Positions 1 to 64,000 of a stretch of DNA of 64,000 bases are shown piece by piece. Each line of letters begins with the position of its first letter. Position 1 is the stretch's first letter. Both the position numbers and the translations under genes were made by a program. The notes under the pieces are model-generated. The model made no database searches. It saw only the letters and a list, made by a program, of their open reading frames with translations, and was not told where the DNA came from. The stretch covers positions 4,384,001 through 4,448,000 of the forward strand of contig OZ245365.1 of assembly GCA_965226495.1 (NCBI GenBank). The letters are read 5' to 3'. The DNA is from Candidatus Marinacidobacterales bacterium. GTDB lineage: Bacteria; Acidobacteriota; Vicinamibacteria; Marinacidobacterales; DATDRI01.

Positions 1-1299
1 CACACCGGGAACCTCGCTGGGGAAAACGAGCTCGTATCGGCCGCCCTAGCGCGCCTGGGCATCCTCCAGACAAGCACCACCGAGGAGTTTTTGGACGCCA
101 TCAAGGCCCTCAGCACGTCCTCCGCTCGCCTTCCAAAGAGCCGCCGGCTCGCGATAATGACGATATCAGGTGGCGCAAGCGTCGTGGCGAGCGACGCCTG
201 TGAATCTCATGCCCTAGAGCTCCCTGAGCCAACCGAGGAGACGCGGGAGAAACTGCGTCAACTCGTCCCCGCCTTTGGATCGACGCAGAACCCGGTCGAC
301 ATGACGGCACAGATCCCGGTCGCGAATTACGCGCCGGTAGTAGCAGCAACGATGAGCGACCCCAGGATCGACGGATGCATCGCGATGAACGTGAACCTCG
401 ATCTCCCCGAGTTCGGAGACGCCTTTGCTCAAGCAGCAGACGCGGGGGCACCGGTCATCGCTTTCGTTCTCAAAACGCCCACGATACTGGGCCGATTCCA
501 AGAGGCGGGCATTCCGAATTTCCCTACCCCAGAGCGCGCGGTGAGCGCCTATGCGTCACTCGTTCGCTTCGGGGAGATCCAGGCGCGCGCGACGGCCCGG
601 CGAGCCAAAACCGGACCCAGCATCCCCGATCCCCGCCTCGCGTCTATCCCCACCTCTGGCGGCACAATCGACGAAGTCATGACCAAGAAAGTGCTGGCGG
701 ACTGCGGCATCGAAGTCGTGCGCGAGGAAGCGGTCGCTATTTCAGGCGACACCGAGAGCGTCGCGGAGAGCCTCGGTTATCCCGTGGCGATCAAGATCCT
801 CGACCCCACCGTCGGCCACAAGACCGAGGCGGGCGGCGTCCTCTTGGGGATTGCCAACAAGAAACAGCTCGACGATGCGGTGCAGAATTTGAGGAAACGT
901 TTCGGAAAAGAAGCCCGGCTCGTCATTCAAAAGATGGCATCGCCCGGGATGGAGTGGATTTTGGGAATCAAACGCGCCGCCGGATACCCTCCGGCTGTCG
1001 TTTGTGGGGCGGGAGGAGTCTTGTCCGAGCTCCTCCGTGACGTCTCGGTTCGTCTTTGCCCTTTGGACGAGTATGACGCGAGAGAGATGATTGCCGACAC
1101 GCGAGCCGGGAGGCTGCTCGACGGATGGCGCGGTAGCAGTCCTTTGGATCGCGACGCGTTGGTCACCACGCTGCTGCGGCTTTCGGAGCTCGCACTGAAC
1201 AATCCGACCCTTCAAGAACTCGATGTCAATCCTTTCATTGTTTCTAAGACCGGCGGCGTGGTAGTTGATGCGCTGGCGGTGGTGCAGGACGCGAGGTAA
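1..1299 (+). CDS. Acetate/acyl-CoA ligase (ADP-forming) family protein, 5'-partial
   Basis: Frame is open from base 1 (HTGNLAG, the phospho-His region). It contains ISGG, NPVDMT and a C-terminal ATP-grasp (GYPVAIK, HKTEAGGV, ELDVNP). Confidence 0.88.
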   Translation, partial: HTGNLAGENELVSAALARLGILQTSTTEEFLDAIKALSTSSARLPKSRRLAIMTISGGASVVASDACESHALELPEPTEETREKLRQLVPAFGSTQNPVDMTAQIPVANYAPVVAATMSDPRIDGCIAMNVNLDLPEFGDAFAQAADAGAPVIAFVLKTPTILGRFQEAGIPNFPTPERAVSAYASLVRFGEIQARATARRAKTGPSIPDPRLASIPTSGGTIDEVMTKKVLADCGIEVVREEAVAISGDTESVAESLGYPVAIKILDPTVGHKTEAGGVLLGIANKKQLDDAVQNLRKRFGKEARLVIQKMASPGMEWILGIKRAAGYPPAVVCGAGGVLSELLRDVSVRLCPLDEYDAREMIADTRAGRLLDGWRGSSPLDRDALVTTLLRLSELALNNPTLQELDVNPFIVSKTGGVVVDALAVVQDAR

Positions 1300-1304
1300 T
1301 AACT

Positions 1305-3245
1305 ATGTCTGTGATGAGCTGGGACGAATTTTCACTCGACGAACCCATATCTTTGGGCCGGCAGCCGAAAGATCTCCCGAGGCTGAAACGACCCGACCTA
1401 GTGCTCGATCAAATTACGGGTTACAAGATCTATCGCAACATCTTTTCGATCTGTGAGCAGATGGACGCCACCGTCAAGGCCTGCGCCTATTCTCCGATCG
1501 TGGCGATCGGCAAGGATTACTCTTGTGCGGTCTTCACTCCGGATGCGCGCCTGATCGCTCAAGCGGCCAACAATGCCGTTCACTTGGCCTCGATGCATTT
1601 TGCGGTAGAGGCGAGCGTGCGAGAGGTCGGGGTCGAGACCCTGAGCCCTGGGGATGTGATCGCGGTCAACGATCCCTATCGCGGCGGGAGTCACTTGCCC
1701 GATCTCACGGTTACCCGTCCGGTGTTTTATAAAGACAAATTGGTCATGTTCGCCGCCAGTCGAACCCATCACGGCGATACCGGCGGGGCCACGCCTGGCA
1801 GTTTTCCGATCAGCGATTCCAACTTTGCGGAAGGGCTTCGCATCCCCCCCGTCAAGTGGTACGACGCCGGGAAACTGAACGCGGACCTGAGTAAGCTCAT
1901 CCTGAATAACGTGAGAGTGCCGACAGAGTACTGGGGTGACTTCGAAGCGCAGGTTGCCGCTGCCAAGGTCGCGGAACGCAGAATTCTCGCCCTGATCAAT
2001 CGACACGGAGTCGATGCCGTGATCGCTTCGGTCCTGGACTACATGGATTACACGGAGCGAGGCTTGCGAGCCGAGTTGTCCCAAATCCCCGACGGTAGCT
2101 ATACCGCGGAAGATTTCATCGATGGAGATGGCATCAACACCACCAAGTACCGGATTCAAGTGAAAGTAACGATCGACGGAGATAACGCGTACTGTGATTT
2201 CACCGGCACCGATCCCCAGGCGGAGGGGCCGATCAATGCGGTTTTCGGCGTCACGGCGTCCTCCGTCGTCAACGCTTTTTTGCACGTCACCGATCCCGAG
2301 TTGATGCCCAACCACGGGTTCTACCGGCCTCTTCACATCAAGGCACCACAAGGAACCATCGTGAATCCTAGGTTCCCGGCTCCCGTGGTCATGGGCAACA
2401 TCGACACCGCGATGCGTATCGTCGAGGTCATTTGGCAGGCCCTGGTTCCGATCATTCCGGAGCGCATCGTGGGGTGCCCGACCGGCGTCGGCAACAACAT
2501 GCATGGCGGAGGTTTCGATCCTCGTAGCAAGAAAGCCGAGCCCTATGTTTGGAACTTCTGGCCGCAGGGCGGATACGGAGGGCGCGCCACCAAAGATGGA
2601 TGGCATGCCACGATTGGTGAAGTCGGCAACGACTTGGATTTCCCGGCGGAGGTTTGGGAGTTCCGATATCCGTGGCTCATCGAGAAATACTCGCTTTCCA
2701 ACGGTTCCTGTGGCCATGGGAAGTATCGCGGCGGCTGTGGAACGACGTGGCGATTGAAGGCCATCGGACACAATTCCGTCGTCGGGGTCACCGGCGATCG
2801 AGCTCGCACACCCGCTTGGGGAGTTTTCGGCGGATGGCCGGGCAACACCCTCAAGTTTCTCGTGCACCGCAAAGACGGCACTATCGAGGAACCGGCACCC
2901 GAAACGGTAAAGGTCTCCGGCATCAAGATTAGTGACGGGGATTCCGTCGAATCAATCGTTCATGGTGCGGGGGGATACGGTCCGCCCTTCGAGCGAGATC
3001 CTGAGGCCGTGCGGCGCGACGTGCAGGATGAGCTCTTCGAGTTCGAAATCGCGGCCACGGTCTACGGCGTCGTTCTCGATCCGGAAAGCTTGAAGATCGA
3101 CATGGACGCGACCAAGGCGCTGCGCGATCGCATCAGGTCGTCCTACTCGGCGAAGTACGAACAACATCCCGTGATCGTCCGCGAGCCTACCTACGGCGAC
3201 GCGACGAAGCTCGCCGGGGAGAAAAGACGGGAAGGCCAACAGTGA
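1305..3245 (+). CDS. Hydantoinase B / 5-oxoprolinase family subunit
   Basis: NDPYRGGSHLPD, HHGDTGG, EGLRIPPVK, GxGKYRGG and GGYGPPFERDP motifs. Confidence 0.93.
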   Translation: MSVMSWDEFSLDEPISLGRQPKDLPRLKRPDLVLDQITGYKIYRNIFSICEQMDATVKACAYSPIVAIGKDYSCAVFTPDARLIAQAANNAVHLASMHFAVEASVREVGVETLSPGDVIAVNDPYRGGSHLPDLTVTRPVFYKDKLVMFAASRTHHGDTGGATPGSFPISDSNFAEGLRIPPVKWYDAGKLNADLSKLILNNVRVPTEYWGDFEAQVAAAKVAERRILALINRHGVDAVIASVLDYMDYTERGLRAELSQIPDGSYTAEDFIDGDGINTTKYRIQVKVTIDGDNAYCDFTGTDPQAEGPINAVFGVTASSVVNAFLHVTDPELMPNHGFYRPLHIKAPQGTIVNPRFPAPVVMGNIDTAMRIVEVIWQALVPIIPERIVGCPTGVGNNMHGGGFDPRSKKAEPYVWNFWPQGGYGGRATKDGWHATIGEVGNDLDFPAEVWEFRYPWLIEKYSLSNGSCGHGKYRGGCGTTWRLKAIGHNSVVGVTGDRARTPAWGVFGGWPGNTLKFLVHRKDGTIEEPAPETVKVSGIKISDGDSVESIVHGAGGYGPPFERDPEAVRRDVQDELFEFEIAATVYGVVLDPESLKIDMDATKALRDRIRSSYSAKYEQHPVIVREPTYGDATKLAGEKRREGQQ

Positions 3246-5317
3246 AGCAATTAGGGGTCGACGTCGGCGGAACTTTCACAGATGCCGTTTTGTGGGATAG
3301 CAAGACCGGGGAGATCCGCACCTCGAAAGCTGCCACTACACCTCATGACGTCAGCGAAGGCGTGGTGACCGCTATCGACGAGCTCACCACCGCCTACGAC
3401 GAAATAGACGTCATCGTCCACGGGACGACAGTGGGCATCAACACCATGCTTCAGAAGAAGTTACCCAAGGTGGGGATGCTCGTCACCAAAGGCTTCCGGG
3501 ATCTCTTGGACATCCAGAGAATCTACAAGCATTGGGGGAAAACGTACTGGTCCTCTCCTTATGACCTGCAGAGCGACAAGCCAGATCCGATCGTCCGGCG
3601 CTATTTGAGAGGTGAAGTCGATGAACGGGTCACGTACCCCGGCACGGTGATCAAAGAGATTGACGAAGACAACGTACGCGAGGCGTCAAGCGCTCTATTG
3701 AAAGAAGAAGGCCTCACCGGTATCGCGGTGGTCTATCTCTGGTCGTTCCTGCACCCGGATCACGAGCTCAAGACGAGGAAGGTGCTACGCGACGCAGGGT
3801 ACGAGGGCAACATCGCGCTTTCTCACGAGGTCGCACCGATTTTCCACGAGTTCGAGCGCATGGTCACGACGGTCATCAATGCCAGTCTCATGGAAGTGAT
3901 TGGGCGTTACCTGGTAAACCTGGAGAAACAGCTGAAGGATCGAAAATTCAGCGGGCGGTTGGCGATCATGCAGTCCAGCGGTGGGCTCATGGACGTCGAG
4001 ATGACTAAGAAGCGACCCATATACACGCTGATATCGGGGCCCGCCGGCGGCGTCATCGCGGGCCAAGCCATCGCCGACTTGTGTCGGAGCGGTGACGTGA
4101 TCACTGCGGACGTGGGAGGCACCACCTTCGACGTGTCGGTGATCCAAAATGGCAAGGTCGAGACGGTCCTCGAGAAAAACTTTCTCGAGTATCCGATACG
4201 GATTCCTTTCGTGAATATCCACTCCATCGGGGCGGGCGGAGGCAGCATCGTCTGGATCGACAAGGGGAAGGCGCTCCGAGTCGGCCCGGAAAGCGCCGGG
4301 GCGGACCCGGGACCCGCTTGTTACGGGAAGAGCGAGCTACCCACCATCACCGACTGCAATCTCATTCTGGGTCGTTTGGATAGCGAGACCTTCTTCGGTG
4401 GACGCCAAAAACTGGACATTGACCAGGCCCGACGTGCCATGGAACCCCTGGCCAAGCAGCTGGGGCTGAGCGTCGAGGATGCTGCGGAGTTCGCGATTCA
4501 GGTGGTCAACACCAACATGGCGGCAGCCATCTCCATGATGACCGTCGAGCGAGGCGTCGATCCTGAAGAATTCTCGATCATTGCTTTTGGAGGCGGTGGA
4601 GGGTTGCACCTCGTCGACATCGGCCTGGAGATGGGCGCGCGTTCCGTCATCATGCCCGAGCTCGCCCCCAACATGTCCGCTCTCGGGTTGGCGGTCACGA
4701 GCTACCGCCATGTCGCCTCGTTCACCAAACTCCAAACCATTCAATCCGTTCCGGTCGAGGAGATCGAAGCTGCGTTCCGTCAGTTGGAAGAAGAGGCCAC
4801 TCGAGTCCTGCAAGACTATGGCGTGAAACCGGAGCACATCGAGCTCCATCGTATCGCCGACATGCGTTATCACAAAGAGGAATGGAACACGCAGGTCGAT
4901 GTGCCTCGGCCCATCCCGTCCATTGAGGCTCTGGCGAACTTGTTCAACTCCATCAAGTCCGACGTGTATGCGACCGAAAGAACCATCGAAGAGCCGATCG
5001 ACGCGGTCAACTATCACGTCGTGGGTACCGGTCACCCGGCCGAACGAGAGTTCGACTGGACGGCACTCGGCAGGGACGGTTCCAAATCTAAGAGTCAGCG
5101 ACCGCTCAAGACCACCAAAATGTTTATGAGCGCGAAGTGGGAAGAATCGTCAGTGTATGATCGTGGCAGCCTCGCAACGGGCCAGAAGATCGCCGGCCCC
5201 GCACTCATCGAAGGCGACGCCCAGACCGTTTTCCTCCCCAAGAACTATTCAGCGGAGGTAGACTCTTGGGGCAATTTGGTCATTGATTTAAGAGCAATCA
5301 CAGGAGATAAGGCATGA
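3242..5317 (+). CDS. Hydantoinase A / 5-oxoprolinase family ATP-binding subunit
   Basis: GVDVGGTFTD, HGTTVGIN, SGPAGG, DVGGTTFDV, IGAGGGS and GPESAGADPGPACYG; overlaps the upstream gene by 4 nt. Confidence 0.94.
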   Translation: MKQLGVDVGGTFTDAVLWDSKTGEIRTSKAATTPHDVSEGVVTAIDELTTAYDEIDVIVHGTTVGINTMLQKKLPKVGMLVTKGFRDLLDIQRIYKHWGKTYWSSPYDLQSDKPDPIVRRYLRGEVDERVTYPGTVIKEIDEDNVREASSALLKEEGLTGIAVVYLWSFLHPDHELKTRKVLRDAGYEGNIALSHEVAPIFHEFERMVTTVINASLMEVIGRYLVNLEKQLKDRKFSGRLAIMQSSGGLMDVEMTKKRPIYTLISGPAGGVIAGQAIADLCRSGDVITADVGGTTFDVSVIQNGKVETVLEKNFLEYPIRIPFVNIHSIGAGGGSIVWIDKGKALRVGPESAGADPGPACYGKSELPTITDCNLILGRLDSETFFGGRQKLDIDQARRAMEPLAKQLGLSVEDAAEFAIQVVNTNMAAAISMMTVERGVDPEEFSIIAFGGGGGLHLVDIGLEMGARSVIMPELAPNMSALGLAVTSYRHVASFTKLQTIQSVPVEEIEAAFRQLEEEATRVLQDYGVKPEHIELHRIADMRYHKEEWNTQVDVPRPIPSIEALANLFNSIKSDVYATERTIEEPIDAVNYHVVGTGHPAEREFDWTALGRDGSKSKSQRPLKTTKMFMSAKWEESSVYDRGSLATGQKIAGPALIEGDAQTVFLPKNYSAEVDSWGNLVIDLRAITGDKA

Positions 5318-5652
5318 TCCGAGTCATGTTCTGCGGCGGAACGCTACCGCCGTTTTTCGAAGCCCCTGCGGAAGAACGGAAACAAGTGTTCGAGATGTGT
5401 AAGCAAGTCTTCGGTGGATGGAAGGACCGTTACGGGATCGAGGTGCTCGCCACGTTGGATGACGACCAAATCCAAATTGGCCCGACGACCGGTCACCCGT
5501 GGACCTTCTATATCCTCTGTGACGTGCCCGAGTACGAGGCCGTGCCCAAGGTCGTGGATCAGTTACGTCACGGTGACCCTCCGCTTTTCAAGTACATCAA
5601 GCTCGAAGCAAGAATGGGTCGGCCGCTCGAGGTCATAGGATTGAACAAATGA
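5314..5652 (+). CDS. IacB-like small protein
   Basis: Pattern RVMFC...FFEAP.EE.KQV...LDDDQ.Q.GP...PWT.Y.L.DV..YEAV...L.KY.K.EAR.GR matches my recollection of IacB from indole-3-acetate (iac) clusters. ATGA overlap and a GGAG RBS. Confidence 0.72.
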   Translation: MIRVMFCGGTLPPFFEAPAEERKQVFEMCKQVFGGWKDRYGIEVLATLDDDQIQIGPTTGHPWTFYILCDVPEYEAVPKVVDQLRHGDPPLFKYIKLEARMGRPLEVIGLNK

Positions 5653-5656
5653 TGAA

Positions 5657-6931
5657 ATGGGAGACAAGGTGATGCGACGAGCTAGTTCCGTTTGTTTGGC
5701 GGCCGTGCTGGCGTTGCTGCCCGTGGAGTCCGTTGGGGCCGCCAGTGGAGATCTGTTCATCTATGGAGGGACTCTCATCGATGGCACGGGGTCGGCTCCA
5801 CTTCCGAATCCCGGCATCCTCGTTCGGAACGGACGGTTCGAGGCGGTGGGAGACGTCGGGTCCATTCCGAGCGATGCGAAGCGCATCTCGGCAGAAGGAA
5901 AATGGATCCTTCCAGCGATGTTCGAGATGCATGGGCACATCACGTTTTACCTAGCCGACCCGCGGGAGCAAGAAGACGACGTCACAAACGCGTTCCGGAC
6001 CGAGCGCTTCCTCGAGCGTTACCAAGAACTTGGAGTGACCACCGTTCGTGATCCGGCCTCGCGGAATCACGTGGGTTACTCGGTGAAGCGTGCGCAACGG
6101 CAAGGTCTGATTGGGGGCGCTCGCTACTACGTCGCGGGACCTATTATAACCACGACCGGCGGTCACCCGACCGAGATCCAACCCCTCATGCCCTCGATGT
6201 GGGCGGTGGAGGCGGATGGCCCATGGGAGTTCCGCAAACGGGTGCGCGAGGCGGTCAAGCTCGGAGCCGATTTCATCAAGCTCACTCCGCCATTCAACGC
6301 CGACGAGCTTGGCGCCGCGGTTTCGGAGGCTCACTATTGGAAGCGGCGGATCACAGTTCAGGTGGGGGGTGCGCAGGATCTTCAGAGAAACTCGGGCCGG
6401 ATCGCGGTCGAAGCCGGCGTGGACAGCCTCGAGCACCTCTACCCCTATGGCGGAAGTGAAGTCATCCAACAAATTGCCCGCAAAGGCATCTACGTCATCC
6501 CCACGCTCGGTTACCACCTGAGAGAATTCGAGGGACGATACACGCACAAGCCGGACTGGCTGGAAGAACACTTGGGCCACACCCGTGACAATATGATGGA
6601 GGAGTTCCGGCAGATGGTGGAGCTTGGCGTCAAGTTCGGGGTCGGAGTTGACTCCAACGCTCAAGACCTCCCGGTTATTGACCAGCTGTATTTGCAGGAG
6701 CTCGAGGCGCTCGCGACGGCCGGGTTGTCACCGATGCGTGTGATTCAATCGGCCACTTTGCACTCGGCCGAAGCGATGGGGCTTGGAAAGGAAACGGGGA
6801 GCATCGCGGTCGGAAAATGGGGAGACCTGATCGTGCTGGACGCGGATCCACTCGAGGAGCTGAGGGTCATTGTGAGCCCGGAAGTGGTCGTTCAGGCAGG
6901 AGAAGTCGTTCACCGCCGGCAGGCTCATTAA
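5657..6931 (+). CDS. Secreted metal-dependent amidohydrolase (Xaa-Pro dipeptidase-like)
   Basis: Signal peptide; GGTLIDGTG, EMHGH, GVTTVRD, GADFIK, SLEH, GVD and GSIAVGKWGDL. Confidence 0.85.
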   Translation: MGDKVMRRASSVCLAAVLALLPVESVGAASGDLFIYGGTLIDGTGSAPLPNPGILVRNGRFEAVGDVGSIPSDAKRISAEGKWILPAMFEMHGHITFYLADPREQEDDVTNAFRTERFLERYQELGVTTVRDPASRNHVGYSVKRAQRQGLIGGARYYVAGPIITTTGGHPTEIQPLMPSMWAVEADGPWEFRKRVREAVKLGADFIKLTPPFNADELGAAVSEAHYWKRRITVQVGGAQDLQRNSGRIAVEAGVDSLEHLYPYGGSEVIQQIARKGIYVIPTLGYHLREFEGRYTHKPDWLEEHLGHTRDNMMEEFRQMVELGVKFGVGVDSNAQDLPVIDQLYLQELEALATAGLSPMRVIQSATLHSAEAMGLGKETGSIAVGKWGDLIVLDADPLEELRVIVSPEVVVQAGEVVHRRQAH

Positions 6932-6950
6932 GAAACTGTGGAGTAAACAA

Positions 6951-7679
6951 GTGACAGACACGGAGCTGAAAGGAAGGGTCGCCCTCATCACCGGCGCCGG
7001 GAGGGGCCTGGGACTCGGAGTCGCGGAAGAGCTCGCGCGAAAGGGCATGCACATTGCCGGCATGGATGTCCGAGAAGACGAATTGCGCGCCGCGCTCGAG
7101 AAGGTGGGAGAAGAGACCGGGGTCAAGACCCTAGCAATGCGAGCCGATCTAAGACAGGAAGCGGATATCGTCGCCGCGGTCAAGCAGACCGTGGAAACCC
7201 TCGGTCAGATCCACGTCCTGGTGAACAACGCCGGGATACGCGAGGTGGCTCCGATTTGGGAAGTGGACACGGAAATGTGGGACCGCATCCAGTCGATCAA
7301 CCTGAGGGGTGAGTTCCTGTGTACGCGCGAGGTGCTGCGCCAATCCATGCTCGAGAAAGACGAAGGCACGATCGTGTTCTTGTCCTCGGTGGCCGGCAAG
7401 AGGGGCGCCAAGAACAGTTCCGCTTACGCGGCATCGAAATGGGGGGTACTGGGCCTCGCCGCGTCGGCTGCCCTCGACCTAAAGGACAGCCGGATACGCG
7501 TCACAGCCATCACGCCGGGAAGAACGGAAACGCCGATGGCTCGCGAGTCGGAGGTGTGGGATCCCGATATCGGATGGCTCGACTCCGTAGCCGTCTCTAA
7601 GGCCATCGTCTTTTGTATCCAACAAGACTCGGACACCATCATCCCCGAGTTCCACGTGCGCCACCGCGCCGAAATCTAG
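6951..7679 (+). CDS. Short-chain dehydrogenase/reductase
   Basis: TGAGRGLG, NNAG and the YAASK catalytic motif. Confidence 0.93.
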   Translation: MTDTELKGRVALITGAGRGLGLGVAEELARKGMHIAGMDVREDELRAALEKVGEETGVKTLAMRADLRQEADIVAAVKQTVETLGQIHVLVNNAGIREVAPIWEVDTEMWDRIQSINLRGEFLCTREVLRQSMLEKDEGTIVFLSSVAGKRGAKNSSAYAASKWGVLGLAASAALDLKDSRIRVTAITPGRTETPMARESEVWDPDIGWLDSVAVSKAIVFCIQQDSDTIIPEFHVRHRAEI

Positions 7680-7793
7680 CCATAAACGACCCCCGGCACA
7701 CGCCTTAGAGCGCATCCCACTCGTTGAAAGGACGGGGGGAATCTGCGATGATACGTCGGCAATTCGAGCGTTATTGAAGGAGGATCGAGCCGA

Positions 7794-7928
7794 GTGGAGA
7801 CGACCCTGAGTGTGTTTTTGAACGGTATTAGCGGCGTTTTCGCCGGCATGGCGGTGCTCTACCTGACGATGAAGGCCCTCGCACTAGTGGCCGCAAGCCC
7901 TGCCGAGAAGCCTGGAAAGAAGGACTAG
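7794..7928 (+). CDS. gcdD: OadG/GcdD-like small membrane subunit of the Na+-decarboxylase (44 aa; not in the ORF track)
   Basis: GTG start after an AGGAGG RBS. METTLSVFLNGISGVFAGMAVLYLTMKALALVAASPAEKPGKKD has one TM helix with a G..GVF pattern and stops 2 nt before the beta subunit. Confidence 0.8.
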   Translation: METTLSVFLNGISGVFAGMAVLYLTMKALALVAASPAEKPGKKD

Positions 7929-7930
7929 CC

Positions 7931-9034
7931 GTGGCCTTCCTGGATCACATCGGAATCTTCTCAGTGACACCCGGCATGATCGTGATGTGGATCATCGCTC
8001 TGACACTCATCTATCTGGCCGTCGTCAAGCAGTTCGAGCCTCTGCTACTACTCCCCATCGGTTTTGGTGCCCTGGTCACGAACCTCCCCATGACCCACCT
8101 GATGGAGCCCGGTGAGGGGCTGCTTTGGCGTTTTTATCACTACGGCCTGGAATGGGAGATCATCCCTCCGCTGATCTTTCTAGGGCTCGGAGCGCTCACG
8201 GACTTCGGTCCCCTACTTTCACAGCCTCGCCTAATCTTCTTGGGCGCAGCGGCACAGGCCGGTGTGTACGTGACGTTCTTCGTTGCCCGAAACTTCGGCT
8301 TCACCTTGGAAGAAGCAGCGACCATTGGAATCATCGGCGGGGCGGATGGTCCGACGACGATTTTTCTCGCCGCCAAGCTCGCGCCCCACCTCTTGGGCGC
8401 CTGCGCGGTAGCGGCATACTCGTATATGGCCCTGGTGCCGATCATACAACCACCCATCATGCGCCTCTTCACGACCGACGCGGAGCGCAAGATCATAATG
8501 AAGAAGGGCAGAAAGGTCACCGCCCGAGAGAAACTACTCTTCCCCATCTTAACGGCGATCGTGGTCATTCTTCTAGTACCCCGTTCGGCACCGCTCATCG
8601 CGATGTTCATGCTCGGCAACCTCTTTCGTGAGTCCAAGGTCGTCGATCGACTGACCGACACCGCTCAGAATTCTCTGATGAACATGGTCACCATTTTCCT
8701 CGGGATAAGCGTCGGCGCCACGATGGATGCCGCGAATTTTCTGAAAAAAGACGTGCTTTTCATTTTCTTCCTCGGTTTGTTTGCGTTTATGATTGGGACA
8801 GCAACCGGCGTACTATTAGCGAAGTTGATGAATCTCTTCACCAAGAACAAGATCAATCCCCTGGTCGGTGCGGCGGGAGTTTCGGCGGTTCCCATGGCGG
8901 CGCGGGTCGTCCACAAAGTCGGAGCCGAAGCAGATAAGAAGAATTACCTACTGATGTTCGCCATGGGGCCCAACCTTGCAGGGGTTATTGGCACCGTTAT
9001 CGCGGCGGGCATATTCTTGGCGATGCTGCAGTAA
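7931..9034 (+). CDS. gcdB: Na+-transporting decarboxylase beta subunit
   Basis: FEPLLLLPIGFG, GALTDFGPL, IGIIGGADGPT, AYSYMALVPIIQPP, GVSAVPMAARV and MGPN. Confidence 0.95.
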   Translation: MAFLDHIGIFSVTPGMIVMWIIALTLIYLAVVKQFEPLLLLPIGFGALVTNLPMTHLMEPGEGLLWRFYHYGLEWEIIPPLIFLGLGALTDFGPLLSQPRLIFLGAAAQAGVYVTFFVARNFGFTLEEAATIGIIGGADGPTTIFLAAKLAPHLLGACAVAAYSYMALVPIIQPPIMRLFTTDAERKIIMKKGRKVTAREKLLFPILTAIVVILLVPRSAPLIAMFMLGNLFRESKVVDRLTDTAQNSLMNMVTIFLGISVGATMDAANFLKKDVLFIFFLGLFAFMIGTATGVLLAKLMNLFTKNKINPLVGAAGVSAVPMAARVVHKVGAEADKKNYLLMFAMGPNLAGVIGTVIAAGIFLAMLQ

Positions 9035-9052
9035 TCACAGAGGAAGCTAAAA

Positions 9053-9268
9053 ATGGCAGAAGAAGTGCGAGCCCCACTAGCGGGCAAAGTCCTATCGTTG
9101 GCGGTTGAAGTCGGTTCGAAGGTGGAAGAAGACGATGAAGTCCTCGTTATCGAGGCCTTGAAGATGGAAACGATCGTCTACGCACCCAGTGACGGGACGG
9201 TGAAGGAGATCAAAGTCAAAGCGGGTGACCAAGTCGAGGAGGACGACCTTCTAGTCTCCATGGAATAG
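9053..9268 (+). CDS. gcdC: Biotin carboxyl carrier subunit (stand-alone biotinyl domain)
   Basis: APLAGKV...IEALKME...APSDGTV biotinyl domain, 71 aa. Confidence 0.9.
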   Translation: MAEEVRAPLAGKVLSLAVEVGSKVEEDDEVLVIEALKMETIVYAPSDGTVKEIKVKAGDQVEEDDLLVSME

Positions 9269-9302
9269 GCATCGGCTTGAAGCGGAGAACAGCGAGGAGA
9301 AA

Positions 9303-10460
9303 ATGATTTTCGAGCTTAACGAAGAACAAAAACTGGTCCAGGATACGGCCAAACAGTTCGCGCAGGAGGATATCGCGCCCACGGTCGTCGAAGAGGAAAA
9401 GAACCACGAATTTCGACTCGAGCGCGTCAAGAAGATGGGTGAGCTGGGTTTCTTCTCTTGCGCCGTCCCGGAAGAGCTGGGTGGCAGCGGTATGGGGTTC
9501 CTAGAATCGGTACTCATGGCGGAACAGGTGGCCAGAGTCTCGGCTTCCTGGCGCCTACCGTTCAACATGCAGAACCTGGGCCCTGCGGTGACCGTCTCTA
9601 AGTTCGGCACCGAGGAGCAGAAGAGGAAGTACGTCCCGGGATGGGTGGCGGGGACCCAGATCGGCTTCTTCGCCATGACCGAGCCGGATTACGGATCCGA
9701 TGTCGGAGGCATGAAAACGGTAGCCAAAGACAAGGGCGATCACTATGAGCTACACGGCACCAAGATCTGGGCTTCCAACGCGGTGCAGGGGGATGCAGGA
9801 CTGCTTTATGTCTCGACCGACCCGGAGAAGAAGCACAAGGGGATAAGTTGCTTCATCCTCGAACCCAAGAAACTCGAGAACCTGGCGACCCAGAACATCG
9901 AGACCAAGCTCGGCCTCCACTGTGCGCCCACGGGAGAGATCGCGTTCAACGGAACGAAGATCCCGAAGGAACAGATGCTCGGCAAGCCGGGAGAAGGCTT
10001 CAAGGTCTGTATGTGGCAGTTGAACAATACGCGTCTCGGATGCGCCGCCGGTGCGCTGGGCGTCGCCGGCGCGGCCCTGGAGCTATCGATCAACTACGCA
10101 AACCAGCGGGAGGCGTTCGGAAAACCCATCTCCCAACATCAAATGGTCCAAGCTCAAATCGCCGAAATGGTAGTGGAGCACGAGGCCGCACAGCTTCTCG
10201 TTTACAAGGCCGCGTGGTTGAAGGACAACGGGAAACCAAACCAGTACGAGACGTCCATCGCAAAACTGGCCTCCTCGGAGGCCGCGGTTCATGCCGCCAA
10301 CGAGTGCATGAAGATCTACGGCTCCTATGGCTTCTCCACCGAGTATCCGGCCGAGCGACTGTATCGGGACGCCAAATCTTTGCAGATCGTAGAAGGTACT
10401 TCCAACATCCAGAAGATAATCATCTCCGGTATCGCCACCGGCCAGAATCCCAATCGTTAG
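9303..10460 (+). CDS. Acyl-CoA dehydrogenase, probable non-decarboxylating glutaryl-CoA dehydrogenase
   Basis: TEPDYGSD, R.AFGKPI, YGSYGFSTEYP. It has VEG rather than YEG at the catalytic Glu and a C-terminal NR, as I recall for the Desulfococcus enzyme. It sits between gcd genes. Confidence 0.8.
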   Translation: MIFELNEEQKLVQDTAKQFAQEDIAPTVVEEEKNHEFRLERVKKMGELGFFSCAVPEELGGSGMGFLESVLMAEQVARVSASWRLPFNMQNLGPAVTVSKFGTEEQKRKYVPGWVAGTQIGFFAMTEPDYGSDVGGMKTVAKDKGDHYELHGTKIWASNAVQGDAGLLYVSTDPEKKHKGISCFILEPKKLENLATQNIETKLGLHCAPTGEIAFNGTKIPKEQMLGKPGEGFKVCMWQLNNTRLGCAAGALGVAGAALELSINYANQREAFGKPISQHQMVQAQIAEMVVEHEAAQLLVYKAAWLKDNGKPNQYETSIAKLASSEAAVHAANECMKIYGSYGFSTEYPAERLYRDAKSLQIVEGTSNIQKIIISGIATGQNPNR

Positions 10461-10505
10461 AACAAAGGCGGCTCGGCGTTTCCGAGTGTCAGCTGGAGAA
10501 AAGCA

Positions 10506-12239
10506 ATGAAACCGTACTTCGAAAAAATGGACGAGTTTGGAAAGGAGCTGAAGCCCGCCCGCGCCAAACGGGCCGCGATCAGCGCCGAGGAGCTCCGCAA
10601 GGTAGAAGCCAACATCGACGTCGCGAAAAAGAAGGTCGAAGAGGCCGGCTTCCCGACCGAGAAGATCAACAAACGGGGAGTGATGACGGTTTGGCAGAGG
10701 CTGGACTATCTCATCGATCCCGGCACCTGGCACCCACTCCACTCGCTCTATAACCCCCTGGACAACGAAGAAGGTACGACCAACGTCGTCGACGGCCTGG
10801 GCAAGATCTCGGGCCGGTGGGCGGTGGTGATCGGTTTCGACAACAAGGTGATGGCCGGGGCCTGGCTCCCGGGCCAGTCGGAAAACATCCTGCGTGTCAC
10901 CGATCTTGCCCAGCGTTTCAACATCCCCCTGGTCTGGCTGGTGAATTGCAGCGGCGCGAAGCTACCGGAACAGGAAAAGTTCTATGCGAACCGCCGCGGT
11001 GCCGGAACGCCTTTCTTCCGACACGCCGAGCTCGAACAGGCCGGCATCCCCGTTCTCGCTGGTATCTATGGCACCAACCCGGCTGGAGGTGGATACCAAG
11101 GCATCAGCCCGACGATTCTCCTCGCTCATAAGGACGCCAACATTGCGGTCGGCGGAGTGGGTATCGTTTCCGGCATGGCCCCCAAAGGGGGTTTCGATGC
11201 CGAGATGCTCGAGGAGCTCATTGCCATCACCCGTGAATTCCGAGCCCGTCCGCCGGGCGACGTCGAGACCCACTTTGGCCATACCGGTTTCTTCACCGAG
11301 GTCCACGACGAGGAAACCGGCGTCCTCGATGGCCTCAAGAGGTATATGGAAGGCATGCCCGCGTACGGACCGGATTTCTTCAAAGCGGCGGAACCTGTCG
11401 AACCGAAGTTCCCGGTCGAGGACATCTACAACTTGCTTCCCATCAACCAGAAGGAAGTCTACGATTTCGATCAGATCTTGGCGCGTCTCGTCGATGGCAG
11501 CCAGAATATGGAGTTTCGCCCCGACTCCGGCCCCGAGATCTATACCGGCCTGTGCAAGATCGATGGCAAGCTTGTCGGCTGCATCGGCAACCGGCAGGGT
11601 TATCTTGGCAAGGACTACCCCGAATACGCCGACTATCCGGGCATGGGCGGCAAGCTATACCGTCAGGGCTTGATCAAACTGAACGAGTTCGTCATTCACT
11701 GCGGGAGAGACCGGATCCCTATCATCTGGTTTCAGGACACTTCCGGCATCGATGTCGGAGAGCTGGCGGAAAAGGCCGAGCTCCTCGGCTTGGGACAGGC
11801 GCTCATCTACTCGATACAACAGACCGACGTCCCGATGATGCTCGTCGTGTTGCGAAAAGGCACCGCGGCGGCGCACTACGTCATGGGTGGCCCCACCGCC
11901 AACCGCCACAACGCATTCACCTTGGGTACGGCGGCGTCCGAGATTCAGGTCATGCACGGCGAGACGGCAGCCGTGGCGACCTACGCGCGACGAGCGGTCA
12001 AGGAAAAAGACGCTGGTCGACCACTCGATTCTGTGGCGGAGAAGATGAACGAGCTCGTGCAAAAATACCGAGATACCTCACAGCCGGAGTACAGCGCCCG
12101 CTACGGCATGGTTGACGAAGTCGTCAAGCTCACGGATCTACGGAAGTACATGCAAGCCTTCACCGGCGCGGCGTATCAGAATCCGAAGTCGATCTGCCCC
12201 CGTCACCAGATGATTCTGCCTCGAATCATCAAGGGTTGA
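10506..12239 (+). CDS. gcdA: Glutaconyl-CoA decarboxylase carboxyltransferase (alpha) subunit
   Basis: DNKVMAGAW.PGQ, YANRRGAGTPFFR, GTNPAGGGY, GGKLYRQGL.K, RKGTAAAHY and YQNPKSICP.HQM.LPR. Confidence 0.92.
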   Translation: MKPYFEKMDEFGKELKPARAKRAAISAEELRKVEANIDVAKKKVEEAGFPTEKINKRGVMTVWQRLDYLIDPGTWHPLHSLYNPLDNEEGTTNVVDGLGKISGRWAVVIGFDNKVMAGAWLPGQSENILRVTDLAQRFNIPLVWLVNCSGAKLPEQEKFYANRRGAGTPFFRHAELEQAGIPVLAGIYGTNPAGGGYQGISPTILLAHKDANIAVGGVGIVSGMAPKGGFDAEMLEELIAITREFRARPPGDVETHFGHTGFFTEVHDEETGVLDGLKRYMEGMPAYGPDFFKAAEPVEPKFPVEDIYNLLPINQKEVYDFDQILARLVDGSQNMEFRPDSGPEIYTGLCKIDGKLVGCIGNRQGYLGKDYPEYADYPGMGGKLYRQGLIKLNEFVIHCGRDRIPIIWFQDTSGIDVGELAEKAELLGLGQALIYSIQQTDVPMMLVVLRKGTAAAHYVMGGPTANRHNAFTLGTAASEIQVMHGETAAVATYARRAVKEKDAGRPLDSVAEKMNELVQKYRDTSQPEYSARYGMVDEVVKLTDLRKYMQAFTGAAYQNPKSICPRHQMILPRIIKG

Positions 12240-12371
12240 GCAGATTCCATCGCAGACTCGGGGTAGCGACATGAACAAGGGATCGCTCGATGACTTCTCT
12301 TTCTAACCAAAATTTGACAATAGCGCTCCGGATCTGAAACTAATCGGATACCTAACTACGGGAGGCAATCT

Positions 12372-13655
12372 ATGCCACCATCGGTCTTCCCCACAGGGGT
12401 CACCATCTACCGGCCTGATAAGGCCTACAATTGCTTCGTCTTGCACGAAGGGCGAGACGCGAAGTCGTATCTCATCGACATGAACGGGAACGATGTCAAA
12501 GTCTTCGATTATCCTGGCTTCCCGGCGGAAATGATAGAGCCCCGACTCGCCAAGGGTGCGCGTGGCCACGTACTTCTTCAAAAGGAGCCCGAAAGGAGCA
12601 GAAACAAAACGTTGTTGGAGGTGGATTGGGACAGCAACATCGTATGGGAGTGGGGGGAGAAGGCGCCAGGGGGGATGGCTCTCCAGAACCACGACCTGGC
12701 CCGGCTGCCCAATGGCAACACGCTCGTTCTCTCCTACAGTACCCTGGGCGGTCCAGAGGCCGAGCTCGGCCAGGCACGAATCCGTGGACAGGCCATCTAC
12801 GAAGTCAACCCGGACGGAGACGTTGTGTGGCAGTGGCTCCCGTCTGAGCACCCGGATTGGGCCGTGCTTTCTGAAGAGGCGAGGGGGCTGGTCGAGAGCG
12901 GTCAGGTAAGGGCGCAGTCTTTATTCTTGGGCTTCAATACGATATCTCCTCTTGGTCAGAACAAATGGCATCAGTCAGGCGATGAACGGTTTCATCCCGA
13001 CAATATCTTCGTGTGCTCTCCGGGGTGGAATTTCATTGGGATCATCGAGAAAAAAACGGGAGACTTCGTTTGGAGCATGGGTCCCGATTACCCGGGCGCC
13101 CACGATTATTCCCACAAGAGCTTCAGTGGAAAGCTGCCCCGGCCGGTGGACCAACTTTCCTTCCAGCATGACACGCACTTGATAACAGAAGGACTACCGG
13201 GGGCGGGAAACGTCCTCCTCTTCGATAACGAAGGCCCTGGCGGAATCCCGCCGTTCTATCTAGAGCTCTTTCAAGGCTCGAGGGTGCTGGAGATCGACCC
13301 GATCACGAAGGATATCCTGTGGCAGTACGACGCGTCGTCCTCCCAACAACCCTACTGGAACTTCTTCAGCCCCATCATCAGCAGCGCCAGGAGACTACCT
13401 AACGGAAACACTCTGATCGACGAGGGCATTCACGGGAGAGTCTTTCAAGTCACTCCCGACGGCGAGATTGTCTGGGAATACGTCAACCCTCACTTCGGGA
13501 GACACACCGGTATCAGCCATCAAGAGGAAACGCAGATGATGGTCAACTGGATCTTTCGGGCCCAGCCCGTGCCTTATGACTGGGTGCCGGAAGGGACGCC
13601 GCACTCGGAAGATCCGGTGATACCTCCAAGAGTGTCGGACTTCCATATCAAGTAA
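12372..13655 (+). CDS. Arylsulfate sulfotransferase (ASST) family beta-propeller
   Basis: PTGVTIY.P.KAYN, QNHDL.RLPNGNTL, FQHD.H, LLFDN and S.ARRLPNGNTLI; no signal peptide. Confidence 0.85.
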   Translation: MPPSVFPTGVTIYRPDKAYNCFVLHEGRDAKSYLIDMNGNDVKVFDYPGFPAEMIEPRLAKGARGHVLLQKEPERSRNKTLLEVDWDSNIVWEWGEKAPGGMALQNHDLARLPNGNTLVLSYSTLGGPEAELGQARIRGQAIYEVNPDGDVVWQWLPSEHPDWAVLSEEARGLVESGQVRAQSLFLGFNTISPLGQNKWHQSGDERFHPDNIFVCSPGWNFIGIIEKKTGDFVWSMGPDYPGAHDYSHKSFSGKLPRPVDQLSFQHDTHLITEGLPGAGNVLLFDNEGPGGIPPFYLELFQGSRVLEIDPITKDILWQYDASSSQQPYWNFFSPIISSARRLPNGNTLIDEGIHGRVFQVTPDGEIVWEYVNPHFGRHTGISHQEETQMMVNWIFRAQPVPYDWVPEGTPHSEDPVIPPRVSDFHIK

Positions 13656-13669
13656 CGAGAGGCGACCCA

Positions 13670-14611
13670 ATGGACCGAAGGACGTTCTTGAAAGAAGTGG
13701 CCGTCTTCTCCACCGCCCTGTCGGCGCCGACATTTCTCGTTCGCAGCGCGGAGGCTCTTGGTGGGTCCAGGACCTTGGTGGCTGTCGAGCTCGTAGGAGG
13801 CTCGGACGGTTTGAATACAGTCGTCCCCTACACCAGCCCCGACTATTACGCCGCCCGACCCAAGTTGGCCATCCCAGCTAGGAAAGTGCTCAAATTGACC
13901 GACGCGTTCGGCTTCCACCCGGCCCTTGCTCCCCTACGGGAGCTCTACGACCGGGGCCACGTGGCGATCGTCCATGGAGTCGGATACCCCAACCCAAGCC
14001 GCTGTCACGTGAGAGCGAGATCGATTTGGCATACCGGATATCTCGATGGCAGCAATGGGAACAGTGACTGGTTCCAGGACTTTCCGAATGCGGCGGTTCG
14101 CACGAACCAAACGCTAAGAGCCGCGCTGAGTCACGTGGTTGACGCCCTGCGTGCCGACTCGCCAGCAAAGATCTTCCACGTGAGGCTGGAGGGGTTCGAT
14201 ACCCACACCAATCAAGTCGAGACCGACAATCATGAGCGGGGACTCCACGCCGATCTTCTCGCCCGATTGGCCTCGGGAATCAGAGCCTTTTGGGACGACG
14301 TCCGGGCGCTCGGGCAGGAGAACGAGGTGCTAGTCATGACATTCAGCGAGTTTGGTCGTCGGGTTCGCGAAAACGCCACCGCCGGAAGCGATCATGGAAC
14401 CACCAACCAAATGTTCCTCATCGGAGGCTCGGTGAAGCCCGGCTTTCATGGGAAGCATCCCGGGCTGGCGAAAGGTGAGACCGATCTGGTGGGCGATATG
14501 GTTCACACCGTGGATTTTCGAAGCGTCTACTCCACGGTGGCTGCTCGGTGGCTCGGTGTGGACCCGGTGGCGATTCTGGGTCAGCGTTTCCAACTCATCG
14601 ACTTCGTGTGA
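13670..14611 (+). CDS. DUF1501 family Tat-exported protein (short variant)
   Basis: DRRTFLK Tat motif, GGSDGLNTVVPY, VGYPNP, GFDTH, FSEFGRR, DHG and DFRSVY. Confidence 0.85.
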   Translation: MDRRTFLKEVAVFSTALSAPTFLVRSAEALGGSRTLVAVELVGGSDGLNTVVPYTSPDYYAARPKLAIPARKVLKLTDAFGFHPALAPLRELYDRGHVAIVHGVGYPNPSRCHVRARSIWHTGYLDGSNGNSDWFQDFPNAAVRTNQTLRAALSHVVDALRADSPAKIFHVRLEGFDTHTNQVETDNHERGLHADLLARLASGIRAFWDDVRALGQENEVLVMTFSEFGRRVRENATAGSDHGTTNQMFLIGGSVKPGFHGKHPGLAKGETDLVGDMVHTVDFRSVYSTVAARWLGVDPVAILGQRFQLIDFV

Positions 14612-14784
14612 GGTGGACCCGATTGTCAGATCGGCGGTCGGCCACACAATGAGGCACAGCGGCCCTCCCTTTCCGGGCCTGTCACGAAAAGTAACACTCA
14701 GCCAAAGCGCAGGCCCGCGGGGAAGCTCCGAGATGGAGAGTTAACTCATTATGTTTCAAGTGTTTGCATACAAACCGTGCACAC

Positions 14785-14800
14785 TGGCTCGATACTTGCT
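14785..14800 (+). promoter_or_regulatory. Sigma54 (-24/-12) promoter upstream of the pilY1-like gene
   Basis: TGGCTCGATACTTGCT has exact GG-N10-GC spacing. An AT-rich IHF-like site (TTTCAAGTGTTTG, 14754-14766) lies just upstream. Confidence 0.65.
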
Positions 14801-14819
14801 GTTTCTGGTCCTCGCAAGT

Positions 14820-14839
14820 AGGAGGAGTGTGCCATGTAA
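14820..14839 (+). promoter_or_regulatory. Strong RBS followed by a start-stop minimal ORF (ATG TAA)
   Basis: AGGAGGA (14820-14826), 7 nt spacer, then ATG (14834) TAA (14837-14839). Confidence 0.45.
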
Positions 14840-15098
14840 TTCGGAACCGAGCCCCCGGTGATGCAGGTCGAGAGGGCGTGGCTGAGGCCGTTGTTTTTCC
14901 GGAGACCGCCGTTCATTTGTTTTCTTCAAGGTCGCCCGTTCTAGCTGAGACGCTCAAAAAGCACTCATTCAACCTCGCTTCGCGACCCACCTAGGCTCCA
15001 CAACTCCAGAACAGATCGTCGGTGATTCGTCTGCCCCACGGGCGACATCCTCGCCGAGTTTGTTGTTCTAAAACTGGGGATCAAGAAGAGAGGAAGTC

Positions 15099-18000
15099 AT
15101 GTGGAAGACCGTACTGAAGAGAACTGTTCTGACACTCGTAGCCTGCGGATTCGCGCTAACTTGGTCACAAAGTGGGCGCGCGGCGAGTTGCCTCGTCTTG
15201 CGCGGTGACGACCCGCTGGAAATCTTGGCGACGGACGTCAGGCACAACGTTTGGATCGGCATCGACAACTCGGGCTCGATGAGCCGCAGCGTTCCTGGCG
15301 ACCCGCTCGGAAGGGACCGTTTGGATGTGGCCAAGGATGCGCTGGAACTGGTGATCGGTGGCGTCGGCGATGCGGTCAACTGGGGGTTCTTTTATACAGC
15401 ACGGCAACCGGATGGCCCCCCCGGGCCGGGGGATGAAGGCTGCGCGGTTCCGCAAGTACTGAACCCCGACGGTTCACTCCAGACGGCCCAGGGTAACGCA
15501 TACGTCTCTGGGCTCGCCATCGGGGCTTCCCAGCCCCAGTGTGTGGGTCTCGAGTTGAGCGACGCGACCATTCCCGTCGCCTGCGGAGACAACGACAACA
15601 GAGAACAAATCCTGCTAAAGCTCCGACCGGATAGCGAAGGGGGTATTGGCCACAACGCCGGCACCGCGAACGCCCCTTCACTCGATCAAATCGCCAACCT
15701 CATCGCCAACGGTTTCATGGGCCCCTCCCGACCGGCCGGACAAAAGAACATCATCATCTATATTTCCGACGGTGCGGAAGACTGCGCTTGCGAAAGTGAT
15801 CCCGTGGGCGACACTTCAACGTTGCCCGACTTCATCGAGCTGCCAAGCACACATGTGGGCTTCGATGCAGCGCCGCCCCAGGGCACCGCGGTGTTGAGAG
15901 TGGATGGCACACCGGGAAGCCCCGTGTTCGAGGACTTCGCTGCCTTCGGCAGCAACTCCGGATTCCGGGCCGCTTTTAACTCGGGGGTCATGGGCCGGCA
16001 TGCGCTCTCCCGCATCGATCCCACTTTCGACGGCAGCCAAGGGGATATCTTCATCGGATACGTCTTCGATCCGAGCACGCGGTCTCGTAAAGCGGCCAAC
16101 CACTGGAGTTGGCAGTCTTCCGGCTTCGAATGGTCGGGTCGCCCGGAGTGTCCTGTGGAAGGAGGGTTCGGATGCTCTCGACCCGCCTTCATTTCCGACG
16201 ACGCCGACCAGCTGGCCAGCCAGCTGATCAATGTTCTGGCTCAAGTGGGCGTTCCGGAAGCCACGCTCAGCCTGTCCGCCTCGGTAGTCGGCTCGGTGAA
16301 GGAAACTGTTACAACAAGTAATCCGGCCTTGATCGCGGCCGACCTGCTCGCCAGCGGGATTGGCGACACCACGGCCCGAGGGCAAAGAGCATCTCACCGC
16401 AACAATGTTCTCTTTACGACGCAATTCACGACCCCTGACTTCAACGGGAGCCTCAAGGCCTTCAACACTTTCGAAGTTCTGGCAGACCAAACTCGTATTG
16501 CCGACTTCACCGAGCTCTGGGATGCGGGCGAGTTGCTTAGAGACCGCGATCTCTCTGCCGATCCACGGAGGATCTATTTCAACCGTTCGAACGGAACCGG
16601 CGGCCAGTTGAGCTCCGCGTTGGGTTCGACGACTCTCACGCCGGTCGACTTGGGTGTGGGGATAGGATTTCTGAGTGGTCTCGATCCAACAGCGGTCGGA
16701 GCCAAGACCGCTGCGGATGCGGTCGAGATTGTCGAAAAGGTCATCCAAGGCTGGCGGCTGGTGATCGACCCAGCGGATGGATTCTACAAGAGCGATGGTG
16801 TCACGCTGAACTTCTCGGAGTTCGAGGAGGACGGCACGACTCCCGTGTGGAAACTTCGTGAATCGACGCTGTCGTCCCCTGCCGTTGTTCTCGCGCCGCC
16901 ACGATCCCCCGATACAGATGTGCTGGAGCCGGCCGCGGAATACAGCACGTTCTTCGGCACACACATCAACCGGTTGACCACGGTCTACTTAGGGACCAAC
17001 GGTGGAATGCTTAACGCCTTTCGTGCCGATAACGGCTACGAGCTCTACGGTTACATTCCTCATGACTTGATCCCCAAACTGCCGGCCCTCGTGACAAATC
17101 TCGTGGCCGGTGCCAATGGTATCGCGAACCATCAGTTCCACGTTGCGTCCTCGATCACCGTCCAGGATGTCTTTCTCCAAGATGCACCGAGCGGCAACCC
17201 CGAGTGGCGCACCGTGGTGTCCTTCGGACGAGGTCCTGGGGGCAAGTTCTTCACCGCCTTGGACGTTACGGACGTTGGTGACTGGAATGGAACCTCGACG
17301 AACAGTACCCCCGCGGGCTTTCAGCCCCCAACCCGCCTCTTCACCGTCGGCAACACGGATGGAGTCGTCGATGTGGACGTCAACGGAGAAGACTACGATG
17401 GCTTGGGCGAGACCTGGTCGGTTGCGGTAATGGGAAGAGTGCAGAACGGCACCCCCGAAGGTCAATGGGTGCTCTTCGCTGCCTCGGGCTATGGCTGTGA
17501 GGGAACTGAAGAGGGAAGATATCTCTACGTACTCGCGCTCGAGGACGGAGTCATATACCAGAAGCTAGGCCCGATTCCGGACGTGGTAGATGGTGCCGCG
17601 GGCGATGTCGGGGTCGATCAAAACGCCATGGTTGCGACGCCCGCTCTCTACAACCCGCACGAGCCGGGTGTGAACGACGGGAGGGATTTCGTTACTCGAG
17701 TCTATATCGGGGACCTACAAGGGTTGGTGCACAAGCTGGATTGCACCGACGCCGATCCGGCGAACTGGGAGTTCGGCGTCTTCTTCGAGGTGACCAGCGA
17801 AGCCGATCTTTCTGCCGGGCAAGGACTGCACAACCAACCTATCTCCGCTCAAGCCGCGATTATGACGCTTCCCACGACCAGCCGAATTCTGATTTTCTTA
17901 GGGACGGGAGGGGATCGGCGAGTCAGGCTCGTAGAGCCAGACCGGTTCAAGATTGTTGGTATCGAGGACACGGACAACGTAGGGACAGTCCCTGTCGCCG

Positions 18001-18458
18001 ACGCGGGCTTTCCGGGTAACCTAGTCGTTACCGATGGCGGCGATCCCTTTTTCTTCGATCTAGAGGAGGGCCATCGCGTCCTGGTAGCGCCGGTGGCGGC
18101 CAGGGGCACCGGCCTCAATACCAATGGAGTGGTCTTCTTCGCCTCGACCACCAGGGACCTCGAGCCCATCCTTTGCATCCAGGAGTTCTCTAGCAGTCTC
18201 ACGGCAGCAGGCGTCACCGGTGGGCTCGGCACCTTCGATTTAAGTTCGGCGGCCGGGATCCAGGGCACGGTCGACTTGGGCGCAGGGAAAACGACCGGGC
18301 TATTCCACCGCGACGAGCACCTGTACGTCAGCAAGAGCGGCGGGCTCGGCCTTTCTGGAGAGACGACAGTGTTGGGGAGCGACGCGTTTCCAACTCCACC
18401 GGCCTTCTCCGGGAACCTGCAACTCTTCGTGGAGACGTTCCGCTACTCGCCTTTCTAG
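15099..18458 (+). CDS. PilC/PilY1-like pilus adhesin (vWA domain + beta-propeller)
   Basis: Signal peptide, MIDAS-like IDNSGSM and ISDG, and PilY1 motifs VYLGTNGGMLNAF...ELYGYIP, ALDVT, LGETWS, RVYIGDLQG and FLGTG. Confidence 0.85.
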   Translation: MWKTVLKRTVLTLVACGFALTWSQSGRAASCLVLRGDDPLEILATDVRHNVWIGIDNSGSMSRSVPGDPLGRDRLDVAKDALELVIGGVGDAVNWGFFYTARQPDGPPGPGDEGCAVPQVLNPDGSLQTAQGNAYVSGLAIGASQPQCVGLELSDATIPVACGDNDNREQILLKLRPDSEGGIGHNAGTANAPSLDQIANLIANGFMGPSRPAGQKNIIIYISDGAEDCACESDPVGDTSTLPDFIELPSTHVGFDAAPPQGTAVLRVDGTPGSPVFEDFAAFGSNSGFRAAFNSGVMGRHALSRIDPTFDGSQGDIFIGYVFDPSTRSRKAANHWSWQSSGFEWSGRPECPVEGGFGCSRPAFISDDADQLASQLINVLAQVGVPEATLSLSASVVGSVKETVTTSNPALIAADLLASGIGDTTARGQRASHRNNVLFTTQFTTPDFNGSLKAFNTFEVLADQTRIADFTELWDAGELLRDRDLSADPRRIYFNRSNGTGGQLSSALGSTTLTPVDLGVGIGFLSGLDPTAVGAKTAADAVEIVEKVIQGWRLVIDPADGFYKSDGVTLNFSEFEEDGTTPVWKLRESTLSSPAVVLAPPRSPDTDVLEPAAEYSTFFGTHINRLTTVYLGTNGGMLNAFRADNGYELYGYIPHDLIPKLPALVTNLVAGANGIANHQFHVASSITVQDVFLQDAPSGNPEWRTVVSFGRGPGGKFFTALDVTDVGDWNGTSTNSTPAGFQPPTRLFTVGNTDGVVDVDVNGEDYDGLGETWSVAVMGRVQNGTPEGQWVLFAASGYGCEGTEEGRYLYVLALEDGVIYQKLGPIPDVVDGAAGDVGVDQNAMVATPALYNPHEPGVNDGRDFVTRVYIGDLQGLVHKLDCTDADPANWEFGVFFEVTSEADLSAGQGLHNQPISAQAAIMTLPTTSRILIFLGTGGDRRVRLVEPDRFKIVGIEDTDNVGTVPVADAGFPGNLVVTDGGDPFFFDLEEGHRVLVAPVAARGTGLNTNGVVFFASTTRDLEPILCIQEFSSSLTAAGVTGGLGTFDLSSAAGIQGTVDLGAGKTTGLFHRDEHLYVSKSGGLGLSGETTVLGSDAFPTPPAFSGNLQLFVETFRYSPF

Positions 18459-18470
18459 GTCTTGGAAACA

Positions 18471-18502
18471 GTGCGGCCGGGGATTTTTGTCCCCGGCCGC
18501 AC
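18471..18502 (+). terminator. Stem-loop after pilY1
   Basis: GTGCGGCCGGGGA-tttttg-TCCCCGGCCGCAC, a perfect 13-bp stem; the U tail is weak. Confidence 0.6.
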
Positions 18503-18590
18503 TCTTCCATTCAGTGGCGGGTTTACGCTTCAGGCATGTCGTGTTAATTTGACACCCGCCGAGCGCCCAACGCTTCGGCTTTCAAACACA

Positions 18591-18800
18591 TTAAAGGTCA
18601 AGATCAGCAGCACCGTGGACGAATCCAGTGGAGACATGGCTCACGGAGCCGGAACCTACGAGATCCTAGGCGCCGACGGCTCTCACATCGACCACGGGAA
18701 GTGGATGAACGTTTCCAAGAAGGTCGGCGGGAAGTGGTTGATCGACTGCGACATTTGGAACTCGGACATGCCAGTTCCAACCGGCGGCGGCACCGAGTAA
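18591..18800 (+). pseudogene. C-terminal remnant of a DUF4440/SnoaL (NTF2-like) protein
   Basis: SGDMAHGAGTYE...DHGKWMNV.KK.GGKWLI.CDIWNSD is the typical C-half. The upstream part of ORF 18462 runs through the terminator and shows no family signal. Confidence 0.65.
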
Positions 18801-18812
18801 TTTTGATTTCCG

Positions 18813-18847
18813 GCGCACCCGCGCGACCGGACGGTCCGCGGGTGCGT
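18813..18847. terminator. Hairpin between convergent genes
   Basis: CGCACCCGCG...CGCGGGTGCG stem with an inner GACC/GGTC stem. Confidence 0.5.
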
Positions 18848-18878
18848 CAATCTCTTCTGTACCAGTTTCCGGGGAAGC

Positions 18879-19112
18879 TCAATTCATCGAGCAGGAGCCC
18901 GGACCGCGGGGGTCACCGCAAGGCCCACAGGGCCCGGGAGACTCACTAGCAGCCGCGGCCCCGTTTCCAGTATTCACTGCGAAGACCGAGAGCTGCTTTT
19001 CTAGCTTCTCGCTCTCACAGGAAGGACACTGGGGCGCGTCCGCGCTCGAGCTCAACACAAGCGTCTCGAACCGCTTGTCGCATTCCAGGCAGGCATATTC
19101 GAATATCGGCAT
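18879..19112 (-). CDS. FmdB-family zinc-ribbon protein
   Basis: MPIFEYACLEC...FE.L...CPSC.S..LEK.LS.F with a Cys-rich tail. Confidence 0.9.
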   Translation of the reverse strand: MPIFEYACLECDKRFETLVLSSSADAPQCPSCESEKLEKQLSVFAVNTGNGAAAASESPGPCGPCGDPRGPGSCSMN

Positions 19113-19135
19113 AACAGAGATTATAGCGCGATTTG

Positions 19136-19450
19136 TTAACGAATCGGAGCGCCGCAGGCCTCGGCGACTCTCCGAACCCGCTCTCTCAGTGTGTCCATCG
19201 TCGTTCGCCCGGCCCCCGTTTGAATCTCGCCCTCTACATCGTCCAGTGCCTGGACCACGCCTTCCACCTCGGCCTTCACGAGCTCGCAGTCCGTTGCGTT
19301 GCGGATGATCTTGGCGGCGGTCTCGGCTTCCTTGACGGCGTCGATGTCGGAAATGGCCCCGCCGAGCTGCTCGCCTAGTCCTTTTTTGTCATCGCTGCAC
19401 GCGGTAGCGACGAATAGAAACCCGGCTAAGACCCAAATACCATGCTTCAT
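19136..19450 (-). CDS. Hypothetical lipoprotein
   Basis: The likely start is MKHGIWVLAGFLFVATA-C (lipobox) after an AAAGGA RBS; helical body with two further Cys. Confidence 0.7.
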   Translation of the reverse strand: MKHGIWVLAGFLFVATACSDDKKGLGEQLGGAISDIDAVKEAETAAKIIRNATDCELVKAEVEGVVQALDDVEGEIQTGAGRTTMDTLRERVRRVAEACGAPIR

Positions 19451-19804
19451 TTGTTTTCCTTTCGGGGTTGGCTTCCGCAAGAATAGCATCGCCGTGCCGG
19501 TATGCGCCACACCCGGCGCGGCTGACGGTTCCATCCCATTCAAAAGTAACCACTTACACGAAGTGAACCACACGTACCGAATCCCAGTTTCCCTCAGTTT
19601 GACGCAACCGCGGAACATGCCCGATAATGGTTACAACAGCTAACAAAGTTCTAACGGGCGGTTCCGAAGAACGCCTTTTCACCTTACGGGTCGGCCGTAC
19701 AGACGAGCCGATTCCGGTGGGGCACGCTTGTGAACGCGTTCGCCGTTCCTTTCGGCGGCCGGCGCCCTCACACCCGTGCGGCCGCGAAAACAGAGGGATG
19801 TCGG

Positions 19805-21115
19805 ATGAAGTGGACGGACCGGAACCTCGGCGTGTTGTTGGTGGTCTGCCTGTCGCTAGCAGTCCCCGCCGCAGCACAAGAAGGGCCGGTTACTTTTGAG
19901 TTCAGTTTTTCGAACCCGGGCGCGCGCAGCATGGGTTTGGGAGGAGCCTTCGCGGCCATTGCGGACGATGCCACTGCAGCATTCAGCAATCCCGCGGGAC
20001 TCGTCCAGCTACTAGAGCCAGAGGTCTCGCTCGAGGGACGCCGTTGGTCGTACAACACGCCCTTCGTCGCGGGCGGACGTGCATCGGGCGAGCCCACCGG
20101 CATCGGCCTCGATACGGTCAGCGGACCCCGTTACGGCGTCTCTTCGGAAGCGCTCGCCGGTCTCTCCTTCTTGTCCTTCGTTTACCCGGGCAAGAAGTGG
20201 TCCATCGCCGCCTACCGACATCAGTGGGCCAACTTTAGGTTAACCAGACAGGTCGATAGCCTGTTCGGTCTCGTCGATGGCGAGCTCGCGCGCTCGGAGG
20301 ATGTTTTCGCGACCACAGATTTCAAGGTAACCAACAACGGTTTCACGGCCGCCTACCAAATGACACAAAACCTGAGCCTTGGTCTTGGAATCGTTTACTT
20401 CCAGGCGGAGATGGACTCACGGTCGGACGAATTTGCTGCGGATGAAGAAGCTTTCTTCGAAGCCAATCCCCGGCTGCCCGAGTCCCTCGACACCACCTAT
20501 CGCCTTCGCGGAAAGGACTCCGGTGTCTCTCTTCACGGCGGTTTCTTCTGGCGGCACTCAGCGCAGTGGTCCGTGGGCGGCTACTTTCGGGAAGGGCCGC
20601 AATTGATGGTGGAGATTACAGAGGTCGTGGGCCCGGCCAACGACGAGGTGCCGGCCGGAACCGTCGAGCTCGACGCCAGGACTCCGTTCAATCTTCCAAC
20701 CGTCTACGGCCTGGGCGCCGCGTTTCGCGCCAACGACGGGGCGCTGACCATTAGCTTCGAGTGGGACAGGGTCCGCTACTCCTCCATCACCAAGAGCCTC
20801 GATACAAACGTCTTCGATCCCGGGCAGATCCATCTGTCCAATGGAAACGAGCTCCATTTAGGAGTCGAGTATGTTTTCGTAACCGCGAAGCCCATCGTGG
20901 CCCTCCGCGGGGGCGCCTGGCGAGATCCTGCCCATGGTATCGATTCGGGTCCGGAGGCGGATGTCTTCGAGCAGGCCATCTTCAACGGCGGAGACGACCA
21001 AATCCATTTATCCGGAGGCGTCGGTCTGGTACTCAGCAAATTCCAATTCGACGTTGGATTCGATCTCTCGGACACGAGGGACCTGCTGTCGTTCTCGCTC
21101 GTCTTCAGATTCTAA
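19805..21115 (+). CDS. FadL/OmpP1-like outer-membrane beta-barrel
   Basis: Signal peptide, NPGARSMGLGGAF.AIADDATAAFSNPAGL hatch motif, amphipathic strands and a C-terminal Phe (SLVFRF). Confidence 0.85.
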   Translation: MKWTDRNLGVLLVVCLSLAVPAAAQEGPVTFEFSFSNPGARSMGLGGAFAAIADDATAAFSNPAGLVQLLEPEVSLEGRRWSYNTPFVAGGRASGEPTGIGLDTVSGPRYGVSSEALAGLSFLSFVYPGKKWSIAAYRHQWANFRLTRQVDSLFGLVDGELARSEDVFATTDFKVTNNGFTAAYQMTQNLSLGLGIVYFQAEMDSRSDEFAADEEAFFEANPRLPESLDTTYRLRGKDSGVSLHGGFFWRHSAQWSVGGYFREGPQLMVEITEVVGPANDEVPAGTVELDARTPFNLPTVYGLGAAFRANDGALTISFEWDRVRYSSITKSLDTNVFDPGQIHLSNGNELHLGVEYVFVTAKPIVALRGGAWRDPAHGIDSGPEADVFEQAIFNGGDDQIHLSGGVGLVLSKFQFDVGFDLSDTRDLLSFSLVFRF

Positions 21116-21125
21116 GGGAGAGTCC

Positions 21126-23591
21126 GTGCGCGATCGCCGGGGCATCCCTTTCGAGCTACTCGACCCCGAGGCGTTCGACTCCCCAGCGCTCCGCCGGCGG
21201 CCGAGTCTCTCAATTGCACTCCTTATCCTCTGCGTGGTGCTAGTGTTTCTCTTCGCACGCTCGGCCTCTGCCGAAACCTGGTTCGAGGCATACCACAAAG
21301 CCGAGGAAGCCCTGACCGACGAGCACTGGAGCGAAGCGATCCGCCACCTCAACAATGCGCTCGAGCAGAAGCCGGACTCGAGTATGCAGGTTCGCACCTA
21401 CGGCATGAGGTTCATCTCGTATTTCCCCTTCCTTAAGCTTGGAGTTGCCTACTACCACTTGGGACAGGCCGACGCCGCTTTGCAGGCTTTCGAGACCGAG
21501 GAGCGTCAAGGAGAGATCCTGGGTTCGGAAAAGGATTACGCCGAGCTCCAGAAGTACCGTGGCTTGATTCAGGAAGCCAACACGGCGGCCGAAAGCGAGA
21601 GAGAGCGACGAGCTCAGCAGGTTGTCGCCGAGAACCTGAAAGCAGCGCGAAAGCTCGAAGGGCAAGGACGCTTCGACGATGCGCTGGCTGCCCTAGCGAA
21701 GACTCTTGCTGTGGCTCCGGAGCTCACCGAGGCTCAAGAGCTGAGACAACGTCTACTGAGATCGGTCGCGGAGCAAGAGCGACGACAGGATGTCAACGAG
21801 CGCATTGCCCGCTTGCTCGATCAGGCAAGAGCCGATTTGAAGGCCGGCAACTACCGCCCGGCAGCGACAAACCTTCGGCAGGCGTTGGACCTGAGAAATG
21901 ACACCGACGTCCTCGCCCTCCTCGAGCAGGCGCAAGAAGGGATCCGCGCCGAAGTCGAGAACGAGCAGGATGCAGGTCAGCGCCAGCGTCTGATCGCTCA
22001 GGGCCTAGAACGCTCAGGCAGACTCGAGGCCGCAGGTGAGCTGATGCGCTCCCTGAATGAGCTTCAGGCCGTTCTAGTCCTCGACCCTCGAAACTCCGAT
22101 GCCCAGCGGCGCCAGGATCGAATCATCCGGCAGCAGGCGGGAGCCGAGGAGATCGAACGTCAAGCGAAGACGGTTCGTCGACTGCTTGGTGAAGCCGAGA
22201 ATATGCTGCGCGTCGGCAACTTCGACCAGGCCCTGCGGAACGCCAACCGCGTGCTCGCGTTCGAGCCGGACAATAGCGCGGCTCTCAGCTGCATCACTCG
22301 CGCCTATGCGAAGCTCAGCGATACATTACTAGCAAACAAGAACGCTCCCCCGGCTATTCTCCTCGACGATCTCCGGCACGACGAGCCGGCAGAAGCACAA
22401 GTTCAAGTGATCGGTTCGCCACAGTTCGTCCTCACCGGCTCGGTTTACGACAACACCCCGGTCGAGCTTTCCCTCATGGACGGCGACCAGGTGGTCGGAA
22501 CGCCGAGAACTCAAACCCGGCAGTTCCAAGGTGTTTGGATAACCACGTTCCGGTTTCAACAACGCATAGACCCCGGTGTGTCGACGTTCGAGGTGGTCGC
22601 GGTGGACGAGGGAGGAAAGACCGCCACCGAGACATACTCGGTCGAGTACGCCGTCCCATTCCTTCGTTCTTGGTGGTTCCCGGGTTCGATCGGGGTGGCC
22701 CTGACATGCCTGGTGTTCGGCTTCGTGGGCCTGCGGGCACGCCGCCGCCATCAGTTGCTGCACCGACGTTTCAACCCATACGTTGCCGGCGCACCCATTC
22801 TGGAGCAGAAGAGGTACTTTGGTCGCCAAGGGTTGCTCGATTACGTCCTGCGAAGGATTCACAACAACAGCATCTTAATCTATGGCGAGAGACGGATCGG
22901 GAAGACCAGCTTCCAGCATCAGCTGAAGCAATGCCTGACAACGCTCGACGACCCCGATCACAAGTTCTACCCCGTTTACATCGACCTCCAGGGCACACCA
23001 CAGGAAAAGTTCTTTTCGACCATGGCGGAGGAGGTCTTTCATGAGCTTCCGCAATACCTCGGCGGAATCCAACCCAGCTCCTCCCTGGGCCAGGACTCCT
23101 ACGGATACCGAGATTTTGTGCAGGATATTCATGGCGTCCTCAAGGCCCTCCGCGGTACAACGACGAAGAGCGTCAAGCTAGTGCTACTCATCGACGAAGT
23201 CGATGAGCTCAACGACTACGACCCGCGCGTCAACCAGAAGTTGCGGAGCCTATTCATGAGAACGTTCGCCGAGAATCTGGTCTCGGTCGTTTCCGGAGTC
23301 GAGATCAAGAAGCACTGGGAACGAGAAGGCAGCCCTTGGTACAACTTTTTCCAAGAGATCGAAGTGAAGCCTCTCGATCACAAAGAGGCGACGGCGCTCA
23401 TCGAGGCCCCGGTACGCGGCGTCTTCACTTTCGCAGACGGAGTCGTTGACGAGATTCTACGGCGAACGAACTGTAAGCCATATCTGATCCAGAGAGTTTG
23501 CTCGGCACTCGTCGACCGACTGCACGAGGAACAACGAAGAAGTTTCACCGTGGCCGATGTCGAGAGCGTCTGCCAACCCGAGGGACTCTAG
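21126..23591 (+). CDS. Membrane-anchored TPR + Ig-like + STAND-type P-loop ATPase
   Basis: GTG start after GGGAG. It has a hydrophobic signal ending ASA-E, TPR repeats, a beta-rich Ig-like domain, a TM helix (WWFPGSIGVALTCLVFGFVGL-RARRR), then NPYVAG, Walker A GERRIGKTS, Walker B LLIDEVD and KPYLIQ. Confidence 0.82.
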   Translation: MRDRRGIPFELLDPEAFDSPALRRRPSLSIALLILCVVLVFLFARSASAETWFEAYHKAEEALTDEHWSEAIRHLNNALEQKPDSSMQVRTYGMRFISYFPFLKLGVAYYHLGQADAALQAFETEERQGEILGSEKDYAELQKYRGLIQEANTAAESERERRAQQVVAENLKAARKLEGQGRFDDALAALAKTLAVAPELTEAQELRQRLLRSVAEQERRQDVNERIARLLDQARADLKAGNYRPAATNLRQALDLRNDTDVLALLEQAQEGIRAEVENEQDAGQRQRLIAQGLERSGRLEAAGELMRSLNELQAVLVLDPRNSDAQRRQDRIIRQQAGAEEIERQAKTVRRLLGEAENMLRVGNFDQALRNANRVLAFEPDNSAALSCITRAYAKLSDTLLANKNAPPAILLDDLRHDEPAEAQVQVIGSPQFVLTGSVYDNTPVELSLMDGDQVVGTPRTQTRQFQGVWITTFRFQQRIDPGVSTFEVVAVDEGGKTATETYSVEYAVPFLRSWWFPGSIGVALTCLVFGFVGLRARRRHQLLHRRFNPYVAGAPILEQKRYFGRQGLLDYVLRRIHNNSILIYGERRIGKTSFQHQLKQCLTTLDDPDHKFYPVYIDLQGTPQEKFFSTMAEEVFHELPQYLGGIQPSSSLGQDSYGYRDFVQDIHGVLKALRGTTTKSVKLVLLIDEVDELNDYDPRVNQKLRSLFMRTFAENLVSVVSGVEIKKHWEREGSPWYNFFQEIEVKPLDHKEATALIEAPVRGVFTFADGVVDEILRRTNCKPYLIQRVCSALVDRLHEEQRRSFTVADVESVCQPEGL

Positions 23592-23594
23592 AAC

Positions 23595-25529
23595 ATGCCC
23601 GTCACTCCCTATGTCGTCGGCCAGTGGGTGCGTGGAAACAAATTCTATGGCCGCCGAGAGCTCGTTGAAGGGATTCTTCACGGCAATCGCAACTGTCTGT
23701 GGCTTCTGGGCACCCGCCGCATAGGCAAGACCTCCATCCTCAAGCAGCTCGAGCACCTGACGTCGAGCTCACCCGAGCTCGGTTACTTTTCTGTATTCTG
23801 GGACTTTCAGGGTGCGGAAAAACCAGAGGATCTAAACGAGAGCTTTGGCGAGTCCTTGCTCGACGCGCTCGACCGGCTCGGAGACGTGGGTATTCCACTC
23901 GAGCGCGTACAGGCCGACGACCTGTTCGAGTCCATCAGCAGACTCCGCCGGGAGCTTCGCGGCAAGAACCTCGTGCTGCTGCTCCTAGGCGACGAAGTGG
24001 AGGAGCTGGTTCACGTCAAGGAGAAAGCACCCCGCTTCCTCCCCCGCCTTCGCCGAGCTCTGCAATCGGCGGAGAACATCCGCACCGTACTGGCCTCGAA
24101 GATCAAACTTTGGGATCTCGCGTCGGAGCAAACCAGCACGTCGCCATTCCTTCACGGTTTCACGCCGCCGCTCTTCGTTCATGGCCTCACGGACGACGAG
24201 GCACGATCGCTGGTCCGTCAGTCCCAGCTGCCCGAGGACTCGAGACCGGACTTCGACGAGAAGACGATCGAGGTCATCCGAACCCACTGCAACAATCACC
24301 CTTACCTTCTCCAACTTCTGTGCGAGCGCTACGTCGAGCGAATGGAGCTCGAGCAGGCGATCGAGGAGATCGCCACCGATCAGATGGTGCGGCACTTCTT
24401 CGCCGTCGACTTCGAGATGTTGACCGAGTCCGAGCGCAATATCATCCGCATCATCGGCGAAGAGAAGGAGGCGACCACCCACGTGATACAGGGGACGCTG
24501 GGCCTTTCGTCGGCCGCTTTGAGCGGTGATCTGTCGCGGCTCAAGAACCTCGGCTTCATCCGGCGAGCCGCCGAGGGCGACTACACCCTGGCGAACTTCT
24601 TCTTCAAGCGGTGGTTCCGTGAGCTTCCGAGAACCGAGCGCGGGGGTCCTGCCGATCCCGGTGTGCTAGAGCCCACTATCCAGGACGCGGACCTCGTAAT
24701 CGGAAACGGAGAGGAGTCTTTCGGCCGAATCGACGAGCGCTATGAGCTCCTGGGTCTCCTCGGACGAGGCGCAACCGGCAAGGTGTACAAAGCGCATGAC
24801 ACGCTCCTCAACACCGTGATCGCGGTCAAGCTGTTCAAGGCGGAGTATTGTGCCGAAGAGGAGGCCGTGGCCAGACTGCGCCGCGAGGTCTTGCTCTCGA
24901 GGAACCTCACGCATCCGAACATTCTCAAGATCTACGATCTCGGTGGCGACAATGACCAAAGGTACGTGACCATGCAATACGTGAAGGGTCCTGACCTGGC
25001 CGAGGTCATATCGAAAGAGGGTCCGCTTGCCATCGGCAAGGCGGTGGCGATCGCCACCAAGCTCGCTGCGGCCTTGGAGGCGGCTCATCAGTCCAAAGTG
25101 CTCCACCGCGACATCAAACCCTCCAACATCTTGATCGACGAGGCCGGTGAGCCACGGATCGCCGACTTCGGTGTAGCACGCCTGCTCGACGGGCCGGAGA
25201 TCACGAAGAGCGGCGTCTTCCTCGGCACCCCCGTATACGCTTCTCCGGAACAGATCACGGGTGCGAGAGTCGACGGCCGCACCGATCTCTACTCGCTGGG
25301 AGTGGTAACTTTCGAAATGGTTGTCGGCCGGCGACCCTTCGTCGCCGATAACGCCGAAAAAATGTGCAGGATGCACATAGAGGCTTCCCCGCCGCCACCG
25401 CGGGATCTCCGGCCGGAGGTATCGGAGGAGCTTTCCGCCATCTTGCTCCGCTGCCTCGCCAAGGATCCCAACCAGCGATTCCAGAATGCGGCCGAGCTGC
25501 GCGATGCGCTCGATGCGCTAGGCATCTAG
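23595..25529 (+). CDS. STAND-type ATPase + winged helix + Ser/Thr protein kinase
   Basis: TPYVVG, GTRRIGKTS, LLGDEVE, HPYLLQ and wHTH (LSRLKNLGFI), then kinase motifs GRGATG, AVK, HRDIKPSN, DFG, YASPE and DLYSLG. Confidence 0.88.
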   Translation: MPVTPYVVGQWVRGNKFYGRRELVEGILHGNRNCLWLLGTRRIGKTSILKQLEHLTSSSPELGYFSVFWDFQGAEKPEDLNESFGESLLDALDRLGDVGIPLERVQADDLFESISRLRRELRGKNLVLLLLGDEVEELVHVKEKAPRFLPRLRRALQSAENIRTVLASKIKLWDLASEQTSTSPFLHGFTPPLFVHGLTDDEARSLVRQSQLPEDSRPDFDEKTIEVIRTHCNNHPYLLQLLCERYVERMELEQAIEEIATDQMVRHFFAVDFEMLTESERNIIRIIGEEKEATTHVIQGTLGLSSAALSGDLSRLKNLGFIRRAAEGDYTLANFFFKRWFRELPRTERGGPADPGVLEPTIQDADLVIGNGEESFGRIDERYELLGLLGRGATGKVYKAHDTLLNTVIAVKLFKAEYCAEEEAVARLRREVLLSRNLTHPNILKIYDLGGDNDQRYVTMQYVKGPDLAEVISKEGPLAIGKAVAIATKLAAALEAAHQSKVLHRDIKPSNILIDEAGEPRIADFGVARLLDGPEITKSGVFLGTPVYASPEQITGARVDGRTDLYSLGVVTFEMVVGRRPFVADNAEKMCRMHIEASPPPPRDLRPEVSEELSAILLRCLAKDPNQRFQNAAELRDALDALGI

Positions 25530-25705
25530 CCGCTACCCACCCTCCATTTTCCTCCACCGCGGCTCGGTCATTTAGCGCGGCCGTCCTACAAGACGGCATC
25601 ACCTTGTCGCGGGGCACCATGAGCTCAGCAACTACAGGGAGCAAATCTACTCGATTTCTCGTCTTTATATGAGGAGCAGCTTCTCGGAGAACATCGCCGG
25701 GTCAG

Positions 25706-25734
25706 TTGACATTTGCAATGCAATGCAATACACT
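25706..25734 (+). promoter_or_regulatory. Sigma70 promoter of vapBC with a (TGCAA)x3 putative operator
   Basis: TTGACA-17 nt-TACACT; the spacer holds TGCAATGCAATGCAA. Confidence 0.8.
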
Positions 25735-25753
25735 GTGTCACAGAGAAAAAACA

Positions 25754-26008
25754 ATGGAATCTCAAATAAGCGTTCGCGTGCCCGAGGACTTGCGGCGTGC
25801 TTTGGAGGACGCCTCGCAACGGATGAACCGCAAGAGCGGTGAAATCGTTCGCATGGCTCTAAGACAGTTTCTGGCCTTGCCGCCTGGACCCGCCGATCGC
25901 CCGGCAGAACGCGTGCGGGGTCTCATCGGCTCGCTGGAGTCTGGGATTCCTGACTTGGCCGAACAGCACCGCGATTACATTCTTGACTCGCTGAAGAATG
26001 CCCGCTGA
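25754..26008 (+). CDS. vapB: Ribbon-helix-helix (CopG-like) antitoxin
   Basis: ISVRVPEDL...L...S.IVR.ALRQFL RHH pattern and a GSLESGIPDLA tail; overlaps the PIN gene. Confidence 0.85.
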   Translation: MESQISVRVPEDLRRALEDASQRMNRKSGEIVRMALRQFLALPPGPADRPAERVRGLIGSLESGIPDLAEQHRDYILDSLKNAR

Positions 26009-26417
26009 GCTGTTATTAGATACCGGCGCCCTGGTTTCACTATTGGACCGGAGCCAAACTCACCACCGTCGATGCGTTCGTTTCTTCGAGGACTGGCACG
26101 GACGCGTCGTGAGTAGCGAGGCCGTTCTCACCGAGGCTACGCATTTGCTCGGCCGCGTTCACGCCGGTAGGAAGGCTTGCATCGATTTCTTCTTGGCTGG
26201 AGGAGCCGTGCTGGCGCCATCCACTTTAGGTTCCCTGCGGCGCTGTCGAACGCTCATGGAAACCTACGAAGACCTGCCCATGGACTTCGCGGATTCGACC
26301 TTGGTGGTCCTTGCGGAAGAACTGGGTACCAACCTAGTCTTCACGACAGACCGGCGGGACTTCAGTACCTATCGCATAGGGGGGCGGAGGCGCTTCAGAG
26401 TCGAACCACAGCTTTAA
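25998..26417 (+). CDS. vapC: PIN-domain toxin
   Basis: LLDTGAL, VLTEA, MDFADSTL and FTTDRRDF. Confidence 0.92.
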   Translation: MPAELLLDTGALVSLLDRSQTHHRRCVRFFEDWHGRVVSSEAVLTEATHLLGRVHAGRKACIDFFLAGGAVLAPSTLGSLRRCRTLMETYEDLPMDFADSTLVVLAEELGTNLVFTTDRRDFSTYRIGGRRRFRVEPQL

Positions 26418-26433
26418 AAATCCAAAGGCTGCT

Positions 26434-26599
26434 CTAGTGTCCCGTCCCGGAAGTCATGTTGCATTCGAGCGCCGATGCATCCCGCCTCGCTGCGTTGCGC
26501 CTCGGTTGAATACGCGCGGTATTTCGCCCTCGCCGCGCCTTGCGATCCAGGCGCCTCGACGCTCTCGATGCTAACATCACTTCAGAATCGAACCACTAG
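26434..26599. repeat. 166-bp imperfect palindromic element bounded by CTAG (MITE/REP-like)
   Basis: CTAGTG...CACTAG ends; nested complementary blocks GAAGT.ATGTT/AACAT.ACTTC, GCAT/ATGC, GAGCG.CGA/TCG.CGCTC, TCGC/GCGA and GAATAC/GTATTT. Confidence 0.7.
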
Positions 26600-28116
26600 A
26601 CACCCATCACACGCCGGATCTCTTGCTGGTCCTCCTTCGATGGAAGTCCCCAATTCGCTTCGTAGTGAAAGAGCTCCATCGGTGTGATCGAGTTGAACCG
26701 ATCGCCTAACACCTCGAAGTGCTCGCTCGTGACCAGCGACGGATGAGCGAGCCCGCATGCGTGACTTAGCTGCAGGAGCTCCTTGCGAAGCGTGGTGACA
26801 TAGTTCGCGAGGCGCGCCGCTTTATAGGTCGGATCGAGGCCTCTCATCAGCCACCGGTTCTGGGTCGCGACCCCCGTCGGGCAATGCCCGGTGTGGCATC
26901 TCTGAGCTTGGATACACCCGATCGCCATCATCGCCTCCCGGCCCACGTTGATGAGATCGCATCCCATAGAAAATGCAAAGAGCGCATCGGCGGGAAAGCC
27001 CAGCTTGCCGGATCCGATGAAAACGACTCGGTCCGTCAGCCCCCGTTCGGCGAATACACGATAAACCCGGCTGAAGCCGACCTTGAACGGCAGGGCGACG
27101 TGATCGGTGAAGACCAGCGGGCCGGCTCCGGTGCCGCCTTCCCCTCCATCGATGGTGATGAAATCGACGCCCCGATCGGTCGTCGCCATTTGCTCCACCA
27201 GCTCGAACCAGAAATCGATGTCGCCGACTGCGGACTTGATGCCGATGGGAAGCCCGGTCTCGGAGGCCAAGTGCTCGACGAAATCGAGCATGCTGTCGAC
27301 GTCTTGGAAGCTCGAGTGACGGGCCGGGCTGATGCAGTCTCGTTCAGGCGGTACCCCACGATACGCGGCAATTTCTGCTGATACCTTGGCCGCCGGCAAA
27401 ACGCCCCCCAATCCCGGCTTCGCGCCCTGGCTGAGCTTGAGCTCGATGGCGCGGATGGGGCTTTGCGCGACGACGTCTTTAAACTTGGCGAGATCGAATG
27501 TTCCCTCGGTGTTACGGCACCCGAAATAGCCGGTCCCGATTTGCCAAATCAAATCGCCGCCGGCCTGATGATATCGAGACACACCGCCTTCTCCGGTGTT
27601 GTGCAAGCACCCCGCGAGCTTGGCGCCGCGGTTGAGGGCCTCCACGGCTCGGGCACTCAGCGAGCCGAAGCTCATCCCGGAGATATTGACGACCGAGGTC
27701 GCCCGAAAGGCCTTTGCACGTCCTCGATAGGAACCCAAGATCTTTGCCCCGGGAAGCGCGTAGCCGTCGACGGCGGTTCCAACCTCTGGATTCACGGGCA
27801 CGGACGAGGAGAACGTGGCGTGCTTGACGATGAGGTAGTTCGGTGACCGTTCGAGCTCGTTGTCGGTGCCGAACCCGACGTAGTTGTTCTGTTTCTTGGC
27901 GGATGAGTAGACCCAGCTTCTTTGGTCGCGACTGAAGGGGCGCTCTTCGTTGTTGCTGGTTACGATGTACTGCCGAAGCTCCGGCCCGACCGCTTCCAGC
28001 CAGTACCGGAAATGGCCGATGATGGGAAAGCTTCTCAGGATAGCGTGCCGGCGCTGGATGAGGTCGTAAGCGATCCAGGCCGTCAGCAGTACGGCGACAA
28101 TGATTCCAATGGACAC
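26596..28116 (-). CDS. FMN-binding glutamate synthase family protein (membrane-anchored, YerD-like)
   Basis: SGMSFGSLS, NTGEGG, IELKLSQGAKPG.GG, DGGEGGTGA and CIQAQRCHTGHCPTGVATQ. Confidence 0.92.
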   Translation of the reverse strand: MSIGIIVAVLLTAWIAYDLIQRRHAILRSFPIIGHFRYWLEAVGPELRQYIVTSNNEERPFSRDQRSWVYSSAKKQNNYVGFGTDNELERSPNYLIVKHATFSSSVPVNPEVGTAVDGYALPGAKILGSYRGRAKAFRATSVVNISGMSFGSLSARAVEALNRGAKLAGCLHNTGEGGVSRYHQAGGDLIWQIGTGYFGCRNTEGTFDLAKFKDVVAQSPIRAIELKLSQGAKPGLGGVLPAAKVSAEIAAYRGVPPERDCISPARHSSFQDVDSMLDFVEHLASETGLPIGIKSAVGDIDFWFELVEQMATTDRGVDFITIDGGEGGTGAGPLVFTDHVALPFKVGFSRVYRVFAERGLTDRVVFIGSGKLGFPADALFAFSMGCDLINVGREAMMAIGCIQAQRCHTGHCPTGVATQNRWLMRGLDPTYKAARLANYVTTLRKELLQLSHACGLAHPSLVTSEHFEVLGDRFNSITPMELFHYEANWGLPSKEDQQEIRRVMGV

Positions 28117-28235
28117 GGCAGGGCATTATGCCAAAAGCAGGCGGCGCCCGTCGAAACCCGCGCCCGACCAGGAATCGGAGACGCCCTTGCCGCCCTTGCA
28201 CGATGCCGTCTAATCTCCTACGATCCTCTCCTCAT

Positions 28236-29195
28236 ATGGTGACGACAAACAAGAGAACCGATCGACAAAACACGCTTCTGACGGAGCTCAGGAGCGTCTA
28301 CGACCTCACTCTCCCCGAGCTTCTCTATCGCGCCCAAGGGGTCCACCGGGCATCTCACGAGCCGGAGGACATCCAACGCTGCGCGCTGCTCAGTATAAAA
28401 ACGGGCGGATGCCCGGAAGATTGTGGCTACTGCGCCCAGAGCGCTCATTACGAGACCGAGGTCCCGTCGAGCGACCTCATGACGACCGAAGACGTGCTCG
28501 CCAAGGCGCGCACCGCGAAGGAAGCAGGCGCCACACGGTTCTGCATGGGCACCGCGTGGCGATCGGCGAAGGACGGCAAGGATTTCGACGCTGTCCTGGA
28601 GATGGTGCGGGGGGTACGCGATCTCGAAATGGAAGCGTGCGTTACGTTGGGCATGCTCAACGAAGCACAAGCGCGAGCGCTCAAAGAAGCCGGGCTCACC
28701 GCCTATAACCACAATCTGGATACTTCGCGCGAGTACTACCCGAACATCGTGACCACGCGGTCCTACGACGACCGGCTAGCGACCCTAGACGCGGTAGAAA
28801 AAGCCGGCATCTCGGTTTGCTGTGGCGGCATTCTAGGGTTGGGAGAAAGCGTGGAAGATCGTTTAAAGCTCTTGGTAGAGCTTCGCATGCGCGAGATCCC
28901 ACCGGAAAGCATTCCCATCAATGCCCTCATGCCGATGCCAGGAACTCCTCTCGAAGACGTGCCTCCCGTGGATGGGCTCGACATGGTTCGTTTGATCGCG
29001 ACCACCCGAATCTTCTTCCCCCAGGCACGCGTACGACTCGCCGCCGGCCGAAGCCGCATGAGCCGGGAGCTCCAGTTTCTCTGCTTTTTCGCCGGTGCGA
29101 ACTCCATCTTCTTCGGGGAGAAACTCCTTACCGCACCCAATCCCGACACGAGCGAAGACGACGAGCTGTTTCGTTCGATGGGACTTCTGTCGTAG
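28236..29195 (+). CDS. bioB: Biotin synthase
   Basis: SIKTGGCPEDCGYCAQS radical SAM motif, YNHNLDTS, CCGGI.GLGE and AGANSIF.GEKLLT; start moved to the ATG at 28236. Confidence 0.96.
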   Translation: MVTTNKRTDRQNTLLTELRSVYDLTLPELLYRAQGVHRASHEPEDIQRCALLSIKTGGCPEDCGYCAQSAHYETEVPSSDLMTTEDVLAKARTAKEAGATRFCMGTAWRSAKDGKDFDAVLEMVRGVRDLEMEACVTLGMLNEAQARALKEAGLTAYNHNLDTSREYYPNIVTTRSYDDRLATLDAVEKAGISVCCGGILGLGESVEDRLKLLVELRMREIPPESIPINALMPMPGTPLEDVPPVDGLDMVRLIATTRIFFPQARVRLAAGRSRMSRELQFLCFFAGANSIFFGEKLLTAPNPDTSEDDELFRSMGLLS

Positions 29196-29207
29196 ACAGT
29201 CCAGCGC

Positions 29208-31130
29208 GTGAGCGACGCGATCGTTCTCGGCACCGATACCGACGCCGGGAAGACAACTTTTGCCCTCCTTTGGATGGTCGCCTTTCCGAAGGACTTTGCC
29301 TATTGGAAACCCGTAGAGACCGGCCCCTCCGACACCGAAACCATTCAACGACTCGCGCCTGAATCGCGAGTCCACCCTCCCCTCGCCCGCTTTCGCGACG
29401 CGGTGGCTCCCGAGGTCGCGGCGGAGCGCGAAGGACGTTCGGTACCCGAGGTCGGTGAAATCTTGGACGCCGTTCCCGAGGACACCCGTTCCCTGCTCAT
29501 CGAGACTTTTGGAAGTCCCCTCTCACCCCTTCGTCCGGACGTTTTGCAGATCGAGCTCATCCGCCGTTTCGAGAGGCCGAGTCTCCTGGTTGGCTCCACG
29601 GCCGTGGGTGCGGTAGGAAGAGCCCTCCAGTCGATCGAAACGCTGCGCGCGCACGGCATCGAACCCCGCGCACTAGTACTCATCGGCGCAATAGACACCT
29701 ACGCCGAATCCAAGATTCGCCAGCACGGCGGGCTCGATGTTTTCACGCTAGAGCCACCTACCGCGTTCGACGAAGAAGGCGTGCACCTATGTGCCGAGAA
29801 ACAAACGGATGTCCTACGCTCCTTACGCGCCAAGCTCGAGCCCGAGCCATCGATCGACAAAGACTGGGTAGCGCGCGATCGGCGCTCGGTATGGCATCCC
29901 TACACTTCTCTCAGAGATCCCGATGAGCCGTTGAACGTCGTCAACTCGCGCGATGAGTTCCTCATCCTGGAAGACGGCCGACAGATCATCGACGGTATTT
30001 CTTCGTGGTGGACCATTCAGCGCGCCCATCGCTACCCGCCGCTCATGAAGGCCCTCCGCGAAGCCGCACGTCGATACGATCATGTCGTTTTCGCGGGCGT
30101 CACCCATCCACCCGCTATCGAGCTGGCGGAACGGATGCTCGCCAGCATGCCCTGGTCGGAAGGCCGTGTCTTCTACTCGGATAACGGCAGTACTGCGGTC
30201 GAAGTTGCCCTCAAGATGGCTTATCAGTTTTGGTGTCATCGCGGCGAGCCGGGGCGGCGCTTGTTCGTCGGCTTCGAGGGCGGCTATCACGGCGATACGT
30301 TCGGCGCGATGGCGGTGAGTCGAGATCCTCTGTTCTTCGGTACCTTCGAGCCCTTGCTCTTCGAATCGCGGATCGTCCCCCTTTCACCGAAGAGCCTGGA
30401 TAGACTACTCGTGCGTGAAGGTAGTCGAGTCGCGGCCGTCATCATCGAGCCGCTGGTACAAGGGGCAGGCGGCATGCTCATGCACTCCCCCGAAACCCTG
30501 GCCGCGCTTGCGGACGTCGCGCGGAAGCACGGCGTGCTATTTATCGCCGATGAAGTCATGACCGGTGGTGGTCGCACCGGAACCCTTTGGGCTCACGAGA
30601 CTGCGGGTATCAGTCCTGATCTGGTCTGCGCGGGGAAGACTATCGCCGGGGGAATCCTTCCCATCGCCACAACCCTGGTCGCGCCTCACATCGTCGAGGC
30701 CTTCGACACCGAGGACAAGTCGCGCACCTTTTTTCACGGCCATTCCTTTACCGCCCATCCGCTTTCCTGTGCGGTAGGTGTTGCCAACTGGAGGCTCATG
30801 GAAAACGGCATCGGCGAAGAGCCGCGACAGATCGAGAGCTTTTGGCGAGAGCGCATCGAACCGATGCGTTCCCGTGAGGGCATCAAAGACGTTCGCATTC
30901 AAGGCACGATCGCCGCGGTCGAGCTCGACCTCCCGGGAGGCTATCTCGCCGACTCCGGCCGCCGCATGCGCCAAGTGTGCCTAGAGCACGGCGTTTGGCT
31001 CCGGCCCCTCGGGAACGTTCTCTATGCTCTACCACCATTTCGTACATCTCGAGCATCACTGGAGCAAATAGCCGACGCCATGGAAGCGGCACTCGAAAAC
31101 GTCCTTGCCCCCGGCAGGCATTCGGATTAA
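29208..31130 (+). CDS. bioA: Fused dethiobiotin synthetase (BioD) - DAPA aminotransferase (BioA)
   Basis: N-terminal GTDTDAGKT and WKPVETG (BioD). C-terminal VWHPYT, DGISSWW, SDNGSTAVEVALK, YHGDTFGAM, IADEVMTG, AGKT and HGHSFT (BioA). Confidence 0.92.
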   Translation: MSDAIVLGTDTDAGKTTFALLWMVAFPKDFAYWKPVETGPSDTETIQRLAPESRVHPPLARFRDAVAPEVAAEREGRSVPEVGEILDAVPEDTRSLLIETFGSPLSPLRPDVLQIELIRRFERPSLLVGSTAVGAVGRALQSIETLRAHGIEPRALVLIGAIDTYAESKIRQHGGLDVFTLEPPTAFDEEGVHLCAEKQTDVLRSLRAKLEPEPSIDKDWVARDRRSVWHPYTSLRDPDEPLNVVNSRDEFLILEDGRQIIDGISSWWTIQRAHRYPPLMKALREAARRYDHVVFAGVTHPPAIELAERMLASMPWSEGRVFYSDNGSTAVEVALKMAYQFWCHRGEPGRRLFVGFEGGYHGDTFGAMAVSRDPLFFGTFEPLLFESRIVPLSPKSLDRLLVREGSRVAAVIIEPLVQGAGGMLMHSPETLAALADVARKHGVLFIADEVMTGGGRTGTLWAHETAGISPDLVCAGKTIAGGILPIATTLVAPHIVEAFDTEDKSRTFFHGHSFTAHPLSCAVGVANWRLMENGIGEEPRQIESFWRERIEPMRSREGIKDVRIQGTIAAVELDLPGGYLADSGRRMRQVCLEHGVWLRPLGNVLYALPPFRTSRASLEQIADAMEAALENVLAPGRHSD

Positions 31131-31173
31131 GTTCAGGACCGGACAAAATGTCAGGCTGTCAGGAGGTTGTGCG

Positions 31174-32307
31174 ATGAGCAAGTCTACGGCATGGGTCGGT
31201 TTGGCGGGTTTATTGACGCTGGCAGGATGCAGTCAAGACAGCCATAAGGCCCCGGCGCCCGCCAATATCGAGGTCACGACCGTTCCTGCGACGGTTTACA
31301 CCGTCGTAGAAGGGGTACCCAAGACAAGCGGGGACACACCCGACACGCAGGACCTGAGTTGGCTTTTTCACTTGGTCTTCGAATCGCGCGAAACCGAGCC
31401 GCTAAGTTTCGACGAAGCGCACCTCTCCTTCAAGCGTGGCGAGAAAACCGTTTGGCACGAAGCCCTGCCGCGGGAATATCTCGAAGGCATGGAATGGATC
31501 GAAGGAGCCTATCAGCTCGATACACCGTACTTCCTCGACAACGTGATGTTCGGCAAGGAAGTGCCAACCGAGCCGGAGCTTCCCGCCGGCGAAAGCGTCA
31601 CTTGGATACGAATTCCCTTCGTCCGCGCGGCATACGCCGACATCGACAATATCCACCTCATGTTCCATCTGCGAGACGGCCAGGGAACGCTCAGAACCGT
31701 GGAACACTCGGTCCCGATCACGCGCCACGAGCAACAGGTCAAGCTGCGGCTTCCCTTCTCCGGAACCTGGGCGGTTCTCAAGGGAAACGACGTCAACTCG
31801 GGCCACCGACGAACCGGCTTTCGAAACCTCACGACGATGGGTTGGGATTTCGCCAAGGCAGACGGAGAGAGTTTCGGTGAATCCGTGCTGGCGGCGGGTG
31901 ACGGCGTCGTCGTCGACGCGCGGAACGATATCGAAGACTACGGTCGTGGTGTCACGCCGGCCCGGGAGCGCTTAGAGGAGGATGGGGATGTGTTCGCGGG
32001 AAACCTCGTCACCATCGATCACGGCAACGGTGAGTACACGCTAACCTGCCACTTGGCAACAGGAAGCGTGACGGTGGCCGTCGGCGACCGCGTGACGGCC
32101 GGACAAGTTATCGGAAAAGTTGGACAGGCAGGCCTCGTTCACTTCAACATGATGAACGACGGCGAATGGCTCGAGGCCCATGGAGTCCCATCGCTCTTCA
32201 GCGATTTCGAGCGTGTTCTTCCGGGCACCGCGCCTCAGCGTATCGAACGCGGCAACCCGAGGACGGGTTGGCTCGTGGCTCCCGTGGAGGGAGCTCCTAA
32301 CTCTTAG
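31174..32307 (+). CDS. M23 peptidase-like lipoprotein
   Basis: AGGAGG RBS, lipobox LAGC, LPFSGTW.V, WDF, VLAAGDG.VV, GN.V.IDHG and V.VGD.V..GQ.IG.VG. Confidence 0.8.
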   Translation: MSKSTAWVGLAGLLTLAGCSQDSHKAPAPANIEVTTVPATVYTVVEGVPKTSGDTPDTQDLSWLFHLVFESRETEPLSFDEAHLSFKRGEKTVWHEALPREYLEGMEWIEGAYQLDTPYFLDNVMFGKEVPTEPELPAGESVTWIRIPFVRAAYADIDNIHLMFHLRDGQGTLRTVEHSVPITRHEQQVKLRLPFSGTWAVLKGNDVNSGHRRTGFRNLTTMGWDFAKADGESFGESVLAAGDGVVVDARNDIEDYGRGVTPARERLEEDGDVFAGNLVTIDHGNGEYTLTCHLATGSVTVAVGDRVTAGQVIGKVGQAGLVHFNMMNDGEWLEAHGVPSLFSDFERVLPGTAPQRIERGNPRTGWLVAPVEGAPNS

Positions 32308-33023
32308 GCAAAGCGCTTCGAGTCTTCCGCCGCGTACTTGGCCACCTTGCTGTCCGCCGCGGACGTAATATCGAGAGCCTCGACGACGTCAGCCAGCTTG
32401 GACGCAGGGATGGCGCAGGTCACCTCACTCGGCGACATTCCAGTTCGTACCCGGCTCAACATGCATCCGACACTGGCAGCGATCTCGCCTTGCTCCTTGG
32501 CGATGGCGATGATGTGGCACTGCGGTTTCCCCTCGAATCGAAGTCCCGGAATGGCGTCATGAAGGATCATGAGTTGCGTGGCGTTGAGGCGCAACAGAAT
32601 CACGTCGGGATCGAACGGTGTTTCCTCGAGTGGTCCGTAGGTGATGTAGCGGTGCCGCGTCTTGACCACCGGGATCTGCGGCACGACGTCCATGCTGACC
32701 CATCCACTGTCGAGCAAAGCAGCCACATCGCTGTTTCCGGATACCTCATCCATCGTCTTGAGGCCATGTGTCAAGCTTCCGACGCTGCAATTGCCGTGGT
32801 CCTCGGCGACGGTGCTGAACGTACGGTCCGTGGCCTTCATCCAGAAAACGCAGCCGGCGGGAACCTTACCGGTCCGTCCATCCGGCATCGGGTCCGCCAT
32901 CGGTCCCTCGAATTGCGGAACCCCCTGCGACTCGTCGGAAAATGTGATGGCGATGGGAGCGGCTTGCAGCTTCAGTTTCGAGTTTAGCGCCGACGCGAGA
33001 TCGCGCCAGTTATCTCTGTTCAT
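32304..33023 (-). CDS. DUF169 family protein
   Basis: PIAI.F, AGCVFW, HGNCSVG, YGPL...PFDPDV, GKPQC and SVGC.LSR.RTG; start at MNRDNW after a GGAAGG RBS. Confidence 0.82.
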   Translation of the reverse strand: MNRDNWRDLASALNSKLKLQAAPIAITFSDESQGVPQFEGPMADPMPDGRTGKVPAGCVFWMKATDRTFSTVAEDHGNCSVGSLTHGLKTMDEVSGNSDVAALLDSGWVSMDVVPQIPVVKTRHRYITYGPLEETPFDPDVILLRLNATQLMILHDAIPGLRFEGKPQCHIIAIAKEQGEIAASVGCMLSRVRTGMSPSEVTCAIPASKLADVVEALDITSAADSKVAKYAAEDSKRFA

Positions 33024-33132
33024 GTGGATACTTTCCTTCCTGCGAGGTGTACGCATCGATGAACGCACCAGAGCACTATAGGCAAACCGCCCCCACGTGT
33101 GCAAGAATGCTCGCCCAGCGAGGAGGGAGAAA

Positions 33133-33536
33133 ATGGCACATAAACTTTATAGCGCGGTGGTCGACGATCTGCCGTGGGAGCCATGGAATCTCTATTTCAA
33201 GGGCGCACCGCCCAATCCCGAGGGCGGCGAGTACGGTGGCTGGTGCAAAGTCCTGAGGCGCGCCGAAGACGGGGACCCCGCTTGGACATTCTTGCTGAGG
33301 CTCGTCCCCCGGCCGGAAAGAAAGTTCGTTTCGCCGCCGTCTCTGGTAGTAACGAGGAGGGATATCTTCTAGCCGGCAGTGCCGTCGATTCGGAAGGCAA
33401 TCGTACCCAGCCGGGAAGCTACTTTTTTACAGGCAAAGGCACTCCCCACGCCGGCTTCCTGGACGAGGAGCATCTCGTCCTCGTGCACTACGACGGCGAA
33501 CCGGACATCATCAAGAAGTTTGAGATCACTGACTGA
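33133..33536 (+). pseudogene. Cupin-like (ChrR/DUF4437-type) gene interrupted by a 1-nt frameshift
   Basis: Frame A gives MAHKLY..DDLPWEP..KVLRR..TFLLRLVP and frame B continues PAGKK..EEGYLLAGS..PGSYFF..G.PH.G. The join is at a C5 run (33306-33310). Confidence 0.7.
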
Positions 33537-33566
33537 GAGGCCACAAAGAGGCCCGTACTCTGGTCC

Positions 33567-35237
33567 TTACTGCTCCTTCGATCGCACCGTCGGGTACTCG
33601 ACGCCTAGCTGCTCGAGATACGTGTCATATTTCGACGGGTCGTAGTAGTACTTGCGCATCTCCTCACGAAAATCGGCCATCCGCTCGGTGTTCAAGTGGA
33701 CGGCGGGCGAGTCCGACTCCCCTATGAAAGGCGTGTATTGCCTGTCGTTCGTCTGCACGTCATTGAAGTAGCTCCAGGAAGCTCGAACCTTCTCCGCATC
33801 GAGAAAGAAGTCCAGGGCGGTCAACGCCAGCACCTTGGCGCCAGCCGTCGAGCCTTTGTGCGCGATCGGCGTCGCCATCGCCACCGCGCTCGACCAGTGG
33901 TGCCCACCACCACCCGTCGCGAAGTTGGCCGGATAGCGAAGCGTCACGGTCGGTACCACCCAGGATACGTCGCCGATATCGTCCGAGCCGCCTCCAGTGC
34001 GAGGCTTGGGAGCCGGCCCACGGATCTCCGTGAGCTCGGTCCGGAGACCGGCAACACCAGACCAAGGACCGCGGTTTTCCTCCTCCGGGTCGAATCCCAT
34101 CTCCGCTTGTAGAGCCAGGGCCAGCGCCAGGTCCGCCTCGGTCCACTCCGGCAATCCGACCTCCACGATATTCTCGTACATCGTCTCGGCGATCACCTTG
34201 TTGAAGTGCCTCGGCCATGCAGACCCCAAAATTCGCGACTCGACTTCGGTCTCGGTCATCGCCGCGGCAGCCTGGCTGATCGTCTGGCCGATGTCGTAGA
34301 GGCGCTTGATATGGTCGTAGTCGAGCTCGCGGTAAAAGTACCAGACCGATGCCAGCGGAGGCACAACGTTCGGCTGATCGCCGCCGTTGGTGATGACGTA
34401 GTGGATGCGAGTGGGAAGGCGAAGATGTTCGCGACGAAAGTTCCACGCCGTGTTCATCAGCTCGACCGCATCGAGCGCGCTTCGTCCAAGCCAAGGAGCA
34501 CCGGCGCCGTGCGCCGCTTTGCCGGTAAAAGTGTGCTCCACCGAGACCAATCCGTTTCCGGCCGCGTCGCCCCAACTCACGTTGAGATTGTCACTGACGT
34601 GAGTGAAGAACACCATGTCCACATCACTGAACACACCCTCCCGCACGAGGTAGGCTTTGGTAGCGACCAGCTCTTCCGCGACTCCCGGCCACAGCATCAA
34701 GGTACCGGGGATGCTCTCTCGCTCCATGATCTCTTTGAGCACCAGCGCCGCCGTGACGTTGACCGCCTGGCCGGAGTTGTGCCCCTCGCCGTGGCCCGGG
34801 GCTCCTTCGACGATGGGAGAGTGGTATGCCACCCCCGGCTTCTGAGAGGCTTTGGGAATGCCGTCGATGTCGCTGCCGAACGCGATCACCGGTTTGCCCG
34901 AGCCCCAACGCGCCACCCAAGCGGTGGGAATACCGGCGACTCCTCGCTCAACGCTGAAACCGTTCTCCTCGAGGATCCCGGTCACGAAACGGGAGGTTTC
35001 GACTTCTTGAAAACCCAGCTCACCGAAACTAAAGATGCTGTCGACCATCACCTGGGTGAGCTTGGCCCGCTTCTCAACCTCGACGAAAGCCTCGGTCTTG
35101 AAACGGTCGAGCCGGTCGTCAAGCGCGCCAGGCGCGCCAGGCGCGGCTACCGCGGCGGACGCCGCGAGCACGGCTTGGCTCGCCCAGGCAATCCCCACCA
35201 ACATGATCCATCGCACGAACATCGGCCTTCCTTTCAT
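33567..35237 (-). CDS. Secreted M20 amidohydrolase (AbgB-like)
   Basis: ELGFQE, PGHGEGHN, GVAEE, AAH.AGAPW.GRSALDAVELM, GGDQPNVVP and GSDDIGDVSW. Confidence 0.9.
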   Translation of the reverse strand: MKGRPMFVRWIMLVGIAWASQAVLAASAAVAAPGAPGALDDRLDRFKTEAFVEVEKRAKLTQVMVDSIFSFGELGFQEVETSRFVTGILEENGFSVERGVAGIPTAWVARWGSGKPVIAFGSDIDGIPKASQKPGVAYHSPIVEGAPGHGEGHNSGQAVNVTAALVLKEIMERESIPGTLMLWPGVAEELVATKAYLVREGVFSDVDMVFFTHVSDNLNVSWGDAAGNGLVSVEHTFTGKAAHGAGAPWLGRSALDAVELMNTAWNFRREHLRLPTRIHYVITNGGDQPNVVPPLASVWYFYRELDYDHIKRLYDIGQTISQAAAAMTETEVESRILGSAWPRHFNKVIAETMYENIVEVGLPEWTEADLALALALQAEMGFDPEEENRGPWSGVAGLRTELTEIRGPAPKPRTGGGSDDIGDVSWVVPTVTLRYPANFATGGGGHHWSSAVAMATPIAHKGSTAGAKVLALTALDFFLDAEKVRASWSYFNDVQTNDRQYTPFIGESDSPAVHLNTERMADFREEMRKYYYDPSKYDTYLEQLGVEYPTVRSKEQ

Positions 35238-35251
35238 CTATTGGTAATCAG

Positions 35252-35968
35252 TCACGCCGCGGCCGGAGCTGGAGCCTTCCGCTTGCCCACCGCGAAGCCC
35301 GCCATCGCAAGAATGCTCAAGAAAACCGTGACCACGATGGAAACTCGGAAATGTCCGAGGACGTGCTGAGCCTGGGACAACTCGGCGGGCTGGAAGCCTT
35401 GGCCGGGAGCGTGGAAGTAATTGGTGCCCCCTAGGCCTTCCGTTACTTGGATGCCGTAGACAACTAACAACGTGAAACAAGCCGCCAGCAACAAGAAAGC
35501 GTTTCGCAAGTATCCCAGGGGCCGTGAGAGCAAGTAGCCGAGACTGGCAACACCCAGCGACATGACAACAGAGAAACACATCACGATGAGCTGCCCCACG
35601 ATGTGATCCCCGATTCCCATGCCGGCCGGCGCGTTTCCGGCCCCGGGGGCATGAAACCAACCGTGAATACCGGCGAAACCCTCGACCAGGATCGCTAGGA
35701 TGATGAAACCGTACATCGTCGCCGACAGCAAGAAGGCGATGGGGAGCAAATGGCGATAGCCGCTGAAGCCACTGGCCTTGGCCCGCTGACCGTAGATGAG
35801 CGCCGCGAGCGCCGTGACAATCGTCATGCTGACCAGATCAGTAGCTCGATCATAAGGCACGCCGGAGACCTCCACGATGAAGCGAAGGACTCCCATGGCG
35901 AGGATGGCGAGGAGACCGGTACGGACGAAGCTCAGGTAGTCACTAAGGCTCTTACCCAAGAGAGACAT
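35252..35968 (-). CDS. Hypothetical multi-pass membrane protein with an internal repeat
   Basis: Several TM segments; the motif G...[WY]FHAPG.G..P......H..G occurs twice; GAGG RBS before MSLLGK. Confidence 0.7.
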   Translation of the reverse strand: MSLLGKSLSDYLSFVRTGLLAILAMGVLRFIVEVSGVPYDRATDLVSMTIVTALAALIYGQRAKASGFSGYRHLLPIAFLLSATMYGFIILAILVEGFAGIHGWFHAPGAGNAPAGMGIGDHIVGQLIVMCFSVVMSLGVASLGYLLSRPLGYLRNAFLLLAACFTLLVVYGIQVTEGLGGTNYFHAPGQGFQPAELSQAQHVLGHFRVSIVVTVFLSILAMAGFAVGKRKAPAPAAA

Positions 35969-36084
35969 GAAACCTACCTCGTGAAAAGAAGGGCTTATAC
36001 CACCGTCGGCGCCAGAGTATACCCCGACCGTAACGTAGTAAAATATGAACTGGTATCGCACACGCGGAAAGGGATCTTCGAAGC

Positions 36085-36423
36085 ATGGCCAAGACAGTGG
36101 ATTGGTACTACCAGCGCAAGGGCTGAACGAGCTGTGGAAAGGCGTCCAAGTTCATGGACGCGAACGGAATCGACGCCAAGGAAGTGATCCCGGCCTCTAG
36201 CAAGCTTGGACGGCGAGAAGCCGCGGAGCTCATTAGCGCTGCATCGAAGGTGATCGTGGCCAAGGGGAAAAAGGTCTCGTCCTTTCCCGGTGGAGAAGTT
36301 ACCGAGGAAAAAGTGGCCGCGCTGTTGGGTCCCACGGGCAATCTGCGCGCGCCCACCATCCGAGTCGGCAAGACCTTGCTGGTCGGCTTCAACGAGTCTT
36401 CGTACGAAAAAGCGCTCTTGTAA
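36085..36423 (+). CDS. ArsC/Spx-like thioredoxin-fold selenoprotein (UGA = Sec at 36124-36126)
   Basis: ATG at 36085 gives MAKTVDWYYQRKG-U-TSC-GKASKF in frame with ORF 36154, which carries LLGPTGNLRAPT...LLVGF. This is a UxxC redox motif with a hairpin downstream. Confidence 0.88.
36142..36161 (+). promoter_or_regulatory. Candidate bacterial SECIS element
   Basis: GCGTCCA-AGTTCA-TGGACGC, a 7-bp stem starting 15 nt after the UGA, with G at the second loop position. Confidence 0.7.
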
Positions 36424-36430
36424 TGTGACC

Positions 36431-38566
36431 CTATCGCCGGGCATCCCCACGAATTTGTGATAGCGGACTCATCTCGGGACCACCCTCTACGAGATCAAGA
36501 ATCAGCGACCCGGAGGGCGCGCGCGTCACGACCGCGTCCGGCGGTACCACGATCGTTGTTGCGGGTGTTTCCACGATGACCGGCCCTTCAAGCGAGTCCC
36601 CGGCGGCGAGCGATTCGAGCCGATAGACAGGTGTCGGGTGAGAACGACCGGCGAAAAAAGCATCGCGTTTGGTCCTCGGCTCTGGCTGGACCTTGTTAAC
36701 TTCTACTTTCGCCTGCGTTAACTCGGGTAGTGGGCACCGCGCGCTCGCATGCCAGGCGACGAACTCGACCTTCGAGCGCTCGTCCCGATGCGCGAAGACA
36801 CGCTCGTGAGTAGCGTGGAAATCGCGTCTGAGGACCTCCACGTCCTCGTCCCCCGCGAATGACTCGACGCGCAGCGGCACCTCGATCTCCCAATGCTGAC
36901 GCGGGTAACGCGCTTCGACCGCGAAGCGGATCGATGCCCCTTCGGGCGGCACACCGGATTCTGTGATGAAGGTTTCGCTAAGCCGCCTAAGCTCGGCTAG
37001 CGTGGCGTTCACTCCGACGAAGTCGAACGCGTCGGTATCGGTGGCCAGGAAGGCCGATTTGTCGCTGCGGAGATCCGAGACCAACGCACCGGTGGCACTC
37101 AGCCCCGCCGCCGTCTCGGGTACGACAATGCGCCGGACGCCTAGTCGCCGCGCGATGGGGACCGAGTACAAGCCCGCCCCACCCCCTCCGCCGATCATGA
37201 TCGCTCGGCGGGGATCGACGCCTTGGTTAAGGGTGATCTCTTCGATTGCGGTCACCATGCGCTCGCATGCCAGTTCGAAGATCGCGCCGGCTGCCTCTTC
37301 GACTCCGAGCCCTGAAGGCTTGGCGACCCCACGTTCCACCGCGGCGGTAGCGAGGGCCGGATCGAGCACCATCTTCCCACCGAGGAAGTATTGGGGATCG
37401 ATGTAGCCGAGTAGGACCGCGCTGTCGGTTACCGTGGGCTCCCCACCACCGTGACCGTAGGAAGCGGGACCCGGCTCGGAGCCGGCGCTTTCGGGACCCA
37501 CGTGTAGTAGGCCACCGTCGTCGACCCATGCGATGGATCCGCCACCGGCGCCGATCGACCGAACGTCAAGCGACGGAAACCCGAGCATGAATCCCGGGAA
37601 CGGCCCCACAGTGGCCTCACGATTCCAGGGGATCTCTCCGCCGCGCAGAAGGCTTACGTCGAAGGTGGTGCCTCCCGCATCCATCACGATCGCAGTGTCG
37701 ACCGACGCGTCGAGTCGAGCATAATGCTGCCCCGCGCTCGGCGCAGCTGCTGGGCCCGAACCCACCGAGTGGATCGGCGCGCGCGCAGCCTGGTCGGCGT
37801 CGAGAACTCCGCCAGAGGACGTGAGGGTGAGTAGCCGACCGGCGAATCCTTCCTCCTTCAATGTCTGGCTAATACCCGCGAAGTAGCGCGACATCAGCGG
37901 CTTGAGGGACGCATCGATCGAGGTGGCAGACGCCCGTCGGTACTCTCGAATCGTGGGGTTTAGTTGATGCGACAACGTGTACGGGACGCCGGGAAGGATT
38001 TCCTCGATGAGATCGCCAAGCACAAGCTCATGGGCGGGGTTGACGATGGACCAGAGAAGACAAACCGCGACGGCCTCGACTTTGATCTCGCCCAGACGCG
38101 CGAGTGTGTCGCGGGCAGCCGATTCGTCGAGCGGATGGTGAACGGTGCCATCCCAACGCATCCGTTCCGGGATCTCGAACGTCAAGGCACGGGGTACATA
38201 CGGCTCCGGGAACGGCTGGGAGAAGTCGAGTGTGCGAAGGCGCCCGCCCCCCTCGCGCCACAGCAGCGTATCGGGATGCCCTTCCGTGCACAAGAAGGCG
38301 GTACGCGCCGTCGACGACGTGACGATCGCGTTCGTGGCGCGCGTCGTGCCGTGCACGATCTGCGTCGCCCGGCCGAGAAGTTCCCGCGTGGATAGACCGA
38401 GACTGTCCGCGGCGATCCCGATGGTGTCGAGAAGCCCTCGGGTCGGGTCATCCGGTGTCGTGGAGCTCTTGAACAAGCGCAGGCCGCCGGGGAGACCGTC
38501 CACGATGAGATCCGTGAACGTCCCTCCCACATCCGCTCCCAAACGGAGCCGCGCTAACTCGCTCAT
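36431..38566 (-). CDS. Hydantoinase A / oxoprolinase family subunit
   Basis: GADVGGTFTD, HGTTRATNA, SGPAAAP, DAGGTTFDV and IGAGGGS. Confidence 0.93.
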   Translation of the reverse strand: MSELARLRLGADVGGTFTDLIVDGLPGGLRLFKSSTTPDDPTRGLLDTIGIAADSLGLSTRELLGRATQIVHGTTRATNAIVTSSTARTAFLCTEGHPDTLLWREGGGRLRTLDFSQPFPEPYVPRALTFEIPERMRWDGTVHHPLDESAARDTLARLGEIKVEAVAVCLLWSIVNPAHELVLGDLIEEILPGVPYTLSHQLNPTIREYRRASATSIDASLKPLMSRYFAGISQTLKEEGFAGRLLTLTSSGGVLDADQAARAPIHSVGSGPAAAPSAGQHYARLDASVDTAIVMDAGGTTFDVSLLRGGEIPWNREATVGPFPGFMLGFPSLDVRSIGAGGGSIAWVDDGGLLHVGPESAGSEPGPASYGHGGGEPTVTDSAVLLGYIDPQYFLGGKMVLDPALATAAVERGVAKPSGLGVEEAAGAIFELACERMVTAIEEITLNQGVDPRRAIMIGGGGGAGLYSVPIARRLGVRRIVVPETAAGLSATGALVSDLRSDKSAFLATDTDAFDFVGVNATLAELRRLSETFITESGVPPEGASIRFAVEARYPRQHWEIEVPLRVESFAGDEDVEVLRRDFHATHERVFAHRDERSKVEFVAWHASARCPLPELTQAKVEVNKVQPEPRTKRDAFFAGRSHPTPVYRLESLAAGDSLEGPVIVETPATTIVVPPDAVVTRAPSGSLILDLVEGGPEMSPLSQIRGDARR

Positions 38567-40335
38567 CAGCGATTGTCTTCTCTCTCACCACGTAGTCTGC
38601 GGGTTTCGTCCTCGTCGATCTCGTTCTCCGCCGTGATCGCGACGCGGTACACTTCTCGGGCGCGTTCCACACTGACCCAACCCTCGCGGACGTCGTGCAG
38701 GACTCGCGAGGGCTCCCGCTCCTCTGGCGGTCCGTAGCCACCGGCGCCACAGCATTTCGAGACGATTCTTTCGCCAGGCTCGAGGGTGACACGAAATCCC
38801 CACCCGAGATCTTCCGAGAGCTCGCCGTCCCGGCCGCGCTTCAACTGTGCGGCCGGTGCGCCGGTGCCACCGCCGCGCGCGCCACGCGAAGGGAAGTGGG
38901 TTCCATCGCTGCCGCCGATCACTTCGATCGGAGTATCCAGCGGCCCGAACTCGACGTAGGCGCCCGGCGCGCCTCGGAAGCGCCCTGCTCCCTCGCTGTC
39001 CGGGATCAAGCGCTCCTCGTAAATCATAATCGGGTGCCTGAGCTCGTCCACCTCGATGCTATCTCGCATCATCGTTCCTGCCGACCCGATACCGGCCAGC
39101 GTCAGCCAGCCGTCGGCTTTGGGTGCGCCGGCGCCGTGCGTGGTTCCGAGGACGAGGCCGTCCGCGAACCGGCGGTTGCCGTGTCGTGGATCGGTTCCCG
39201 AGATTTTGGCCCAAGCGGCGGGTAGCGTCGCGCCGACCTCGGCCATCCCGTAACCGTCACCGAGCTCCGCCATCGCCATGGTCACTTGTTTGGCAACGCG
39301 TTCAGCGAGATGGGTCGTTGCCATCGAGCAGCTCGTTGGGTGTCGCGGGATACCCACGATGCAGTTCTCGCGGAGGAAGACCTCCACGCGACGGAAACTT
39401 CCGGCATTCGTAGGGATGTACTCGTCGAGACTGGCGAAGACTCCGATGAGCCCGGCCGTCGAAGCGGTGGCCTCGCTCAAGTTGAGGCCATTCGGAACGC
39501 AGTCGATATTGTCGCGAAGATCCACCTCAACCTTCTGCTCCTCCGGATCGACGCTGACCTGTACGTTGAGCGGAATCCCCTCGGGAAACCCCGGCACGGG
39601 ATCGTAGCGACCCGTCGTGGTTCTCGACCCGGCAGGCAGGCGCGCGATCGCTGACTTCATCCGCTGCTCGCTGTAATCGAGCCACTGGAGCGTATAGCTT
39701 TCGAGAACCTCCGGTCCGACCTCCCGCAATAGCTCCAACAGCAGTCTCTCGCCGATTCTCGCCGCGCCGACCAAGGCCTGATAGTCGCCGTACCAGAGCT
39801 CTGGTATCCGGATCCGCATGCGGCACATGTTGATGATGTCGTCGATGTCCTCGTAGTCGTCTTGCACCTTGACCGCGGGGAAGATCAGCGCGCCTTCTTC
39901 GTAGACGTCCCTAGCTCGGAAGTGACGCGTCGCCGGGATGGAGTTGCCGGTGTCCGCGAGGTGTCCCTTCGACAACAGGGTGAAGCGGTGGACTCCCTCG
40001 TCATCGATCACCGGAACCAGGATGGCCCAGTCGGCGGCATGCGAGTTTCCATGGTACGGGGAGTTGTGGAGGAATGCGTCGCCACGCCGAAAATCCGGAT
40101 GGAGCTCCATCATCGACTTCGCCATCAGGTCCGCGCCGCGAAACACGTGGATGGGGATGCTGTCGTCCACCGCGAGTAACTCGTTGGCGGGTGTGAGAAC
40201 GGCGCACGAGCAGTCTCGCGCGCCGGCGAGAATGACCGACCGAGCACTCCGCCGCAGCGTATTGATCATCGCGCGGATGATGCCGTCGATGCGATTGTTC
40301 AACAGCGCGAGCTCGATGGGCCCCAGAGTCTTCAT
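38566..40335 (-). CDS. Hydantoinase B / oxoprolinase family subunit
   Basis: HNSPYHGNSHAAD, H.ADTG, YEEGALIFP, GAGRFRG and GGYGPP.ER; start at MKTLGP overlaps the upstream stop. Confidence 0.92.
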   Translation of the reverse strand: MKTLGPIELALLNNRIDGIIRAMINTLRRSARSVILAGARDCSCAVLTPANELLAVDDSIPIHVFRGADLMAKSMMELHPDFRRGDAFLHNSPYHGNSHAADWAILVPVIDDEGVHRFTLLSKGHLADTGNSIPATRHFRARDVYEEGALIFPAVKVQDDYEDIDDIINMCRMRIRIPELWYGDYQALVGAARIGERLLLELLREVGPEVLESYTLQWLDYSEQRMKSAIARLPAGSRTTTGRYDPVPGFPEGIPLNVQVSVDPEEQKVEVDLRDNIDCVPNGLNLSEATASTAGLIGVFASLDEYIPTNAGSFRRVEVFLRENCIVGIPRHPTSCSMATTHLAERVAKQVTMAMAELGDGYGMAEVGATLPAAWAKISGTDPRHGNRRFADGLVLGTTHGAGAPKADGWLTLAGIGSAGTMMRDSIEVDELRHPIMIYEERLIPDSEGAGRFRGAPGAYVEFGPLDTPIEVIGGSDGTHFPSRGARGGGTGAPAAQLKRGRDGELSEDLGWGFRVTLEPGERIVSKCCGAGGYGPPEEREPSRVLHDVREGWVSVERAREVYRVAITAENEIDEDETRRLRGEREDNR

Positions 40336-41942
40336 AGGAGGCCCGACGGAGCGTCCGGAGCCGACCAAACGGTCCGCCCATCGATCGCGACGAGAGTTGG
40401 CGTCAGCGACGGCCAGTCGTTCGGATCCTTAGCCAGCGGGTTTTCACTCCACACGACGAAATCGGCGGCGCTGGCAGGGGCGATCGTACCCACGTCGGCC
40501 CCGATGTAGGCACCACCGGCGCGGGTGAATAAACCGATCGCCTGAGCTGGGTCGAGCGCCTCCTTGTCCCCTAAACTCGACCCGTCCCATGCCTGGCGCG
40601 TGACCGCGATCTTGGCGCTGAGGAGCGGCGGGCATGGAAGCGTGTCGGAGCCGGCGGCGACCTCGACGTCAAGAGACATCATGCTGGCCAGCGGGTTCGA
40701 GCGACCTGCAAGTGGTCCCCATGCCTCGCGCATCTCCTCGACGAAGACGTACGCCAAAAGCGGCTGCACCGACACTCCGATGCCCAGCTCTCGGCAAGCG
40801 AGCATATCGCCAGTGTCCATCAGGAACGCGTGGGCCAGCGTGACCTGCCCGGGCGCCAGGGTCGCCCCTTCCTGACGAACGCTCCGAACGACGTCGATGA
40901 CCGCTTCGATCGCCGCACCGCCCATCACGTGAACGCACAGGGGCCATCCGCGATCCGCGCACAGCGAGACCAGAGTCTGGATCTCGTCCACGCTGTAGCG
41001 TGGGATCGCAGGCTCGGCGAGCTCTTCGCCTTTCCTCATCCACGAGCCCGAGAACTCGCCGTCGAGAAGTAGTTTGACCGCCCATGCCTGCAGGCGGTCG
41101 TCGCCTTCTAGCGGAAGAGCCGAGCTCGCAAGAAGGCGATCGAGCTCCTCCGCGAATGGCCGTCGATAGTCGAACCGATTCATCAACCGAACGCGTTGTG
41201 GCAAGGTGCCACGAGACCGGGCCGTCTTGTAAAGCTCCCATCCCGCATCGAAGCCCGCCGCCAAACCGGGATCGACGATGGTCGTGATGCCCATCCCCAG
41301 CAGTTGAACGCAGGCGTCCTCGAGAAGAGCCAGCTCGTGCTCATGATCCTGAGAGCCGAGATGATAGAGATAGTCGTTGACCGTTCTCACCGCCGGTCCC
41401 CGAAGGACTCTCTTCGTGCTGTCCCATTGATCCTCCGGAACGTCCTGCAGCTTGGACGCAAGCGTGGATGCTGCCAGCCGGTTCAGAACCGCGCGCTGCG
41501 GACGGCGGTAAAGGAAAACCGGATGATCCGGTGCCGCACGATCGAGCTCTTCGCTGCTGGGTAGCCGCCGCTCCGACAGATTCCGTTCGTGCCAGAGGGC
41601 GGTATCGCCGAAGGAGCGGATCCATGTGCCCCCGGGGAGACGGCGAGCGTGAGTATTCACCGCCTCCAGGACGTCAGCCAAACTCCGCGCTTCCCCGAGG
41701 TGCACCATGGCCAGGTCGTGGGCAACCTTCTGCAAGTGCATGTGCGTGTCGCAAAAGCCTGGAAAAACCGTGGCTCCGGCCAAATCGGTGCGGCGCGTCT
41801 GCGAGCTCGCCACTCGATCGAGCACCTCCCGTTCGCCGACCGCCACGAAACGGCCGCCGGAGATTGCTACCGCGTTTGCGGTGGGGCGACTGGCGTCGAA
41901 TGTTTCGATGTGCCCGTTGAACAGAAGCCAGTCCACACCCAT
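40332..41942 (-). CDS. Amidohydrolase 3 (YtcJ/NfdA-like)
   Basis: DL.GATVFPGFCDTHMH, LDR.APDHPV, GITT..D, KLLLDG, VHVMG and AGSD. Confidence 0.88.
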   Translation of the reverse strand: MGVDWLLFNGHIETFDASRPTANAVAISGGRFVAVGEREVLDRVASSQTRRTDLAGATVFPGFCDTHMHLQKVAHDLAMVHLGEARSLADVLEAVNTHARRLPGGTWIRSFGDTALWHERNLSERRLPSSEELDRAAPDHPVFLYRRPQRAVLNRLAASTLASKLQDVPEDQWDSTKRVLRGPAVRTVNDYLYHLGSQDHEHELALLEDACVQLLGMGITTIVDPGLAAGFDAGWELYKTARSRGTLPQRVRLMNRFDYRRPFAEELDRLLASSALPLEGDDRLQAWAVKLLLDGEFSGSWMRKGEELAEPAIPRYSVDEIQTLVSLCADRGWPLCVHVMGGAAIEAVIDVVRSVRQEGATLAPGQVTLAHAFLMDTGDMLACRELGIGVSVQPLLAYVFVEEMREAWGPLAGRSNPLASMMSLDVEVAAGSDTLPCPPLLSAKIAVTRQAWDGSSLGDKEALDPAQAIGLFTRAGGAYIGADVGTIAPASAADFVVWSENPLAKDPNDWPSLTPTLVAIDGRTVWSAPDAPSGLL

Positions 41943-41949
41943 CTCCTCT

Positions 41950-43266
41950 TCAGGCTACCGAACGCGAGCCGTCGGATGAAACTTCGATGGTGGTTGGTGT
42001 CGAGTGCGGAGAATAGGGCATCACCATCGCCACCGCGGCGGTGACTGCCTGGGCGGCCATGACGTAGAACGGGATCCATCCGCCGAGATCCTTCGAGATG
42101 AGCGCCGTGGCGACGAGCGGCGCAGTGCCCCCGAAGACAGCGACCGCCACCGCGTAGGGGAAGCCGATGCCGGTGGAGCGAACCTCGGCCGGGAACTGCT
42201 CGGCCTGCACCGCGGCGAGCACCGCTCCAACACTTGCGAGGAGCAAGGAGCCGGATATTGCCGCGACGAGATACCAGCCAAAGGAACCGGTCTGCGCGGC
42301 CCGCAGCAACGGCCAGGCTAGCACGACGAATCCCAGGGCGTGTCCCACCAACAACGGCTTCGGCCCAATGAAGCGATCGGAGAGCTGCGCCATCAGCGGC
42401 ACTACGAGGATAAACAGAATCAACGCGATGAGGTTTCCGATAAACCCCTTGTGTAACGGCAGCCCGCCGACGATGAAAGCATACGTCGGCAGGAACGACA
42501 TCCAGATGTAGTACGTGACGGTGACGCCGACGCTCAGCCCGGCGACGCGCAACGATTCCTTCGGGTACACGCGTAAGACTTGCACCAGCGGGTTGCGCGC
42601 CACACGCCCAGCCCGTTCCACTTGCGTGAACTCCTCGGTCTCCTGCATCGAGACGCGGAGGTAAAGGACAAAGCCGGCCATCACTCCCCCGAGCAAAAAC
42701 GGCAACCGCCAGCCCCACTCCCCCAGCGCGGGTTGTGTAATCCACGAGGTCGTCGCCGCCGCCGCACCTGTGGCGAGGAGTGTACCCAGTCCGGCACCGA
42801 CGTGCTGAAGAGAGCCGGCCGACGCGCGTCGGCCCGGACCGCCGTGCTCGACCAACAAAGCGCTCGCCCCACCCCACTCGGCACCGGCCGAGACGCCTTG
42901 GACCAGACGGAATGCCACAAGGATCAATGGGGCCGCGATCCCGATCGTTCTGTAGCTCGGCGTCAGCCCGATCCCCAGGCTCGCCAGGCACATCGTTCCT
43001 ACGGTCAGGGCGAGCAGTTTCTTTCGGCCGAAGCGGTCCCCGTAGGGTGATAGGAACACGCCGCCGATAGGACGCGCGACAAACCCTAGGGCAAACGTAA
43101 GGAACGTAAGAAGGAGCGCGGTTCGCGCGTCCTGTTCCGGGAAAAATTGAGGGGCGAATACCGGCGCCAAGAGCCCGTAGATCGCCCAGTCGTACCATTC
43201 GATGAGATTGCCCATCGCTCCGGCGGCGACGTCACGCCATCGTCGTGCGCTCGATTGTTCGGACAT
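41950..43266 (-). CDS. MFS transporter, metabolite:H+ symporter family
   Basis: GN.IEWYDW, FFP, ARPIGG...GDRFGRK, R.VQG.S.G.EWGG and EQFP..VRS.G. Confidence 0.93.
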   Translation of the reverse strand: MSEQSSARRWRDVAAGAMGNLIEWYDWAIYGLLAPVFAPQFFPEQDARTALLLTFLTFALGFVARPIGGVFLSPYGDRFGRKKLLALTVGTMCLASLGIGLTPSYRTIGIAAPLILVAFRLVQGVSAGAEWGGASALLVEHGGPGRRASAGSLQHVGAGLGTLLATGAAAATTSWITQPALGEWGWRLPFLLGGVMAGFVLYLRVSMQETEEFTQVERAGRVARNPLVQVLRVYPKESLRVAGLSVGVTVTYYIWMSFLPTYAFIVGGLPLHKGFIGNLIALILFILVVPLMAQLSDRFIGPKPLLVGHALGFVVLAWPLLRAAQTGSFGWYLVAAISGSLLLASVGAVLAAVQAEQFPAEVRSTGIGFPYAVAVAVFGGTAPLVATALISKDLGGWIPFYVMAAQAVTAAVAMVMPYSPHSTPTTIEVSSDGSRSVA

Positions 43267-43278
43267 ACCGCCTGTCGC

Positions 43279-44439
43279 CTAGCTGGTCCGGTTCACTGCG
43301 GCGACGAGGTCATGCAAGATGTCGTCGCCTTTGCTCCAGTCGAACCACCGCAGGACGAAAACGAGATCGTTCTCTGGGTCTACCCAAACGATCCCTGAGC
43401 CGGCGCCCCGCGCCGCGAAGCTCGTCCGAGGAGCGCGTGGCCAATTCTTCCCTTCGGTATTGACCCACCACATGTAGCCGTATTCGTAGTCCGGATAGAC
43501 CTCGCAAGGGACTAGTGCTGCATCGATCCACTCCTCGGACAAGAGTTGTTGGTCTTTCCACTTTCCCCGGCGGAGATGCAGATAACCAAACCGAGCCAGG
43601 TCGCGCGTGCTCATCCACACGCCACCGCCCCAGTGGCCTCCCCCGCTTACGGAGAGGACCGTTTCTCCGTCCACGTCAACCTCGGAGTTCCGGTAACCGT
43701 GCCACTGCCAGGTGTCGGACGCATCGATGGGATCCATGATGGATTCCTTCAGCACATCGGGTAGAGGCCGCTTCCACAATCTAAGTAGTGACAGCGAGAG
43801 ACGGTTGACCCGCACGTCGTTGTGCCCGAGAACGGCTCCCGGCTCTTGGCGTACGTGCCCAGGCTTTTCCTCGGCCCAGTGCGGCTTGTCAAAGAGTGTC
43901 CCCTCCCACTCACTCGTTTGCTGAAGGAAGTGGTGCCAAGTGATCTTGGCATTGTGCGGAGAATCGAAACCACCGTCGTCGACGTACTTCTTCACCGGAT
44001 CGTGGAAGTTCTCGATGAGCCCCTGGTCGAACGCCAGACCCGCCGTAGTGGCAAGAAAGCTTTTTGTGATGCTGAAGGCCATGTCGACCCGCCTGGTGTC
44101 TCCGAACTCGGCCACGATGTAACCGTGTCGGAGAACGACCCCGTTGATCTCAGCTCGCTCTTTGGTTGGACCGATGAGCTCGTTGTGCGGCTCCTCGGCG
44201 ATGCGGATGCGCATCATCTCCGCGGGATCCATCGGAATGTCGGCGGCGTACTTCTTCGCCGTGGCTATCGCCTTATCGACTCCTTCACTGCTCATCCCGA
44301 CCTGCTCGGGTGTCTTCGCAATCCAGGCATCGCCGGGGCCCGGGAAGTAGATCTCGGGCACCGGATCGGATTGAGGTTGGGAAGCGCAGCCGAGGCCTAG
44401 CGCCAAAGCAAGCAGTGGTAGGGCGAACCTCTCGTCCAT
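43279..44439 (-). CDS. Beta-lactamase-family serine hydrolase lipoprotein
   Basis: Lipobox LGC, SITK (SxxK), ITW.H.LQQTSEWEG, GGGHWGGG and YGYMWW. Confidence 0.88.
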   Translation of the reverse strand: MDERFALPLLALALGLGCASQPQSDPVPEIYFPGPGDAWIAKTPEQVGMSSEGVDKAIATAKKYAADIPMDPAEMMRIRIAEEPHNELIGPTKERAEINGVVLRHGYIVAEFGDTRRVDMAFSITKSFLATTAGLAFDQGLIENFHDPVKKYVDDGGFDSPHNAKITWHHFLQQTSEWEGTLFDKPHWAEEKPGHVRQEPGAVLGHNDVRVNRLSLSLLRLWKRPLPDVLKESIMDPIDASDTWQWHGYRNSEVDVDGETVLSVSGGGHWGGGVWMSTRDLARFGYLHLRRGKWKDQQLLSEEWIDAALVPCEVYPDYEYGYMWWVNTEGKNWPRAPRTSFAARGAGSGIVWVDPENDLVFVLRWFDWSKGDDILHDLVAAVNRTS

Positions 44440-44530
44440 GGCCCGGCAAGTCTGCCACCCTGGCCCGAGGGACGCAAGGTCTTTGGGTATTCACTCGTTT
44501 TCTGATATCTAGTGGAGTAGGAGGTATCGG

Positions 44531-45997
44531 ATGTCACGTCATGTAAGCGTATTTGTCGGTTCTACCATCGTTTTTTGGGCAACGTCTCTCGTTGGCCAGA
44601 CGCCCGGACCTCCTCAAGAGATCGCGACCCGGATCATCGACGCGGCGCGAGCCAACACGGGTGTCATTGAGATCACGCAGTACCTCAGCGACTGGATCGG
44701 TCCCCGCCTCGCCGGCTCCGAGCAGGAGCAGAAGGCGATTCAATGGACCGCCGAGCGAATGCGTGCGGATGGACTCTCGCACGTCCGTTTACAGCCGGTC
44801 ATGGTCCCGCGCTGGGTGCGAGGCGTCGAGACGGGTGAGCTCTTGAGCCCCTCCAATCAGCGCCTTCCTTTGACCGCACTCGGAGGAAGCGTTGCAACGC
44901 CGCCGGAGGGAATCACCGCCGAAGTGGTCGAAATCACTCGCTTCGACCAGCTCAGCGACGACGTCAAAGGCAAGATCGTTTATTACCACACGCCTCTGGA
45001 TCCTTCTCTCGAGCCAATGAACGCTTACGGCAACGTCATTCGATTTCGCAGTCGCGGCGCCGTGGAAGCGGCACGCTTTGGAGCAGTTGCTGCATTAATC
45101 CGATCTACCGGCACCCGGAGTCTGGGCGCACCCCACACCGGCTCGATGTACTACGCTGACGACGCTCCACGGATTCCTAATGCCGCGGTCAACATGGAGT
45201 CGGGTGATCTTTTGCATCGGCTGATTGCAGCAGGAGAGAAACCTCGGGCACGCATTGTGCTGACCCCACGCTCGGAGGGTGAGGTCGAATCAGCCAACGT
45301 GATCGGCGAGCTGCCGGGAACGGATCGTCCCGACGAAATCGTCGTCATCGGTACTCACCTCGACTCCTGGGATCTGGGAAGCGCCGCGGTCGATAATGCC
45401 GCCGGATGCGCGATCTCGATGGAGGTGCCGAAATTGCTCAAGGAGCTCGGCCTCATCCCGCGGCGCACCATCCGCGTCGTACTCTTCACGGCTGAGGAGA
45501 TCGGCAATCTCGGTGGTGAGCACTACGCGGACATGCCCCAGGAAGAGCTCAGCGCGCACGTCGCGGCCCTCGAAGGCGATCAGGGACCGGACCATCCGTT
45601 CGGTTTCCGGGTTAGCCGGGGCGACCTCATCGCGGGAACGAATCCGGTCCGGGATTCGGGAGACCCCGGTCTCGAAACGGCGCGAGCCACTTTGGAGAGA
45701 TGGGCGCGCGTTCTCGAGCCCGTGGGGGCGTCGCGGGTGGATGTCGGTGGTATTCAGGGAATGGGGGCTGACATTTCACCGCTCGCGAGAAAAGGGGTCC
45801 TCGGTGTGGCGCTACGTACCGACCAGTCGCGCTATATGACGCTTCACCACACGGACGCGGACACGTTCGACAAGATCAAGCCCGACGCGGTGAGGATGAA
45901 TCTAGCCGCCCTGGCCTTGATGACGTACGCGCTCGCCAACGCGCCGGAGAGTTTCTACGAGGGCTTGCGACCGGACGACGGCAGTTCTGAGAGATGA
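44531..45997 (+). CDS. M28 peptidase (carboxypeptidase Q-like, PA domain)
   Basis: IGPRLAGS, HLDSWD, DNAAG, FTAEE.G and HHT.ADT.DK; signal peptide. Confidence 0.9.
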   Translation: MSRHVSVFVGSTIVFWATSLVGQTPGPPQEIATRIIDAARANTGVIEITQYLSDWIGPRLAGSEQEQKAIQWTAERMRADGLSHVRLQPVMVPRWVRGVETGELLSPSNQRLPLTALGGSVATPPEGITAEVVEITRFDQLSDDVKGKIVYYHTPLDPSLEPMNAYGNVIRFRSRGAVEAARFGAVAALIRSTGTRSLGAPHTGSMYYADDAPRIPNAAVNMESGDLLHRLIAAGEKPRARIVLTPRSEGEVESANVIGELPGTDRPDEIVVIGTHLDSWDLGSAAVDNAAGCAISMEVPKLLKELGLIPRRTIRVVLFTAEEIGNLGGEHYADMPQEELSAHVAALEGDQGPDHPFGFRVSRGDLIAGTNPVRDSGDPGLETARATLERWARVLEPVGASRVDVGGIQGMGADISPLARKGVLGVALRTDQSRYMTLHHTDADTFDKIKPDAVRMNLAALALMTYALANAPESFYEGLRPDDGSSER

Positions 45998-47445
45998 CGA
46001 AGGGACCACTTTCGCTTCTGGCCGTTCTTCTGCTGAGCAGCCTCGCCCAACAAGGTGACTCGGCACTGGTCGCCGATACCAAATCGACCGCGCAAGCTGC
46101 GGACGGCAGATTCATTTCCTGGCGCGAGCACATCATAGACGACCCGCTAATCGGTGCTTTACCCGATCTAGCCGGGAGCGACGGTTTGGCGATGGGTGAT
46201 TTGAATGAGGACGGCTTCGAGGACATTGTGTCAGTGCACGAATCGGACACCGTTTACGACGGCAGCCCGGTTGGTTATGTTCGAATCGCCTGGGGCACGG
46301 GCGATCCGGCACGGTGGCGATTGTCTACTTTGGCGTCGGGTCCCGAAGCAGCCGCGGCAGAGGATGTCTCCATTGCGGATGCTAACGGTGATGGTCATCT
46401 GGACGTCGTTGTAGCTTGCGAGCTCGCGCATCTAATCTATTTCGAGAATCCCGGCGCCGACGCCCAGAATTCTCGCCAATCTTCTCGATGGGAGCGAGTG
46501 ATCCCGCCAATAACGTCTGGTCGCGGTTCTTACATTCGTGCTTTCTTTGCCGACTTTGATAAAGACGGACGTCCAGAAGTGGTGGCAGCCAATAAAGGCG
46601 ATCAAAGCGCCGGAGAGGATGTTACCGAGCGGAGAAATATTTCCGTTTTCATCTTGCCCGAAAATCCACTGGAGGGATCTTTGTGGCGTGAGCAGGTGCT
46701 CGGCAAGGTTCGAGTACCCATCAATTCAGAGCCGGTTGATCTGGACGGCGACGGCGATCTCGATGTGGTCGCCGGTTCCCGCGGGGAAGGACGGATACTC
46801 TGGTTTGAGAACCTCGGTGAGATGCGATTCGCAGAGCATGCTATTGAAGTCTCCGGCATTCCGGCAGACCTCAGGATTACAGGCTTCAACATGGATTACG
46901 CAGACATAGATGGGGATGGTCGCCTTGACATCGTCGTCAACGCCTGGCCAGGGTCGCTGATCTGGTTAAAGCAGCCCGCTAGATTCGACGAACCGTGGGA
47001 ACTGTATCTGATAGGTACCTTCACGCCCGACCAACTGGTGAGTGTCCGCCTTGCAGACATCGACGGAGACGGCGATCTCGATGCTTTTGCCGGTGCCTAC
47101 AGTCGAGGCCCAAGAGATGCCGATGGTGCGGACATCAACCGTGACGACCCCATAGGACGTATCGGATGGTTCGAGAATCCCGGTGCCGATCCCGGTCAAC
47201 AGTGGCAACGTCACGACGTGTCACGCCGAAAGCGTGGCATGTACGACAAATGGCTAGCCCGCGATTTGGACGGGGATGGCGACCTGGACATGATCGGCAC
47301 CCGAGGGAACAGTTATCCATACGATGGAGTTATTTGGTTGGAGCAGGTTCGTACCGACGAGGCTCAGGCTGTATTTCAGCAAGGTCGCGACGAGGATAGT
47401 CAGCAAATGCCGCTACCCTCGGGCGAGTTAGGTGTGAAGCATTGA
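45994..47445 (+). CDS. FG-GAP/VCBS repeat beta-propeller protein
   Basis: Seven D-x-[DN]-x-D-G-x-x-[DE] repeats with W/YFEN(P) segments; signal peptide. Confidence 0.88.
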   Translation: MTKGPLSLLAVLLLSSLAQQGDSALVADTKSTAQAADGRFISWREHIIDDPLIGALPDLAGSDGLAMGDLNEDGFEDIVSVHESDTVYDGSPVGYVRIAWGTGDPARWRLSTLASGPEAAAAEDVSIADANGDGHLDVVVACELAHLIYFENPGADAQNSRQSSRWERVIPPITSGRGSYIRAFFADFDKDGRPEVVAANKGDQSAGEDVTERRNISVFILPENPLEGSLWREQVLGKVRVPINSEPVDLDGDGDLDVVAGSRGEGRILWFENLGEMRFAEHAIEVSGIPADLRITGFNMDYADIDGDGRLDIVVNAWPGSLIWLKQPARFDEPWELYLIGTFTPDQLVSVRLADIDGDGDLDAFAGAYSRGPRDADGADINRDDPIGRIGWFENPGADPGQQWQRHDVSRRKRGMYDKWLARDLDGDGDLDMIGTRGNSYPYDGVIWLEQVRTDEAQAVFQQGRDEDSQQMPLPSGELGVKH

Positions 47446-47495
47446 CGTGCTTAGATCCAGTTGGGATCTCCGGAAGGCCGAGGCGACTACTTTCT

Positions 47496-50180
47496 TCACT
47501 TCGGGGGGACGAGGCGTTTCAGCTCTTCCAACCAGTTCTGAACGAGAATGAGCTCCGGTTGAGAGGTTTCGTCGTTCGCACCGGCGTCCTTGATCATCAA
47601 GAAACGCTTGCCGTCGCGAGACACGTCATAGCTCCGACCGGGGGCGCCAGCCTCGGCAGAGTATGATTCCTCCAGGACGACCTCGGGGCTGCCGAAGGCG
47701 AAACTGGGGTCGGTGCGAACAGAGACCGCCATCAGTTGCCCGGTTGGATCCAGGTAGAACAACTCGCCGCCGTCCCGTGCCCAGAGTGGCCGTGTCCCAC
47801 CGCCTCTCGAGATCTGGTCCCGACCCTCGTCCACGTTGGGGAACGGGCGCACGTAGATTTCATATTCACCGGAGGCGTCCGACTGGTAGGCCAGCCATCG
47901 GCCGTCGGGTGAGATCTCGGCGTTCAGCTCGTTGAACTCGCTGGCCAGGAGAGGCTCCCCCAAACCGTCGCCCTCCAGAGAGAGCACGCCGAGATCGCGA
48001 CCTCGTTGGGGATGGTCCTCCCGATAGACCAGCTGCTTCCCGTCCAAGGAAAAGACATACGGGTACTGGTTGTTCCTGCTCTCGGTGAGCCGCTCGACCG
48101 TGCCAGTGCCGTCGGCCGCCTTCCAGAACAGATTCCAAGATCCGTCGCGGGCCGATGCGAATGCCACCCGCCGCCCGTCCGGTGTCCAGGTCGGATAGGC
48201 GTCGCCACCGGGGTCGAACGTGAGCCGCCGCAGCGTCTCGCGGGTGAAATTCCAGATCCAGATGTCACGTTCCTGATCGCGCACGTCGAGAGCGAGCCGG
48301 CTCCCATCGGGAGAAATGCGTGGGTAGGTGTAGTTCCGGGGCTCGGCCGCGAGCGCCTCTTCTCTTCCTTGTCGATCCACCCACACCAGCATTCTTTCTT
48401 GCCCTCGCGGATCGCCGGCGATATATACGAGGGATCCGTCCCGCGAGATGCCGAACTCCGCCGCGCCGCTGGATTTTGTGATGACACCTTCCAGGACGGG
48501 AATGGGGTCGCTCGTGACCTCGAGACGCTCGAGGTCGAAACCCACCGCTCGGAGCGTGCCGCCGGTGCCATAGACGATGTGACCCGTGGGCGCGTAGCGC
48601 GGGTTGCTTCCACCGGGAACGAGGACCTCGACCTCCCCGGTCACGAGTGACAGCACCGCAATCTGGGCGTTCTCGACTGGCCCACTCATTACGGTGAAGA
48701 GAACGCCCTCACCCGCGGGGAGGATCTCGGGCCACCGGTGACTCCCTTGTTTGTCGGGCGTTGTCAGCTGCTCCGGCTCGCCGCCACCTACCGGGACGCG
48801 CCAGAGCCTGCTGGGCGCACCCGCAGCGAAGACAATGGTGTCATCGGCTCCCCAACTCGCGCCGCGGTAGGGTAGTCCCGGAAGGTCACAGATGGTCACC
48901 GGCGGCCCCCCGAGGATCGAGACTTTCCGCAAAGTTAGCCCGTCAGTGTACGCGACCCAGCTACCGTCCGGTGAGACGAACGGTCCGCGGGCGACGTTGC
49001 TGAGCCCAGAGAGCGGCGTCGCCTCGAGCCGATCCAAGGAGCGCACGAAGAGGCGGGGTTGGCCGTCCAGGAAACCTCGATACACGATGCGCGAACCGTC
49101 CGGAGTGATGGCCAAGTTCCCAGTGCCTGAAAAGATGTCGAGGCGAGCGGCATTCGGCGGCCTCGCCACCACACGAACGAGAGGGCGTGGGGTTTCCGGT
49201 TTTAGACTCCAAACTGCGACCCCCACGATGACGCTCGAAACCAATGCCGCGGCGAGCGCGGCTATGGACGGCCGCATGCCGACGCGCTGAGGCACGACCG
49301 GCGCGGATACGCCTGGTTGTGAGCCGCCCTCGGTGATCCACTTCAGTTGGCGTTCGACGTCCCCGGCCGTCTGCCAACGCTCGTCGGGATCCTTGGCCAG
49401 GCACGTCTTGACGACGTGGTCCAGTGCGGGAGGCGACATGGCCTCGAGTTGGGAGATCGGAGGAGGATCGGACGTCATGATCGCACCGATCAAACTCGCC
49501 TGACTCTTGCCCTCGAACGCCCTCCGCCCGGTTATCATTTCGTAGAGCACCGCTCCAAAAGCAAAGATGTCCGTGCGGCCGTCCGCATCTTTCCCTTCGA
49601 GCTGCTCCGGTGCCATGTACTGGAAGGTGCCAAGGATGGAGCCTTCCGCGGTGAGAGACTTCTGCTGCGTCGGCAGAGAGGAGTCACTGCCACCACCCTC
49701 AGCTGCCGCCAGCTTCGCGAGTCCAAAATCCAAAAGCTTTGCCCCCGACTTGGTGAGCATGATGTTGCCGGGCTTCAGATCCCGATGCACCACACCTTGG
49801 CGATGTGCTTTGTCGAGGGCGTCCGCGATCTCGACGCCGTGGCGAAGCGCTTGATCAAGGGATAGTGCGCCTTTCTTCAGTCGCTCGGCCAGGTCTTCGC
49901 CTTCGAGGTACTCCATGACCAGGAAGTCCACGCCGTTCTCCTGGCCGATGTCGTGAAGCGTGCAGATGTGTGGATGATTCAGGCTGGAGACGGCTCGGGC
50001 TTCACGCTCGAAACGCTCCCGTCGCTCGGAGTGGCCGGAAACTTGAGAGGGAAGCACCTTGACGGCGACGGTGCGATCGAGGCGGGTGTCCTTGGCCTTG
50101 TAGACCTCGCCCATCCCACCCGCACCGATGGGTGCGAGGATCTCGTAGGGACCTAGTTTCCTGCCGGGTTCGAGTGCCAT
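47496..50180 (-). CDS. Ser/Thr kinase - TM - TolB/PD40 beta-propellers
   Basis: LGPYEI.APIGAGGMGEVY, HRDLKPGN, DFGLAK, YMAPEQ, a TM helix and repeated SPDG blades. Confidence 0.94.
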   Translation of the reverse strand: MALEPGRKLGPYEILAPIGAGGMGEVYKAKDTRLDRTVAVKVLPSQVSGHSERRERFEREARAVSSLNHPHICTLHDIGQENGVDFLVMEYLEGEDLAERLKKGALSLDQALRHGVEIADALDKAHRQGVVHRDLKPGNIMLTKSGAKLLDFGLAKLAAAEGGGSDSSLPTQQKSLTAEGSILGTFQYMAPEQLEGKDADGRTDIFAFGAVLYEMITGRRAFEGKSQASLIGAIMTSDPPPISQLEAMSPPALDHVVKTCLAKDPDERWQTAGDVERQLKWITEGGSQPGVSAPVVPQRVGMRPSIAALAAALVSSVIVGVAVWSLKPETPRPLVRVVARPPNAARLDIFSGTGNLAITPDGSRIVYRGFLDGQPRLFVRSLDRLEATPLSGLSNVARGPFVSPDGSWVAYTDGLTLRKVSILGGPPVTICDLPGLPYRGASWGADDTIVFAAGAPSRLWRVPVGGGEPEQLTTPDKQGSHRWPEILPAGEGVLFTVMSGPVENAQIAVLSLVTGEVEVLVPGGSNPRYAPTGHIVYGTGGTLRAVGFDLERLEVTSDPIPVLEGVITKSSGAAEFGISRDGSLVYIAGDPRGQERMLVWVDRQGREEALAAEPRNYTYPRISPDGSRLALDVRDQERDIWIWNFTRETLRRLTFDPGGDAYPTWTPDGRRVAFASARDGSWNLFWKAADGTGTVERLTESRNNQYPYVFSLDGKQLVYREDHPQRGRDLGVLSLEGDGLGEPLLASEFNELNAEISPDGRWLAYQSDASGEYEIYVRPFPNVDEGRDQISRGGGTRPLWARDGGELFYLDPTGQLMAVSVRTDPSFAFGSPEVVLEESYSAEAGAPGRSYDVSRDGKRFLMIKDAGANDETSQPELILVQNWLEELKRLVPPK

Positions 50181-50360
50181 CTAACCCTCACCCGGCGTCT
50201 GACGACGTTGATAGCAGCACGGCATCTTTTGACACCCTACCGTCCCCAAACAGGGAGAGGGAATAAAGGAAGAAAGCCATCATTGTTGAGCTGAAAATAG
50301 TACCGCGCAGGTTGAAAAGTCAAAGAACAAGAAGGAAGCGAGTAGGGATGTCCCGGCCAG

Positions 50361-50746
50361 TCAGGATTTCCGGAAAGCCGCGTCCAAGGCGCGGTCGAAG
50401 GTCTTGATGAGCGAGACGCGGCGACGCTTGCAGCAAGCCAGGTGAAGAAGGTCGCGGGCTCCGAGCTCTGGGTAGCGCTCCACCAAGAGCCTTCCGAAAC
50501 GGACGTCCTCCGGCTCGACAGGCCACACCGACCCTACGCTGGACTCGACGAGAGCAAGCGCTGCATCCAAGGTCTCGATCCGCCGCACTGGCAAGTATGC
50601 GTGTAACAATTCCTGGAGAACTTCGGCTGAGGTAACGAGGTTTTCCTCTTTCTTGAGGCTCCGCTCGAAGAAAGCCCTCGACTCGGCACGCAGCGGGTGC
50701 TTTCGGCCCACCGCTACATGAAGACGTTAGTGTCGACTAAGGTCAT
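50361..50746 (-). pseudogene. vapC: PIN-domain toxin with a 1-nt deletion
   Basis: MTLVDTNVFM, then TA- GCG GTG (one base missing near 50714/50715, creating TAG), continuing VGRKHPLR..TSAEVLQE..ARDLLH.A..TFD. Confidence 0.8.
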
Positions 50747-50830
50747 GTTTCGGACTGACCGGAGGAACCGAGCGCTCGATTACGAAACGGTGCTCCTCCC
50801 AATCACGCTCAACGTCCTGTTCTTCCCAGC
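50747..50830 (-). pseudogene. Remnant of the cognate antitoxin C-terminus
   Basis: DWEEHRFVIERS at 50769-50804 lies directly upstream of vapC; no intact ORF or N-terminus. Confidence 0.45.
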
Positions 50831-50848
50831 TACGGTTCACTCGGAGAC

Positions 50849-51517
50849 CTAAGCATCCTCCCAAATTGCAGCGAGACCAGCAAAGGGAGTGAAATCACGC
50901 GAGATCCCCTTCAAGATCTGAACAAACTGCTCCTCGCGTGCCGGATCCCAACGGTCTCTCGACTCCTTCTTGAGTTTCTCTACCAGCATTCGGCCTCGTT
51001 GGGGCTCGTCCTTCAATACGCAAATTGCCAGTTCGATGGCGGCTTTGGTTTCTGAAAGCACGTTGCTGTCGTCCAACTCGAACATTGCACTGAGATCCTC
51101 GATACTGTTTATTTTATGTAGGTACGGCAAGGCGAACTTCTCGATGGCTTCGAGTATCGAAACTTTTTGGGCTTCGACATCTTCCGTATCGGCAAATCGC
51201 CAATCGAACAACGCGTCGGTCGAGGGCAACAGATTGTAGATGTGCGTTCCGACCGTCACACCGCGACGTTTGCTGGCATCCGATACTCTCGGCCGGTATC
51301 TGTTCAGTAGCTCCTCAATCCTCGTAAACCGGAGGCCAGCCGAGAACTCCAGTCGATAGACGTCGCCGCCACGTGGAGTGAAATAGATCGACAAGGACCG
51401 CACGACTTCTCGATCGCGACGGACAAAACGTCTCTGCGACTTCCGGTAGCTGAATCCTGCTCTGTGAAGGATTGGTTCCAGCAGCTCGATGACCCTGTCG
51501 GTCAGAATCTTCATCAT
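50849..51517 (-). CDS. Probable immunity protein (DUF4304-like)
   Basis: ATGA overlap with the nuclease-tipped gene. It has an L.P.L...GF.......F.R N-terminus and an I...ALPYL pattern, no signal peptide, and more AT-rich codons. Confidence 0.68.
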   Translation of the reverse strand: MMKILTDRVIELLEPILHRAGFSYRKSQRRFVRRDREVVRSLSIYFTPRGGDVYRLEFSAGLRFTRIEELLNRYRPRVSDASKRRGVTVGTHIYNLLPSTDALFDWRFADTEDVEAQKVSILEAIEKFALPYLHKINSIEDLSAMFELDDSNVLSETKAAIELAICVLKDEPQRGRMLVEKLKKESRDRWDPAREEQFVQILKGISRDFTPFAGLAAIWEDA

Positions 51518-54500
51518 TGTTTGTCGGCGATCCTCTCTAGGAGCTTTTTGAGCGAAACCTTAGCCTCCACTGTCGTGATGCGACCCGTCGCGCCCTGGAG
51601 CTCGGCGTCCGCTGCTCTATCGCCTACGAAAGTGCCACCTTTTTTCTCCAGCTCCACGTCCTTCGCACGTTGGGCACGAGGTCGTTTTGCCCCGACCGTC
51701 TTCACTTCTACGTTGAATAGCTTCCCATCTCTTTTTCTTATTATGAGGACATCGATGACGCGTCTTTGGGGATTCTTTGCTGTTTTAACCGAGATACGTG
51801 TTCCCTTGACTCTAACTTTGGGATTCCTCAGAAGTTTCTCGAGAATTATTTCTTCGCCGAGATCGCCTTGTCTCTTGATGCCCAGGCCGGTCTTTCCTTT
51901 CGGCTGCTTGCCCGAGACCGTCTTACATTGGTTGTGAACCCAGGCTTCGGTCTTTCCGACGAAATACGTATGATCTTCCGCGACTTCGAAGTTGTAAACC
52001 GTCTCCGCCCCTCGTGGCGACCCGCGCACCTGACGTACCTTGAGCCATCCGTCGCGGGCGGTGAAAATGGAATCGTCCTCCCTCAATTGACCCGCCTCCA
52101 CCCAGCCGCGCCCGGTGACCCAGAAAGGATGCTCCTTGGTGACTCCCAGCGTTTCCGAGGTTCCGTCCGAAGCCACCAAATCTAGATCGAGCGTCTCCTT
52201 GTTGGGCGTGGAAGCCGGCGTGGGATCGATCAAGCTGCCCCGATCGGTCGCCACCGCTCTCAGGTCGTAGTCGCCGAAGCTCAGACTCAGCGCATCGGGA
52301 TCGAGGTTACCTTCCCAGGGCTCGGCGAGGTCCGCGGCTCCGAGGGGCAACCAGTCGATGTCGGCGGCGGCTTTGAACTCGAACTGCACTTCGGCCACGT
52401 CTCGGTCCTCTGTGGTAGCGAGCACGTGCAGCGCCGTATCGAACGCAGTCCCGTCGAGAGGGCTGACGATGATGGCCGCGGGCGGGCGGGTATCGATCTC
52501 GGCATCGGCCGGCAAAGAGGGCTCGCTGAGATTGCCCGCTTCGTCCATAGCGAAGACTTCGTAGGTGTAGTGGCCGTCCGGTAGATTGAGATCGAGAAAC
52601 TCGTCGGGCGTGATGACGAAATTGCGAAGATCCCCGACCACCAGCCCGTCGGCATTGGCGAGGCGGTCATCGCGAAACAGGAGATAGCCGAGCAGATCGT
52701 CCTCGGTATTGGGATCCCAGTCGAGCTGCACGTCGTTGATGACGGCGTCGGGGTCGGAGGCGACCTCGGTGGCCGTCAAACCGGTGGGCGCCGCGGGCGG
52801 GAGGTTGTCGATGATCACCACCACCGTATCGACACCGACGTTGCCCGTGAGATCTTCCCCTTCCAAGCGCAACGTGAAGGGAGCGCCTTCCGTCAGCCCC
52901 AACGTGCTCCACTGAGCGAGCAGATCGCTTTGAATCGGTACCGGCGAGCGACGCAAGAGCTCGAGTGTAGTGGGCGTTTCACCCGCACCCACGAACAACC
53001 GGTACTCCTTGAAGTCGTCTTGGCTGAACGCGGTGCCTTTGACATCGACGAGTCCGCTGACGGTTTCGCCGGTGGAAGGTCTTTGGATCCGAACCGTCGG
53101 TGGCGTCACATCCACGACGAGCTCGGCCGGATTCGAAGGATCGCTCTGGTTGCCGGCGAGATCGACGGCGACCACGGTATAGACGTAGGTACCTTCGAGC
53201 AGATCCGGATCGAGGTACGTTGTATCGGGCAGGAGCTCGGTGGTGATCCGCTCGCCGTCACGGGAGACGTGATAGCCGGCAAGATCGGGCTCGGTGTTGG
53301 CGGTCCAGTTCAGCCTGGCGCTATCACCATCCTCGAGCTCAACGGTCAATTGGATGGGAGGCGCCGGCGGCGTCAGATCGACGTGGACCTCGGAGAGCGT
53401 TGAGGCTTCGTTGCCAGCGGCATCCTCGGCATGCAGCCGAAGCGTGTAGAGACCATCTGGCGGTGGGGCGCGAAGCTCGATGAGCGGACCATCCGTGACC
53501 GAGCTCAAGCCGACTCCGATCTCCGTGAACGCTGCCGCAACGTCTTTCTCGCCTGGCGCTATCGACACCGCATACCGGGTCAAATGCTCGTCGCTCGCCG
53601 TGCCCACGAGGTTCTGAACTCCGACAAGAAAACCGCCATCGTCGGGATCGGTGATCGCGACCACGGGGGGCGTGTTGTCGACCGTAACCAGGACACGGGC
53701 CTCGCCGGTCTGACCCGCCCGGTCCTCGGCAATGAGCCTCAACGTAAAGGGACCATCATCGAGCGACGAAACATCCCACTGAGTGAGCTCCGCCGCGGTT
53801 GGCAACTCCGTCGCCGCGAAGATTTCGACAAACGCATCGGGAAGAGGCGCAGCGCCCGGAGCGAACTCCACGCGGTAAGTTTCGAGATGCTCCTCCACCA
53901 CGGTACCGAGGACCGGTGTCGGACCGCTCGCCCCGGACAGGAAGCTTCCCTCTGCCGGCCCGGTGAGCGTGACGACCGGCGCGGTGTTATCCACCTCGAA
54001 CGGGATGATGACCTCGGCACGGTTCTCTGCCTGGTCTTCGGCCTCCACCCGAACCGCATAGTCGCCGTCCTCGAGAGCGTCGAGGCGTGCCAGGATGGCG
54101 TTCATCCGATTCGCGTTGCCCCGGGCTAGCTCGGTCCAGACGGGAGCGGCCGGCTCGTTGGTGATCGAGATGACGTAGCTTTGTATCCGCTCGTCTTCAA
54201 TCGATCCTTGGATGGCGGCCTCACCGGTCAAGAAGCCGTCGGGCTCGGGGGCGTCGAGCACCACCACCGGCGGCGTGCGATCGACGATCACCGTGACGCG
54301 TTCTTCTTGATTGACGCTCGGATTGCCCGGGAGCTCGGCGCGGAGAAGCACCGCATAGAGCCCGTCCGGAGCGTCGTCTCCTCCATCGGTCTTGCCGTCC
54401 CAGGGTCGCACCGCGGCGCCAAAGCCAAGCACCTGTCCATCGACGAGGGTACGAACCGGAACGTCGCCCGGTTCGAGGAGGGTCAAGAAGACTCTGGCGT

Positions 54501-57500
54501 CGATATCGAGAGCGAAGCGAATGCTCGACGTCTCGCGCCTTCCGTCGCCATTGGGTGAGAAGAGACGCGGCGTTGCCTCGAGGTCTTGAATCAAGTTGGT
54601 ACGACTCGCGAGGTTGAGAGAGACGAACGTCTCTCCCTCGTTTCCGGCTAGATCCCTCCCGAGCAAACGGAGCGTGATGTCGCCTTCGAGACCAAATGTA
54701 TTCCAGACACCGGCCACCTCGGCGTCGAGCTCCGTGGCGCTGGCGAAAATCCGCGCCCAAGTCTCGGGCGCCAACCCGATCCCGAAATCGAGGCCGTAGG
54801 CCTGGAAGTTACGATCGGAGACCGAACCCACGACCTCCACGATCATCGTGATGGGATCGCCCAACTGCGGAAAGGCGATGTTCGTCTCGGGCGGCGTGTT
54901 GTCCACCTCGACCTCGACCCACCTCCGGGCTCGATTGCCGCAAGCGTCTTCATAGTCGGCAAATACCAGGTAGGTGCCGTCGGGCACCCGGGCACCGCCG
55001 TCGTTCGTGCCGTCCCAGATCTCGAACGCCAGATCGAGTAGCGAAAAGCGCGACAAGAGCGTTCGGACGCGCGAGCCGGTCACCACCGGGCGCCGCTTCT
55101 CGTCGATAAAGCCCGGAAAGATCTCGAGGTCGACGAAGGCAAGCTCCTGGCTCTCGATCTCCAGCGTGACGTCGTCGAGCGTGCCGTCGCCATTGGGTGA
55201 GAACAGACGGAGGTCGGACCTCAAACCGGCGCCCTCCACCTCACCATCGAAGAAGAAATTTGTTTCCGTGCAAACCAGCGCACCGCCCCAGTCGCTCGCC
55301 TCCAGCCGTAGAGTGGCGTCACCGGTGAAGGCGGGCTCGTCATCGCCGTAGGTACCCAGCGTCCCCGCGATGCGGAACCCTCCAGCGGCGCCTAGCGGCA
55401 CGACAAGAGGGGGGGATATTTCGAAGGTTAGACCCGCTTGGCCGTCTCGTGACAACACGAGCCGGTACTCGGCCGCGACGTCGTCGTCGACCACGCCCTC
55501 GACGTCGAATACGTTTCGGATCTCGCCGCCGATCTCCCGGGGAACCCCGCAGATCCTCTGTCCTTCGAGGGGGAAGTTGATGGCGATGGTGGGAGGCGAT
55601 TGATCGATGGGTAGTCTAATGGTCCTCTCCGTTCGATCATCATCTACATCGCTCAACCGAAAGACGAATGACTCGATGGGCTCGAGATCCTGAGTCTCGA
55701 GCAGAAATCTCTGCGGCTCCTCTATCGGCGGCCGGTTGACGCTGAAGAGGATGTCCTCTTGTCCGTCCGGAAGCAGGCGTGCCATGGTCAAGAGCTGTAG
55801 AGAGGTGCCCTTGCCGCTGTCGGGTGTCACAACGAACTGAAGCAACTGCGGCGCCGGATCGCCACAGGATTCGGCCACCACCGGGGCGATTTCGACGCTA
55901 ATCGTGAGACAGGGGCTTTTGAAGCCTACCTCTCGCGAGCGAATGCGGCGTCGGGCGGTCTCGCCGGTGGCCGGATCGACAAACGGCTCGGTCACGACGA
56001 CCACGAAGCTCTTGTAGGCTTTGCACGCCACCCAATCGTCGAAGCCAAACAGGATGACGCCGTCGGTGACGGCCTTGGGCTCGAAGCTTTGCTCGTTGGC
56101 GTAGCGTGGATCCTCATCGCTCTGGATGAACAGCTGGATCTCTTCCAGCTCCAGGGCCATGAACTCTTGCGCCCAAAGGACGATGTCTCGGAGGCCGAAG
56201 ACATTCTTCTTCTCTTCAACGAACCGAGCTACGTCGGCCGGTGGCTCGTCCGGCGGCGTTGGCAGTGGACCGCCATAGAACAGGCCATCGGTGAGCACCT
56301 GGAAAGTGTTCGAGAAGTGCTCGTTGCCTTCGAGATCGACCATGCGCAGGCGGAGGACCGTGACCACCCCCGGCATGACGCCGGCCATGTCCCAGACGAA
56401 TTGGAACCTTGGCTCGGGAATCTCGAAGCTCGGGGGCACAGGGTTGAAACCTACCGGCAGGAATTGCTCGATGCGTGTCTCCTGCCAGAAGACCTGCGCA
56501 AAGGGCCGAAACTGCACATGGACCTCGTCGATCTCCTCTCGCACCGTTTCGGCCAGGTTGAATCTTGCGTCGCCCTGTGCGAGCTGAATGAACGCGCCGA
56601 TGCCGTCGTCGGATGTCGTGGGAACGAAGCGCACCTCCTCGAGCCGTTCGAGTTTTCCTTCCTCGCTGAGAATATGCGAGCCGAAATCGGTCACGACGAT
56701 CTCTTCGAGCCCCAGAGGCGTCGTGACGAGGGTGCGATTCCCCGCCCGGTCGCTCGCGTCGAGACGAAACCGATTTCCAACGAACTCGTCCAGATCGAGG
56801 AAACGGGTGAGGCTTCCGTCGTCCTCCGCCAGGAGGAAGCCAGGAGTCAACGGAGACCAGGACAGAGGATCGGCCCCTTCACCCAGCTCGCGGAAGTCTT
56901 CCTTCAAATTGGGATCCACGACCGTGAACACGAGCTGCGGCGAAACGCCGGCGACCTCCTCACCACTCGAGGAAGAGTTCACTCTCTGATAAGCGCTCTT
57001 CAGGAGCAGCTCGACCTCGGGTGGTGTCGAGTCGACGTGGATGAAGAACTCGAAGTTCTGCACGGTCATCCGGTACTCGCCATCGGGAACCGGCAGGCCT
57101 CTTTGGTCGCGTCCATCCCACACCAGCTCCTGGAGCCCGATCACGGGGTGATCGCGCTCGATGGTGCGGACCCGATCCCCTTTGTCGTTGAAGAATCCGA
57201 ACTCCAGACTGATTGGCTCGAGCACCCGATAACCAACGGTTGCGCTGTCCTGAATTCCGTCGCCGTTGGGAGAGATGAACTGCGGGGTGCGGAACAAATC
57301 GGTGATACTGGGGATATCGTTCCAGGAAACCCGTTTGACCGCACGGCGTTGGTTGCCCGCCAGATCGTGAACGGTGAGACGCACCAGGTAGGAGCCTGGC
57401 GAGGGCGGCACCCAGGTTGTAAAACGGGCGTCGACGACCGGCTCCGCGGCGGGCGGACCAATGGGGCTGAAGCTTCCCGGGCTCGAGGCGCGAGCGAATT

Positions 57501-60500
57501 CAAGCGTGTAGTGCGAGAAGTGAAGATCGGCGGCGGTGCCCTCGATGAGAACGCCTCCCACCGTGGACGATCGTCTCGCCCTCAAGTCGGCGGTGAGGTT
57601 CATCAGAGAGCGGAACGACCACTCGTCGGCGAACCCACGCAGGAAGCAGGGGCTGGTGACATCGTTGCGCGCGTCCCGCGACTGGAAGAGGAGCTGGCGT
57701 CCGGTGGGCGAGAAGCCGCGCACCGCCCGGTGGTTGAAGTCCTCGAAGAGCTCGACACGCCGATTGTCCTCGTCTAGCAAGAAGGCCAAGGTCCGCGAGA
57801 AGCTCGAATCGAGCACCGCGCGCTCGTTGGGAACCCAAAAGTCGTCACCAAACGTGTCGATGAAATCGTCGTCCTCCAGCGTCTCGGCCGCCGAGCCGTA
57901 GGCCTCGAAGGCAAGGCTCAACACATCGCCGGGAGCGGCGCCGATCTCGGCCAGCGGAATCTTGAACTCGTAGTACTTGTGGGGATGAAGGACGCGTCCG
58001 GTATGAGTGAAGCCAACGATGCCGTAACGAGAATCGGCGGTGGTGATACGGAACGCCTTGACGCCTTCCGAGGTTAGTACCTGAAGTTCTGCCCAGTCCC
58101 GACCGCCATCGACCGTATTGTCGACCGTGAAGTCGAGCGCGGCGTAGAGATGCTCATCGTCGCTTCCCGCCCAGCCCACTACCGTGGCCGCGGGATGGCC
58201 GGTGTCGGGCTTCGACCACTGCTCGAAGAGAGGCTCGTCGAGACCGTCAGCCGAGGTCTGGAGACCATCGACCTTCAGTCCTTCCTCGCTGGACAGTCGG
58301 TAGTTGTAAACGCCCTCCTCCCGGGGATAGCGCAAAGGACGCACGCGGAGGCCACTGAGCGTTTCCTCACGAGCGATGAGATTGAGGCGCACGGGCTCGC
58401 CTTCGGGAAGGCCACTCCACCCCAGCTCAACGCCTCGCTCGTGGAGATCGATGACCTCGTAATCCGCATAGCCGACCTCATCCAGGACGTCATCACCGGT
58501 ATCGTCTCGAAGCGCCCGGTCGGGAAGGAAGATATGGTCTCCCACGCGCAGCGTGACGTTGTCCACATGTGCCGCCTCGTGACCACTTTGCGTAATCTTG
58601 ACCTTGAACTCGCCGTCGGCGTCGGGTAGATGCTCGCTCAGATCGAGCTCTTGTTCGGCGTATTCGAGGCCGTAGTGCAACACGCCGCGCGCAACCCATG
58701 CGGTTCCGTCCCAAGTGTGGATACGATAAGACTCTCCAACCTCGAGGTGACTCTGAGCGATCGACTCGACCTCGCCGGTCACGGTATTCACGACGAACAG
58801 ACGATCGAAGAAGAAGCTAAAAAAGTCGATGCTGTAGGAGACGCGGACGACGAGCTCATCGCCAAAGCTCGACCAAGACGGTGTCTCGACGAAGTCGAGC
58901 TCGAGATCGCCGCTCTCTTGATCGGGATGCGGCGTCAGAGGGAAACGGATCGTGCGTAGCCGCTCACCCCGAGCGTCAAAGATAACCAACTGAGGCTCGG
59001 GTCCCGTTTGATCCACCACCGCCAGCCTCTGGCCGTCCGGCGACCAGGCGTGGTTGCGGGAAACGACGCCGAGGTCCGTCATCTCGCCGGTGGCGATTCC
59101 GACCAATACAGTTGCCGGGCCGCTGCTGAACTGTCGGAGAACCAATTGGCGCTCGTCCGGAGAAATCGTGATATCAAATAGAGAGCCGGTGCCTCTGAAC
59201 ACCTCACGAGGCGGCAAGAAACCGCCGAGAGGATGCGCTTCGAGGAGCCTACCCGACTCTCGGCGCACCAGCAGCGTTTCGCCGCCTTCGGCAAAATCAA
59301 CGATGTCGGTTCCAATCTGGTTGATGACCGGACGGCGGTTGTTGCCGCGCCCATCGGCCGTCCAGATCTCGCCTCGGAAGCCCTTCTCGAAAGCGATGCG
59401 CGTGCCGGTGCGATTGACCCTCAGCTCGTTGGGACTCTCGGTGGCTGAGAAAAAATCGGCCGGTATGAGCTCCTGCAGACCCCCGCCGCTCGAATCCACA
59501 CGATAGATGCCACGGGCGAACAGCGGGTCGCCCGTACCGGTGATCGCGAAGTAGAAGAACTCCTCGTCGTCGGTAGTCTGAAAATAGCTCACCGTCGGGA
59601 GCTCGCAGGTGAGATTGGTGAAGAGCTCGAAGTCGGTCCCGACCGCTCTCAGCAGCGAGGAGCGATTCGTATCGACGCTGACGGTCGCTCGCCCGATGGT
59701 GGTTCCGGCGCTGCCGACGGCAAGGAGCGCATAGTCGGCATCCGTCACCAGTCGGCCGCGGTGATCGAGACCGTCCCACTCGAAGCTTCCCGTGTCGCCG
59801 CTAAGAACGTCCGAAGTCCGGACCACCTCATCGCGCTCGTTTCTAACCTCGATGCGCACGTCCGCCGGTTCATCGAGACCATAGAAGAGCTCGGTCGAAT
59901 CCTGAATGCCGTCGCCGTTGGGCGAGATATGGCGATGGGTGACGAAGACGTTGCCTTCCTGAGCCGCCACGTTGATCTGCGCCCGGTTATTGACCTTCGA
60001 GCTCTCCAAGATCAGATCCGCAGGGTCGAGCAAGGCGACGATCGGCCGGGTCTCGCCGCCCGTGAACGTCCAGGTAAAAGACACCTCGGCGCCCGCCAAG
60101 CCTGCCACCGAGAAGACCTGATCGCCTCCCACCTGCATCCCGGCACCGTCAGGATCGCCCTCGAAGGCCTGCGCCACGACACCGTCCGCTCCCTGCTCAC
60201 CCAAGTTGCTGTTGGTCAGCGTGAGGGTGACGGTATCGCCGGGCCTCGGGAAACGCGGCTCCAGACGAAGCGCGGCAGGGGAGATGGCGAGATCCGGTAG
60301 GCTCAGCACTTCGAGCTTCTTGAAGCCCGAGTTGTCGTCCTCTCGAAACTCCGGGATGAGGTCGTCGGGATCGGCGACGACGAAGATGAAGCGGTCGCCG
60401 GCATCGGGAACCGGGCTCCAAACGAATTCCGCCATCACGCTGGCCGCCGGCGCCAGCTCAGAAATCACCGTGGTACCGATGAGCTCACCGCCTTCCCCCG

Positions 60501-63500
60501 GATTACCGTCGTAGAAGGCGATCATCACGTTGCTGGCGAGCTCGCCGCCCGAGTTGTTCACGACCGCCGCCAGCGTCACCGGCGCGCCCTCGAGTCCAGG
60601 ATCGGGCGCAAAGGACAACTCGAGCGATCGAATCGAAAGATTGGCCGGCCCAATGTCTTCCGTGGTGAAGGGAAGCAGGGCGAGATTGTTGGTCTCATCC
60701 ACCTCGGGCACCGAGGCGTCGGGGTCGAGCTCGGCCAGGAAACTCAGGTCGCCGATCCGGTCCACCCGCCACAAGACGGTTTGGGTGAGGGTTTCTCCCC
60801 CGTCGAGCTGAAGCACGTTGCGACCGAGCTCGATGACGCTGCCGCCATCGAGGATCGCGTAACGCACCGCGGTGCTCGGGGTGTCGACGGTGCCCCGATT
60901 CCGAAGCGTGATGCGGAAAGTCGCATCTTCGCCGCGCAAGGCGGCGCCGTCGACGAGCTCGACATCCGCCGGGACCACCTCCAGATCGAGGGTGGGCAAC
61001 GTCGTGACGGAGGTCGAGGCACGGTTGTTGCCCTCGCTGGCTTCGACAATGTCGTCTTCGGGGTCGAGACGAAAGGTGAAGTGGGTGACGCCCGCTTGGA
61101 GAAGTAGGTAAGAGAAGTTGACCACCGTCGTTTGCCGCTGCGGGAAGTTCACCATCTTGGTCTCGAGGAGCTCGCCACCCTCGGGGCTTCCCACCCAGAA
61201 CTCGACGCTCACGTCGGCCGCATCGGTGCGGCCCAGATTGCGGGCCTGTACGCTGAATCCGAGAGTGGTCGGGAGGGTGGCGGGCGCGGGTGGCGTCACC
61301 ACAATGTCCACGGGGCGAATCTCGAGATCGGCTTCGGCAGGAGCGGGAGCCACTTCGATGTCGAGTCGGGCGCGGTTATCGAGCTCGCTGAGCTCGTTCA
61401 CCGCGCTGTCCGGGTCCAACACGGCCACCAGGGTATGGTTGCCAGGAAGATCGAAGCTGTCCCAAAACACCTTGACCGTGGCGGTGCGCCCAGCAGAAAG
61501 GCTCGGCAGCTCGACATCCGCAAAGGAAACACCGCCCGAGTCGGGGTCGCCGTCGAAGAATCTCACCAGACCCGAGGGGGCTACCGTGGCGCCGTCGTTG
61601 GCAACCTGCAACGTGAGCTCGACCCGATCGCCATCACGAGGCTCGGCCGGAGACGCCTGGATGGGGCCTGCAAAGCGCCAGTTGAGAAACGCGGAACGCT
61701 GAAGGGCGTCGATGGCGAGCGCGGTGGCGTAGGTGCTCCCCGCCCAACTTCCTTCCAAAGTTTGTCGCGTGCGCAGATAGCTGCCGGCCTCCTCGGCTCG
61801 GATGGTCGCGAGCGCGTCCAAGGCGATGACGGTGCGTAAGACGGAGGCGGTGTCGTGGACGGTGCTCGGGCTATCGCCAAAGCCGCCGTCGGGATTCTGC
61901 CGCGAGGCCAACCACTCGAGGGCCCGTGTCGAGACCTCGGTTTGTCTTCCCACCGCCTTCAGAGCGGCGAGTACGAGGGTAGTGACGCGGGCTCGGCTGG
62001 CACCTTCGAGCACGTTGCTCCAGCCTCCATCCAGGTTCTGGTGTGCGACGAGGAAATCTCCTGCTTTCGACATGGCCGCCTCAACACCCGGCCGGTCCCC
62101 GAGCGCCAACACGGCCAGGGCGGTATCGAGGGGATCGCTTCGAAAGCCCGGCGACAAGCCCCACCCACCGTCTTCATTTTGGAGATCCAGCAGCTCGCTT
62201 CTTGCGTCTTCGCCACCATCGAGCAGACGGGTGAGGCTGCGGGCCTGGCGGGCCAGACCGTCCACGTTGGGGGGCGCGAGCGCTCCGATCCAGTCGAGCG
62301 CGCGGGCCTTGCCCGCAAAGACCGGATCCAGATCGCTCAACATCTCGAGCGAGACGGTGGTGTCGCGGAGGCGCGTCGGGGGAGTGTCCTCCCAGAAGCC
62401 TTCGGTCGTTTGCTGTAGCCGAAGCCAGGCCAAGCCATCGGCGATGCTGGCCTCGGTGGGGCGAATCGTACCGGGGTCGATCCCGGAGGGCTCGCCGCGA
62501 GCCACGTCGAGTCGTGCCTCCGGGAAGACCTGAACGATGGCCCGACCGCCGGTAACGACCGAGAAGCGGGTTTGAAAGGCGTCACGAACGCGGGACAGAG
62601 CGGCTACCAGCCCACTCGTAACCTCGTCGCCGGGACGTTTGAGAAGGATGAAAGCCGCACGGAAATCCTTCTGTGACTCCGCGGCGCTGGGGCTGCGGAG
62701 CCCCTCCACGGCGATGATGTCGTCCAAGGTGACGGGCGAGGCGGTGCCGCTGACCGTCGCTCCTCGCTCCGGCAGCCGGGTACGATCGATCTCGGGATTA
62801 TCGATCAGAAAGAACGGCTGTACTTCCTCCGGTGCGAAGAACCCCGCAAGATACAAATCGAGAGGACTGTAGAACCGGCGCGCATCGCGACCCAAAAAAG
62901 TCCCATCTCCCTGATCCCGCCAGTCGTGTCCATACATGATCGAGGCATCGGTATCGAGGAGAAAGCTCCAGTGGGCATCCTGCGCACCAAGCAAGGCTGA
63001 GCTTTCTGGACCGTTGAACTCCACGAAGCAACACCACTGGTGCATCACCTCATGCGCCATGGTGGCAAGGAGTTGTTCGAAATCCGGGTTCAGCGGGTCC
63101 GTTTTCCAGCGGCCGAGAGCGGCCATATCGACATAACCGAGGAGGCGCCCTTCGCTTCCAAAAAAATCGGTGTTATCGAAGACGGGGAGCCCGATCCCGG
63201 AAACCTGATTCTGGACCCCGAGATGAAATGCCAGAACATCGCCCGAATCGGGATCGGACGTATTGAACTCGAACGTAGTAAAGATGATGAGAAAGTCGAA
63301 GTTGTCGGGATGCTGCAGGTAGAACTCCTGCGCAATGAGGGTACGGGGCTCGAGGTTAAAGGAGCCGTCTTCGAGCTGCCGGCTGTAGTTGCCGATCAGC
63401 TCGATCACCGAGATGTGGTCTCGATCTTCGACGAATCTCGCCTCGAACTCGCCCGAAGAGATGAGCGACTCGATCGGGCCGCTGGCTTGCGCAAAAAGCA

Positions 63501-63609
63501 TCGTCGGGCAAAGCAGCGCATAGAGCAGCGACATGAGCAAGGGCGCACGCCGCACCGGGGGGACGGAACTCCTAATCCTGCGCTTGCTCCTTGGCCGGAC
63601 CCACACCAC
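51514..63609 (-). CDS. Giant secreted multidomain protein / polymorphic toxin (4031 aa)
   Basis: In order: signal peptide; HEVMH metallopeptidase (63040-63054); Q-N-x-D-G-G-[WF] alpha-barrel repeats; about 5 CARDB (DP...I.E..E.NN); SPNGDG FlgD-Ig repeats; TolB-like blades; VD.TPP Ig and FN3 repeats; HINT C-part (T.EHPFW...VYNFEV...HTYFV...WVHN); basic PD-(D/E)xK tip. Confidence 0.88.
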   Translation of the reverse strand: MVWVRPRSKRRIRSSVPPVRRAPLLMSLLYALLCPTMLFAQASGPIESLISSGEFEARFVEDRDHISVIELIGNYSRQLEDGSFNLEPRTLIAQEFYLQHPDNFDFLIIFTTFEFNTSDPDSGDVLAFHLGVQNQVSGIGLPVFDNTDFFGSEGRLLGYVDMAALGRWKTDPLNPDFEQLLATMAHEVMHQWCCFVEFNGPESSALLGAQDAHWSFLLDTDASIMYGHDWRDQGDGTFLGRDARRFYSPLDLYLAGFFAPEEVQPFFLIDNPEIDRTRLPERGATVSGTASPVTLDDIIAVEGLRSPSAAESQKDFRAAFILLKRPGDEVTSGLVAALSRVRDAFQTRFSVVTGGRAIVQVFPEARLDVARGEPSGIDPGTIRPTEASIADGLAWLRLQQTTEGFWEDTPPTRLRDTTVSLEMLSDLDPVFAGKARALDWIGALAPPNVDGLARQARSLTRLLDGGEDARSELLDLQNEDGGWGLSPGFRSDPLDTALAVLALGDRPGVEAAMSKAGDFLVAHQNLDGGWSNVLEGASRARVTTLVLAALKAVGRQTEVSTRALEWLASRQNPDGGFGDSPSTVHDTASVLRTVIALDALATIRAEEAGSYLRTRQTLEGSWAGSTYATALAIDALQRSAFLNWRFAGPIQASPAEPRDGDRVELTLQVANDGATVAPSGLVRFFDGDPDSGGVSFADVELPSLSAGRTATVKVFWDSFDLPGNHTLVAVLDPDSAVNELSELDNRARLDIEVAPAPAEADLEIRPVDIVVTPPAPATLPTTLGFSVQARNLGRTDAADVSVEFWVGSPEGGELLETKMVNFPQRQTTVVNFSYLLLQAGVTHFTFRLDPEDDIVEASEGNNRASTSVTTLPTLDLEVVPADVELVDGAALRGEDATFRITLRNRGTVDTPSTAVRYAILDGGSVIELGRNVLQLDGGETLTQTVLWRVDRIGDLSFLAELDPDASVPEVDETNNLALLPFTTEDIGPANLSIRSLELSFAPDPGLEGAPVTLAAVVNNSGGELASNVMIAFYDGNPGEGGELIGTTVISELAPAASVMAEFVWSPVPDAGDRFIFVVADPDDLIPEFREDDNSGFKKLEVLSLPDLAISPAALRLEPRFPRPGDTVTLTLTNSNLGEQGADGVVAQAFEGDPDGAGMQVGGDQVFSVAGLAGAEVSFTWTFTGGETRPIVALLDPADLILESSKVNNRAQINVAAQEGNVFVTHRHISPNGDGIQDSTELFYGLDEPADVRIEVRNERDEVVRTSDVLSGDTGSFEWDGLDHRGRLVTDADYALLAVGSAGTTIGRATVSVDTNRSSLLRAVGTDFELFTNLTCELPTVSYFQTTDDEEFFYFAITGTGDPLFARGIYRVDSSGGGLQELIPADFFSATESPNELRVNRTGTRIAFEKGFRGEIWTADGRGNNRRPVINQIGTDIVDFAEGGETLLVRRESGRLLEAHPLGGFLPPREVFRGTGSLFDITISPDERQLVLRQFSSGPATVLVGIATGEMTDLGVVSRNHAWSPDGQRLAVVDQTGPEPQLVIFDARGERLRTIRFPLTPHPDQESGDLELDFVETPSWSSFGDELVVRVSYSIDFFSFFFDRLFVVNTVTGEVESIAQSHLEVGESYRIHTWDGTAWVARGVLHYGLEYAEQELDLSEHLPDADGEFKVKITQSGHEAAHVDNVTLRVGDHIFLPDRALRDDTGDDVLDEVGYADYEVIDLHERGVELGWSGLPEGEPVRLNLIAREETLSGLRVRPLRYPREEGVYNYRLSSEEGLKVDGLQTSADGLDEPLFEQWSKPDTGHPAATVVGWAGSDDEHLYAALDFTVDNTVDGGRDWAELQVLTSEGVKAFRITTADSRYGIVGFTHTGRVLHPHKYYEFKIPLAEIGAAPGDVLSLAFEAYGSAAETLEDDDFIDTFGDDFWVPNERAVLDSSFSRTLAFLLDEDNRRVELFEDFNHRAVRGFSPTGRQLLFQSRDARNDVTSPCFLRGFADEWSFRSLMNLTADLRARRSSTVGGVLIEGTAADLHFSHYTLEFARASSPGSFSPIGPPAAEPVVDARFTTWVPPSPGSYLVRLTVHDLAGNQRRAVKRVSWNDIPSITDLFRTPQFISPNGDGIQDSATVGYRVLEPISLEFGFFNDKGDRVRTIERDHPVIGLQELVWDGRDQRGLPVPDGEYRMTVQNFEFFIHVDSTPPEVELLLKSAYQRVNSSSSGEEVAGVSPQLVFTVVDPNLKEDFRELGEGADPLSWSPLTPGFLLAEDDGSLTRFLDLDEFVGNRFRLDASDRAGNRTLVTTPLGLEEIVVTDFGSHILSEEGKLERLEEVRFVPTTSDDGIGAFIQLAQGDARFNLAETVREEIDEVHVQFRPFAQVFWQETRIEQFLPVGFNPVPPSFEIPEPRFQFVWDMAGVMPGVVTVLRLRMVDLEGNEHFSNTFQVLTDGLFYGGPLPTPPDEPPADVARFVEEKKNVFGLRDIVLWAQEFMALELEEIQLFIQSDEDPRYANEQSFEPKAVTDGVILFGFDDWVACKAYKSFVVVVTEPFVDPATGETARRRIRSREVGFKSPCLTISVEIAPVVAESCGDPAPQLLQFVVTPDSGKGTSLQLLTMARLLPDGQEDILFSVNRPPIEEPQRFLLETQDLEPIESFVFRLSDVDDDRTERTIRLPIDQSPPTIAINFPLEGQRICGVPREIGGEIRNVFDVEGVVDDDVAAEYRLVLSRDGQAGLTFEISPPLVVPLGAAGGFRIAGTLGTYGDDEPAFTGDATLRLEASDWGGALVCTETNFFFDGEVEGAGLRSDLRLFSPNGDGTLDDVTLEIESQELAFVDLEIFPGFIDEKRRPVVTGSRVRTLLSRFSLLDLAFEIWDGTNDGGARVPDGTYLVFADYEDACGNRARRWVEVEVDNTPPETNIAFPQLGDPITMIVEVVGSVSDRNFQAYGLDFGIGLAPETWARIFASATELDAEVAGVWNTFGLEGDITLRLLGRDLAGNEGETFVSLNLASRTNLIQDLEATPRLFSPNGDGRRETSSIRFALDIDARVFLTLLEPGDVPVRTLVDGQVLGFGAAVRPWDGKTDGGDDAPDGLYAVLLRAELPGNPSVNQEERVTVIVDRTPPVVVLDAPEPDGFLTGEAAIQGSIEDERIQSYVISITNEPAAPVWTELARGNANRMNAILARLDALEDGDYAVRVEAEDQAENRAEVIIPFEVDNTAPVVTLTGPAEGSFLSGASGPTPVLGTVVEEHLETYRVEFAPGAAPLPDAFVEIFAATELPTAAELTQWDVSSLDDGPFTLRLIAEDRAGQTGEARVLVTVDNTPPVVAITDPDDGGFLVGVQNLVGTASDEHLTRYAVSIAPGEKDVAAAFTEIGVGLSSVTDGPLIELRAPPPDGLYTLRLHAEDAAGNEASTLSEVHVDLTPPAPPIQLTVELEDGDSARLNWTANTEPDLAGYHVSRDGERITTELLPDTTYLDPDLLEGTYVYTVVAVDLAGNQSDPSNPAELVVDVTPPTVRIQRPSTGETVSGLVDVKGTAFSQDDFKEYRLFVGAGETPTTLELLRRSPVPIQSDLLAQWSTLGLTEGAPFTLRLEGEDLTGNVGVDTVVVIIDNLPPAAPTGLTATEVASDPDAVINDVQLDWDPNTEDDLLGYLLFRDDRLANADGLVVGDLRNFVITPDEFLDLNLPDGHYTYEVFAMDEAGNLSEPSLPADAEIDTRPPAAIIVSPLDGTAFDTALHVLATTEDRDVAEVQFEFKAAADIDWLPLGAADLAEPWEGNLDPDALSLSFGDYDLRAVATDRGSLIDPTPASTPNKETLDLDLVASDGTSETLGVTKEHPFWVTGRGWVEAGQLREDDSIFTARDGWLKVRQVRGSPRGAETVYNFEVAEDHTYFVGKTEAWVHNQCKTVSGKQPKGKTGLGIKRQGDLGEEIILEKLLRNPKVRVKGTRISVKTAKNPQRRVIDVLIIRKRDGKLFNVEVKTVGAKRPRAQRAKDVELEKKGGTFVGDRAADAELQGATGRITTVEAKVSLKKLLERIADKQ

Positions 63610-63612
63610 GGG

Positions 63613-64000
63613 TCACCTCTGATTTGGCTTTTCGCGGCTCGGGGCCGGTTTCTTCGCCAGCTGGTCGTCGGGGGGGGTTCGATGTAGAACGAGAAGGCGG
63701 GACTTTTGGCCTAAACCTTTGCTCTTGAAGAGCCAGACGGTTCGTATTTCCCCTGGCTCGTCGGGAGAGTCGGCCTCGAGACGCTCCTCGAGAACCAGCC
63801 GATCCTCCAAGACCTCTTCAACCACGGCGGTGGTGCCGGAAATCGAGCTTCCGATCTCCAGAAGCTGGAGCTTTCCCTTGGGGAGCCGAACCACGGCCTT
63901 GCCGTCCACCGAAGAAAGGGAAACGAGGACGACTTCCTCGAGTTTGCTATCTTCGACCGCTTGGGCGGGGAGAGCCAGCAAGAGGGAGAAAATTGAGATC
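63613..64000 (-). CDS. Exported protein resembling the PilP/GspC-HR domain, 5'-partial
   Basis: Frame is open to the window edge with a signal-peptide end (FSLLLALPAQA); pattern AVV..P.G....L.IG..I......V.EV..DRLVL.E; stops 3 nt before the giant gene. Confidence 0.5.
   Translation of the reverse strand, partial: ISIFSLLLALPAQAVEDSKLEEVVLVSLSSVDGKAVVRLPKGKLQLLEIGSSISGTTAVVEEVLEDRLVLEERLEADSPDEPGEIRTVWLFKSKGLGQKSRLLVLHRTPPDDQLAKKPAPSREKPNQR

Follow-up and report, generated by a model that had tools for sequence, protein, structure and literature searches.

The window analysed here, a stretch of 64,000 nucleotides from a Candidatus Marinacidobacterales genome, contains a run of three genes on the forward strand: g1 (19805..21115, +; 436 amino acids), encoding a FadL-family, 14-strand-type outer-membrane barrel with a signal peptide and an N-terminal hatch; g2 (21126..23591, +; 821 amino acids), encoding a predicted bitopic sensor-ATPase; and g3 (23595..25529, +; 644 amino acids), encoding a soluble ATPase-wHTH-Hanks kinase. 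Start and stop coordinates bore out an earlier sequence-only reading of three co-oriented genes with gaps of 10 nt (g1-g2) and 3 nt (g2-g3): g1 runs from an ATG at 19805 to a stop codon at 21113-21115, g2 from a GTG at 21126, with GGGAGAG in the gap before it, to a stop codon at 23589-23591, and g3 from an ATG at 23595 to its last position, 25529. A candidate sigma-70-like promoter match 5' of g1 (TTGACG-18-GATAAT; 19599..19628, +) is no better than chance, with two such sites present where shuffled sequence gives an expectation of 1.8. A VapBC-like pair lies immediately 3' of the trio.

We assign g1 to the FadL/TodX family, as it scores above the cut-off of the Pfam model Toluene_X (FadL/TodX; 35.9 bits, cut-off 29.7) and its AF2 model (pLDDT 91.1) has the FadL fold, with short helices at residues 40-68 preceding the first strand as a hatch. 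E. coli FadL was the top PDB match of the model in Foldseek (3pgs_A; E 6e-17, TM 0.64/0.65), where the matches comprised FadL, BamG, TodX, TbuX and CymD, with PorV as a weaker structural match (E 2.2e-7); profile matches in the PDB were to TbuX (5.7e-8) and FadL (1e-4). The likeness to BamG was seen both in structure (9hiv_F, E 3.3e-16) and with the NCBIfam BamG model (E 2.4e-5). The NPAG at residues 62-65 of g1 is kept almost without exception among the aligned barrels; NPA is a hallmark of FadL, echoed by the titles of PDB entries for FadL mutants. By analogy with FadL-type channels, which admit such compounds, g1 is a putative transporter of hydrophobic substrates. Apart from the hatch, the barrel model puts no domain into the periplasm, so that the surface it offers for direct contact with the periplasmic tip of g2 is small.

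The AF2 model of g2 (pLDDT 78.7) shows the order that had been read from the gene, i.e., TPRs and an Ig-like domain, a transmembrane helix and then a P-loop ATPase, and Pfam detected TPR matches together with ATPase_2 (35.5 bits, cut-off 33.2). Residues 27-47 (21204..21266, +) form an N-terminal hydrophobic helix with RRR before it and AxA after it, either a signal peptide (ASA/ET) or a first transmembrane helix. The tip module behind it, TPR1 (residues 50-152; 21273..21581, +), is a TPR pair with an inserted beta-hairpin and is the best-conserved periplasmic part of g2 in alignments (pLDDT about 90), with residues invariant across phyla; identity of the whole ectodomain between loci is 31-77%. 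The stalk (residues 153-402; 21582..22331, +) consists, by AF2 and the TPR models of Pfam, of TPR-like hairpins alternating with three helices of ~40 residues, and the helical/TPR region overall covers residues 52-402 of the model. A beta-sandwich follows (residues 410-508; 22353..22649, +), Ig/PEGA-like in its modelled strands (pLDDT 70-87), for which the Pfam search returned no match. Next come a modelled transmembrane helix (residues 517-546; 22674..22763, +), then RARRRHQLLHRR, and the P-loop ATPase (residues 548-821; 22767..23588, +) with Walker A GERRIGKTS, Walker B LLIDEVDE and a helical lid. The P-loop domain itself spans residues 567-815 of the model, its Walker A and B residues are invariant in 30 of 30 aligned sequences, and its nearest folds are ORC/Cdc6 and TnsC; the model stops after the lid, and g2 thus has no winged helix. 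Basic residues precede the first hydrophobic helix and follow the second, which fits a placement of the TPRs and sandwich outside. In public data, homologues of the ATPase part form at least 1291 clusters (90% identity), nearly all of them ~800-residue TPR and ATPase proteins, named 'TPR repeat protein' or 'AAA family ATPase' and bearing no functional names.

Gene 3 had been described as a paralogous ATPase fused to a wHTH and an intact Hanks kinase lacking a transmembrane segment, a description that our analysis supports, with weak matches for the wHTH. Residues 1-350 (23595..24644, +) comprise the ATPase (Walker A GTRRIGKTS, Walker B LLLGDEVEE), its lid and the wHTH core, the wHTH being matched at 276-330 by MarR (E 0.009), ArsR (2.6e-4) and MarR-type PDB entries (E 0.4-1.2). 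This core shares 38-75% identity with the other 40 sequences of a 41-sequence alignment, in which G39, K45, T46, S47, D133 and E134 are invariant (41/41). Residues 383-630 (24741..25484, +) form a Hanks-type Ser/Thr kinase domain that matches Pkinase over profile positions 1-253 of 263 (E 6.9e-55) and a PknB-like NCBIfam model (7.9e-92), with its catalytic motifs intact: GRGATG as G-loop, AVK with the VAIK Lys, HRDIKPSN, DFG and an APE-like SPE. No hydrophobic stretch was found in the 644-residue sequence.

The ATPase domains of g2 and g3 are 28% identical over 294 columns (E 9e-17) and are each other's sole detectable paralogues in the 6.34-Mb genome. The motifs proposed as common to them are present, except that 'F.GR' is true of g3 only (FYGR), g2 having YFGR. 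The label STAND, given to both in the sequence-only reading, is borderline. Both have the P-loop core and the two Walker motifs, and g2 passes ATPase_2, but g3 scores 18.9 there and falls below every Pfam cut-off for ATPase/STAND families; relatives above the nSTAND1 cut-off of 27.1 bits score 38.6, 28.4 and 28.3. The best PDB profile match of the g3 core is 2fna_A, at only E 0.009, and the folds nearest to the g2 ATPase are those of ORC/Cdc6 and TnsC noted above. The pair shares with the STAND/MNS clade, ATPase_2 (PF01637), nSTAND1 (PF20703) and SSO1545-type (2fna) proteins a [FY][FY]GR before Walker A, an hhhhDE Walker B and a helical lid with PYLxQ, followed in g3 by the putative, weakly matched wHTH. 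In STAND NTPases, as reportedly described by Leipe and colleagues in 2004, the NTPase domain precedes a helical domain and a winged helix. Unlike STAND NTPases, g2 lacks the winged helix and carries its repeats N-terminally, across the transmembrane helix and outside the membrane, not as a C-terminal cytosolic sensor, g3 has no repeats at all, and the two paralogues are always paired.

Hetero-oligomerisation of the two ATPases, also proposed earlier, received a weak pass in silico. Complex prediction for g2(548-821) with g3(1-350), in three runs and with three controls, gave a median score of 0.57 (0.65, 0.30, 0.57) against 0.27 for the best control, with contact agreement of at least 63% between runs and partner pLDDT of at least 83. 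Calibration gave 58 passes in 80 solved complexes and 2 in 110 mismatched pairs, counts that are only roughly valid here because the g2-g3 prediction used its own alignments. Of those 80 solved complexes, 7 passed with scores of 0.60 or lower, as did both passing mismatches, and by this calibration a pass at such a score misleads more often than not unless the pairing was likely to begin with; resemblance to solved AAA+ assemblies may also add to the score. The predicted g2-g3 interface is weak, and ligand-driven, nucleotide-dependent oligomerisation of the STAND kind is putative for this pair.

The neighbourhood, whose conservation the sequence-only reading had named as a test, proved strongly conserved for g2 with g3 and well conserved for the barrel. 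Among 76 related loci, 63 hold a g2 homologue, 52 a barrel and 48 both; in the 54 loci of at least 12 kb these figures are 51, 45 and 43. The loci cross phyla, and the trio recurs in distant bacteria. The g2 ATPase ends no more than 100 nt upstream of 36 of 43 kinase-fused g3 modules, on the same strand. In a phylum sample of 401 genomes (E<=1e-30 for g3 module and barrel), eight genomes have the g3 module and these same eight, alone, have the g2 ATPase; each of the ten g2 matches has a g3 match directly downstream, and in eight of the ten loci, spread over six of these genomes, a barrel is adjacent. The barrel is not obligatory, therefore, being missing from 9 of the 54 long loci, from 2 of the 8 g2/g3 genomes and, at E<=1e-20, from 1 of a further five genomes. 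No conserved target genes, phosphatase or FHA partner were found in the related loci, which weighs against a signalling role.

The 9 long loci that lack a barrel, the frequent placement of the barrel on the opposite strand in 1-4 copies, and the occurrence of its family in 58 sampled genomes lacking g2/g3 would suit a reading in which g2 and g3 form a real two-protein unit and the barrel is a frequent neighbour with no role. We consider this highly improbable. The sole barrel of the g1 family in this genome lies 10 nt 5' of g2, and a gene with one to four copies per genome would be expected at such loci far less often than in the 45 of 54 long ones observed, which differ in phylum and gene order. 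Furthermore, the barrel tracks TPR1 even where g2/g3 are absent. Its profile matches 64 of the 401 genomes (including G150, flagged as unpublished), a wider distribution than the 8 of g2/g3, and TPR1 matches 91, with TPR1 also present in 59 of the 64 barrel genomes. At least 45 of 99 barrel matches listed, in at least 35 of 64 genomes, have TPR1 within 10 kb on the same contig, and with the 8 g2/g3 genomes set aside, at least 29 of 58 barrel genomes show this proximity, figures that are lower bounds because 31 of 181 TPR1 matches lie outside those listed. TPR1 therefore adjoins barrels of the same family in genomes devoid of g2/g3, a new observation that lends independent comparative support to the earlier suggestion of a link between the barrel and the periplasmic TPRs.

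Some of these partners are small secreted TPR1 proteins in tandem next to barrels; stand-alone TPR1 proteins bear signal peptides, with the module starting directly behind them. In L090, TPR1 is fused directly to a transmembrane Hanks kinase, which is likewise new: the protein runs from signal peptide through TPR1, PEGA domains at the position equivalent to the g2 beta-sandwich and a transmembrane helix to the kinase. Judged from this domain order, TPR1 is an extracytoplasmic sensor of kinases elsewhere.

The output of g3 varies. The 86 g3 modules divide into 40 fused to a kinase, 34 fused to Trans_reg_C (including 4 that also have a C-terminal transmembrane tail), 8 with neither and 4 truncated by contig ends; well-supported branches of the g3 tree imply at least three changes of output for the kinase and at least six for Trans_reg_C. 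The g3 ATPase-wHTH core, a further new finding, is thus combined interchangeably with a kinase, an OmpR-type DNA-binding domain or no output. All 8 output-less modules are preceded by g2. Equally new, short soluble g2-like ATPases (199-440 amino acids) also stand upstream of g3-like genes, in 9 cases directly before a Trans_reg_C-fused g3.

From the domain architecture, the paralogy of the ATPases, the linkage and co-occurrence of the genes and the swapping of outputs, which are established here, we lean, with modest confidence, towards the trio being a conserved envelope-sensing signalling module in which a heteromeric STAND-like ATPase pair is the transmitter, a module whose topology, ligand, binding and activation we infer. 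The receptor would be g2, with the TPR1 tip, long helical stalk and beta-sandwich in the periplasm joined by a single transmembrane helix to the cytoplasmic P-loop ATPase. The g1 barrel would supply or present a cue to the tip, most simply, at a guess, a hydrophobic compound admitted by the FadL-type channel. The g2 and g3 ATPases would then assemble, depending on nucleotide, into a hetero-oligomer comparable to STAND or ORC-type sensor/executor pairs, and so switch on the g3 output: here the Hanks kinase, probably by proximity-driven autophosphorylation, and in relatives an OmpR-type DNA-binding domain or nothing past the wHTH. A stricter form, a continuous receptor from outer membrane to cytoplasm in which the barrel hands the cue directly to TPR1, the stalk spans the periplasm and occupancy drives hetero-oligomerisation of sensor and executor ATPases, seems rather unlikely; if true, bacteria would have a transmembrane equivalent of paired NLRs, which would signal on a principle other than that of two-component, anti-sigma and classical receptor-kinase systems and in which the executor ATPase would accept either a kinase or a transcription factor as output. 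Current accounts of how bacteria signal across membranes rest mostly on histidine kinases, anti-sigma factors, chemoreceptors and receptor-type Hanks kinases. To these the proposed module would add a receptor that transmits through a STAND/ORC-like ATPase pair, one membrane-bound and one soluble, with exchangeable kinase or DNA-binding outputs, and it would give a role to the pair of FadL-type barrel and TPR1 common in Acidobacteriota.

Paired NLRs, such as plant sensor/helper pairs and NAIP-NLRC4, are cytosolic immune receptors with diversifying sensors. The trio resembles them, and the two-gene nSTAND2 systems proposed in PMC8195603, in that two paralogous NOD-type ATPases are encoded side by side, one bearing the sensor and the other the effector, but differs in a conserved sensor predicted to be periplasmic and in having a kinase or DNA-binding domain for output. 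An anti-phage or conflict system, with paired STAND-like sensor/helper ATPases, a kinase effector causing growth arrest or abortive infection and a barrel monitored as phage receptor or entry point, is in our estimation quite improbable, though several observations suit it. The distribution, which would suit an accessory system as well, is rare and patchy (8 of 401 genomes) and crosses phyla, with a well-supported gammaproteobacterial clade among the Acidobacteriota in the tree; exchange of effectors on a conserved NTPase core is a hallmark of conflict systems; PMC8195603 proposes two-gene STAND (nSTAND2) systems that counter invaders; the g3 kinase domain matches the PD-T4-6 and MAD6 defence-kinase models; and the VapBC-like pair lies just 3'. 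In PADLOC, however, there was no system-level match, and against its Avs, PD-T4-6 and MADS models no protein matched at full length: g1 had no match, the best match of g2 was partial (Avs1b; 15.8 bits, E 4e-4, 105 residues), and those of g3 span the kinase domain only and are generic to Hanks domains. The flanks hold no conserved defence genes, and the presumed sensor is predicted to face the periplasm. Because that sensor is conserved, not diversified (in its invariant TPR1 residues and an ectodomain at the identities given above), and a DNA-binding domain of OmpR type, no toxic effector, can take the place of the kinase, the NLR/Avs immune analogy of the sequence-only reading is not favoured.

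It is also distinctly unlikely that the trio is an envelope machine, in which the ATPases power or gate a barrel-linked process (hydrophobic cargo, or biogenesis of outer-membrane protein or lipid) and the kinase or DNA-binding domain is a local regulator only. Inner-membrane P-loop proteins with periplasmic arms to the outer membrane do exist, e.g., TssM; g1 resembles BamG of Bacteroidota BAM complexes about as well as FadL, small secreted TPR1 proteins stand in tandem next to barrels, and the three long helices of the g2 stalk could span the periplasm. Yet g2 has one transmembrane helix after its ectodomain and no transporter domain, its partner g3 always bears a signalling-type output or wHTH, and transporter, BAM and secretion genes are not conserved in the loci.

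Our literature search returned no description of a trio like the envelope-sensing module proposed here, and known systems share parts of it. Cell-surface signalling by FecA-FecR-FecI and the TagQRST-PpkA pathway of type VI secretion, which acts by threonine phosphorylation with a Hanks-kinase output, combine an outer-membrane part, an inner-membrane transducer that spans the periplasm and a cytoplasmic output. Set against these, the trio has an ATPase pair as transmitter, lacks a TonB-dependent transducer, an anti-sigma, an ECF sigma, ABC components and lipoproteins, and has a FadL-type barrel devoid of a periplasmic signalling domain; g1-g3 and their conserved neighbours contain no FecR-like protein, no ECF sigma factor and no TonB-dependent receptor with an N-terminal signalling domain. 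Some FadL/TodX-type channels are encoded together with a sensor of the substrate that they admit, as todX is with todST, the known cases being two-component or cytosolic sensors in catabolic operons. Here, too, a FadL-family barrel lies beside a regulator, and the simplest model would be a channel that admits the cue, though the loci of the trio lack conserved catabolic genes. AfsK/AfsR and other SARP-STAND regulators, MalT and mycobacterial PknK combine STAND-type ATPases with an OmpR/SARP-type domain or a Hanks kinase, as single cytosolic proteins with C-terminal TPR sensors. None of these is known to have a membrane-anchored paralogous partner or a barrel, whereas the trio has both. Seven of our loci encode a kinase-fused and a Trans_reg_C-fused form of g3 together, which recalls the action of a kinase on a STAND regulator.

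Three genes on the forward strand of the window lie where the sequence-only reading had placed them, with the gaps it gave: g1 (19805-21115, +), with AGAGGGA before its ATG start; g2 (21126-23591, +; 821 aa), whose GTG start comes 10 bases past the g1 stop with GGGAGAG within the gap; and g3 (23595-25529, +; 644 aa), whose ATG start follows 3 bases past the end of g2. The product of g1 is a FadL-family barrel, recognized by the Pfam profile Toluene_X (35.9 bits versus a cut-off of 29.7), with an N-terminal PorV/FadL-like motif and an AF2 model (pLDDT 91.1) whose top solved-structure match was Escherichia coli FadL (E 6e-17, TM 0.64/0.65), followed by BamG, TbuX, CymD, and TodX. Pfam detected ATPase_2 (35.5 versus a cut-off of 33.2) and TPR matches in g2, and the AF2 model of this protein (pLDDT 78.7) comprises a hydrophobic helix (residues 27-47), a helical/TPR region (52-402) with a beta-hairpin (86-99) and three ~40-residue helices, a beta-sandwich (410-508), a TM helix (517-546) and, thereafter, a P-loop domain with a helical lid running to the C-terminus. 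Because basic residues stand ahead of the first hydrophobic helix and behind the second, the TPR region and sandwich are predicted to lie outside. Foldseek returned generic AAA+ and TPR matches only for the whole g2 model, and the ectodomain as a unit matched nothing. Besides an ATPase paralogous to that of g2, the g3 protein contains an intact Hanks kinase (Pkinase, E 6.9e-55) and matches wHTH profiles weakly at residues 276-330. The g2 and g3 ATPases share 28% identity (E 9e-17) and are each other's sole detectable paralogues in their own 6.34-Mb genome, where the barrel is single-copy and g3 occurs in its kinase form only. A g3 query against this genome gave 100 matches, nearly all to the kinase domain alone, reflecting a very large complement of Hanks kinases; one such kinase (47496-50180, -; 894 aa) carries PD40 beta-propeller repeats.

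The Walker A and B residues are the same in all 30 g2 and all 41 g3 sequences aligned, so both nucleotide sites look competent. For the label of STAND ATPase, previously given to both proteins, the evidence is mixed: g2 passes ATPase_2, g3 falls below that cut-off, and nSTAND1 is passed by some relatives. The nearest folds to the g2 ATPase domain are ORC/Cdc6 and TnsC (TM at most 0.53 on target), and a PDB profile search with the g3 module (residues 1-350, ATPase-lid-wHTH) ranked 2fna_A first (E 0.009) and a plant NLR next (0.075). We therefore regard the placement as borderline and describe the two ATPases as STAND-like/ORC-like, with no firm filing. The hetero-oligomer suggested by the sequence-only reading gained a predicted interface in the form of a weak pass: complex prediction of g2 (548-821) with g3 (1-350) gave a median of 0.57 (runs 0.65, 0.30, and 0.57) against 0.27 for the best of three controls, with at least 63% of contacts in agreement between runs and partner pLDDT of at least 83. 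In calibration, 58 of 80 solved complexes and 2 of 110 mismatched pairs attained the mark; passes at or below 0.60 came from just 7 of those solved complexes and from both of the mismatches, and all these counts apply only roughly here because custom alignments were used. Memory of solved AAA+ assemblies may also be contributing to the score.

A pattern scan for the g3 ATPase-wHTH module in one genome per species yielded 76 loci, all from MAG records and, judged by their titles, mostly Acidobacteriota (Thermoanaerobaculia, Holophagales, Vicinamibacteria, Sulfomarinibacteraceae, and 'Marinacidobacterales'); 14 were Gammaproteobacteria/Woeseiaceae, and a few carried other labels. These loci were searched with the window proteins by tblastn, an ATPase at least 50% identical counting as a g2 homologue. 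Conservation of the gene neighborhood, on which the earlier proposal of a three-gene unit depended, was borne out: of the 54 loci that span 12 kb or more, 51 held a g2 homologue, 45 a barrel, and 43 both (63, 52, and 48, respectively, across all 76 loci). Of 43 g3 modules fused to a kinase, 36 had a co-oriented g2 ATPase ending no more than 100 nt before them. When 909 ORFs, drawn from the 76 loci plus window bases 9001-36000, were clustered, the ATPases and the barrel were the only genes common to many loci; lineage-specific additions are a DUF5666/DUF2807 protein, present in 10 loci, and a protein of beta-lactamase fold, present in eight. The former lies between g2 and a Trans_reg_C-fused g3 in loci of Woeseiaceae type (L015:7798-9393 and nine more), and the latter, of 860-970 aa, lies inside the module in loci of Sulfomarinibacteraceae type (L043:4622-7207, L050:13033-15948, and six more), in L050 between two barrels. 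Over-long, fused, or truncated calls were omitted from the alignments, which took in 29 of the 44 ORFs for g2 and 42 of the 62 for the barrel.

The core of g3 is conserved (38-75% identity between the window's copy and the other 40 members of a 41-sequence alignment), and its output is swapped. Database homologues fall into two main architectures, with either a C-terminal kinase or an N-terminal Trans_reg_C, an OmpR-type DNA-binding domain. With module matches shorter than 280 aa or below 35% identity set aside, we classified 86 modules in 71 of the 76 loci: 40 carried the kinase, with g2 directly upstream in 36; 34 carried Trans_reg_C, four of them with a C-terminal TM tail too and nine preceded by a short soluble g2-like ATPase (199-440 aa); eight carried neither output, all directly after g2; and four were cut off by contig ends. 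By locus, 30 had the kinase only, 23 Trans_reg_C only, seven both, four Trans_reg_C plus a bare module, three kinase plus a bare module, and one a bare module only, with three unclear. The common rule, independent of input and output, is that a g2-type ATPase directly precedes one of g3 type. On well-supported branches of a quick maximum-likelihood tree (IQ-TREE, midpoint root), from which we claim no transfer direction or order of events, the kinase label changes at least three times and the Trans_reg_C label at least six. The 14 rows from Gammaproteobacteria group together (support 100) as one clade amid those of Acidobacteriota, a placement consistent with interphylum transfer. Six Thermoanaerobaculia/Holophagales loci show a three-ATPase arrangement: in L064, L065, L067, and L071 a Trans_reg_C-g3, a g2, and an output-less g3 follow one another on one strand, whereas the Trans_reg_C form of L069 and L073 is placed downstream. 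The two g3 types of these loci are deep, separate clades.

Across 401 genomes drawn evenly from the phylum at a completeness of 80 or higher, eight (2% of the sample) contained the g3 module (E ≤ 1e-30) and the identical eight contained the g2 ATPase, with a g3 match directly downstream of each of the 10 g2 matches; g2 and g3 are therefore an obligate pair, and a rare one. The barrel profile matched 64 of the 401 genomes (one, G150, is flagged unpublished), and a barrel stood beside g2/g3 in eight of the 10 loci, representing six of the eight genomes. Of five genomes with a barrel-less g2/g3 locus, four hold 4-13 barrel-family copies elsewhere, and the fifth had no barrel at E ≤ 1e-20 anywhere. 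Since some g2/g3 loci and genomes lack it, the barrel is best described as a frequent, nonobligatory companion drawn from a wider family. The MAGs G401-G404 (~9.4-10.7 Mb), with 4-13 barrel-family matches over many contigs, have no barrel within 10 kb of their g2/g3 loci (L010, L012, L017, and L024).

The barrel is also tied to part of g2 outside the three-gene system. TPR1, the tip module at g2 residues 50-152, is the best-conserved part of the ectodomain in our alignments, and when barrel loci of genomes lacking g2/g3 (L077-L086) were searched by tblastn, ~100 residues homologous to g2 52-150 appeared in L077, L079, L081, and L084 (E 1e-6 to 5e-15) and weakly in L078; large Hanks kinases lie near the barrel loci L077, L078, L079, and L083. 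A TPR1 profile matched 91 of the 401 genomes, comprising 59 of the 64 with a barrel versus 32 of the 337 without. TPR1 lay within 10 kb on the same contig of at least 45 of 99 listed barrel matches and within 10 kb of a barrel in at least 35 of the 64 genomes, or at least 29 of 58 with the eight g2/g3 genomes excluded; these are lower bounds, as 31 of the 181 TPR1 matches are unlisted and many assemblies are fragmented, and are given as counts without a statistical test because related genomes are not independent. It is thus highly unlikely that the barrel is a mere bystander, a reading contradicted both by the adjacency counts around g2/g3 and by this tie to TPR1 alone. In stand-alone TPR1 proteins of ~260-290 aa the module begins straight after the signal peptide, and a single protein at L090:3933-6551 (-) combines a signal peptide, TPR1, two PEGA domains, a TM segment, and a Hanks kinase, an architecture in which the g2 tip module is, as predicted from its domains, wired directly to a receptor kinase. 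Taken together, the barrel-TPR1 counts, the stand-alone proteins, and the L090 architecture show TPR1 as a predicted extracytoplasmic module at the mature N-terminus, genomically tied to the barrel family and feeding Hanks kinases by more than one route. The secreted TPR1 proteins in tandem and the BamG-like fold of the barrel could also fit an envelope machine, but the trio comes without transporter or assembly genes and its outputs are of signaling type, making such a machine improbable. The related genomes G053, G078, G102, and G138 contain TPR1 matches within frames of 658-1001 aa. The window's genome holds a second TPR1 match (G000:C1:2437887-2438204, -; E 5.4e-15) in a 773-aa ORF (L089:2962-5283, -), otherwise with a weak TPR match only, far from the genome's single barrel gene.

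Every carrier found was a MAG. We infer topology, signal-peptide cleavage, ligand, binding, and activation alike, and propose a route for signal transduction. The TPR1 tip, separated by a long helical stalk from the beta-sandwich near the membrane, would receive a barrel-dependent cue, in the simplest case a hydrophobic molecule, and the signal would cross by way of the one TM helix and reach the ATPase of g2. The g2 and g3 ATPases would then form a nucleotide-dependent heteromer that gathers the g3 outputs, so that the kinase would trans-autophosphorylate in this system and the Trans_reg_C forms would bind DNA. AfsK/AfsR is a model for a kinase acting on a DNA-binding regulator, and by analogy, where a locus has both outputs, the DNA-binding form may be a target of the kinase form. 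The rarity of g2/g3, their spread across phyla, the swapping of effectors on the g3 core, and a VapBC-like pair adjoining g3 would all suit a defense system; we nevertheless consider that role unlikely, as the sensor is conserved and predicted to be periplasmic, the outputs include a transcription-factor domain, and PADLOC screening of g1-g3 yielded generic kinase-domain matches only and no system-level match.

MalT and AfsR are STAND signal-transduction ATPases, PknK is a kinase-STAND fusion, and FecARI performs cell-surface signaling. Together with paired NLRs, TagQRST-PpkA, and TodX/TodST, these are the nearest concepts to the trio, as functional analogies; the defining features of the nearest systems that can be tested were not found in g1-g3. 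We rate the g1-g3 module a form of STAND-type signal transduction, undescribed in its layout, in which a sensor paralogue anchored in the membrane is combined with an executor paralogue in the cytosol and with a dedicated barrel. A full-text literature search found no description of this layout, though supplements, which lie outside such a search, could list the family; text passages from PMC8195603, PMC7159879, and bioRxiv 2023.09.22.558884 likewise contain none. Sources name the g2/g3 families only generically, as 'TPR repeat protein', 'AAA family ATPase', 'protein kinase', or 'SARP family transcriptional activator'.

Around the operon, a promoter/terminator scan gave matches no commoner than chance, which do not define its boundary; one is a sigma-70-like site at 25706-25734, beside the VapBC-like pair directly after g3 (25706-26417, +), in which a 100-aa ORF with no Pfam match overlaps a 139-aa PIN-domain ORF. 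Upstream, a gene at 15099-18458 (+), whose 1119-aa product contains a PilY1 beta-propeller domain (E 1.6e-15), is followed by a 112-aa ORF; we dropped a functional tie to this gene, which lies ~1.3 kb from g1 and is not conserved among the related loci. Biotin genes at 28128-31130 (+) encode a radical-SAM/BATS protein resembling BioB and a 640-aa protein that joins a dethiobiotin-synthetase-like AAA_26 domain to a class-III aminotransferase. Toward the end of the window, a 4031-aa ORF (51514-63609, -) with CARDB, several bacterial Ig-like domains, a prenyltransferase/SQHop-cyclase-like toroid, and a C-terminal pretoxin-HINT looks, by its domain content, like a polymorphic-toxin-type surface protein, and is followed with a 4-nt overlap by a 222-aa ORF (50849-51517, -).

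Follow-up and report, generated by a model that had tools for sequence, protein, structure and literature searches.

In Tc (ABC) toxin complexes, a large TcA protein is encoded beside an RHS-type TcB/TcC cocoon that holds the toxic C-terminus. When rhs loci are rearranged, the toxic tip and its immunity gene, together with part of the preceding conserved region, reportedly outlast the rearrangement. Displacement of rhs C-termini and the orphan toxin/immunity fragments that accompany it have been described (Jackson et al. 2009, PMC2935791). The toxin domain Tox-REase-7 is defined by the pattern GxxxE, IxD, ExK and Q, and occurs with HINT and RHS domains (Zhang et al. 2012, PMC3482391). Bacterial teneurin-like proteins have Sec-type export, diverse tips (including HINT types) and a downstream immunity gene, and according to their authors no obvious delivery machinery is known for them (bioRxiv 10.1101/2025.11.11.687626).

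Here, we analysed a 64,000-nt stretch (the window) of a Candidatus Marinacidobacterales genome (G000), which is assembled as a single 6.34-Mb contig and has one PT-HINT domain only. An earlier note on this DNA had proposed a new polymorphic-toxin carrier, in which a giant CARDB/Ig protein ends in HINT and nuclease domains. We find that the reading frame is most likely no new class of toxin carrier, and that it combines a truncated giant adhesin-like gene with the remnant of an RHS toxin.

A giant reading frame with a polymorphic-toxin end

The single large ORF (P0001; 4031 aa, 51514..63609, minus strand) and the ATGA-coupled small gene that follows it (50849..51517) are both present as described in the earlier note. 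At its C-terminal end, the ORF encodes part of a PT-HINT domain and, after it, a basic tip of 138 aa. Pfam matches and colinear homologues define aa 1-3800 (52211..63609, minus strand) as the giant-derived part. This part runs from a signal-like N-terminus through an HExxH domain, an alpha/alpha toroid, five CARDB stretches (Pfam E = 4.1e-46) and FlgD-Ig (FlgD_ig, E = 6.7e-23) to Ig repeats (Big_3_3, E = 3.6e-20; Big_13, E = 1.2e-23), and is cut off at an Ig-domain linker (…IDPTPAS). The toroid corresponds to a SQHop_cyclase_C match at aa 470-627 (E = 5.5e-9) and the HExxH motif to HEVMH at aa 186-190. Searched with phmmer, PDB sequences gave no match at E<=1 to the first 460 aa, and the HExxH domain belongs to no known family. 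Thus, the CARDB, FlgD-Ig, Ig and toroid modules of the earlier description were recovered. The FN3 and peptidase modules it listed found no Pfam counterpart, and its propeller stayed sub-threshold (PD40, 18.6 bits versus a cut-off of 20.9). Pfam identified no RHS family in P0001, neither repeats nor core, again as previously stated.

The giant part has a GC content of 0.628 (GC3 0.76), the HINT piece 0.595 (GC3 0.71, near the host's), the tip 0.519 (GC3 0.565) and the downstream gene 0.530. The tip and downstream gene are therefore more AT-rich than the body, as had been noticed, and because of the values of the four segments we place the composition break at the HINT/tip boundary and not at the fusion junction (52209/52210).

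The PT-HINT fragment (aa 3801-3893; 51931..52209, minus strand; Pfam E = 1.8e-12) retains the TxxH block (TKEHPF) and the C-terminal HN, which ends at nt 51931, and its HN-x-C end is also seen in relatives. It lacks the first 39 domain residues, including the N-terminal Cys (CFVAGT… in the RHS protein P0231). A complete releasing or pre-toxin domain in the sense of Zhang et al. (2012) is thus not found before the toxin, the match covering positions 41-136 of the 137-position profile only.

The toxin tip (51517..51930, minus strand) has 35 K+R against 16 D+E. Its AF2 model (pLDDT 89.3) shows the order alpha-beta-beta-beta-alpha-beta (H18-34, E39-49, E57-65, E71-77, H85-97, E99-102), and nearly all of its structural matches are PD-(D/E)xK nucleases (Z 5-7.3), with middling scores for VRR_NUC, Hjc, TnsA and NucS (Z 6-7; rmsd 2.4-3.3 Å over 76-94 aligned residues). 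The conserved residues are G..E, D60, E75-V-K77, Q87 and K90-D91, of which D60, E75 and K77 vary little or not at all among relatives. The predicted fold of the tip is that of a PD-(D/E)xK (restriction-endonuclease-like) nuclease, in agreement with the earlier assignment. Foldseek against PDB returned nothing at E<=0.001 (best 0.015), no Pfam family, Tox-REase included, matched the tip at E<=10, and among the 25 leading families in its 108 relatives (E<=0.001) Tox-REase was absent. In every one of these relatives the matching region is C-terminal, on scaffolds with RHS_repeat and RHS (12/108), PT-HINT (6) or Tox-PAAR-like domains (2), i.e. the toxin domain recurs at the ends of different proteins. 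These relatives support the view, already held in the earlier note, that the ORF ends in a polymorphic-toxin module made of a PT-HINT piece and a restriction-endonuclease-fold tip.

The downstream gene, P0002 (222 aa; 50849..51517, minus strand), shares an ATGA overlap with the toxin ORF. The predicted complex of P0002 and the tip scored 0.90, compared with 0.01 for the best control, with contact agreement of at least 85% and a partner pLDDT of at least 88; of 80 solved complexes 58 scored this high, as did 2 of 110 mismatched pairs. P0002 is predicted to behave as the immunity partner of the tip, and the coupling and modelled binding both favour the cognate immunity role suggested for it before. 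The protein is distantly DUF4304-like (PF14137; E = 0.028, 14.8 bits versus a cut-off of 23.2, profile positions 2-114 of 115). The same weak match was found in three of five relatives, and in the Atlas P0002 scored 0.94 to DUF4304-bearing clusters (217 of 256 features in common). Its exact sequence is present on six contigs, and a word-based search for relatives recovered only one other 90% cluster. Our literature search found no paper on DUF4304 as an immunity protein.

The gene upstream of the giant ORF is cut by the window end (63613..63999, minus strand) and matches T2SSC below threshold (E = 3e-4, 20.9-21 bits versus a cut-off of 27). Further upstream lie genes for an M20 peptidase and for proteins without assignment, and no secretion family was detected in the eight frames that come next. 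Delivery via T2SS/T4P, as suggested in the earlier note, was rejected on these grounds, the neighbours forming no T2SS/T4P cluster.

The body aligns with giant proteins that lack toxin tips

Over aa ~20-3800, the body aligns colinearly with proteins of 6100-6900 aa at 41-50% identity. These alignments end at aa 3798-3800, the homologues extending 2300-2800 residues further, and for 72 of 120 homologues the best HSP ended between aa 3790 and 3809. The median length of the family is 6060 aa (119 homologues, 113 of them of at least 5000 aa). Judged by its sequence, P0001 is a truncated member of this ~6000-aa CARDB/Ig giant family. We found no remnant of the missing giant C-terminus in G000, whether around the locus or further away; what matches at C1:3.12 Mb is a distinct, full-length paralogue of about 40-42% identity.

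If the giant were a toxin carrier, its homologues might be expected to have variable tips, as the earlier note had envisaged. When we compared the C-termini of homologues of the N-terminal ~3800 aa, none carried a HINT or toxin domain: matches to HINT (PF07591) or to the tail were found in 0/120 homologues (best E-value 0.49). HINT or tail/tip matches were likewise found in 0/76 related loci, which extend <=10 kb beyond the match, so that the ends of neighbouring RHS genes fall outside this sample. Among 45 large HINT-bearing proteins with the same tail, CARDB was present in none and RHS repeats were present in 41. Furthermore, aa 3801-4031 of P0001 and the C-terminal 231 aa of P0231 match at 100% identity. 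Because the homologues lack HINT and toxin domains and the tail is identical to an RHS end, we interpret the ORF as a one-off fusion with a toxin from an ordinary RHS scaffold, an outcome that the earlier note itself had listed as refuting, and the proposal of a new CARDB/Ig toxin carrier is not upheld.

The intact RHS gene and the fusion coexist in the population

P0231 and two other 3697-aa RHS proteins, P0278 and P0280, share the last 231 residues of the chimera at 100% identity. They are encoded on contigs of 0.76, 1.20 and 5.05 Mb, which also encode the giant gene at 99.9% identity. In P0231, Pfam detected RHS_repeat (E = 3.7e-128), the RHS core and a complete PT-HINT (aa 3428-3559, profile positions 2-136 of 137). 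The layout of the parent is transglutaminase-like domain, DUF6531, RHS repeats, complete PT-HINT and nuclease tip, and the parent RHS proteins contain the TEN_YD-shell family. The RHS body is missing from G000, where the best other match is 35% identical.

The fusion junction lies at 52209..52210 (minus strand); codon 3801 (ACG, Thr) begins at 52209 and identity to the RHS form extends to 52210. It is spanned by P0284 (5.41-Mb contig) and P0285 (1.85-Mb contig) at 99.9-100% identity. A 163-nt contig of run X2 from a sponge metagenome (52121-52283) extends across it without a mismatch, 89 nt on one side and 73 nt on the other; runs X1 and X2 cover the stretch in pieces, and their uncovered bins are no evidence of absence. 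In X13, one contig (50185-52238) extends 28 nt into giant-only sequence, and two contigs meet at 52209-52238 with an overlap of only 30 nt, which represents a graph branch that the deletion model set out below does not fully explain. A 38-nt pattern that represents the giant side of the junction had no exact match among the metagenome contigs. The junction at 52209/52210 is real, having been seen in three assemblies and one metagenome contig, although these assemblies and runs may not be independent samples. Misassembly at 52200-52230, a worry raised in the earlier note, is thus unlikely.

An 11,592-nt X16 contig matches the window only as far as 52210: its last 1079 nt correspond to window positions 51132-52210, and the remaining 10,513 nt show no resemblance to the window. 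The length of this remainder is consistent with 3466 RHS codons (10,398 nt) and a further 115 nt. As far as 50194, the chimeric and RHS forms have the same downstream flank. The giant gene also has another natural form, in which a ~1.09-kb multicopy, IS-like repeat is inserted at codon 3206/3207 (53990..53992). P0282, P0283 and P0288 are identical to P0001 up to aa 3206 and then enter this repeat, which matches at least 10 places in G000, and a second X16 contig (52936-53990) stops at the insertion site. The natural population contains an armed form, with an intact RHS gene and a giant gene bearing the IS-like insertion, and a disarmed fusion form. We infer that the giant gene in the RHS-bearing assemblies runs beyond codon 3800 and abuts the RHS gene.

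Giant and RHS genes form a recurrent tandem

At the paralogous locus of G000, a 6012-aa giant frame (giant2) overlaps a 3596-aa RHS frame (RHS2) by 4 nt, and the Pfam families of RHS2 are arranged as in P0231. The giant and RHS pair is also present in three other genomes (G008, G010 and G089). In total, the tandem was found in 37 of 49 testable loci from several phyla, a locus being testable if its sequence extends 1 kb or more past the 3' end of the giant ORF. In one locus (L087), 33 nt separate the giant from the downstream P0232, an RHS protein bearing a HINT domain and a related tip. Comparison of the neighbourhoods of the two G000 giants gave no gene in common, either upstream (E<=1e-5) or downstream (E<=1e-3), and no T6SS sheath or Hcp gene was found in this genome.

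A deletion probably created the chimera

Body homology stops at the junction, the HINT is partial, the tail is identical to an RHS end and the two genes are usually in tandem. Therefore, the ORF is probably a chimera that arose when a deletion fused giant codon ~3800 to RHS codon 3467, joining a truncated giant gene to the last 231 codons of the neighbouring RHS gene. In the ancestor, two genes in the same orientation would have been direct neighbours, first one for a secreted CARDB/Ig giant of ~6000 aa, then one for a 3697-aa Sec-exported RHS protein, and the immunity gene of the latter would have come next. One deletion of roughly 17-20 kb could have taken the last ~2300-2900 codons of the giant, the intergenic spacer and RHS codons 1-3466, joining giant codon 3800 in frame to RHS codon 3467. 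Left behind would be the truncated giant, the C-terminal 93 HINT residues, the PD-(D/E)xK tip and the coupled immunity gene. That the tip and immunity gene are poor in GC would go back to an older, separate event, a cassette exchange of the usual type at the HINT end.

After such a deletion the toxin would no longer be caged in an RHS shell, and tip release would probably be impossible, because the HINT is without its first 39 residues, including the N-terminal Cys. With the N-terminal part of the HINT and the RHS shell lost, the variant is presumably disarmed. It would still produce the immunity protein, and so be protected from sister cells with the intact RHS toxin. As a counterpoint, an intact in-frame ORF, cut exactly at an Ig linker and found in several assemblies, would also fit a selected working fusion.

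In such a working carrier, the fusion would be exported and would present or release its nuclease as a contact-dependent toxin. We judge this unlikely: the HINT retains its TxxH block and HN-x-C end but not the 39 N-terminal residues with the Cys. All 4031 codons are open with the join at an Ig linker, yet the fusion has lost the RHS shell together with about 2300 aa of the giant. The immunity gene is retained, with binding predicted, and the fusion recurs (three assemblies and one metagenome contig), but the homologue and locus counts above (0/120 and 0/76) and the tail relatives (CARDB in 0/45, RHS repeats in 41/45) speak against it.

It is quite improbable that an orphan partial HINT, tip and immunity gene instead recombined into the giant gene, with the RHS gene lost or never adjacent. 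Orphan toxin/immunity fragments are known for rhs loci (PMC2935791) and are said to keep partial upstream sequence, and the tip and immunity gene are of foreign composition. However, the HINT fragment is near-host in composition (GC3 0.71 versus 0.76), the downstream flank is the same in both forms and giant-RHS adjacency is the rule. Insertion would also need two events plus the loss of about 7 kb of the giant, compared with one deletion. That the assembler made the join is very improbable: two forms 100% identical on each side of the junction could mislead it, and the X13 contigs break exactly there, but P0284, P0285 and the X2 contig cross the junction, an X13 contig reaches beyond it and G000 is a single contig. 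Deletion between neighbouring genes is thus the reading that we carry forward.

Comparison with known toxin systems

A tentative further reading, which we consider possible but doubtful, is that the CARDB/Ig giant and the downstream teneurin-like RHS toxin may constitute a conserved two-gene toxin system. The giant might serve as surface anchor, target-binding or delivery partner of the Sec-exported RHS toxin, and the window allele might be a disarmed yet immune variant living beside armed sister strains in a sponge-associated population. The proposed system occurs in Acidobacteriota, in beta-, gamma- and delta-proteobacterial lineages, in Myxococcus and in others. Our literature search found no description of the giant-RHS gene pair. 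For annotation, the lesson is that a single deletion can yield a convincing-looking novel architecture; the conserved pair is a more interesting by-product than the chimera itself. The coexistence of armed and disarmed forms is the pattern expected if immunity outlasts the loss of the weapon.

Like the RHS/YD polymorphic toxins, as presented in the portions of PMC3482391 used here, the tail of the window ORF has PT-HINT, a G..E/D/ExK/Q tip and an immunity gene, and in P0231, the intact parent, the RHS architecture is complete. The window ORF differs in having no RHS repeats and only a partial HINT. The tip agrees with Tox-REase-7 in motif pattern only, with no match to the Pfam Tox-REase models, and the immunity protein is DUF4304-like, a family that those portions of PMC3482391 do not mention. 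As is said of rhs orphans, the tip and immunity gene persist here with part of the preceding region. Unlike a silent orphan behind an rhs gene, the module forms the in-frame end of another, adjacent gene, and the body of the rhs gene has been lost by deletion.

The giant and RHS pair may be likened to the Tc complexes, speculatively as regards function, in that a very large secreted protein is encoded beside an RHS shell. Pfam found no TcA, SpvB or TcdB family in the giant or in P0231 and, unlike TcA, the giant is built of CARDB/Ig repeats. The parent RHS proteins resemble bacterial teneurin-like proteins in their TEN_YD-shell, Sec-type export, diverse tips and downstream immunity gene. The main-text passages on those proteins describe no conserved upstream giant gene, although the neighbourhood figures of the same preprint may show one (10.1101/2025.11.11.687626). 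The giant is therefore a testable candidate partner for teneurin-like toxins, which are said to have no known delivery machinery.

Layout of the chimeric ORF

The chimeric ORF (51514-63609, minus strand; 4031 codons) is followed by the 222-codon gene of the immunity candidate P0002 (50849-51517, minus strand), whose ATG overlaps the chimera stop codon as ATGA. Pfam matched CARDB in five stretches (E 4.1e-46), FlgD_ig, Big_13, Big_3_3, an alpha/alpha-toroid (aa 470-627) and PT-HINT at aa 3801-3893 (E 1.8e-12), the latter covering only profile positions 41-136 of 137. The 138 residues past the HN of the HINT are strongly basic (35 K+R vs 16 D+E) and matched no Pfam family, even at E ≤ 10. Hence the ORF coordinates, the PT-HINT match and the charge counts agree with the observation in the earlier note of a long ORF with a HINT end, a basic tip and an ATGA-coupled gene. 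GC content drops from 0.63 to 0.52 at the HINT/tip boundary, not at the start of the HINT piece, and by GC3 the giant-derived part (0.76) and the HINT piece (0.71) exceed the P0002 gene (0.63) and the tip (0.565).

Near its N-terminus, the giant-derived part contains an HExxH-containing domain (aa ~90-360; window 62500-63340, minus strand) with no match in Pfam or among PDB sequences, which may represent an undescribed secreted metallopeptidase-like family. This domain also stands alone in proteins of 570-1100 aa, in many of the 45 matching genomes (45 of 401 in the phylum).

The chimera joins a truncated giant to the tail of an RHS toxin

The tail of the chimera originates from an RHS protein. 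A search with aa 3795-4031 against proteins of 2217-7055 aa returned 45 matches, all with PT-HINT, 41 with RHS repeats and none with CARDB. The top match, P0231 (3697 aa), carries chimera aa 3801-4031 as its last 231 residues at 100% identity, and runs from Transglut_core through DUF6531 and RHS repeats (E 3.7e-128) to a complete PT-HINT (aa 3428-3559; profile positions 2-136 of 137). At the join, P0231 reads …MCFVAGTPIV…LFV before TPNKETLDL…, whereas the window reads …IDPTPAS before the same residues; therefore, the HINT of the window lacks its first 39 residues, including the N-terminal Cys. The source genome of the window (a single 6.34-Mb contig, 94.8% complete) contains one PT-HINT, that of the chimera, and nothing closer to the P0231 body than a match at 35% identity.

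Homology places the body of the chimera, in truncated form, within a family of ~6000-aa giants. Of 1704 candidates scored against aa 1-3790, 355 proteins reached E ≤ 0.001, and 120 of these were listed. The median length of these homologues is 6060 aa, and 113 of 119 reach at least 5000 aa (119 of the 120 listed matches, with the chimera's own cluster left out). The closest giants (41-50% identity) are colinear with the chimera from aa ~20-60 to aa 3798-3800 and then run on for a further 2300-2800 residues. Among the 120 listed homologues, the best HSP ends at chimera aa 3790-3809 in 72, at aa 3810-3839 in seven and earlier in 41. The break in homology lies in a '…DPTP…' linker of the type found between Ig repeats, and BLASTP of aa 3795-4031 against the 120 listed homologues gave a best E of only 0.49. 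The earlier note had proposed a new CARDB/Ig toxin carrier; this was not borne out, since PF07591 occurs in none of the 120 listed giants and the large tail relatives lack CARDB. The tests for a polymorphic-toxin carrier family were negative for the chimeric ORF.

Giant and RHS genes occur in tandem and a proposed deletion would explain the fusion

Giant and RHS genes are normally arranged in tandem. At a paralogous locus of the same genome, a 6012-aa giant (C1:3119521-3137559, minus strand) and a 3596-aa RHS protein (RHS2; C1:3108734-3119524) overlap by 4 nt, and RHS2 shares its Transglut_core, DUF6531 and RHS layout with P0231. Same-strand RHS repeats lie directly downstream of the giant in three other genomes (G008:C2:3307614-3319929; G010:C19:830677-850385; G089:C53:14-25652), and none were found just downstream on the same strand in a fourth (G014). 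A scan for giant-family loci, with one genome per species, gave 76 loci (pair loci within L014-L089). In 49 of these loci the sequence extends 1 kb or more beyond the longest giant frame, and 37 of the 49 have a same-strand gene like P0231, RHS2 or P0232 (an RHS protein) that starts no further than 3 kb away. Among the remaining 12, L054 has a split giant with the RHS gene lying farther downstream, and L030 and L075 are not true tests because giant homology runs past their longest frame. At L087, a 6199-aa giant is followed after 33 nt by P0232, an RHS protein whose HINT is complete and whose tip has 54% identity to that of the window. Hosts of the pair include Acidobacteriota, several proteobacterial classes, Myxococcus and others; among the culturable ones are Andreprevotia chitinilytica DSM 18519, Massilia sp., Paucibacter sp., Lampropedia aestuarii, Marinicella meishanensis and Myxococcus sp.

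A single deletion that removed everything between giant codon 3800 and RHS codon 3467 (junction 52209/52210) would account for the structure of the window between unchanged flanks; its size, estimated from homologue lengths, would be roughly 17-20 kb. An in-frame join has a one-in-three chance of arising, so selection is unnecessary to explain it.

Two natural forms of the locus coexist

The fused form and an RHS-bearing form coexist, as judged by cluster look-up and BLASTP over other assemblies with the same genes, although these assemblies and runs may not be independent samples. The fused form is present on contigs of 6.34, 5.41 and 1.85 Mb. Two further gene calls span the junction, P0284 (chimera aa 3310-4031 at 100%) and P0285 (aa 682-4031 at 99.94%), and the shorter calls in fused-form assemblies are frameshifted readings of the same DNA. 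The other form is found on contigs of 0.76, 1.20 and 5.05 Mb, where the 3697-aa RHS protein is intact. The giant gene of this form matches that of the window exactly through aa 3206 only, where the frame enters the end of a ~1.09-kb repeat (window ~53990-53992 by BLASTP). This repeat has at least nine copies in the genome of the window at 95-100% identity (e.g. C1:6020597-6021684, 1736807-1737894 and 1133807-1134895) and the entered sequence matches at least 10 places there; hence, the giant gene of the RHS-bearing form is hit by an IS-like insertion. The giant and RHS genes are presumably adjacent in assemblies of the RHS-bearing form, DNA of which was sought among metagenome contigs with a 38-nt pattern (zero matches). 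Six contigs carry the exact P0002 sequence.

Contigs from public runs, aligned to window 48000-60000, agree with the two forms. A 163-nt contig from run X2, whose label is sponge metagenome, spans the junction (52121-52283) with zero mismatches. An 11,592-nt contig from run X16 has window 51132-52210 at its end, and its remaining 10,513 nt, which are unlike the window, agree in length with RHS codons 1-3466 (10,398 nt) plus 115 nt. A second X16 contig (52936-53990) terminates at the repeat insertion site. The flank below P0002 is common to both forms. In run X13, a contig covering 50185-52238 and another starting at 52209 share 30 nt, too little to count as a bridge. The X13 contig graph branches exactly in the 30 nt of giant-side sequence that adjoin the junction (52209-52238), while the tip side is branchless, a possible sign that X13 contains a third strain or arrangement.

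Separately, summed contig depth at window 49604-50405, which comprises the beginning of a Ser/Thr kinase gene (47496-50180) plus the adjoining spacer, is ~1000-1250 in X13 and X16 compared with ~15-40 elsewhere, indicating a repeat or a sequence common to many other organisms.

The toxin tip and its immunity candidate

At E ≤ 0.001 the tip matched 108 relatives, every one C-terminal, in proteins of 76-2857 aa; their other domains are RHS_repeat and RHS (12), PT-HINT (six), Tox-PAAR-like (two) and weak NERD or DUF4143 (12). Conserved columns, with aa 3894 numbered as 1, are G..E, D60, E75-V-K77, Q87 and K90-D91. An AF2 model of the tip (pLDDT 89.3) has the order alpha-beta-beta-beta-alpha-beta. 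Foldseek returned nothing at E ≤ 0.001 with this model, and nearly all of its top rows (all E > 0.001) are PD-(D/E)xK nucleases; VIA gave Z scores of 6-7.3, which are only middling, to VRR_NUC, a splicing endonuclease, TnsA, Hjc and NucS.

P0002 is weakly DUF4304-like. Complex prediction for the tip and P0002 gave 0.90, 0.88 and 0.90 vs 0.01 for the best control, with at least 85% of contacts agreeing between runs and a partner pLDDT of at least 88, supporting their predicted binding. In the reference sets, 58 of 80 solved complexes and two of 110 mismatched pairs attained this mark, counts that are approximate here as our own alignments were used. A PIN-domain gene (50361-50711, minus strand; E 9.4e-13) matches its profile from position 13 on only and has no adjoining antitoxin-like gene; it is perhaps an orphan VapC, or else a remnant.

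Function, delivery and relationship to known toxins

The fused form, which has no RHS shell and a HINT without its N-terminal block, can probably neither cage its tip nor release it, and would thus have lost its weapon. P0002 would still be translated through ATGA coupling with the chimera, and promoter-like sites within the tail may additionally drive P0002 transcription (three found vs 0.7 expected, which is weak evidence). The retained P0002 would then guard the cell against sister cells that keep the RHS toxin. Delivery by a T2SS/T4P route, as previously suggested, found no backing in the neighbourhood: the gene upstream of the chimera has a T2SSC match below threshold, and beyond it lie unknowns and an M20 peptidase. 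No VipB/TssC or Hcp was found in the 94.8%-complete genome. By eye, the N-termini of P0231 and RHS2 have signal-like hydrophobic segments.

In the literature searched, we found no account of a conserved giant and RHS pair. For bacterial teneurin-like proteins, a passage of a 2025 preprint (bioRxiv 10.1101/2025.11.11.687626) states that the delivery machinery is not known. No Tox-REase model was matched by the tip (Pfam E ≤ 10) or occurs among the top 25 families of its 108 relatives; the motif pattern tabulated for Tox-REase-7 by Zhang et al. 2012 (PMC3482391) equals that of the tip. In conclusion, the tail module belongs with the ordinary RHS/PT-HINT polymorphic toxins, and its tip has a restriction-endonuclease fold.
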